DNA of 32,000 nucleotides, taken from positions 48,513-80,512 of the forward strand of contig DYFL01000005.1 of NCBI GenBank assembly GCA_020725195.1, in the 5' to 3' direction. The notes under the pieces were generated by a model. The model was not told where the DNA came from. It made no database searches and worked only from the letters and a program-made list of their open reading frames with translations. The stretch is from Hydrogenophilus sp. (GTDB lineage: Bacteria; Pseudomonadota; Gammaproteobacteria; Burkholderiales; Thiobacillaceae). Below are positions 1-32,000 of this stretch, one piece after another. The position numbers were made by a program, and so were the translations under genes. Numbering within the stretch: position 1 is the first letter of the stretch; every line of letters begins with the position of its first letter.

Positions 1-1292
1 AGGCCGTCGTTGGCGAAGGCGGTGTAGGCGTGGGCGAGCTGCAGCAGGCTCACCGAGAGGCCGTGGCCGAAGGCCATGGTGGCCTTCTCGATGGGGCGCC
101 AGTTCTCGTAGGGGCGCAGGCGCCCGGCGGCCTCGCCGGGCAGGCCGGAGCCGGGCAGGGCGCCGAAGCCGGTGCGGGAGAGCAGCCGCCAGTAGTCCTC
201 GGAGCGCATGTCCAGGGCGATCCGGGCGGTGGCCACGTTGCTGGAGACCTGGATGGCCTCGGCGACGCTGAGCGTGCCCTTGGGGTGCACGTCGCGGATG
301 CGCTTGGTGCCCACCGTCAGGTAGCCCTCGCCGGTGTCGATGCGGGTATCCGGCCGGATGACGCCGGCATCCAGGGCGGCGGCCACCAGGAAGGGCTTCA
401 TGGTGGAGCCGGGCTCGTAGACGTCGGTCACGGCGCGGTTGCGCGTGCGCTCCGGGGTGAGGGTGGCGCGGTTGTTGGGGTTGTAGCTGGGCAGGTTGGC
501 CAGGGCGAGGATCTCGCCGGTCCTGGCATCCAGCACCACGACGGAGCCGGCCCGGGCGCGGTGCTCCTGCACGGCGCTGTGGAGCTCGCGGTAGGCCAGG
601 TACTGGAGCTGCAGGTTGATCGAGAGGGCCAGGTCCTGGCCGGGCCGCGGCGGCTTCAGGGACTCCAGCACCTCGACGACGTTGCCCAGGCGGTCGCGGG
701 CCACGCGCTTCGCCCCGGGCTCGCCGGCGAGCCAGCTCTGGTAGGCGAGCTCCGCGCCCTCGATGCCGCGGTCCTCCACCGAGGTGAAGCCCAGCACGTG
801 GGCGATCACTTCGCCCGAGGGGTAGTAGCGGCGGTATTCCGGCTTGGCGTAGAGGCCCTTGATGTCCAGGCCGAGGGCGGAGGCGGCCAGGTCGGGCGGC
901 AGCTGGCGGCGCAGGTAGACGAAGGTCTTGTTCTCGTCGGCGACGAGCTTCTTCAGCGCCGCGGGCTCCATCTCCACGATGCCGGCCAGGGCCTGCAGCT
1001 GGGCGGGGCTCGCCTCGGCCTCGCGCGGGTTGATCCACAGCGACTCCACCGGGGTGCTGATGGCGAGCGGCTCGCCGCGGCGGTCGGTGATCATGCCCCG
1101 GTAGGCCGGGATGGGCACGGTGCGGTTGATGCGCTTCTCGCCCTTCTCCTGCAGGAAGTCGCCCTGCCAGCCCTGCAGGTACATGGCCCGGGCCGAGAGC
1201 GCCGCGTAGCCGGCGAAGAGCAGGCCCAGCATCAGACGCATGCGCCAGCGCTGCAGGTCCAGGCGCAGCAGGGGGTTGGCGCGGCGGCTCAT
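1..1292 (-). CDS. ftsI: Peptidoglycan D,D-transpeptidase FtsI (PBP3), first ~430 codons; 3' end lies beyond window start
   Basis: Absent from the ORF track because it has no stop in the window. Reverse complement from the ATG at 1292 reads [40 protein letters not shown] (N-terminal membrane anchor). In frame it also reads VTDVYEPGSTMKPF (SxxK transpeptidase motif; M codon at 401-399, in frame with 1292). ATGA start/stop overlap with ftsL. Canonical dcw order mraZ-rsmH-ftsL-ftsI. Confidence 0.9.
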   Translation of the reverse strand, partial: MSRRANPLLRLDLQRWRMRLMLGLLFAGYAALSARAMYLQGWQGDFLQEKGEKRINRTVPIPAYRGMITDRRGEPLAISTPVESLWINPREAEASPAQLQALAGIVEMEPAALKKLVADENKTFVYLRRQLPPDLAASALGLDIKGLYAKPEYRRYYPSGEVIAHVLGFTSVEDRGIEGAELAYQSWLAGEPGAKRVARDRLGNVVEVLESLKPPRPGQDLALSINLQLQYLAYRELHSAVQEHRARAGSVVVLDARTGEILALANLPSYNPNNRATLTPERTRNRAVTDVYEPGSTMKPFLVAAALDAGVIRPDTRIDTGEGYLTVGTKRIRDVHPKGTLSVAEAIQVSSNVATARIALDMRSEDYWRLLSRTGFGALPGSGLPGEAAGRLRPYENWRPIEKATMAFGHGLSVSLLQLAHAYTAFANDG

Positions 1293-1567
1293 GGCGCCGC
1301 CCCCGGCGCGAGGTTGAGCATGTGGATGCCCTTGGGCGCCGGCACCGCCATCTGCAGATGCTGGTGCGCGACCTGTTCGATCCTGGCGTGCATCGCCCAG
1401 GTGCTCTGCTCGAGCTGCAGGCGCCCCCACTCGATGTCCAGGCTCCGCGCCCGGGCCTGTTCCGCCTGCAGCTCAATAAACAATTTGCGCGCCTGGTGGC
1501 GCGCGGTGACGACGGAGAGGGCGCAGAGGACGAGCACGACGGCCAGCAGCCCGTTCATCCTGAGCAT
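1289..1567 (-). CDS. ftsL: Cell division protein FtsL
   Basis: 92-aa [60 protein letters not shown]. It has a single N-terminal TM helix plus a coiled coil, which is the typical FtsL size and architecture. It lies between rsmH and ftsI and overlaps both neighbours. Confidence 0.85.
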
Positions 1568-2502
1568 GACGCCTCCCCCCCCGTGCGCTCGGCCACCCGC
1601 AACACGGCGCTGCGGGCGCGCGGGTTGCGCGCGATCTCCTCCTCGGAGGCGCGGATGGCGCGGCCGACCAGCCTCAGGCGGCCGGCCTTCAGCGCGCGCG
1701 CGGGCAGCGGGATCTCGGGCGGGAGCTCCTCGCCCTTCGCCTCCGCCCGCATGAACCGCTTGACCATCCGATCCTCCAAGGAATGGAAACTGATCACCGC
1801 CAGCCGCCCTCCCGGCCTGAGCACCTCCACGCCCTGGGGCAGGGCCGCGGCCAGCTCCTCCAGTTCCCGGTTCACATGGATGCGCACCGCCTGGAAGGTG
1901 CGGGTCGCCGGGTCCTGGCCGCGCTCCCGCGTCTTCACCGCCGAGGCCGCGATCCTCGCCAGCTGCCCCGTGGTGGTCAGCGGCGTCTGGGCCCGCGCGG
2001 CGACGATCGCCCGGGCGATGCCCCTGGCGAAGCGCTCCTCGCCGTACTCCCGGAGCACCCGCGCGATCTCCTCCTCGGGCGCGGTGTTGAGCCAGTCGGC
2101 CGCCGTCTCGCCCCGGCTCGTGTCCATGCGCATGTCCAGGGGCGCGTCGAAGCGGAAGCTGAAGCCGCGCTCCGGCGCGTCGATCTGGGGGCTCGACACC
2201 CCGATGTCGAGCAGCACCCCGTCCACCGCCTCGACGCCCGCCTCCCGCAGCACCGCTTTGAGGCGGCTGAAGGGGGCGTGGACGATGCTGAAGCGCCCAT
2301 CCTCGAGCCGCCCGCCCTCGGCCACCGCCTGCGGGTCCCGGTCCAGGGCCAGGAGCCGCCCGGTGCTGCCCAGCCGCGCCAGGATCGCCCGGCTGTGGCC
2401 GCCGCGGCCGAAGGTGGCGTCCACATAGACGCCGTCCGGCCGGAGGTTCAGCGCGTTCAGGGTTGCTTCCAGCAGGACCGGGACATGCTGGCCCCCGGTC
2501 AC
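1555..2502 (-). CDS. rsmH: 16S rRNA (cytosine1402-N4)-methyltransferase RsmH (MraW)
   Basis: C-terminal 315 aa of the 498-aa track ORF: (V)[43 protein letters not shown]...[17 protein letters not shown]. This is the classic RsmH SAM-MTase signature. I place the start at GTG 2502 because it forms a GTGA overlap with the mraZ stop. The upstream 183 codons of the track ORF run antisense-frame through mraZ and are rejected. Confidence 0.9.
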
Positions 2503-2969
2503 AGGGAGAAGCCCTTGAGCTCCTCCGGGAGCTCGCCGTTCTGCAGGGCCGTGTTGAGCATCTCGGGCAGCTCGCCCGCCGCCTCGTACTGGGCCTGCCA
2601 GTCGGGCTCGTTCCAGATCTCGAACTTGTTGCCCTGGCCGACCAGCACCACCTCCTTCTCCAGCCGCGCGTGCCTGCGCAGCATGGGCGGCAGCAGGATG
2701 CGGCCGGCGGTGTCCAGCTCCACGTCGGAGGCCGAGCCCACCAGGATGCGCTGCAGCTGCCGGCTCACCGGGTTGAAGCTCGACAGGGCGTTGAGCTTCT
2801 TCTCGATGGGCTCCCAGTCGGCAAAGGGGTAGAGCAGGAGGCAGCCGCTCGGATCCGCGGTGACCACGAGCCGCCCGCCGCAGCGCTCCATGAGCAGGTC
2901 GCGGTATCTCGTGGGGATGGCGAGACGGCCCTTGCCGTCCACGGCCAACTGGTTGAGCCCCCTGAACAT
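2499..2969 (-). CDS. mraZ: Transcriptional regulator MraZ
   Basis: [26 protein letters not shown]...[13 protein letters not shown], the two SpoVT-AbrB-like halves typical of MraZ. Start taken at ATG 2969 (M17 of the track ORF), preceded by GGAGGAG (2979-2973, minus sense). Confidence 0.9.
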
Positions 2970-2990
2970 CGTCTCCTCCGGATTCTGGTG

Positions 2991-3065
2991 CCTCCACCTG
3001 AACCCACTCTCTCCCACTTTTCGACATTGATCCCCACTTTAGTGAACACACGCCCCCGCTGTCAA
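2991..3065 (-). promoter_or_regulatory. Putative Pmra promoter (TTGACA-18 nt-TAAAGT) with MraZ-box direct repeats in 10-bp register
   Basis: In mraZ sense the sequence reads TTGACA (3065-3060), an 18-nt spacer, then TAAAGT (3041-3036). Four boxes follow: AAAGTGGGGA (3040-3031), AAAGTGGGAG (3020-3011), AGAGTGGGTT (3010-3001) and CAGGTGGAGG (3000-2991). The AGTGG(G) cores therefore sit at 10-bp multiples. This matches the GTGGG-type direct repeats reported as MraZ operators in E. coli and Mollicutes. Confidence 0.55.
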
Positions 3066-3179
3066 GGACGAAAAGGGATTTTTTTCAATGGAGACAAAGA
3101 CTTACGAACGCCGGCCGCGCCCGGGGAAGCGGAGGATAAAGAAGGGAATAGCGCGAGAACTTAAAGTGGAGTCTTAAGA

Positions 3180-3221
3180 GAGTGGGGAGTGGGGAGTGGG
3201 GAGTGGGGAGTGGGGAGTGGG
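3180..3221 (+). repeat. Perfect tandem heptanucleotide repeat (GAGTGGG)x6; G-quadruplex-type motif on + strand
   Basis: Read directly: gagtggg repeated six times without a mismatch from 3180 to 3221. It is preceded by the related aaagtggag (3162-3170). This gives runs of GGGG separated by AGT. It lies between the rnpB 3' end and the mraZ promoter. Confidence 0.95.
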
Positions 3222-3264
3222 TGCTTTGACTCAGTCCTCAGTCCCCGCCACCGATGTCGCGAAA

Positions 3265-3654
<390 letters not shown>

Positions 3655-3737
3655 GAAAAGGATTGTCGCGGAGCGGCGCCTGCCCTACAAGCCTGGCATG
3701 TATTTCCGGGGCGGGCGCGCTGCGCGATTGGTGGCGG

Positions 3738-4769
3738 TCAGACCAGGCGCCAGCGCACGGGTTCCCCGGCCCGCAGCGGCACGAGGGTCTCGCTGCCGAA
3801 GGCGAGGCTGCCGGCGACCGTCCAGGCCTCCTTCCTGAGCGTGATGCGCCCGGTGTTGCGCGGCAGGCCGTAGAAGTCCGCGCCGTAATGGCTGGCGAAG
3901 CCCTCCAGCCGGTCCAGCGCCCCGGCCTCCTCGAAGACCTCGGCGTAGAGCTCGATGGCGGCATGGGCGGTATAGATGCCCGCGCAGCCGCAGGCGGCCT
4001 CCTTGGCGCCTTGGGCGTGGGGGGCGCTGTCGGTGCCGAGGAAGAACCTGGGGCTGCCGGAGACGGCCGCCTCCACGAGCGCCCTGCGGTGGCCCTCGCG
4101 CTTGAGCACGGGCAGGCAGTAGTAGTGGGGCCGGATGCCGCCCTTGAACATGGCGTTGCGGTTGTAGAGCAGGTGATGCGCCGTGAGGGTGGCCGCCACG
4201 TTGGCGGGTGCGCCCTTGACGAACTCGATGCCCTCGCGGGTGGTGGTGTGTTCCAGCACCACCTTGAGCCTGGGGAAGCGGCGGATCACCGGCAGCAGCA
4301 CCCGTTCGATGAACACCGCCTCGCGGTCGAAGACGTCCACCTCGGGGTCGGTCACCTCGCCGTGCACCAGCAGGGGCACGCCGTGGGCCTCCATGGCCTC
4401 CAGGGCCGGATAGGTGCGCTCCACCGCGGTGACGCCGGCGTCGGAGTGGGTGGTCGCGCCGGCGGGGTAGTACTTCACGGCGTGGACGAAGCCGCTCGCC
4501 CGGGCGCGTTCGATCTCCCCGGGGGAGGTGCTGTCCGTGAGGTAGAGGGTCATCAGCGGCTCGAACGCGAGACCCCGCGGCAAGGCGGCCAGGATGCGGT
4601 CCCGGTAGGCCGCGGCCTCCGCGACGGTGCGCACCGGGGGCTTCAGGTTGGGCATGACGATGGCGCGGGCGAAGCGGCGCGCCGTGTCGGGCAGCACGCT
4701 CTGCATCGCGTCGCCGTCGCGCAGGTGCAGGTGCCAGTCGTCAGGCCGGGTGATCGTCAGGGTGTTCAT
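3738..4769 (-). CDS. pyrC: Dihydroorotase (class II, homodimeric type)
   Basis: 343 aa: [22 protein letters not shown]...[10 protein letters not shown]...LTAHHLL...LGTDSAPH. It has the HxH metal site, the carbamylated-Lys context and the terminal D-S-A-P-H motif of PyrC. Confidence 0.9.
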
Positions 4770-5619
4770 GTTTCTGCAGCTCCAGAGCCAGATCGTAAAC
4801 GGTGTTCTTCTTGGCGCCGGTGAGCTTCACGGTGAGGGCGACCGCCTGCTTCAGGGGCAGCGCCTCCAGGAGGGTCGCCAGCGTCTCCCGCAGCTCCCCG
4901 GCGTCCTCCTGCTCCGGCTCGGCGCCTGCCACGATGAGGACGAATTCGCCCCGGCGCCGGTTCTCGTCCCCCGCGAGCCAGGCCTCGGCCTCGTCGAGCC
5001 GGCAGGCGTGCACGCTCTCGAAGAGCTTGGTCAGCTCCCGGGCGATGACGACCTCGCGCCCGCCGCCCAGCACGGCATGCAGGTCGGCCACGCATTCCTG
5101 GATGCGGTGCGGGGACTCGTAGAAGACCAGGGCGCAGGGCAGGGCCTTCAACGCGTCCAGGGCGCGGCGGCGCGGCCCCGCCCTGTGCGGCAGGAAGCCG
5201 TGGAAGAGCCAGCGCCCCTGCTCCAGGCCGGCGACGGAAACGGCCGCCGCCACGGCGCTGGCGCCGGGGACGGGCACCGCGCTCAGGCCCGCCTCGCGGA
5301 CGCGGCGCGCCAGGCGCGCGCCCGGGTCGCTCACCCCGGGGGTGCCGGCGTCCGAGACATAGGCCACGCTCTGGCCGGCCCGGAGGGCCTCGACGAGCCG
5401 TGCCGAGGCCTCGGCCTCGTTGTGCTCGTGCAGGGCGTAGAGCCGCCTGCCCAGGCCGTGGGCGGAGAGCAGCCCCTGGGTCACGCGGGTGTCCTCGGCG
5501 GCCACGATGTCGGCGCTCCTCAGGATGTCCAGTGCGCGCAGGGTGATGTCGCGCAGGTTGCCGATGGGGGTGGCCACGACGTAGAGCGTGCCGGGCTGGG
5601 CCCGGGCCTCGGGTTGCAT
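4741..5619 (-). CDS. rsmI: 16S rRNA (cytidine1402-2'-O)-methyltransferase RsmI
   Basis: From M131 of the 422-aa track ORF: [45 protein letters not shown]...FYESPHR..., a tetrapyrrole-methylase-fold RsmI signature. ATG at 5619. The 3' end overlaps the pyrC start by 29 nt. Confidence 0.88.
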
Positions 5620-5691
5620 GTTTCCTGGTGGCTGGTTAGCGTGTGCGGGGGCGCCTGCAGGCGCGATCGTGAAAGTGTAACAGGGGGGGAC

Positions 5692-6030
5692 ATGCACAGG
5701 GGTGCGGAGGCCGAGGCCCGGGCGGCGCAATACCTGGAGCGGCAGGGCCTCAGGCTCGTCGAGCGCAACTACCGCTGCCGCCAGGGCGAGATCGACCTGG
5801 TGATGCGCGAGGGCGCCACGCTGGTCTTCGTGGAGGTGCGCAGCCGCGCCCGCGGCGGCTTCGGCGGCGCAGCCGCGAGCATCACCGTGGCCAAGCAGGC
5901 GAGGCTGATCCACGCCGCCCGGCACTACCTCGCCAGCCGCGGCGTCGACGCCCCCTGCCGCTTCGACGCCGTGCTCATCGAGGGCGGGCGCCTCGAATGG
6001 CTGCGGCACGCCTTCGAGGCCGGGGGGTAG
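5692..6030 (+). CDS. yraN: YraN family (UPF0102) endonuclease-like protein
   Basis: Last 112 aa of the 467-aa track ORF: [52 protein letters not shown]...RFDAV. This is the typical YraN motif set. It is divergent from rsmI, as in other gammaproteobacteria. Confidence 0.8.
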
Positions 6031-6068
6031 CCGTCGGCTATAATCGGCCGCTACTTCGAGGAGTCACC

Positions 6069-6656
6069 GTGTCCCTGGCCGAACGCGTCTATCAGACCTT
6101 TCACGAGAGCGCCCAGGCGAAGCTCACCGCCGCCGACGTCCTGGCCGAGCCCATCGCCCAGGCCGCGGAACGCCTGGTCGGCTGCTTCATGGGCGAGGGC
6201 AAGCTCCTCGCCTGCGGCAACGGGGGCTCCGCCGCCGAGGCGCAACATTTCGTCTCCGAGCTGGTCAATCGTTTCGAGCGGGAACGCCCGGGCCTTGCCG
6301 CCGTCGCACTCAATGCCGACAGCGTCACCCTGACCTCCATCGCGGACGACTACGACTTCTCCATGGTCTTCGCCCGCCAGGTCGGCGCCCTGGGGCATCC
6401 GGGCGACGTCCTGCTCGCCGTCTCCACCAGCGGCAACGCCCGCAACGTGATCGAGGCCGCGCGCGCGGCCCAGGAACGCGAGATGGCCGTGGTGGCCATC
6501 ACCGGGCACGACGGCGGCGAGCTGGCGGAGATGCTCACCGAGCAGGACATCCTCATCTGCGCGCCGGGCGACAGCATCGCCCGCATCCAGGAGGTGCACC
6601 AGCTCGTCATCCACTGTCTGTGCGACAGCATCGACTACTTGCTATTAGGAGCCTGA
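6069..6656 (+). CDS. diaA: SIS-domain protein DiaA / phosphoheptose-isomerase-like
   Basis: GTG 6069 is preceded by GAGGAG (6058-6063). The sequence LACGNGGSAAEAQHFVSELVNRFERERPGL...LAVSTSGNARNV...ARIQEVHQLVIHCLCDSID closely parallels E. coli DiaA as I recall it. Confidence 0.82.
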   Translation: MSLAERVYQTFHESAQAKLTAADVLAEPIAQAAERLVGCFMGEGKLLACGNGGSAAEAQHFVSELVNRFERERPGLAAVALNADSVTLTSIADDYDFSMVFARQVGALGHPGDVLLAVSTSGNARNVIEAARAAQEREMAVVAITGHDGGELAEMLTEQDILICAPGDSIARIQEVHQLVIHCLCDSIDYLLLGA

Positions 6657-7229
6657 ATGATGCGTAATCTGTTGCCCCTCGCCCTGCTGGGCATCACCGC
6701 CCTGCCGCTCGCCGGCTGCGCGCCCGCCGTGGTCGGCGGCGTCGGCGTCGGCGCCCTCATGGCGGAGGACCGGCGCACGCCGAGCGTCTACGTCATGGAC
6801 CAGGAGATCGAGCTCACCGCCGCCCACCGCCTGCGCCAGGCCCAGCTCACCGAGGTCCACGCCAGCTTCATCAGCTTCAACCGCCGCGTGCTGATCACCG
6901 GCGAGGCCCCCACGGAGGCCATGAAGGCCAGGGTCGAGGAGATCGCCCGGGGCGTGCCCAACGTGCGCGAGACCATCAACGAGCTCGCCATCGCCGCGCC
7001 GTCCTCGCTCGCCTCGCGCAGCACCGACACCTACATCACCAGCAAGGTGAAGGCGCGGCTGCTCGAGGACACCCGCGTCAACGCCCTGCACATCAAGGTG
7101 GTGACCGAGCGCGGCATCGTCTACCTCATGGGCCTCGCGAAGCGCGCCGAGGCCGACATCGCCGCCGAGATCGCCGCCCGGACCTCGGGCGTGCTCAAGG
7201 TGGTGAAGGTCTTCGAGTACCAGGACTGA
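6657..7229 (+). CDS. dolP: Outer-membrane lipoprotein DolP (YraP), dual BON domain
   Basis: [21 protein letters not shown] shows a lipobox LAGC. Two BON-like segments follow (..[14 protein letters not shown].., ..[13 protein letters not shown]..). Position is conserved after diaA. Confidence 0.85.
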
Positions 7230-7245
7230 CAAACCGAGGCCTCAA

Positions 7246-8709
7246 TTGCGCTACCAGGACCTGCGCGACTTCATCGGCCAGCTGGAGCGCCTGGGCGAGC
7301 TCAGGCGCATCGCCGTCGAGGTCGACCCGCATCTGGAGATGACCGAGATCGGCGACCGGGTGCTGCGCGCCGGCGGCCCCGCGCTGCTCTTCGAGCGGCC
7401 GCGCGGCCACACCATCCCGGTGCTCGCCAACCTCTTCGGCACCGTGCGCCGGGTGGCCCTGGGCATGGGCGAGGAGGACCCGGCCAAGCTGCGCGAGATC
7501 GGCAGGCTCCTCGCCTACCTCAAGGAGCCCGAGCCGCCCCGAGGGCTCAGGGACGCCTGGGACAAGCTGCCGGTCTTGAAGCAGGTCATGAACATGGCGC
7601 CCAGGGAGGTGCGCAGCGCGCCCTGCCAGGAGGTGGTCTGGGAGGGCAAGGACGTCGACCTCTCGCGCCTGCCCATCCAGACCTGCTGGCCGGGGGACGC
7701 CGGCCCGCTCGTCACCTGGGGCCTCACCATCACCCGAGGGCCGCACAAGGCCCGCCAGAACCTGGGCATCTACCGCCAGCAGCTCATCGGCCCCGACAAG
7801 CTCATCATGCGCTGGCTCGCCCACCGCGGCGGGGCGCTCGACTTCCGCGAGCACTGCGAGGCCCGCCCCGGCGAGCCCTTCCCCGTGGCCGTGGCCCTGG
7901 GGGCGGACCCGGCCACCATCCTGGGTGCGGTCACGCCGGTGCCGGACGCATTGTCCGAGTACCAGTTCGCCGGCCTCCTGCGCGGGGCCAAGACCGAGGT
8001 GGCCCGCGCCCTGGGTTCGGAGCTGCAGGTGCCGGCCTCAAGCGAGATCGTGCTGGAGGGGGTGATCCATCCGGGCGAGACCGCCGTCGAAGGGCCCTTC
8101 GGCGACCACACCGGCTACTACAACGAGCAGGAGACCTTCCCCGTCTTCACGGTCGAGCGCATCACGATGCGCCGCGACCCCATCTACCACAGCACCTATA
8201 CCGGCAAGCCGCCGGACGAGCCGGCCATCCTGGGCGTGGCGCTCAACGAGGTCTTCGTGCCGCTGCTGCAGAAGCAGTTCCCCGAGATCACCGACTTCTA
8301 CCTGCCGCCCGAGGGCTGCAGCTACCGCATGGCGGTGGTCAGCATGAAGAAGCAGTACCCGGGGCATGCGAAAAGGGTGATGTTCGGCGTGTGGTCCTTC
8401 CTGCGCCAGTTCATGTACACCAAGTTCATCCTGGTCACCGACGACGACGTCGACGTCCGCTCCTGGCCCGAGGTCATCTGGGCGCTCACCACCCGGGTCG
8501 ACCCCGCCCGGGACACGCTGCTGGTGGAGCACACCCCCATCGACTACCTGGACTTCGCCAGCCCCGTCTCCGGGCTTGGGTCCAAGATGGGCATCGACGC
8601 CACCAACAAGTGGCCGGGCGAGACCCAGCGGCAGTGGGGCACGCCCATCGCCATGGATGCCGAGGTCCGGCGGCGGGTGGACGCGCTCTGGGGCGAGCTC
8701 GGGCTTTGA
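7246..8709 (+). CDS. ubiD: 4-hydroxy-3-polyprenylbenzoate decarboxylase UbiD
   Basis: 487 aa, near-colinear with E. coli UbiD as recalled ([21 protein letters not shown]..., [44 protein letters not shown]). Start is TTG 7246 with GAGG 7 nt upstream. Confidence 0.92.
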
Positions 8710-8774
8710 GCGGGCTAGGCAGGCCCGAATAGTTGAGTATAATGCTCGGGCATTAGCCATAGAGGAGCCCCACC

Positions 8775-9353
8775 ATGTCCGCCGAACTCTACGCCGCCGC
8801 CGCCAAGGGCGACGCGAACGAAACGCGCCGCCTGCTCGCGGCCGGCGCCAACCCCAACTGGACCAACGCGGAAGGGGATACCGCGCTGCACGCGGCGGCC
8901 CAGCAGGGTCACCTGGAGGCGGTGCAGGCCCTGCTCGCGGCCGGCGCCGACGTCAACGCCCGGGACGGCCTGGAGTGGACCCCCCTCTTCAAGGCCGCCT
9001 ACAACCATGAGCTGGACACCGGCTTCGCCCCGGTCGTGCAGGCCCTGGTCGAGGCCGGCGCCGACGTCAACGCCCACATCGCCTTCGGCCTCACGCCGCT
9101 GATGCTCGCCGCAGGCGGCGGCGAGGGGGCGGTGTGCGAGGTGCTGCTCGCGGCCGGCGCCGACCCCAGGGCGACCAACGAGGTCGGCCGCACCGCGCTC
9201 ATGATGGCCAAGGAGCGCCACTGGGTGGACGTGATCAACCTCTTGCACGAGGCCACGGGCTTCGTGCCCGAGACCGAGGGCGCCTGCTCGAGCGGGCGCA
9301 GGGGCCCGAGCGAAATGAAGGTGGTCAACTTCATCAAGCCCACCACGCACTGA
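8775..9353 (+). CDS. Ankyrin-repeat protein
   Basis: Repeated ankyrin consensus segments: GDTALHAAAQQGHLEAVQALLAAGADVNA, TPLFKAA...VQALVEAGADVNA, LTPLMLAAGGGEGAVCEVLLAAGADP and RTALMMA. RBS AGAGGAG lies upstream. A TATAAT (8738-8743) lies in the upstream gap. Confidence 0.85.
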   Translation: MSAELYAAAAKGDANETRRLLAAGANPNWTNAEGDTALHAAAQQGHLEAVQALLAAGADVNARDGLEWTPLFKAAYNHELDTGFAPVVQALVEAGADVNAHIAFGLTPLMLAAGGGEGAVCEVLLAAGADPRATNEVGRTALMMAKERHWVDVINLLHEATGFVPETEGACSSGRRGPSEMKVVNFIKPTTH

Positions 9354-9374
9354 GGTCTCCGGCGCCTTCCGGCA

Positions 9375-9411
9375 GGGGGAGCGGGCGGACGCCCGCTCCC
9401 CCTGTTTGTTT
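9375..9411 (+). terminator. Rho-independent terminator after the ankyrin gene
   Basis: GGGGGAGCGGGC (9375-9386), GGAC loop, GCCCGCTCCCCC (9391-9402): a perfect 12-bp GC stem followed by TGTTTGTTT. Confidence 0.7.
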
Positions 9412-9487
9412 ACAATCTTTTTACAATCGCCTGGGCGCGCCTGTGCAAGCATACCGATAAGAGACAACCATCCAGTTGCGAGGGTTT

Positions 9488-11575
9488 ATGGGTGCCCGCT
9501 CCATACCCGCCAACCGCCCTGCGGCGGTCCCGACGTGTCCCTCCATTCCCCGCCTGGCTGAGACCAGGCTTCTTATTGTCTGCCTGGCCTGCGCGGGTGT
9601 GCTGGGCCTGTATCCGGGGCAGGCCCGCGCGGTCGTGGATGTCGCCCAGCTGTCCCTGGAGGAGCTCCTGCAGGTGGAGGTGGTCTCGGCCTCCAAGTTC
9701 AGGCAAAGGATTTCCCAGGCGCCCTCCGCCGCCCGCGTCATCACCGCCGAGGACATCCGGCTCAACGGCTGGCGCACGCTCAGCGAGGCGCTCGCCAGCC
9801 TGCCCGGGCTCTATGTCCTGAACGACCGCACCTACGACTTCCTGGGTGCCCGCGGCCTGCTCATCCCCGGCGACTACAACACGCGCTTCCTGCTCCTGGT
9901 GGACGGCGAGCCCATCAACGACAACGTCTACGAGCAGGCCCTGGTCGGCGACGAGTTTCCCCTGGACCTCGCCCTCATCGAGCGCATCGAGTACGTGCCC
10001 GGTCCCGGCTCCTCCGTCTACGGCGCCAACGCCATGTTCGGGGTCATCAACGTCCTCACCAGGACGGCGGCGGCCCTGGGGCCGGGGCAGGTGGCGGGCC
10101 GTCTCGACAGTGAGGACCGCCGCGCCGGGCGGGCGACGCTGACCCGGCCCCTGGGCGATGCGGGGGCGCTGACCCTGTCGGCCACGCTGGGCCGGCAGTC
10201 CGGCAACGACCTGCATTACCCGGACGCGGCCGCCCTGGGGCTGCCCACCCGCGACGGCACGCCGACGCCGGACGGCATCGCCCACGGCCTGGACCGCACC
10301 CGCAACGAACAGGTCTACGCCCGCCTGAGCCAGGGCGACTTCAGCGTGAGCCTGATCGCGAGCCGGCGCGAGCGCCGGCCCTCCTCGGCGCTCTACGGCG
10401 GCCTGTTCGACGACGACGGCTTTCGGGCCAAGGACACGGCCACCCTCCTGGCCGCGCGCTACGCCACCCGGATTGCCGGGGACGTCGAGTTCAGCGGGCG
10501 GCTCAGCTATGCGCAGATGACCTACCAAGGCCGCTATCCCTATTGGGACGGCGCCCGGCTGATCAATGTGGAGGACGGGACCGGGCGCCGGTGGGCCGGC
10601 GAGGCGCGGCTGCTCTTCAGCCGCTGGGCGGGCCATACGGTGGTGGCCGGCCTGGAGTTCCGCGAAGACGTCGCGGTGCACCAGCAGGGCGGCGACCTGG
10701 GCGCGGCGCCGGACTTCGACGTGAACACCCCGGACCGGCGCTGGGGCGCCTATCTGCAGGACGAGTGGGTCTTCGCGCCCGACTGGCGGCTCAATGCCGG
10801 GCTGCGCCTCGATCATTCCGAGCTGCATGGCAACCGCACCAGCCCGCGCCTGGGGCTGATCTGGCAGGCCCGCCCCGACGCCACCCTCAAGCTCCTCGCC
10901 GGCCGCGCCTACCGCGCGCCGAATGCCTACGAGTCGGCCTTCGGACTGGCCACGGGGGACGGCTCCGGGGTGTATCTCGCGAACCCGGCCCTGAGGCCGG
11001 AGACCATCGAGACGCTGGAGGCCGTGGCGGAGTGGCGGCCCGCGCCGGGCACCGAGCTCGTCGCCTCCCTCTTCGAGTACAGGCTGGACGACCTCATCGC
11101 CCAGGAGGTGGTCGCCGGCGATTGGCAGTACCAGAACCTCGACAACATCCGCGCCCGGGGCCTGGAGGCCGCCCTGCGCCGGCACTTCCAGGCCGGCTAC
11201 CGGCTCGACGCCAGCCTGGCGCTGCAGGCCGTCGAGCTGGCGGACGGCAGCCGCCTGCGCAACAGCCCGCGCTGGATCGGCAAGCTCGCGCTGCTCGGGC
11301 CGGTGCTGGGCGAGGCGCTCAAGGGGGCGCTGGAACTCAATGCCGTCGGCCCCCGCATGCACGATTGGGGCGGCGAACGCCACCGCTTTCCCCTCGCCCC
11401 CATCGCCAACCTGGCGCTGACCGCCGACCGGCTCGCGCCGGGCCTGGAGCTCCAGCTGCGCGTGAACAACCTCCTGGACCGCAGCTACTTCGAGCCTGGC
11501 AGCGACGATGCCCCGGTGCCGCGGATACCGGGCTACGGCCGGGTCTTCGCGCTGACGGTCCGCTATGCGTTTTAG
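9488..11575 (+). CDS. TonB-dependent outer-membrane receptor
   Basis: Signal peptide ...LACAGVLGLYPGQARA. Plug-domain motifs ITAEDIRLNGWRTLSEALASLPGLYV and IEYVPGPGSSVYGANAMFGVINV. Long beta-barrel ending ...FALTVRYAF (terminal aromatic). The start could be TTG 9476 or ATG 9488; I prefer ATG 9488 (GAGGG upstream). Confidence 0.85.
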   Translation: MGARSIPANRPAAVPTCPSIPRLAETRLLIVCLACAGVLGLYPGQARAVVDVAQLSLEELLQVEVVSASKFRQRISQAPSAARVITAEDIRLNGWRTLSEALASLPGLYVLNDRTYDFLGARGLLIPGDYNTRFLLLVDGEPINDNVYEQALVGDEFPLDLALIERIEYVPGPGSSVYGANAMFGVINVLTRTAAALGPGQVAGRLDSEDRRAGRATLTRPLGDAGALTLSATLGRQSGNDLHYPDAAALGLPTRDGTPTPDGIAHGLDRTRNEQVYARLSQGDFSVSLIASRRERRPSSALYGGLFDDDGFRAKDTATLLAARYATRIAGDVEFSGRLSYAQMTYQGRYPYWDGARLINVEDGTGRRWAGEARLLFSRWAGHTVVAGLEFREDVAVHQQGGDLGAAPDFDVNTPDRRWGAYLQDEWVFAPDWRLNAGLRLDHSELHGNRTSPRLGLIWQARPDATLKLLAGRAYRAPNAYESAFGLATGDGSGVYLANPALRPETIETLEAVAEWRPAPGTELVASLFEYRLDDLIAQEVVAGDWQYQNLDNIRARGLEAALRRHFQAGYRLDASLALQAVELADGSRLRNSPRWIGKLALLGPVLGEALKGALELNAVGPRMHDWGGERHRFPLAPIANLALTADRLAPGLELQLRVNNLLDRSYFEPGSDDAPVPRIPGYGRVFALTVRYAF

Positions 11576-12086
11576 GCGCGCGCTGCTGATCGCCGTGCTG
11601 GGCGTGCTGCTCAACGGCCTGGCGGGGGCGGCCGGCACGCCGAGCGCGGCGGAATACGAGCTCAAGGCGGCCTTTCTCTACAACTTCGCCCTCTTCTCGG
11701 AATGGCCGGCGATGCCCGATCCGGTCTACCTCTGCGTGCTGGGAGCCGACCCCTTTGGCCCCTATCTCGACCGGTACGAGGGCAGGGAGCTTCGCGGCAG
11801 CCGCGTGAGCACGCGGCGGGTGGCCTCCGCCCACGAGGCCCGCGGCTGCCAGGTCCTGTTCATCGCGGCCTCCGAGCATGCCCGGCTTCCCCGCATCCGC
11901 GACGAGCTGGCCGGGCGGCCGGTGCTGACCGTCACCGAGGGGGAAGGCATCGACCGCTCGACGGTGATGATCGTGATCGTGCCCGAGGGCAGCCGGCTGA
12001 CCTTCGAGGTCAATCTGAGCGCCGCCCGGCAGGCCGGGCTGAACCTCAGCTCGAAGATGCTGAAGCTCGCCCGGAAGGTGTACTGA
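11565..12086 (+). CDS. YfiR-like periplasmic protein (DUF4154 family)
   Basis: Signal peptide MRFRRALLIAVLGVLLNGLAGAAG, then the family hallmark EYELKAAFLYNFALFSEWP. C-terminal ...LSSKMLKLARKV. Its start overlaps the receptor stop by 11 nt. Confidence 0.8.
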   Translation: MRFRRALLIAVLGVLLNGLAGAAGTPSAAEYELKAAFLYNFALFSEWPAMPDPVYLCVLGADPFGPYLDRYEGRELRGSRVSTRRVASAHEARGCQVLFIAASEHARLPRIRDELAGRPVLTVTEGEGIDRSTVMIVIVPEGSRLTFEVNLSAARQAGLNLSSKMLKLARKVY

Positions 12087-12158
12087 GGAGCCGCATCGCT
12101 GCCCATCCGCACGGGCTGCGCCTGATCAGCCTGGTGCCATCGCCCTGGCCGCGCGCCG

Positions 12159-13091
12159 TCATTCGACGCGGTATTCCACAGTCATCCGGTGGGTGGCCCC
12201 CGCCAGCACGGTCACTGCGTTGTCCAGGGCGTTGGCGCTCTCCACGCAGAGCATCTGGCGCCAGCCGCCGCGGCTTGTCCCGCCGGGGCCGGCCTCGCCG
12301 GGGCCGAAGTCGCCCATCTTCTCGGCCTTCTCCGTCCAGGGGGTCCAGACCACGGTGGAGCGGCTGCCCGACTTGGCCACGCGGATGCGGCGCCCGAGGC
12401 GCGCGTCCTCGATCACGCACTCGGCCTCGGTGTCGACGTAGACCCGGTCGGTCTCGCCGGCGAAGGCGATGGCGCCGACCTCACGCCTGCGGGCGAAGCC
12501 TTCCACCTTGTCCAGGTACTCGCAGCCCTCGAGGCCGGTGACACGCACATCGGCGATGTCGCCGACCTGGAAATAGGTGTGCAGGGCCTCGCCGATGACG
12601 AAGTCGTGGTCCCCGAGGTTGGTGGTGATGAGGATGAGCTTCAAGGACCGGCCCACGGTGACCAGGATCTCCAGGCGCGAGGCGTGCGGCCACTGGGCAC
12701 GGGTCTGCGCGTTTTCCACCAGGGCGAGCGCGATCTCGGTCTCGCCGCCATCGAGCGCCCGGGTGTCGGTCACCTCCCAGTCCACGGTGCGGGCGTAGCC
12801 GTGGGCGGGCCAGCCCGCCTCCGTGGCGTGGGGCCCGAACCAGGGCCAGCACACGGGCACGCCGCCGCGGATGGACTTGCCCCGCGCGAACCTGGCCGCC
12901 TCGGAGAGCCAGACCACGGGCCTGTCCTGGTCCTTGGGCCGCCAGCTCGTCAGGTGGCCGCCCTGCAGGCACAGGCTCGCCACGGCGTGGGCGTTGTCGA
13001 TGTCCGCGAAGACGAGGCCGTCCGTGCCTTCCCTGAAGACGAGCTGGCCCGGGATGGACAGGCGGCTGTTGAGCGCTTCGGCTGCATTCAT
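12159..13091 (-). CDS. Aldose 1-epimerase family protein (glucose-6-phosphate 1-epimerase / YeaD-like)
   Basis: From M45 of the 354-aa track ORF: MNAAEALNS...GGHLTSWRP...VVWLSEAA.F..GKSIRGGVPVCWPWFG......HGYAR...W..., characteristic of YeaD-type hexose-6-P mutarotases. ATG 13091 has AAGGGGA 5 nt upstream. Confidence 0.83.
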   Translation of the reverse strand: MNAAEALNSRLSIPGQLVFREGTDGLVFADIDNAHAVASLCLQGGHLTSWRPKDQDRPVVWLSEAARFARGKSIRGGVPVCWPWFGPHATEAGWPAHGYARTVDWEVTDTRALDGGETEIALALVENAQTRAQWPHASRLEILVTVGRSLKLILITTNLGDHDFVIGEALHTYFQVGDIADVRVTGLEGCEYLDKVEGFARRREVGAIAFAGETDRVYVDTEAECVIEDARLGRRIRVAKSGSRSTVVWTPWTEKAEKMGDFGPGEAGPGGTSRGGWRQMLCVESANALDNAVTVLAGATHRMTVEYRVE

Positions 13092-13153
13092 GCGATTCCC
13101 CTTGATGGTGCATTCCATGATTCTACCGATCCGACAATCTGCAAGTGCAGCCT

Positions 13154-13217
13154 GTGGGAGCGGCTTCAGCCGCGAAGCCCCGGCTGGCATTGCGTTCGCG
13201 GCTGAAGCCGCTCCCAC
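13154..13217. repeat. Inverted pair of REP-like palindromic units
   Basis: GTGGGAGCGGCTTCAGCCGCGAA (13154-13176) and its exact reverse complement TTCGCGGCTGAAGCCGCTCCCAC (13195-13217), separated by 18 nt. Each unit contains its own GCGGCT-TC-AGCCGC hairpin. It resembles Pseudomonas-type REP sequences (GTGGGAGCGGGCTTGCCCGCGAA). It is intergenic between ilvD and the mutarotase gene. Confidence 0.8.
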
Positions 13218-13266
13218 GGCCATGCCCTGTTTGCATGTCTTTTCAGGTTCGCCCCCTACGCAGGGC

Positions 13267-15120
13267 TCAGCCCTTCTCGACCTGCGACACGTCGCGCACC
13301 GCGCCGTAGGCGGCCGAGGTGGTCATCGCCGCATAGGCCCGGAGCGCGGCCGACACCGGTCGGTTGCGCCCCGCGGGCTTCCAGGCGTCGCGGCCCTTCG
13401 CCTCCATGGCCGCGCGGCGCCGGGCGAGCTCCTCCTCCGAGACGGCGAGCTCGATGCGCCGGTTGGGGATGTCGATCTCGATCGCGTCGCCGTCCTGGAC
13501 CAGGCCGATCGCGCCGCCCTCGGCGGCCTCGGGCGAGACGTGGCCGATGGACAGCCCGGAGGTGCCGCCGGAGAAGCGCCCGTCGGTGATCAGGGCGCAG
13601 GCGCGGCCCAGGCCCATGGACTTGAGATAGCTGGTCGGGTAGAGCATCTCCTGCATGCCGGGGCCGCCGCGCGGGCCCTCGTAGCGGATGACGACCACGT
13701 CGCCCGCCTTGACCTTGCCGCCCAGGATGCCGTCCACGGCGGCGTCCTGGGACTCGAAGAGGCGCGCCGGTCCCGTGAACTTGAGGATGCCCTCGTCCAC
13801 GCCGGCGGTCTTCACGATGCAGCCGTCGCGGGCGAGGTTGCCGTAGAGCACCGCGAGCCCCCCGTCCTGGCTGTAGGCATGCTGCTTGTCGCGGATGCAG
13901 CCGTTCGCGCGGTCGTCGTCCAAGTGGGGATAGCGGGTGGGCTGGGAAAACGCCTCCTGGGTCGGGATGCCGGCGGGGCCGGCCAGGTAGAACTCGCGCA
14001 CGGCCTCGGAGACGTCGCGCTTGATGTCCCAGGCATCCAGCGCCGCGGCCAGGGTGGCGCTGTGCACGGTGGGCAGGTCGCGGTGCAGGAGCCCCGCGCG
14101 GTCGAGCTCGCCCAGGATCGCCATCACGCCGCCGGCGCGGTGCACGTCCTCCATGTGGTAGGTCTGGATGCTGGGGGCGACCTTGGCCAGATGCGGCACG
14201 CGGCGGCTCATGCGGTCGATGTCCTTCATGGTGAAGTCCACCCCGGCCTCGCGCGCCGCGGCCAGGAGGTGCAGCACGGTGTTGGTCGAGCCGCCCATGG
14301 CGATGTCCAGGGCCATGGCGTTCTCGAAGGCCTGGAAGCTCGCGATGGCGCGCGGCAGCACCGAGGCGTCGTCCTGCTCGTAGTAGCGCTTTGCCAGCTC
14401 GACGACGAGACGGCCGGCCTTGAGGAAGAGGCCCTTGCGGTCGACGTGGGTGGCGAGCAGCGAGCCGTTGCCAGGCAGCGAGAGGCCCAGCGCCTCGGTC
14501 AGGCAGTTCATGGAGTTGGCGGTGAACATGCCGGAGCAGGAGCCGCAGGTCGGGCAGGCGGAGCGCTCCACCTGGGCGACCTCCGCATCGCTCGCCTGGC
14601 TGTCGGCGGCCATGACCATGGCATCGACCAGGTCCAGGTGCACCTCCTTGCCCGCGAGCCGGGTCTTGCCCGCCTCCATGGGGCCACCCGAGACGAACAC
14701 CGCGGGGATGTTGAGGCGCAACGCCGCCATGAGCATGCCGGGGGTGATCTTGTCGCAGTTGGAGATGCACACCATGGCGTCGGCGCAGTGGGCGTTGACC
14801 ATGTATTCGACCGAGTCGGCGATGAGGTCGCGGCTGGGCAGCGAATAGAGCATGCCGCCGTGGCCCATGGCGATGCCGTCGTCCACCGCGATGGTGTTGA
14901 ACTCCTTGGCCACGCCGCCGGCCGCCTCGATCTCGCGCGCCACCAGCTGGCCCAGGTCCTTCAGGTGCACGTGGCCCGGCACGAACTGGGTGAAGGAGTT
15001 GACCACGGCGACGATGGGCTTGTCGAAGTCGCCATCCTTCATGCCGGTGGCGCGCCAGAGGGCGCGGGCACCCGCCATGTTGCGGCCGTGGGTGGTGGTG
15101 CGGGAACGGTACTGGGGCAT
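13267..15120 (-). CDS. ilvD: Dihydroxy-acid dehydratase
   Basis: From M21 of the track ORF: [53 protein letters not shown]... plus [21 protein letters not shown] and [10 protein letters not shown]. This is an unmistakable IlvD. Confidence 0.95.
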
Positions 15121-15209
15121 GGCGGACCTCGATTCGGATTCCTGAAGGCCGGCCCCTAGGGGCCGAAAGCTATAATGCATCGGATTCTAACCCAGCGGCC
15201 CGCCCCGAC

Positions 15210-15998
15210 ATGCTCGTCCATCCCGAGTTCGACCCCGTCGCCATCCGGCTCGGTCCCCTGGCCATACACTGGTACGGCCTCATGTACCTCTTGGCCTTCA
15301 TCCTGGTCATCGTCCTGGGCCGGCTCTACATGCGGCGCCGCCCGGAGCTCGGCTGGGCGCCGAGGGATCTCGAGGACGCCCTGTTCTACGGCGTGCTGGG
15401 CACCATCCTGGGCGGGCGCCTGGGCTATGTGCTCTTCTACAAGCCGGCCTACTATGCGGCCAACCCCACCGAGATCCTCGCCGTGTGGGAAGGCGGCATG
15501 AGCTTCCACGGCGGCTTCCTCGGGGTCTGCCTCGCGCTCTGGTTCTTCGCCCGCAAGCGGGGCTGGCGCTGGCTCGGGGTCACCGATTTCATCGCGCCCC
15601 TGGTGCCCCTGGGGCTGGCGGCGGGGCGCCTGGGCAACTTCATCAACGGCGAGCTCTGGGGCCGGGCGACCGATCTGCCCTGGGGCATGGTCTTCCCCCA
15701 GGCGGGCGACGGCCTGCCGCGCCACCCCTCCCAGCTCTACCAGTTCGCCCTGGAGGGCCTCGCCCTCTTCGTCCTGGTCTGGCTCTACGCCCGCCGGCCG
15801 CGGCCCATGGGGGCCGTCTCGGCGGTGTTCCTCATCGGCTACGGGGCCTTGCGCTTTATCGCCGAGTTCACCCGCGAACCCGATGCCTTCCTCGGCGTCC
15901 TCGCCCTGGGCCTCACCATGGGCCAGTGGCTCAGCCTGCCCATGATCCTCGCCGGCGCCGGGCTGCTCGCCTGGGCGCACAAGCAGGGGCGAGCCTAG
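15210..15998 (+). CDS. lgt: Phosphatidylglycerol-prolipoprotein diacylglyceryl transferase
   Basis: 262 aa, multi-[46 protein letters not shown] and HPSQLY are Lgt signature blocks. Confidence 0.92.
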
Positions 15999-16036
15999 TT
16001 GGCGCACGCATTTTTTGCTATATTCGCCGCTCTTTT

Positions 16037-16112
<76 letters not shown>

Positions 16113-16144
16113 ATAAAACATCCGGCGAATTCCGCCGAATTCCG

Positions 16145-16185
16145 AAAACCCCGTACAGCATAAGGCTCTGCGGGGTTTTTATTTC
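16145..16185 (+). terminator. Rho-independent terminator downstream of tRNA-Ala
   Basis: AAAACCCCG (16145-16153), 17-nt loop, CGGGGTTTT (16171-16179), continuing TTTTTATTT. Confidence 0.6.
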
Positions 16186-16275
16186 CGGCAGTTTCCGAGC
16201 AAAGCCGCTTGAAGCCGGGGTCAAATGGGGGCAATATTGGGGGCAACCCCCAAAGCATCTACGGGAGATGCCCCC

Positions 16276-17478
16276 ATGCCCCTGACAGACACCGCTATCC
16301 GCAAGGCGCAGCCTGGCGAAAAGCCTATCCGGCTCTTCGATGAACGTGGTCTCTACCTGGAGGTCGCTCCAGGCGGAGGCAAGTGGTGGCGGCTCAAGTA
16401 CCGATTCGGCGGTAAAGAGAAGCGGCTGTCCCTCGGGGTCTATCCAGACGTGACCCTGGCCAGAGCCCGCGAGAGGCGGGACGATGCCCGCAAATTGCTG
16501 GCCGACGGCGTTGACCCGGGCGAACATCGCAAAGCCGCCAAGCGTGCCAAGGAAGACGCGGCCGCCAACAGTTTCGAGGCGGTTGCTCGGGAGTGGTTTG
16601 CCAAGCAGTCCATCCACTGGGCCCGGGGGCATGCCGAAAAGATCATCCGCCGACTGGAGCGCGATCTGTTCCCCTGGCTCGGCTCCCGGCCGGTCGCCGA
16701 CATCACGGCGCCGGATATACTGACCGTACTCCGCCGCATCGAAGGCCGCGGCGCCATCGAGACGGCCCACCGTGCCCTGCAAAATGCTGGACAGGTCTTC
16801 CGCTATGCCGTGGCCACAGGGCGCGCTATGCGGGACCCTACGGGCGATTTGCGCGGGTCCCTCACTCCATGGAAACCGAAGCACTACCCGGCCATTACCG
16901 ACCCCAAAGAGATCAGCCCCCTGCTTCTGGCCATCGATGGCTTCACCGGCACCTTCCCGGTGAAGTGCGCCCTGCAGCTCCTGCCCATGCTCCTGGTCCG
17001 ACCCGGGGAGCTGCGGCAGATGGAGTGGGCCGAGGTAGACTTCAAAGAGGCCTCCTGGTCCATCCCTGCCGAGAAGATGAAGACCCGAGTGCCCCACCTG
17101 GTGCCTTTGCCTCACAAGGTGGTGGAGATCCTGCGCGAGCTGCATCCACTCACCGGTCGAAGCCGCTGGGTCTTTCCGGGCGTGCGCGACCATGCCAAAC
17201 CTATGAGCGAGAACACCCTGAATGCCGGCCTGCGCCGCCTTGGTTACGACAAGGACACCCTCACCAGCCACGGCTTCCGGGCCACGGCCCGCACGCTCCT
17301 GGATGAGGTGCTCGGGTTCCGCCCGGATTGGATCGAGCACCAGCTCGCTCACGCCGTTCGCGATCCGAACGGCCGCGCATACAACCGCACCGCACACCTG
17401 AAGCAGCGGCGGGAGATGCTGCAGGCTTGGGCGGACTATCTGGACGGGCTCAAGGCCGGTGCCGGTAGGGGGAGTTGA
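16276..17478 (+). CDS. int: Tyrosine recombinase, P4-type phage integrase (N-terminal DUF4102-like arm-binding domain)
   Basis: MPLTDTAIRKAQPGEKPIRLFDERGLYLEVAPGGGKWWRLKYRFGGKEKRLSLGVYPDVTLARARERRD is the textbook N-terminus of P4/CP4-57 family integrases. Catalytic region: ...LLVRPGELRQMEW...HGFRATARTLL...HQLAH...AYNR..(Y). ATG 16276 (M18 of the track ORF) is preceded by GGGAGA. Confidence 0.92.
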   Translation: MPLTDTAIRKAQPGEKPIRLFDERGLYLEVAPGGGKWWRLKYRFGGKEKRLSLGVYPDVTLARARERRDDARKLLADGVDPGEHRKAAKRAKEDAAANSFEAVAREWFAKQSIHWARGHAEKIIRRLERDLFPWLGSRPVADITAPDILTVLRRIEGRGAIETAHRALQNAGQVFRYAVATGRAMRDPTGDLRGSLTPWKPKHYPAITDPKEISPLLLAIDGFTGTFPVKCALQLLPMLLVRPGELRQMEWAEVDFKEASWSIPAEKMKTRVPHLVPLPHKVVEILRELHPLTGRSRWVFPGVRDHAKPMSENTLNAGLRRLGYDKDTLTSHGFRATARTLLDEVLGFRPDWIEHQLAHAVRDPNGRAYNRTAHLKQRREMLQAWADYLDGLKAGAGRGS

Positions 17479-17479
17479 T

Positions 17480-17947
17480 ATGCAGCTCGACGATCAACTC
17501 AGTCTCGATGAGGCAACAAAATTCATTGCCAGCCGAATCAAGGACAAGAACGACACACAAAGAACTGCCGAGGACAGAATCCGAAAGCGGGTATCGTACG
17601 CAACCAACAGCGGCAAGCTGCAGCGCGGAAAAGACGGCCTCTACCGTTTTGCTTATTTGCTCGTTTGGGCAAGAGAAAAATACGGAGAGGAACATTTCAT
17701 CGATTACCCATTTGTGGCTTTCGGACAACCTACGGCCAGGCTGTGCATCAACGTCTACGAAGCCTATCATCCACCAGGAGATCTGGCGTCATGCCAAGAG
17801 GCGTTGAGTGCGATGCACAAGGAAGTGGAGCAGTTGAAAGCCCAGGTGGACGCCTTGACGCCCGATGCTCATAGATGGCGAGCTCTCTGCGAGAAAAACA
17901 AGAAATCTGCTAGCCAAATCCGAAACATTGCAGAGAAAAAACCTTAG
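17480..17947 (+). CDS. Hypothetical protein (155 aa), AT-richer orphan between int and alpA; C-terminal coiled coil
   Basis: ATG 17480 lies 1 nt after the int stop, with GGGGGAG upstream. MQLDDQLSLDEATKFIASRIKDKND...EVEQLKAQVDALTPDAHRWRALCEKNKK. I recognise no family signature. The DNA here is visibly more AT-rich than its flanks. Confidence 0.6.
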   Translation: MQLDDQLSLDEATKFIASRIKDKNDTQRTAEDRIRKRVSYATNSGKLQRGKDGLYRFAYLLVWAREKYGEEHFIDYPFVAFGQPTARLCINVYEAYHPPGDLASCQEALSAMHKEVEQLKAQVDALTPDAHRWRALCEKNKKSASQIRNIAEKKP

Positions 17948-18017
17948 CGTTGTTCTTTCTGTTTCTCCGCACATAATGGGGTAGCCATGTACCGCACGAA
18001 CCCAGGAGGTTCCAATC

Positions 18018-18242
18018 ATGGCCACTCAGCACCACACTCCGAGCATTCTCCGGCGCCCTGAAGTCGAAGCCCGTACCGGGCTATCCCGTAGCACCCTCTA
18101 CGAACTGATCCAGCAGGGCAAATTCCCCAAGCCCATCCCGCTGGCCGACAGCGGCAAGGCCGTCGGCTGGATCGACGATGAAGTCAACGACTGGATCTCT
18201 GAACGCATCCGATCTGCCCGCAGTGGCAGCAAGTGCGCGTGA
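18018..18242 (+). CDS. alpA: AlpA-family phage transcriptional regulator / excisionase-like HTH
   Basis: ILRRPEVEARTGLSRSTLYELIQQGKFPKPIPLADSGKAVGWIDDEVNDWISERI matches the AlpA pattern (R..ev...tGlSrsT.Y.li..G.FP.P..l....v.W...Ev..Wi). AGGAGG RBS. Confidence 0.87.
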   Translation: MATQHHTPSILRRPEVEARTGLSRSTLYELIQQGKFPKPIPLADSGKAVGWIDDEVNDWISERIRSARSGSKCA

Positions 18243-18565
18243 TGAGCATCCGCCTCGAAGCCCTGCCGCGTGGCAAGCGCATCCAGCACATGCTTGAGGC
18301 CTTCCGCGACGTGCGCGAGTGGTCCACCCCTGTCGGGCAGCCTTGCCGCGTCTGCCCGAGTTGCGGCAAGGCCTTCACCGCGGCCCGCAAGCCGCGCCTG
18401 ACGATCTGCCTCTACCCATCCCTTACCCCAGTGCCCGTGGCCTTTCTCTACCGGCTCTGCGGACCTTGTGCACACACCTACCGCAAAGGTGGACGCCACA
18501 AGCAGGGCGTCATCGACGCCATTGAACGCTTCCTCAACGACGACGAAGGAGAAAACCATGCCTAA
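18242..18565 (+). CDS. Hypothetical small protein with two CxxC pairs (zinc-ribbon-like)
   Basis: MSIRLEALPRGK...CRVCPSCGKAF...CGPCAHTY. The ATG shares one base with the alpA TGA (TGATG), suggesting translational coupling. Confidence 0.5.
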   Translation: MSIRLEALPRGKRIQHMLEAFRDVREWSTPVGQPCRVCPSCGKAFTAARKPRLTICLYPSLTPVPVAFLYRLCGPCAHTYRKGGRHKQGVIDAIERFLNDDEGENHA

Positions 18566-18848
18566 AGCTAAGCCTACTGCGCAACAGCCAGGCGGCACCG
18601 ATACTGCTGCCCTCATCAAGGCGTTGGGCGAACACACGGACAGCGCCAGCCTGGCGAAAGACCTCCTCCTGGACCTGGACGGTCTCTTCGGCGCCATCAT
18701 GAAGCTGGCCCAGCGGGACACGGAAGTCTGGCGCCTGGCCAAGATCGGCGAGTACATGGCGGGCTATTGGGCCGACCACTACGACGGCGTGTTTGAGCAG
18801 ACCAGCGAAGCGCACAAGTCCCTGCGCGACGAGGTGCATCATGGCTGA
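18558..18848 (+). CDS. Hypothetical protein (96 aa)
   Basis: ATG 18558 (M31 of the track ORF) is preceded by AAGGAG. MPKAKPTAQQPGGTDTAALIKALGEH... No family recognised. Confidence 0.5.
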   Translation: MPKAKPTAQQPGGTDTAALIKALGEHTDSASLAKDLLLDLDGLFGAIMKLAQRDTEVWRLAKIGEYMAGYWADHYDGVFEQTSEAHKSLRDEVHHG

Positions 18849-19218
18849 ATCCGGCGCCCATATCCCTCAGATCGACATAACTGGTGAGGCCTACCAGGAC
18901 GGGCGCTTCGCTGCCAGCGTCTTCCTGCAGAGCGTTCACGACAGCGTCGAGCTCACCTCACACGAGGAAATGGCCTCGGCCTTCGTGGAGGTGGCCGTCG
19001 ACGAGATTCTGGCCTTCCAACGTGCTGCAGATCCCCGTGACGGCCTGGCTCGCCTGTTCGGCTTCATGGGCCGGGTCGGCGAAATCCTCTGGCTGTACGA
19101 ATACGAGCAGCTGGAGCAGGAAACCAAGTTAAACGCGGCGGCCGATGCCGGCCGCCAAGTGGCGACAGTGATCTCCCTGGCGATGGCCGGGGCCGGCAAG
19201 GAAGGAGGTAAGGCATGA
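18841..19218 (+). CDS. Hypothetical protein (125 aa)
   Basis: ATG 18841 overlaps the previous stop (ATGGCTGA). MAESGAHIPQIDITGEAYQDGRF... No family recognised. Confidence 0.5.
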   Translation: MAESGAHIPQIDITGEAYQDGRFAASVFLQSVHDSVELTSHEEMASAFVEVAVDEILAFQRAADPRDGLARLFGFMGRVGEILWLYEYEQLEQETKLNAAADAGRQVATVISLAMAGAGKEGGKA

Positions 19219-19415
19219 GTACCGCTGACATCATCCTGAAGGCCATAGATGACCTCCACGACGCTGCTGCTCTTGCCGAGGCATTGAAAGCGATGCATGA
19301 GACGGGCAGCTACCCGTGGCGCGTCGTAGATGTGCTTGCCGCCCGCCTCCAAGAAATCATCAGTCGCATGGATCAGTTCGATACCCACGGCCAGGGTTGC
19401 CGCGATGCCGGCTGA
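19215..19415 (+). CDS. Hypothetical protein (66 aa)
   Basis: ATGA overlap with the previous gene and GGAGG RBS. MSTADIILKAIDDLHDAAALAEALKAMHE... Confidence 0.45.
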   Translation: MSTADIILKAIDDLHDAAALAEALKAMHETGSYPWRVVDVLAARLQEIISRMDQFDTHGQGCRDAG

Positions 19416-19788
19416 TCAGCGCGGCGCCCGCCGGCTGCCGCCCTTTGGCCGCGAATTGGCCGAGGCCAGGCGTCGGGGGCTGGTGCCCAAGCTTCCCCTT
19501 GGCTGGTTCGTGGTGGCCCTGGGGTGGGATCTGGCCAAAGGCCAGCCCAGGATCGTGCTGCCATCCGACAAGCCGGTGGACGGCTACGACCTCGCGGCGC
19601 TCGCGGGCCTGGACCTGATCATCGCCTACTGCCGGCATGATGCGCATCGGGTGCAAGCTGTCGCCGATGCACTGCTGGCCATCCGTCCACGCACCTTGAC
19701 CGCCTGCGCCGTTGGCACCGTAGCCGTGCCGTGGCATTACTGGCACGCACCAGGTGCCACTCTGCTGGTGGGGCTGAATGGTGCTTGA
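19405..19788 (+). CDS. Hypothetical protein (127 aa)
   Basis: ATG 19405 (M26 of the track ORF) overlaps the previous gene by 11 nt. MPADQRGARRLPPFGRELAEARRRGLVPKLPLGWFVVALGWDLAKG... The start is uncertain. Confidence 0.45.
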   Translation: MPADQRGARRLPPFGRELAEARRRGLVPKLPLGWFVVALGWDLAKGQPRIVLPSDKPVDGYDLAALAGLDLIIAYCRHDAHRVQAVADALLAIRPRTLTACAVGTVAVPWHYWHAPGATLLVGLNGA

Positions 19789-20770
19789 GTTGGTTGCAGA
19801 GACCGAAGAGCAGCGCGCAGCGCGACGGCGCGCAACACCGAGCGCAACAGGGCTCGTCGCAATCAACCTCGAAGATTTCCTGACAACACCCATTCCACCC
19901 AGGAAAGCCCTCATAGACCCTGTGCTCCACGAGCAGAGCCTGGGGATGATCTACGCTAAGCGTGGTGTTGGGAAGACGCAGTTCGTCATGGGTTTCGGCT
20001 ATGCGGTGGCGGCTGGCGCACAGTTCATGGGCTGGTCAGCACCTGAGCCGCGCAAGGTGCTGCACATCGATGGGGAGATGCCGGCCGCCAGCCTGCAACA
20101 ACGCTTGGCGGAGTTGGTGAAAGCCAACGATAAGGAGCCCCCCAAGGGCTATCTCCGAATCATCACCCCAGACCTGCAGCCGCGCGGCATGCCTGATCTG
20201 GCCCTGTTGGATGGGCAGATGGCCATCGATGAACAGGTGGAGGATGACACCGCCCTGATCATCGTCGACAACCTGAGCTCCCTGGTCCGTTGGGGTGGCA
20301 GCGAGAACGACGCGGAGAGCTGGCTCTCGGTTTCTGAATGGGCTCTGAGGCATCGCGCCAAGGGCAGGGCCATCCTGTTCGTCCACCACGCCGGCAAGAG
20401 CGGACAGCAGCGTGGCACCAGCAAGCGCGAGGATCTTCTCGACCTGGTGCTGGCTCTGCGACACCCAACCGATTACGACCCCAGCCAAGGCGCCCGCTTT
20501 GAAGTCCACTTCGAGAAGGCGCGAGGACTGTTTGGCGCTGACGTTGACCCGTTCGAGGCCGCACTCGGTACCGACGACCAAGGCCGGCAGGCCTGGGCAA
20601 CCAGCCCCTTGGAAAACTCGACCTATGAGCGCTCCATCGAGCTGCATGGGCTTGGTCTTTCTGTGACCGACATCGCCAGGGAACTGGAGGTGCACAAGTC
20701 CACCATCAGCCGCGCGTTACAGCGCGCACAGCATGAGGGGCGGATTACCCCCAGGGGCAAGCAGAAATGA
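19778..20770 (+). CDS. RecA-fold AAA ATPase (RepA-like / AAA_25-type) with C-terminal helix-turn-helix
   Basis: Walker A YAKRGVGKTQF and Walker B ALIIVDNLSSL. FVHHAGKSGQQRGTSKREDLLD is typical of RepA-like replicative/loader ATPases of islands and plasmids. C-terminal LSVTDIARELEVHKSTISRALQRAQ is a resolvase-type HTH. Confidence 0.8.
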   Translation: MVLELVAETEEQRAARRRATPSATGLVAINLEDFLTTPIPPRKALIDPVLHEQSLGMIYAKRGVGKTQFVMGFGYAVAAGAQFMGWSAPEPRKVLHIDGEMPAASLQQRLAELVKANDKEPPKGYLRIITPDLQPRGMPDLALLDGQMAIDEQVEDDTALIIVDNLSSLVRWGGSENDAESWLSVSEWALRHRAKGRAILFVHHAGKSGQQRGTSKREDLLDLVLALRHPTDYDPSQGARFEVHFEKARGLFGADVDPFEAALGTDDQGRQAWATSPLENSTYERSIELHGLGLSVTDIARELEVHKSTISRALQRAQHEGRITPRGKQK

Positions 20771-20788
20771 ACTATGTCCCCTGCCCCC

Positions 20789-20964
20789 TGTTGCGCTGTT
20801 GCCCCTCTAAAGAGGGGGCAACACGCAACAACAAGGGGCGGCCCCGCAACAAACCATGCAACAAAGGCGCAACGATGAGCCTGAAAGCCTTAGCCCATGC
20901 GGTTTTATCACGCAACAACTCAGACAGGGCAACGCCTGAAACACCCGCAACGCGAGGAAGCAAC
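20789..20964. repeat. Iteron-like cluster: 9 direct GCAAC(A/G) + 2 inverted GTTGC copies, including a ~20-bp-arm imperfect palindrome
   Basis: GCAAC at 20818, 20825, 20846, 20858, 20869, 20912, 20929, 20947 and 20960. GTTGC at 20790 and 20798. TGTTGCGCTGTTGCCCCTCT (20789-20808) pairs with AGAGGGGGCAACACGCAACA (20811-20830), with one bulge per arm. The cluster lies immediately downstream of the ATPase-HTH gene. Confidence 0.7.
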
Positions 20965-21264
20965 AGCCGCGATGATCTGGGCGGTCTGCGCTCAGACTTC
21001 ATCACGGTTCGGGCTTGGTTCGTTTGCTGTGGTGAATGGACCGAGGCCGAGGCCCTGGAGGTCTGGGGGGCTATCGATGGGGCTGACCATGGCGAGCGTG
21101 CTTTCTGGGCTGAGTGGATGGCTGGTATGGCGCAGATGGTCCGTGATCATGCCGCCTGGCTGAAGGAGATCGATGCGAGCGCCTTGGAGGCTGCGCGCAA
21201 GAGGCATGGGGTGCAGACAACGGCACTCGATTTGAAGAAGGAGCATGGAAATGATCAAGCTTGA
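20875..21264 (+). CDS. Hypothetical protein (129 aa); 5' part overlaps the iteron cluster
   Basis: MSLKALAHAVLSRNNSDRATPETPATRGSN...WFVCCGEWTEAEALEVWGAI... The start is uncertain: the track ORF begins at 20767, but its first 36 codons are the translated palindrome and iterons. Confidence 0.4.
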   Translation: MSLKALAHAVLSRNNSDRATPETPATRGSNSRDDLGGLRSDFITVRAWFVCCGEWTEAEALEVWGAIDGADHGERAFWAEWMAGMAQMVRDHAAWLKEIDASALEAARKRHGVQTTALDLKKEHGNDQA

Positions 21265-21961
21265 AATCAAGGGCGTGGACAACGTGACACGGGTACTGAA
21301 CCGCTTAGGCAAGCAGTCGAACAGCGTGTCCGCGCGTGCGCTGAACAACCTGGGCTTCGGTATCAGGAAGTCACTCCAGAAGGAGATGGAGAGCGCATTC
21401 GCCAACCCGACGCCATACACGAAGCGCAGCATCTACGTGCACAAGGCCACGGAGACCAATCCGACGATGACGGTCGATTTCAAGGATGAGGCGTTCAAGG
21501 CGATCCCGCCTGATCGGTACATGCGCCCCCAGGTCTATGGCGGCAGCCGTGTGCTCAAGCGCTCCGAGCGGCGGCTGGGCACTTATGCCTACCCTGGCCG
21601 GGGTGCTGAGCTTGATGCCTACGGGAATATGAGCCGTGGCGAGATCGTCAAGATACTGACCCAGCTGGGCAGGCTGGGCGTCAACACGATGAGCAAGCGG
21701 GCCAGGAAGGCCGGGATCGCGCAGAAGATTATCCATCGTCACCTCGGCACACAGTATTTCGTCGCCCGCAGCAAGTCGAACGGCAAGCCGCTCGGGGTAT
21801 GGAAGCTGCTCGGCACCGGCCGCGTAACCCCCGTGCTGGCCTTCGGCAGGAAGCCGAACTACAAGCCTCGATTCGATTTCCACGGTGTTGCTCAGCGAGT
21901 GATCGAAGAGCGCATGGAGCGGGAGCTGGTCAGGGCGCTGAAGTACGAGCTGGGCAAATAG
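21251..21961 (+). CDS. Hypothetical protein (236 aa); N-terminus reminiscent of HK97-gp10-type head-tail proteins (weak)
   Basis: ATG 21251 lies 7 nt after AAGGAG (21238-21243). The pattern MIKLEIKGVDNVTRVLNRLGKQSNSVSARALNNLGFGIRKSLQKEMESAF resembles the 'M.I.I.G.del...L..L......al...' openings of phage neck and virion-morphogenesis proteins. Not verified. Confidence 0.5.
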   Translation: MIKLEIKGVDNVTRVLNRLGKQSNSVSARALNNLGFGIRKSLQKEMESAFANPTPYTKRSIYVHKATETNPTMTVDFKDEAFKAIPPDRYMRPQVYGGSRVLKRSERRLGTYAYPGRGAELDAYGNMSRGEIVKILTQLGRLGVNTMSKRARKAGIAQKIIHRHLGTQYFVARSKSNGKPLGVWKLLGTGRVTPVLAFGRKPNYKPRFDFHGVAQRVIEERMERELVRALKYELGK

Positions 21962-22035
21962 TGGGTCCTTCCTGGGAAAAACGCCTTACGGGCAATTCGA
22001 ACCCAGACTTTTCGCTAGTGGGTGGGATTTTCTCG

Positions 22036-22079
22036 GGGTTGACATACCAGTTGACTCTCCTCCTGGGTTGACATTGACA
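22036..22079 (+). promoter_or_regulatory. Repeated TTGAC(A) hexamers / GGGTTGACAT direct repeat (candidate internal promoter-operator)
   Basis: GGGTTGACAT occurs at 22036-22045 and again at 22065-22074 (29-bp offset). There is also TTGAC at 22051 and TTGACA at 22074-22079. The region lies in the 106-nt gap before the next ORF. Confidence 0.35.
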
Positions 22080-22574
22080 GATACGACGCCACTCCAGCAC
22101 TGCCTGCAACTGCGCTCGGTCCTCTCCAAGCCGGTGGCCGGCTTCCCCGAGCCGCTCCGGCTCTGGCTGCTGGCCGGCTTTGTCGCGGCGATGGATGAGG
22201 GGGTGTCGCTGGAGACCGGCCTGGGCCTCAAGGGCGCCGGCATCCGCAAGCTGAAGACGCTGCGCCGGATGGCCTACCGCGACACCCTGATAGCAGAGGC
22301 GGCCGCCCTGGTAGACGGCCGGGACGCCGCCGCCCTGGCCGCCGAGATCAGCCGATTCGAGACGCGCAAGTGGCCCGCCTGGCGCCAGTTGGCTGTCGCC
22401 CCGTCCCATGCCACGCCGATCGAACGCATCCTCTTCGATGTCTTCAGGAGCGGCCTCCTGGTGCCCAGCAGTGCGCGGCAGATCGATCGCATCCTGACAT
22501 CAACCCCCCTGATTTCATGTCAAGAAAACTGCGCGACCATCGAGTCACCTGCACTGAAGGAGCCCAAGAGATGA
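22068..22574 (+). CDS. Hypothetical protein (168 aa; TTG start uncertain)
   Basis: The track ORF has a TTG start and no convincing RBS. ...RKLKTLRRMAYRDTLIAEAAALVDGRDAAALAAEISRFETRKWPAWRQL... No family recognised. Confidence 0.4.
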   Translation: MTLTDTTPLQHCLQLRSVLSKPVAGFPEPLRLWLLAGFVAAMDEGVSLETGLGLKGAGIRKLKTLRRMAYRDTLIAEAAALVDGRDAAALAAEISRFETRKWPAWRQLAVAPSHATPIERILFDVFRSGLLVPSSARQIDRILTSTPLISCQENCATIESPALKEPKR

Positions 22575-22957
22575 GTTTCGACAAAGCCACCGCCACCCGT
22601 GAGGCCATGGCCGAGCTTGAGCGCAATCACCGCGCCAAGTTCATCGGCCTGGCCTGCCTGGCCGCCATCGAGGGCGGCCACATTGACCCGCAGGTCGCCG
22701 CTGGCATCGAGCGCGACGCGCGGCAGCTCATGCAGTCCGCTGCCGCCGATCAAGTCCGCTGGAACCGCGGTGTCGTGCTCATGGCCGAGCATGGCCTGGA
22801 CGCCGAGACCGTCGCCGGCATCCTCAAATCCGACCTGACCGACGAAGCCGCCTGGGCGCGGATTTCCTCAGTCGGTCGTCGCACCTACGACCTGGCCGGC
22901 GAGGCCCAGGAACTGAGGGCGCAGATCCTCGCCTTCGGGAGGCGCGGCCATGAGTGA
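22571..22957 (+). CDS. Hypothetical protein (128 aa), paralogue 1 of a three-member tandem small-protein family
   Basis: ATGA overlap with the previous ORF; AAGGAG upstream. It contains ...LMAEHGLDAETVAGILKSDL..., related to the motif in the two following genes. Confidence 0.5.
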   Translation: MSFDKATATREAMAELERNHRAKFIGLACLAAIEGGHIDPQVAAGIERDARQLMQSAAADQVRWNRGVVLMAEHGLDAETVAGILKSDLTDEAAWARISSVGRRTYDLAGEAQELRAQILAFGRRGHE

Positions 22958-23225
22958 GTACGCCAAGCCCGCACAGCTTGCCGGCCCGCTCGCCCTGGCA
23001 GATGCCGACAAGATCCGCACTGCCGTGCGCATGCGCTACCAGGCTGTCTTGAGCCTGTCGGAGGCCTCCGGCCGCATGGAGGCGGCCCTGGAGCTGGCTG
23101 AAACCGATCTCGATCTGCAAACCGTGGCCGGGCTGCTGAAAAACGCCCCCGAGGCCCTGGCCCAGCCGAGCCGGATCGAGGCCTTCGTGATGGAAAAGCG
23201 CGAGGAGGCAAAAGCCCATGCCTGA
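22950..23225 (+). CDS. Hypothetical protein (91 aa), paralogue 2
   Basis: GGGAGG RBS; overlaps the previous stop. ...RMRYQAVLSLSEASGRMEAALELAETDLDLQTVAGLLKNAPEA... Confidence 0.5.
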   Translation: MSEYAKPAQLAGPLALADADKIRTAVRMRYQAVLSLSEASGRMEAALELAETDLDLQTVAGLLKNAPEALAQPSRIEAFVMEKREEAKAHA

Positions 23226-23544
23226 ACACGATCCCGCCCTGCTGGAGGTTGTGGCCGGCGAACAGGCCCGTATCCGCGCCATCCTGAACGCGCCCGAAGC
23301 GAGACACGCCGGCAACTATGCGGTTCAGCTCGCGCTGGGTACCGATATGCCTGCTGCCAAGGCCATCGCCCTGCTCAAGGCCTTCGCCCCGACCCCGCAC
23401 AACTTCCTGGCCGAGGCCATGGGCCATTTGCCCAATCCCGGCATCGCGCCAGACAGCAATATGGAAAGCGCGGAAGGCGTCATCCTGGCCGCCGAGATCG
23501 CGGCGGGTTTCAACCGACTCACCAGACGAAAGGACACGAAATGA
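23218..23544 (+). CDS. Hypothetical protein (108 aa), paralogue 3
   Basis: GAGGAGG RBS. ...EQARIRAILNAPEARHAGNYAVQLALGTDMPAAKAIALLKAFAPTP... aligns by eye with the 91-aa neighbour (R-I/Y-R/Q-A-I/V-L ... LA..TD ... LLK..AP). Confidence 0.5.
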   Translation: MPEHDPALLEVVAGEQARIRAILNAPEARHAGNYAVQLALGTDMPAAKAIALLKAFAPTPHNFLAEAMGHLPNPGIAPDSNMESAEGVILAAEIAAGFNRLTRRKDTK

Positions 23545-23624
23545 GCACCACTCAAAGCAAAACCAAGACCGTTCGAGAACTGGCGCAGGAACTAGTAGGG
23601 AGGGGGGAGAAACCGGACAGGTGA
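23541..23624 (+). pseudogene. 5' fragment (27 codons) of an island gene, apparently truncated by insertion of the Mu-like element
   Basis: ATG 23541 forms an ATGA overlap with the previous stop and has AAAGGA 6 nt upstream, so it looks like a genuine coupled gene start. It reads MSTTQSKTKTVRELAQELVGRGEKPDR, then a TGA (23622-23624) supplied by the first bases of the Mu-end-like sequence. Confidence 0.45.
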
Positions 23625-23775
23625 ACGGCGAGAAAATTGGCCCGAAAAGCCCGTCGTTACTGGAAAGTTGCCCGAAACACTGAATTCCTGATTTCTGGAC
23701 GGCTGCGGGGATAAAGTGCGGGAAATCTTGGTGGAAACTGCGGGAAATAGCGTAGGCCGGTACGGAAATTACCCC
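23622..23775 (+). repeat. Mu-like transposable-phage terminal region: TGAA... terminus plus ~8 (C/G)GAAA-core repeats (candidate MuA-type transposase binding sites, R-end-like)
   Basis: TGAACGGCGAGAAAATTGGCCCGAAAAGCCCG...TTGCCCGAAACAC (23622-23680), then CTGCGGGGATAAAG, GTGCGGGAAATC, GTGGAAAC, CTGCGGGAAATAG and GTACGGAAATTAC (23703-23772). The Mu R end as I recall it begins TGAAGCGGCGCACGAAAAACGCGAAAG. The shared features are the TGAA-CGGCG-(A)GAAAA opening and the repeated CGAAA cores. Confidence 0.55.
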
Positions 23776-23797
23776 AGTTTGAAGGCCGTTTAATTGG

Positions 23798-24400
23798 TCA
23801 CCGAACCCGATTTAATACAGCCGTCAGATGGTCTTCAATAACGTCGGCCACCAGGCGCTGGTCAGAGGAAGGAAAACCGACCAGCTGGCGGGCCGGGATG
23901 CCGGGATGGGTCACCCGCTTCCTGAATAGCCCACCGAAGGCCAGCGCCTTGGCCTTCTTCGGCGTGATTGTGTAGGCGGCTCCCTTGGGACCGTAGGTGC
24001 CGGTGCCGAAGTGATGCCACACGGCCTTCTGATCGCTGAACCCGAGTTTCAACTCGGTCCCCTGTACCTGGTAATTGAAGCTCCCCAGCATGTCGCCGTG
24101 GTCGTAGAGGATTCGGCGCTTCTTCTCCTGCACTTTCTTGGCCGTGGCCAGGCTCATCTGGCCATTCTTGCGGAATGAATCGTCCTGGGACTTCCAAACC
24201 GCCGAGCCGATGGTCATCGGCGACGCTTCCTTCCATTTTGTACCGTCTGGGGCCAGGCCCTGGTCATGGCGCTCCTGATTCACCCGCAGCAGCGATTCGC
24301 CCAGGCTGCCCAGCATCTGCTGGGGCGTGGCGATTTCGAGGCGGACGGCTTCCATGGCCCTGGCCAGGTGGTCGGCTTGAAATTCGATGGTGAATTGCAT
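23798..24400 (-). CDS. Phage virion morphogenesis protein (Mu gpG-like)
   Basis: MQFTIEFQADHLARAMEAV...LGESLLRVNQERHDQGLAPDGTKWKE...AVWHHFGTG...HPGIPARQLVGFPSSDQRLV follows the Mu G / virion-morphogenesis family pattern (..F....aPdG..W..l... hqfG... iPaR.flG.s..d). Confidence 0.8.
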   Translation of the reverse strand: MQFTIEFQADHLARAMEAVRLEIATPQQMLGSLGESLLRVNQERHDQGLAPDGTKWKEASPMTIGSAVWKSQDDSFRKNGQMSLATAKKVQEKKRRILYDHGDMLGSFNYQVQGTELKLGFSDQKAVWHHFGTGTYGPKGAAYTITPKKAKALAFGGLFRKRVTHPGIPARQLVGFPSSDQRLVADVIEDHLTAVLNRVR

Positions 24401-24465
24401 ATGCTGTGTCCGTGGTTAGGTCAGACTGCGCTTCGGCGCTACTGCACAGTATCCGAGCCACAACT

Positions 24466-24496
24466 AACGCGGCCCCTGAAAAGGCCGCGTTTTTTA
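24466..24496 (+). terminator. Canonical intrinsic-terminator-shaped hairpin oriented on the + strand (antisense to the late operon)
   Basis: AACGCGGCC (24466-24474), CCTGAAAA loop, GGCCGCGTT (24483-24491), then TTTTTATTT on the + strand. Read in operon (minus) sense, the stem is followed only by UAGUUGUGG. Confidence 0.5.
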
Positions 24497-25774
24497 TTTG
24501 CTGAATACCAGCCTGCCCGCCCGCTGTTTATCAAAGTACGCCTCGCGGGCGGCCTCGGTTTTCTGGGTTCCCATAAAGGCGGTGGAGCCTGTCCAGCCGG
24601 TTTTTCCCCACTCGAAGACCGCCACGCCGAATTCGTCCGTCCCTTCCACCTCGAAGGCTCGCAGGTAGCGGCGCTTTAGACGCCACCGGCCCTTGTCGCC
24701 GTGGTCTTTCACCCAGACCCACCAGATTTCGTCCGGCTCAATTACTGTCATGGCCAGTAGGTTGATGTACTCTAGGCGGGCGGCCTTTCCGGGCTTCGAC
24801 AGCCACTTGAACTCCCCCGCGCCGTCCTCGAAAAGTGCCTTGGTGATGGCCAGCGTGCTGCCTGCCGCATCGGTGAATGCCGCGCCTTCGTCCATGGTGG
24901 CCCCGAAGACATCCAGGAAGTCCGCTACGGCCACTTCGGGGGCCGTTTTGGCTGGCAGCAGGGCACTTTTCGGAACCACGGTCGGCTTAGGCATCGGCGG
25001 CGGGGTAAAGCCCGTTGGCCAGGGCGTCCCGCGCTCTTTCAGCACCGCGTCGTAGCCTTGCAGGGGCGGCACCGTCTGCGGCTCCAGCCATGCCTTGCCA
25101 GGGTTGTAGGCGAAGCCTGGGTCAATGCCCTTCGGGGTGCGCACAGTGCGCGGGGCGCTGCCGTTCTTGCCCACCACGCGCTCTTCCCATTCGATGGGCG
25201 GCGCTTCGTCGGGGCCGCTCTTGCCGTTCTTCTCCCATTCGCGGCTGGCCTCCAGGCGGGAGAGCGAATCGACCTTGCACTTGCAGCCCCAGCCGTTCTG
25301 CGGCATGTGAGTGTTCCACCACGGGTCATCGGCGGGCAGGATCAGGCCGTTCCATGCCTTGTGCTCAAGGCGCGGGTGCTCAAAGCTGGTGTGCCGGTAG
25401 CGCCAGTAGGGCCGCAGGTGCTTGACGGCCGTCATCTGCTGGTACCGGCCAGCGTTGTACGCCTGGGTGACATTGGTGTCGTAGATGACCTTGCTGCGCC
25501 AGCCGGGGGTGCCGTTGTAGGCCCAGCCGTGCTTGGCCACGATCTCATCGAACTGCTTGCGGAAAGCCGGATAGCCGGTGCCCGATTCCTTGGCCTGGCG
25601 GATGGCGTTGTAGAAGTCTTCCACCAGGGCATCATGGGCCGCCCCGGCCACCACAAAGCCGTGGCTGTGCTGCTCCTGCCAGATGTCCGTCCAGCCCGAA
25701 GAAGGCAGGCGGATTTTCTGCTTGAAGAAGTCGATGGCTTCGGAGAACTGAAGCTGGTCTGGAGTCGGTGGCAT
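24494..25774 (-). CDS. Phage head morphogenesis protein, Mu F / SPP1 gp7 family, with extra C-terminal domain
   Basis: ...LRPYWRYRHTSFEHPRLEHKAWNGLILPADDPWWNTHMPQNGWGCKCKV is the MuF-domain core (H..l.G......p.W....PP.h.nC.C). About 170 further residues (FLDVFGATMDEG...IWWVWVKDHGDKGRWRLKRRYLRAFE..., ending ...RAGRLVFSK) form a separate C-terminal domain. Confidence 0.85.
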   Translation of the reverse strand: MPPTPDQLQFSEAIDFFKQKIRLPSSGWTDIWQEQHSHGFVVAGAAHDALVEDFYNAIRQAKESGTGYPAFRKQFDEIVAKHGWAYNGTPGWRSKVIYDTNVTQAYNAGRYQQMTAVKHLRPYWRYRHTSFEHPRLEHKAWNGLILPADDPWWNTHMPQNGWGCKCKVDSLSRLEASREWEKNGKSGPDEAPPIEWEERVVGKNGSAPRTVRTPKGIDPGFAYNPGKAWLEPQTVPPLQGYDAVLKERGTPWPTGFTPPPMPKPTVVPKSALLPAKTAPEVAVADFLDVFGATMDEGAAFTDAAGSTLAITKALFEDGAGEFKWLSKPGKAARLEYINLLAMTVIEPDEIWWVWVKDHGDKGRWRLKRRYLRAFEVEGTDEFGVAVFEWGKTGWTGSTAFMGTQKTEAAREAYFDKQRAGRLVFSK

Positions 25775-25777
25775 CGC

Positions 25778-26071
25778 CTATATTTCCGAGGTCAAGGTTC
25801 CGCACTCTCCCGAGTAGCGCAGAAACTTCTCCACCTTCGCCTTTTTTGCATCAACAGCGGACCTAGATAGCCCGCCTTTCCTCCGCAGGGAAATAATCAT
25901 TTCCGCCACCCCGGCCAGGTCGTTCATTTCCTGCCACAGCCGTTCTTCGTTTGTCAGTTCCTGGCCTGGCTGTACCTCATCAAGCCCGAAACGGAGCGCC
26001 TTGCTTGCCCGCTGCGCGACTTCTGCGCACTCTTCTGCAAGGCACAAGAGCAGATGCTGTTCACGATTCAT
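25778..26071 (-). CDS. MazG-like all-alpha nucleoside-triphosphate pyrophosphohydrolase-like protein (97 aa), moron
   Basis: MNREQHLLLCLAEECAEVAQRASKALRFGLDE...TNEERLWQEMNDLAGVAEMI. The ExxE...ExxD arrangement (EECAE; EMND) on two helices is as in small MazG/YpjD-type NTP-PPases. ATG 26071 is preferred over TTG 26089. The DNA is visibly AT-richer than the flanking head genes. Confidence 0.55.
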   Translation of the reverse strand: MNREQHLLLCLAEECAEVAQRASKALRFGLDEVQPGQELTNEERLWQEMNDLAGVAEMIISLRRKGGLSRSAVDAKKAKVEKFLRYSGECGTLTSEI

Positions 26072-26366
26072 TTTTGCCCCCGGTTGCAAGTAGCGCGTGG
26101 ATCGCGTTGATGGTTACCGCCTTGTCGGAATCCGGGGCCGGTAGCAGGCGGATTGCAGCCTCCATCTGCCGCAGGGCGTCATCGTCGTCAGAACCGACCA
26201 TCCCTACCAATGCAGCCCGAAGCATTGCCACGTTCTTCTGCATGGTTTCCAGATGCAAGGCCGTCGCAGCCATGAAGCGGCTGAACTCTGGATGCAGCTG
26301 GTCTTTCTCCTGGGCCTTAGCTTCTGCAATGCACCAGGCGATGTTCATATCTTCGATTTGCAGCAT
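26061..26366 (-). CDS. Hypothetical protein (101 aa), moron between portal and MuF genes
   Basis: ATG 26366 lies 5 nt after the portal stop, with GGGGAG/AAGGA upstream. MLQIEDMNIAWCIAEAKAQEKDQLHPEFSRFMAATALHLETMQKN... No family recognised. Confidence 0.5.
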   Translation of the reverse strand: MLQIEDMNIAWCIAEAKAQEKDQLHPEFSRFMAATALHLETMQKNVAMLRAALVGMVGSDDDDALRQMEAAIRLLPAPDSDKAVTINAIHALLATGGKNES

Positions 26367-26371
26367 GGTCC

Positions 26372-27913
26372 TTACTCCCCATTCCCGATGTCAGACCGCC
26401 CGGCCAAGTTCGCCGCCGCCATGCCCCGCGCCATGGCTTCCGCCCACTTCGGGTTGTTCGCCTTCAAGGCTTCGATCCCGGCCAGGGCTTCGTCGAAGTC
26501 TCCCGCCTCGGCGACGACGGCGGCAATCTGCTGAATGAGGGCCTGCTCATGCGGTGCGCACAGGGCGGCCAGCTGGGCGGCATAGGGGCCGGTGATGTCC
26601 TGCTCTCCGGCCTTGGCCAGCGCCGCTAGGCGCACCAGGGCAGCGTCGGCGGGCGACGTGGTCGGCTTGCCGGACGTCACCAGCAGCTTGGCCCCCTTTG
26701 CGGCGCGGGGAATCTGCATGGTCTGGTGCGCCCACTCCACGTCGATCTCCATGCCCACGTCGGCGGCCTTGACCAGGACATCCACCATCTTGGCCTGATC
26801 GACCGTTTCTTCGGTCTGGTAGCCGAAGGTCGGCAGCCGATCCGCCGGGAACATGCCGTTGATGAGCGCCACCGGGCGCACTACCTGACCGTTCATGGTC
26901 GGTTCGATCTGGCGGACATCGTGCAGCATGATTTCGCGCCGGACCTTGTCATGGATCGCGCCCAGGGCGTTGGTGCTGGTCTTGCCGTCGGCCTGGCTGG
27001 TCAGCGTCCCGCCCAGGATCGCCATGGACTGCTTGCGCTCCCAGTAGCCGACCGCGTTCAGGAAGTCATCGACCGTGCCGGTCTTCGTTGCCTGGATGAA
27101 GTCGATGGACATGGTGCTGGGGACCACGCCCGCGCCATCGTTGCCGATGTTGCGCACCGCTTTCAGCAGTTCGTCGCGCTGTTTGGGGGCGATGCCCGCC
27201 GGATACTTGCCCAGACGCAACGGCAGGCCGTAGACCTCCAGGAAGCGCTGCATGTCGCGGACGTTGTAAGCCTTGTAGGCATACGTCCAGGCCAGCACAC
27301 GGAACAGCGCGGCCTGTTCGATGTAGCCGGACTTCGCCCGGTGCTCATGGACCACCCAGCCCCATTCACGCAGGGCCTCCGGCAGCCCCATCTTGAGGAA
27401 CTGGATGGCCCCGGTGTCACGATCCACCTGGAACATGCGCTGCGGCACCCAGTGGAGCGCCTGCGGCAGCCAGGTGCTGCCCGTCTTCCACTCGATCTCC
27501 AGGGCGGCGAAGCCCTTGCCGATGGCGTCGGTGAGGTCGTACTGGGCGTCCTCGAAGCGCGGGATGTTGCGCAGCATGTCCGCCAGTTCCTCGGTGCGGT
27601 CGATTTCGGCCTGGCTGGCATCCTTGGGCGGGTGCAGCTGCCAGCCGAGGCCGGTCACCGCCCGGCGGCGCTTCGCCAGTTCGGCGAAGATGTGCGGGTC
27701 TTGCTCTTCGACCAGTTCAAACAGGGTCGCCTGGTCGGTGATGAAGCCCTGGTCGGCAGAGGCAAACGCGGCGGCGAGCCGCGACGGGTCCAGGGTGTTC
27801 ACCGAGGCGTAGTTGAGGCTGTTGCCCTGGGTGGAACGGGCACCCGCCTGCAACTTGTCCAGCCCGGAGCGGGCCACCTTGGCCAGTGCGGCCTTGATCT
27901 CTTTAATCATCAT
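26372..27913 (-). CDS. Phage portal protein (Mu gp29-like, DUF935 family)
   Basis: From M49 of the track ORF: MMIKEIKAALAKV...ASADQGFITDQATLFELVEEQDPHIFAELAKRRRAVTGLGWQL.P... is typical of the DUF935 N-terminal region. The gene is ~510 aa and lies directly after the terminase gene. Its start overlaps the terminase stop by 11 nt. Confidence 0.85.
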   Translation of the reverse strand: MMIKEIKAALAKVARSGLDKLQAGARSTQGNSLNYASVNTLDPSRLAAAFASADQGFITDQATLFELVEEQDPHIFAELAKRRRAVTGLGWQLHPPKDASQAEIDRTEELADMLRNIPRFEDAQYDLTDAIGKGFAALEIEWKTGSTWLPQALHWVPQRMFQVDRDTGAIQFLKMGLPEALREWGWVVHEHRAKSGYIEQAALFRVLAWTYAYKAYNVRDMQRFLEVYGLPLRLGKYPAGIAPKQRDELLKAVRNIGNDGAGVVPSTMSIDFIQATKTGTVDDFLNAVGYWERKQSMAILGGTLTSQADGKTSTNALGAIHDKVRREIMLHDVRQIEPTMNGQVVRPVALINGMFPADRLPTFGYQTEETVDQAKMVDVLVKAADVGMEIDVEWAHQTMQIPRAAKGAKLLVTSGKPTTSPADAALVRLAALAKAGEQDITGPYAAQLAALCAPHEQALIQQIAAVVAEAGDFDEALAGIEALKANNPKWAEAMARGMAAANLAGRSDIGNGE

Positions 27914-29600
27914 CGTCCCAATCGTCAGAATGGCCGCTGGCGCGGCTGGTGCTGCGGCGGTCCCGGCGTGATGCCGCCGCCGACGTGTATTGCCATTCGC
28001 CCGCGAACTGGGTGGCGAGCTTCCAGAGCTTTTCCAGGGCGTCCGGGCCGTCGTCATGGTCGGCTTCCGGCCAGAACTTCAACTGCTCGTTCAGCACCCC
28101 ATGGGAGCGGTGGGTGCGAATCTTCCCGTTGGCCACATGGGGTTGCAGCGAGATGATCCGCAAGTCCTTTTCCACGTTCTCCGGCATCGGAATGCCGGGG
28201 AAGGCGATGCCCAGCAGGGCGGCACGCTTGAGCAGTTCGGTGTACATGAATTCTTGGAACTGCACGGTCTCCACGCCCCAGGCCAGGCACTGGTATTCAG
28301 CCTGTAGGTCGATGGCGCGGCTGATGATGAGGTCGGGAACCCGGCGGCAGATATCCGCCTCCACCACGTCCAGCACCATCGTGTTGCGGTTCAGACCTCC
28401 CACCAGGATGGCCGACGGGTCGCGCTTCTTGTTCTGCTTGCCCAGCGACGGGTCGATGGACCCGAAGAAGAGCCAGTCGTTACGCCGATCCACCCAGAAT
28501 TGCAGGGTCTTGAATGGGGCCGTGTCATCGTTGCCAGCCTCGTTCTGCTGCTCCTGGTTAAAGGCATCGTGGTCGGTCGCCCGCATGCACATCAGGCGGT
28601 ACAGCGGGCGCACATCCGGCCAGGAAACCACGGCCCCGGCGTCCATGGCCTCTTTGTTTGACTGGTAGAAGGCCAGCGCCTCGGCTTCGGCGGCTTCCTT
28701 GGCCTCTTCGTCATCGGCCCCGGCGGTGTAGATGCCTTCCCACTTGTCCCACAGGTCCATGCGGTCGGGCCATTGCATAATCGACTTGAAGACCTTGCGA
28801 CGCCAGCCAGGCTTGCGAGAAACGCGGTTGATCGCGGCGTCGTAGTGCAGGCTGGTGCCTGGCCAGAACACATCCATACCACCGGCAGGACCGGCCAAGC
28901 CGAGGACGGCTTTCAGCACGAAGTCCTGCACCTTGTCGCGCTGGCCCTTGTCCCGCACGTTGTCGTCGTTTTCCAGGTCATCCAGGAAGATCAGGTCGGG
29001 CCGGTGCGGGCCGTGCTTCATACCCCGGATTTTCTTGCCCGTGCCGCCGATCCGCACCTTGCGATTGTTGGCCGTGACAATCGTCGTCGCCTGCCACACC
29101 CGACCGCGCCCGCAAGCCTCCGGGAAGTCCATCGCCAGGCGCGGGTTGGTGTCCAGTTCCGCCTTGATGCTCTCCAGCATTTCGGCGGCCTGTTCCTCGG
29201 TGTTCATGATGATGCCGATCATGTGCTTGCGGCCCGTCACGATGCACCACAAGCTGCCCAGCTGGGTCTCGTAGGTCGACTTGGCCTCGCCCCGTGGGGC
29301 TTGATGCACTTCGCGGCCATCCGTGTGGCCGTCGATGACCTCCGGCAGGCGCTTGAAGATGAACTGCTGGAACAGCGAGAAAAAGGCGGTCGGGACGTAG
29401 TGCGGGAAGTAGGTGCGGCAGAAGAACTCGTAGTCATTCCAGGCCCGTTCCCGCCGCGCCTTGCTGGCCGCCGGGTCGGTGTCGAAAGCCTCGCACTCCA
29501 GTTCGATGGTGTTGCGGATTTCCTCGCCCAGCTTGGCCAGTTCTTCCTCGAACTCCCGCCAGTTGCGGACTTCCTTGATCGCCCGGTCGTTACCCACCAT
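27903..29600 (-). CDS. Phage terminase large subunit (Mu gp28-like)
   Basis: Walker-A-like HQAPRGEAKST, Walker B PDLIFLDDLEND, and a C-terminal RNaseH-like nuclease region (...GSIDPSLG...ILVGG...). ATG 29600 (M12 of the track ORF) overlaps the gp27-like stop by 11 nt. The alternative start is TTG 29633. Confidence 0.85.
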   Translation of the reverse strand: MVGNDRAIKEVRNWREFEEELAKLGEEIRNTIELECEAFDTDPAASKARRERAWNDYEFFCRTYFPHYVPTAFFSLFQQFIFKRLPEVIDGHTDGREVHQAPRGEAKSTYETQLGSLWCIVTGRKHMIGIIMNTEEQAAEMLESIKAELDTNPRLAMDFPEACGRGRVWQATTIVTANNRKVRIGGTGKKIRGMKHGPHRPDLIFLDDLENDDNVRDKGQRDKVQDFVLKAVLGLAGPAGGMDVFWPGTSLHYDAAINRVSRKPGWRRKVFKSIMQWPDRMDLWDKWEGIYTAGADDEEAKEAAEAEALAFYQSNKEAMDAGAVVSWPDVRPLYRLMCMRATDHDAFNQEQQNEAGNDDTAPFKTLQFWVDRRNDWLFFGSIDPSLGKQNKKRDPSAILVGGLNRNTMVLDVVEADICRRVPDLIISRAIDLQAEYQCLAWGVETVQFQEFMYTELLKRAALLGIAFPGIPMPENVEKDLRIISLQPHVANGKIRTHRSHGVLNEQLKFWPEADHDDGPDALEKLWKLATQFAGEWQYTSAAASRRDRRSTSRASGHSDDWDDDD

Positions 29601-30087
29601 AGCGCTTCCCCAGGGTGGCCCCGACCTCTTCAAAGTGCGGTTGTAGCGCCTTCAAAGCTGCGGGATCGTGCAGGCGCAGGTGGTCGGCGATGGTCTTGAG
29701 CGTGTCCAACGCTACAGAGAGGCCGGAGAACTGCGGATTGAGCCGTGAGAATGATTTGCTGAACTTGGCGTAGGCATCGGCCAACTGCGCCAGCAACGTC
29801 GCCTTGTCGGCGGCGGGAATCTTGGCTTCCTCCAGTTCGCGGGTGGTGGTGATGACCTGGCGGGCAAAATCTTCCACCAGCTGCTTGTTCAGGTCATCCA
29901 TGCCCTGTTCGCTGATGCGGTAGGCGGCACGGGCCGTATCCCAGTCGTCGCCCCTGGACTGCGCCTTGGCCTTCCAGTCCCGCGCCGTGTCATAGCTGAC
30001 CCCGCAAGTGACGGCAGCGCCGTTCAAGGGCATGCCCTCGATGTACAGCTGCCGCACCTTGTCGCGGGTTTCCTGAGAATGGGCCAT
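29590..30087 (-). CDS. Mu gp27-like protein (DUF1804), probable DNA-recognition / small terminase subunit
   Basis: MAHSQETRDKVRQLYIEGMPLNGAAVTCGVSYDTARDWKAKAQSRGDDWDTARAAYRIS. The N-terminal HTH and the GDDWD segment match what I recall of FluMu gp27-type proteins. Position is immediately upstream of the large terminase. Confidence 0.7.
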   Translation of the reverse strand: MAHSQETRDKVRQLYIEGMPLNGAAVTCGVSYDTARDWKAKAQSRGDDWDTARAAYRISEQGMDDLNKQLVEDFARQVITTTRELEEAKIPAADKATLLAQLADAYAKFSKSFSRLNPQFSGLSVALDTLKTIADHLRLHDPAALKALQPHFEEVGATLGKRYGG

Positions 30088-30090
30088 CAG

Positions 30091-30459
30091 TCACATCCGC
30101 TTGATGAGTTCGACCGCAGCAGCTGCCAGCGCACCGCCGACACCGCCGCCGAGGGCTGACAGCTTGGCCGTCTTCTCGATCAGGCGCTTGTCTTCGGCTT
30201 CCAGGTTGCTGACGCGGGTGCCCAGGCTGTCGATACGCTTGCCGACGCTGGTTTCCAGGTTGTCGATGCGCTGGCCGAGGCTGTCCTCGATACGGTCCAT
30301 GCGTTCGGACTGTGCGGATTCCATGCGGCGGATATCGGCCTTGATGTCTTCGATCCGGGCCGTCAGGCCCTGGTGCATGGCCTGCACCGCGCCGGTCAGC
30401 TGACCGATGCTATGCATGATTTGAGAGTTGTCGCGGCGGTCGCCTTCGGTTTGTTCCAT
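30091..30459 (-). CDS. Phage coiled-coil protein with C-terminal hydrophobic anchor (Mu gp25/gp26 position)
   Basis: It contains three consecutive 11-residue repeats, RMDRIEDSLGQ / RIDNLETSVGK / RIDSLGTRVSN. It ends in the Gly/Ala-rich hydrophobic tail LSALGGGVGGALAAAAVELI. Confidence 0.6.
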   Translation of the reverse strand: MEQTEGDRRDNSQIMHSIGQLTGAVQAMHQGLTARIEDIKADIRRMESAQSERMDRIEDSLGQRIDNLETSVGKRIDSLGTRVSNLEAEDKRLIEKTAKLSALGGGVGGALAAAAVELIKRM

Positions 30460-31019
30460 TACTGCTCCCCTTGTTGTTTGCGATCTGCGGTAACGACCGC
30501 CTGGCAGGCAGTCAGTTGATGGACTACTTCGTCGGCTTCGCTGGCGAGTCCGACAAGAAATTCAGAAGCCTGGACAGAAAGTTCGGCTCGCGTTTCACCA
30601 TCACGTCCGACGGTGCCGGGGCCAGGCGCGGCGGTTCCACTTCCACCGGCTCCATCGGGGCAGGCAACGGGGATGCGCAGGCGCAGAGCGCCAGAGCGCA
30701 GATCAGCAACAGCGCGGTCCTTTGCAGCTTTTTCATGCTTCAAATCCTCTTGGTATTTGGCCGATGCGGCGGCCATGTCATGGGCGTGCTCACGCTCCCT
30801 GGCGCGGGCCTGGTCTTCCAGTTCCTTGATACGGGTGTTGGCCTTGGTCAGGGCGGTGTTCTCGCGGCCCAGCCATGCCGTCCGCTCGGCCTTTTCTCCC
30901 TGCCCGAACTGCTGTTGGCCGTAGGCGTAGATGGCGGCCACTACGGCGGCCACTACGGCGGCCACCAGAAGCACGGCGCCCAGCAGCTTGGCCCGCGGCG
31001 GAATGAAGGGCAGCTTCAT
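30459..31019 (-). CDS. i-spanin (Rz-like)
   Basis: From M72 of the track ORF: MKLPFIPPRAKLLGAVLLVAAVVAAVVAAIYAY (N-terminal TM), then a coiled coil ...LRSGALRLRIPVAC...AELSVQASEFLVGLASEADEVVHQLTACQAVV. This is the typical Rz architecture. ATGA overlap with the endolysin stop. Confidence 0.8.
   Translation of the reverse strand: MKLPFIPPRAKLLGAVLLVAAVVAAVVAAIYAYGQQQFGQGEKAERTAWLGRENTALTKANTRIKELEDQARAREREHAHDMAAASAKYQEDLKHEKAAKDRAVADLRSGALRLRIPVACPDGAGGSGTAAPGPGTVGRDGETRAELSVQASEFLVGLASEADEVVHQLTACQAVVTADRKQQGEQ
30524..30736 (-). CDS. o-spanin (Rz1-like lipoprotein), fully embedded in the Rz gene in another frame
   Basis: MKKLQRTALLLICALALCACASPLPAPMEPVEVEPPRLAPAP. It has a lipoprotein signal with Cys and a short Pro-rich mature part. 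It is 70 aa and entirely inside 30459-31019. Confidence 0.75.
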   Translation of the reverse strand: MKKLQRTALLLICALALCACASPLPAPMEPVEVEPPRLAPAPSDVMVKREPNFLSRLLNFLSDSPAKPTK

Positions 31020-31645
31020 GCCGACACCCCACGGCCCCAGGCGAGATAGCGGGGCTGCAACAGGGTCAGGATGCGGCGGGGATAGCCCAGGTTTTCCGGG
31101 CAGAAGCTGGGGTGGCGGCGGGCCTTGCCGCAGGCGTTGTCCACCGCCTGCCGATCCAGCGCCGGGCGTACTGTGGCGGCCTCCTGCTGCCAGTGGCCCA
31201 GCCCGCCGTTGTAGGCCCGCAGGGCGGCCCATAGGCGGTCGAACTCGGAAGGGCCGCGCACCCGGTCAAACAGCCAGCGGTCGTAGCCCACCAGCGCCCG
31301 CATGGCCCATGTCGGATTGGTCGGCTGGCACTCGGCAGCGCCCAGCCCGTTGGCCTCGCACCACCACCGCGCCGTGGCGGGCATGAACTGCGCCATGCCG
31401 ACGGCACCGACGCGGGAAACGGCCTCGGGGTTCCATCCGCTTTCCTGGTGGATTTGGGCAGCGAAGGCCGCGACCGGGGCATCCAGGCCCCAGGCGGCAT
31501 GGGCGGCGCGGGTAAGGTCGGCCCGGTGCTTGAGAGCGGCACGGGGAACGTCCTGGGCGTTCGCCAGCAGTGGCAGCATGACCAGCGATAGCAGCGCGGC
31601 GCAGACCACCAGTGCCCAGCGGGCAGTGGAGCGATGGATGCGCAT
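31016..31645 (-). CDS. Endolysin: lytic transglycosylase (SLT domain) with N-terminal secretion signal
   Basis: MRIHRSTARWALVVCAALLSLVMLPLLANA (signal/SAR-like), then IHQESGWNPEAVSRVGAVGMAQFMP (catalytic E-S ... GxMQ SLT motif) and ...AYNGG. Confidence 0.85.
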   Translation of the reverse strand: MRIHRSTARWALVVCAALLSLVMLPLLANAQDVPRAALKHRADLTRAAHAAWGLDAPVAAFAAQIHQESGWNPEAVSRVGAVGMAQFMPATARWWCEANGLGAAECQPTNPTWAMRALVGYDRWLFDRVRGPSEFDRLWAALRAYNGGLGHWQQEAATVRPALDRQAVDNACGKARRHPSFCPENLGYPRRILTLLQPRYLAWGRGVSA

Positions 31646-31646
31646 G

Positions 31647-32000
31647 TCAGGCCCCCAGGCCGATGGCCATCATGGCGCAGCCGACGATGATGGCCCGGCG
31701 CAGCATGGCCATGGCGAACACGAAGCCATCGCCATCGACTACCTCCCAGGGGATCAGCTTGCAGTCGCCGTCCAGGTCGATGTCGCAGGCTTCCTCATCG
31801 GGCGTGATCTTGACGATGAACGAATCGGGGCGGGCGTAGGGGAAGAGGGAGCGGTCAAGCCAGTACCCGGCCACCCCGGCCATGGTGACCAGGGAGAGCT
31901 TGTAGAGGCTGACGGGAAGCTGGTGTGGATAGAGCAGGCCGATGACGGCCAGCAGCAGGACGGTGGCAATCAGCCACCCGAAAAGGCGGGGTTGTTTCAT
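31647..32000 (-). CDS. Putative holin / phage membrane protein (3 predicted TM segments)
   Basis: 117 aa. Hydrophobic segments are LFGWLIATVLLLAVIGLLY, LSLVTMAGVAGYWL and AIIVGCAMMAIGLGA. It lies immediately upstream of the endolysin. The ATG sits on the last three bases of the window, so the true start could be further upstream. Confidence 0.45.
   Translation of the reverse strand: MKQPRLFGWLIATVLLLAVIGLLYPHQLPVSLYKLSLVTMAGVAGYWLDRSLFPYARPDSFIVKITPDEEACDIDLDGDCKLIPWEVVDGDGFVFAMAMLRRAIIVGCAMMAIGLGA

Follow-up and report, generated by a model that had tools for sequence, protein, structure and literature searches.

From position 23594 onwards the window, i.e., the whole stretch of 32,000 nucleotides analysed here, very probably holds the left arm of a KS10-like transposable prophage of about 36-37 kb, which is inserted in a 183-aa gene of an island of about 11 kb at a tRNA-Ala gene. 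The assignment to the transposable phages is based on the occurrence of the element in many contexts, on the recovery of both ends, on 5-bp target duplications, on transposase and MuB-like genes in relatives and on the precedent of the Burkholderia phage KS10. A Mu-like transposable phage terminus inside a gene of the tRNA-Ala island, with one mobile element nested in another, had been proposed in the first-pass annotation; the many insertion contexts and the restored 183-aa open reading frame (ORF) bear this proposal out. The phage came later, into an island gene that had been intact until then. The coordinates of the features are compiled in Table 1.

Table 1. Features of the island, the insertion site and the phage arm (positions refer to the window)
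Feature	Position	Strand	Basis or remark
tRNA-Ala(CGC)	16037..16112	+	attachment side of the island; ARAGORN
P4-type tyrosine integrase of the island	16225..17478	+	Pfam Arm-DNA-bind_3, Phage_int_M, Phage_integrase
AlpA of the island	18018-18242	+	Pfam Phage_AlpA
AAA_25 protein of the island	19778-20770	+	Pfam AAA_25
5' fragment of the split island gene, 17 2/3 codons, MSTTQSKTKTVRELAQEL	23541..23593	+	in-frame join to L106 4777-5275
Left copy of the 5-bp target-site duplication, GAACT	23589..23593	.	window flank compared with L106 flank
Left arm of KS10-like transposable (Mu-like) prophage	23594..32000	-	continues beyond the window; gene content, KS10 synteny
Terminal 25 nt, AGTAGGGAGGGGGGAGAAACCGGAC	23594..23618	+	identical or nearly so in about 19 contexts and in distant relatives
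Phage-derived tail VGRGEKPDR and stop of the fused 27-codon ORF	23594..23624	+	TGA 23622-23624
Proposed terminal transposase site L1, AGAAACCGGAC	23608-23618	+	CYGGAY 20-25 nt from the tip, both ends
Weak hairpin and T-run, GGCTTTTCGGGCC AATTTTCT	23639..23651	-	consensus scan; low confidence
Proposed second transposase site L2, TGATTTCTGGACGGC	23689..23703	+	conserved in 16/16 aligned ends
Three phased SGGAAAT repeats	23717..23769 (at 23720, 23742, 23763)	+	GGGAAAT blocks family-conserved
Virion morphogenesis protein, Mu G-like, Phage_tail_S	23798..24400	-	Pfam 6.8e-16; last gene before the end
MuF-like minor head protein, C-terminal PBECR2 nuclease-like domain	24494..25774	-	Pfam; 38% identical to KS10 gp01
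Mu-type portal protein	26372..28057	-	Pfam Portal_Mu 1e-88; gene-caller start gives 512 aa (26372-27910)
Terminase large subunit	27903..29633	-	49% identical to KS10 gp04
DUF1804 small terminase-like protein	29590..30087	-	Pfam 8e-45; 37% identical to KS10 gp05
Lysis cassette: Rz-like, SLT endolysin (31016-31645), holin (31647-32000)	30459..32000	-	Pfam; collinear with KS10 gp09, gp10
Putative tail-end sites R1 GATTTCTGGAT, R2 GAAAAGCGGAT, R3 GAAATCCGGTG			sequence conservation

Gene order of the left phage arm

Mu-type late genes on the minus strand that point toward the phage end had been recognized in the first reading, and Pfam confirmed them: the Mu-type head and packaging module is present with Portal_Mu, MuF, G and DUF1804. 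The supposed Mu-style R end beyond tail genes had to be replaced by a left end of the KS10 type, at which an inverted module of lysis, packaging, portal, F and G genes abuts the terminus. In two relatives with 96% DNA identity that are present on longer contigs (L011, L012), the block from the lysis genes to G runs to the same end. Upstream of the holin gene these contigs carry a regulatory switch, followed by a divergent operon in the opposite direction that encodes a Ner-like HTH protein, a 467-aa H-NS-domain protein, a 557-aa transposase, a 315-aa AAA+ protein, DUF3164, GemA, Mor and a Mu-like protease. The 557-aa protein matched Mu-transpos_C with 27.7 bits (cut-off 21.7), together with weak matches to rve and DDE_2, and the 315-aa protein matched AAA_22 and TniB as a MuB-like ATPase. 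The expected MuA/MuB-like genes were thus found as a DDE transposase and a MuB-like ATPase and are known from these 96%-identical relatives; the window stops at 32000 before them. The Ralstonia solanacearum record L035, another relative, reaches further and includes the genes for capsid, sheath, tape measure, baseplate and fibres. The layouts of L011 and L035 agree with the KS10 annotation in the split arrangement of the KS10 subgroup, in which lysis, terminase, portal and MuF genes form an inverted block at the left and the head module is interrupted by the early operon.

G as the last gene is the normal KS10-type layout and not a truncation, because the module of lysis, packaging, portal, MuF and G genes is inverted at the left end, as in KS10. 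A truncated prophage remnant, in which a deletion had removed the scaffold, capsid and tail genes after G and the junction were the deletion scar, is highly unlikely. Such a deletion would account for the presence of island DNA within 204 bp of G, which in Mu is followed by I, T (scaffold, capsid) and the tail genes. However, the full-length relatives and KS10 itself carry the module inverted at the left, with protease, capsid and tail genes on the other arm, the same end abuts many unrelated flanks, and a matching tail-side end with a GAACT duplication exists.

The left phage end and the split island gene

The plus-strand ORF at the end of the island was present as described in the first-pass annotation, with its coupled start, its 27 codons and its TGA at 23622-23624. 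The ATG at 23541 overlaps the TGA of an upstream 108-aa ORF (ATGA), AAAGGA is located 7 nt upstream, and the frame reads MSTTQSKTKTVRELAQELVGRGEKPDR up to the stop codon, whose TGA opens TGAACGGCGAGAAAATTGGCCCGAAAAGCC. Only a part of this ORF belongs to the island. An identical 200-aa G protein was encoded on 20 public contigs in different contexts, and the DNA 3' of the G stop codon was conserved on all 20 over 204 bp, followed by a single divergence point. On those contigs, the G-side end reads ...CGCCGTTCACCTGTCCGGTTTCTCCCCCCTCCCTACT, followed directly by the flank. Counting further IMG/VR contigs, about 19 distinct flanks were obtained, among them the island of the window, a locus with beta-eliminating lyase, Crp and HU genes (L004), a patatin/PLA1 locus (L011) and many others. 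BLAST alignments of the same phage in other contexts to the window stopped exactly at 23594. Because the alignments across the insertion contexts diverge at this base, the element starts at 23594, where it opens on the plus strand with AGTAGGGAGGGGGGAGAAACCGGACAGGTGAACGG..., and the junction is 23593/23594. The proposed junction at 23621/23622 was misplaced, as the common sequence extends 28 bp further out. Of the 27 codons of this ORF, the island supplies no more than 17 2/3 at the 5' side; the remaining 9 codons and the stop codon come from the phage end.

These observations leave very little room for a Mu-type TG... terminus at 23622, where TGAACGGCG would form the phage tip, the junction would be 23621/23622 and the target duplication ACAGG. 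The sequence TGAACGGCG does resemble the beginning of the Mu R end as quoted in the first reading, and cores of the CGAAA type come after it. But the 28 bp at 23594-23621 accompany the phage in all its other contexts, the right-hand flank opens with GAACT and not with ACAGG, and KS10-type phages do not have TG...CA ends (PMC2628397). The actual tip is AGTA..., and TGAACGGCG lies 28 bp inside the element. It is kept only in close relatives and replaced in others that retain the terminal 25 nt; as the family as a whole does not conserve it, the similarity to the Mu R end is coincidental. An equally slim chance is given to the 28 bp (AGTAGGG...ACAGG) being a repeated host or island target or an att core, instead of phage DNA. 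The 25-nt tip is indeed unusually conserved, even where the neighbouring DNA has diverged. Against a target or att core, an intact ORF and a simple duplication of 5 bp result when the phage is taken out together with the 28 bp, the tip varies with the phage lineage (e.g., AGTAGGGAGGTAGGGGAAACAGGAC in Ralstonia), the flanks are unrelated coding sequences, and the motif occurs only once in the window.

A chimeric assembly of island and phage is the least probable of the explanations, to a degree that makes it nearly negligible. Metagenome assemblies often break or are mis-joined at repeated phage ends, and several contigs end about 20-30 nt past the G-side terminus. Many IMG/VR and metagenome contigs break just beyond both phage ends, which is compatible with variable host DNA at virion ends and not diagnostic. 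Yet assemblies of three independent samples, by separate pipelines, contain one and the same junction (Logan SRR13164376, JGI 3300029893, Logan SRR5011275), and the complementary junction exists. Over 6.5-15 kb, two of these junction contigs were 100% identical to the window and the third 99.9%.

The (C/G)GAAA repeats and the repeat pairs noticed in the first reading are real. Between 23594 and 23797, [CG]GAAA occurs seven times on the plus strand and not once on the minus strand, with 0.29 copies per strand expected from the window average; these seven are part of 46 plus-strand copies in the whole 32 kb. The motif GCCCGAAA is present twice, 30 bp apart (23640, 23670), and (G/C)TGCGGGAAAT twice, 22 bp apart. 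With CGGAAAT at 23763, the latter pair forms a series of three SGGAAAT sites spaced 22 and 21 bp, which are three of the nine matches in the window. The ORF, repeat and late-gene features greatly exceed chance expectation. When 16 ends were aligned, the constant blocks were the terminal 25 nt, TGATTTCYGGAC at about +96 and the GGGAAAT blocks. The core of L2 was given as GATTTCTGGAC (23690-23700), and the site nearly matches the terminal site of the other end, TGATTTCTGGATG. The core pattern GAWWWCYGGA had one match in the window (0.42 expected) and is too short for significance, thus the site assignments rest on the conservation within the family. The hairpin with the T-run overlaps the first of the two GCCCGAAA copies, and its pattern of A-run and G.C pairs is partly conserved in the family alignment. 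An Rfam search at the phage end revealed no RNA family, and the search for a sigma-70-like promoter at this end yielded none, only the weak terminator-like hairpin.

The tail-side end, the target duplication and the island

Comparison of two insertions among the Ralstonia records revealed the position of the tail-side end, which reads ...CCGGAAATCAAAGCCGCTTTACT and is followed by the flank. IMG/VR contigs with the tail-side end were fetched by a profile search with a baseplate protein. On at least 17 contigs the end ...TCCRGAAATCAAAGCCGCTTTACT was conserved and followed by unrelated flanks; together with the about 19 flanks of the left end, insertion is documented at many unrelated sites, with no single att site. 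An inverted copy of the left terminus on the far side had been predicted. The tail-side end was indeed found, but the inversion is imperfect: a search for an inverted copy with up to 6 mismatches in the fetched loci and the Ralstonia records gave none. Both ends finish in ...TACT-3' and carry CYGGAY 20-25 nt from the tip; only AGTA and this CYGGAY at positions 20-25 are shared between them.

The right-hand junction was read on L106, a separate contig from a metagenome with a near-identical copy, since the window ends at 32000. L106 was found by exact search with the tail-side end and originates from the JGI sample 3300029893, the same as L134, whose alignment with the window spans 13.6 kb and contains one indel but not a single mismatch (99.9% identity). 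The left flank in the window ends ...GCGCAGGAACT. On L106 the phage ends with ...AAAGCCGCTTTACT at 4771 and is followed by GAACTGCGCGCCGAGGTTGAC..., a flank that starts with GAACTGCGCG and thus with GAACT. Removal of the phage and one copy of GAACT yielded an in-frame ORF of 552 nt for 183 aa, in which MSTTQSKTKTVRELAQEL is joined directly to RAEVDTLNQRIGEKN...ATVIR and a stop codon. L106 therefore shows what had been predicted: past the other end of the phage, the split ORF goes on in the same frame. For the target duplication, the predicted length of 5 bp proved correct, the pentamer did not: it is GAACT, and ACAGG is phage sequence. Two further 5-bp duplications were present within single contigs of relatives, ATTGA (L110/L044) and CCCGG (L117/L052), so that a 5-bp duplication was observed in three of three cases; further IMG/VR contigs trimmed at gene ends were left out of these pairs.

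The prophage of the window would end about 36 kb from 23594 in ...GCCGCTTTACT / ...CATCCAGAAATCAAAGCCGCTTTACT, after which GAACT and the remainder of the ORF would come, and the empty site is predicted to read ...GCGCAGGAACTGCGCGCC. An exact 26-mer across the predicted uninterrupted site had 0 matches in metagenome_contigs. For the restored 183-aa protein, searches of genome_contigs, metagenome_contigs and a set of 5.8 billion proteins gave no relatives, and neither an uninterrupted island gene nor an empty site was found in any collection searched.

The island itself has the features of an element integrated at a tRNA gene: the integrase is located beside the tRNA 3' end, and a border repeat was seen on L106. 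The GC content is about 71% in the host DNA before 16000 and about 60-66% in the island and the phage. The host is an uncultured betaproteobacterium, whose Lgt protein shares no more than 72% identity with those of Zoogloea, Sulfuricella and Thiobacillus MAGs. A direct repeat of the tRNA-Ala 3' end, sought across the window, was not found there. The far border of the island is only on L106, at about 8165-8400 of that contig and outside the window; it carries CCTCCGCCCACCA, compared with CCTCCGCTCCACCA at the tRNA 3' end. Past this border, the intergenic region and the 5' end of the integrase gene recur in degenerate form (79% identical). The border is an attR, and behind it lies what is left of a second island. 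Positions 21245-21961 of the window encode a minor tail or tail-completion protein (phrog_1924, 8e-60), and on L106 the restored gene is followed by genes for a tail-assembly-chaperone-like protein and a tape measure protein of 657 aa. The island is phage-like and measures about 10.9 kb when the phage is subtracted.

Proposed transposition and comparison with known systems

From the sequence conservation, a model of the insertion can be proposed. A MuA-related DDE transposase, together with the MuB-like AAA+ ATPase, would bind subterminal sites with the core WWW(C/G)YGGAY; putative sites are L1 at 15-25 nt from the tip, L2 at about +96 and R1-R3 at the tail-side end. The transposase would cleave at the AGTA...TACT termini and join them to a target cut with a 5-bp stagger. 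The three phased GGAAAT repeats, which share GAAATC with the proposed transposase site in the opposite orientation, are probably additional candidate sites for the transposase or an accessory protein. GGCCCGAAAAGCC, together with the A-run next to it, may act as a small terminator for the late genes. The insertion would inactivate the island gene and leave the 27-codon fusion ORF that ends in phage-end sequence. In Mu, the subterminal transposase sites are arranged asymmetrically at the two ends, and its spacing of L1, a gap and L2/L3 versus contiguous R1-R3 is resembled by the spacing in the family of the window.

On balance, we lean towards a more general view: in this KS10-like family of Betaproteobacteria, a MuA-related transposase processes ...TACT-3' ends instead of the near-universal ...CA-3' and still creates 5-bp duplications. 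If this is true, the absence of direct repeats in the KS10 description is probably due to a mis-set left end, and the family would be a natural variant for studies of end recognition and cleavage by Mu-type transpososomes. For annotation, the insertion provides an exact prophage boundary (23594), the target duplication GAACT and the identity of the 27-codon ORF as a disrupted gene, and G as the last gene of KS10-type phages should not be taken as a sign of decay. With this comparison, both termini and the 5-bp duplication are for the first time described consistently in the KS10/Ralstonia group, which is common in betaproteobacterial genomes and metagenomes. The element belongs to the known KS10-like group, and only the AGTA...TACT termini with 5-bp duplications are mildly new. 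It clearly illustrates the inactivation of an island gene by a second mobile element, with no unexpected mechanism.

Similarity to Mu is evident in the DDE transposase, the AAA+ B protein, the 5-bp target duplication and the genes for a Mu-type portal, F, G, Mor, GemA and protease. The transposase similarity to Mu is weak, with Mu-transpos_C above the threshold and the core matches below it. Mu ends in TG...CA, whereas AGTA...TACT was present in every member of the family of the window that was examined. The late genes of Mu form one collinear block to the R end, while the genes from lysis to G are inverted at the left end in this family. BcepMu is likewise a Mu-like transposable myovirus of Betaproteobacteria, and BcepMu homologues of several KS10 genes have been cited (PMC2628397). 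BcepMu-type elements have a transposase with an Rve core related to Tn552 and TG...CA termini (PMC2628397); the element of the window has neither this transposase type nor these termini.

The closest deposited sequences are unannotated prophage records of Ralstonia solanacearum ('Ralstonia phage YO...': ON170019, ON170186, ON170356), which are about 78% identical in the DNA of the packaging and portal genes; for the transposase protein the identity is 82%. Their termini are of the same type, AGTAGGGAGGTAGGGGAAACAGGAC at one end and ...CCGGAAATCAAAGCCGCTTTACT at the other, no single record holding both. Unlike the element of the window, they are predicted prophages from a different host genus. 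A Mu-like prophage of Ralstonia solanacearum UW551 was already noted in the KS10 paper (PMC2628397).

The closest characterised phage is Burkholderia phage KS10 (NC_011216), whose transposase (gp16) is 38% identical over 89% of the protein. The layout is the same: gp01 (MuF) to gp10 (holin) lie on the minus strand at the left end, gp16 (transposase) and the following genes on the plus strand, and as in the relatives of the window a divergent early operon with transposase and B-like ATPase leads on to GemA, Mor, protease, capsid and myovirus tail genes. The first 17 kb of KS10 are described as inverted, and insertion occurs at varied (random) sites inside genes (Goudie et al. 2008, PMC2628397). 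The homologues are collinear and 22-63% identical, so that the sequence kinship is only distant. The right end of KS10 also finishes with ...GCGCTACT (...CTACT), as in the family of the window. KS10 has no TG...CA termini and carries four putative 15-nt transposase sites at its ends (PMC2628397); the repeat motif is GGTCAAATTAAACG in KS10, compared with WWWCYGGAY and GGAAAT in the family of the window. Unlike KS10, this family has one more gene between MuF and the end, which is G-like (Phage_tail_S). A search with the KS10 left flank in the phage collection gave nothing useful. For the KS10 flanks "no evidence of direct repeats" was reported (PMC2628397), in contrast to the 5-bp duplications in all three cases of the window's family.

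The tRNA-Ala island and its right border

The element integrated at tRNA-Ala and split by the Mu-like prophage is phage-like and has a size of about 10.9 kb, reconstructed from window 16037-23593 and from 4772-8400 of L106, the companion contig on which the island resumes behind the tail-side prophage end. Besides an integrase, AlpA and an AAA_25 replication-type protein, it carries several tail genes (see table), while neither capsid nor terminase genes were seen in these two segments. Possible readings of the island are a satellite-like element and a decayed prophage. Its right border, at 8165-8400 of L106, repeats the 3' end of the tRNA, the intergenic region and the start of a P4-type integrase (~50 codons) in degenerate form, at 79 % identity and with an internal stop codon. 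This border looks like the remnant of a second, tandem island. Over 13.6 kb, the window and L134, the nearly identical contig of JGI sample 3300029893, differed solely in one indel, which is located in an island ORF.

Features of the island and the prophage
Feature	Location	Size	Remarks
Integrase, AlpA, AAA_25 replication-type protein	within window 16037-23593		island
Indel-bearing ORF	window 20767-21264	165 aa	island
Same ORF in L134	L134 7926-8315	called as 129 aa	island
Minor tail/tail-completion protein	window 21245-21961		island; phrog_1924
Tail assembly chaperone			island
Tape measure protein		657 aa	island
MuF-like protein	window 24494-25774 (- strand)		prophage; C-terminal PBECR2 domain (Barnase/EndoU/ColicinE5/RelE-like nuclease)
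Coiled-coil ORF	window 30091-30459	122 aa	prophage; between Rz and DUF1804 genes
Early-operon protein	L011 6518-7921 (- strand)	467 aa	prophage; between Ner-like gene and transposase
N6/N4 DNA methyltransferase	L106 3866-4645		last gene before tail-side prophage end

Host flank

The host flank (window 1-16000) has a GC content of ~71 %. Among 185,579 species representatives, none had an Lgt more than 72 % identical to that of the host, with MAGs of Zoogloea, Sulfuricella and Thiobacillus as best matches. The host is a betaproteobacterium without a close sequenced representative.

Prophage genes and comparison with Mu and KS10

With its PBECR2 domain, the MuF-like protein combines a MuF part with a toxin-like domain at the C-terminus. 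Within the coiled-coil ORF, an imperfect 36-nt direct repeat is present in three copies (window 30196-30285), probably reflecting a heptad-like repeat at the protein level. In L011, a longer contig with a 96 %-identical phage, the N-terminus of the early-operon protein matches the C-terminal DNA-binding domain of H-NS (2.8e-11). The window's own phage lineage (L017) has other alleles in place of this early region, coding for proteins of 59, 153 and 290+ aa (phrog_18998). The methyltransferase sits where Mu has its DNA-modification gene mom.

The deposited right end of Burkholderia phage KS10, the closest characterised phage, finishes with ...GCGCTACT (37600-37635), like the prophage family of the window. 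The left end (1-30) begins with AGAGGGGGGACG, where the family has AGTAGGGAGGGGGGAG. Flanking direct repeats were published as absent in KS10 (PMC2628397), which may reflect a left end placed a few bases off.
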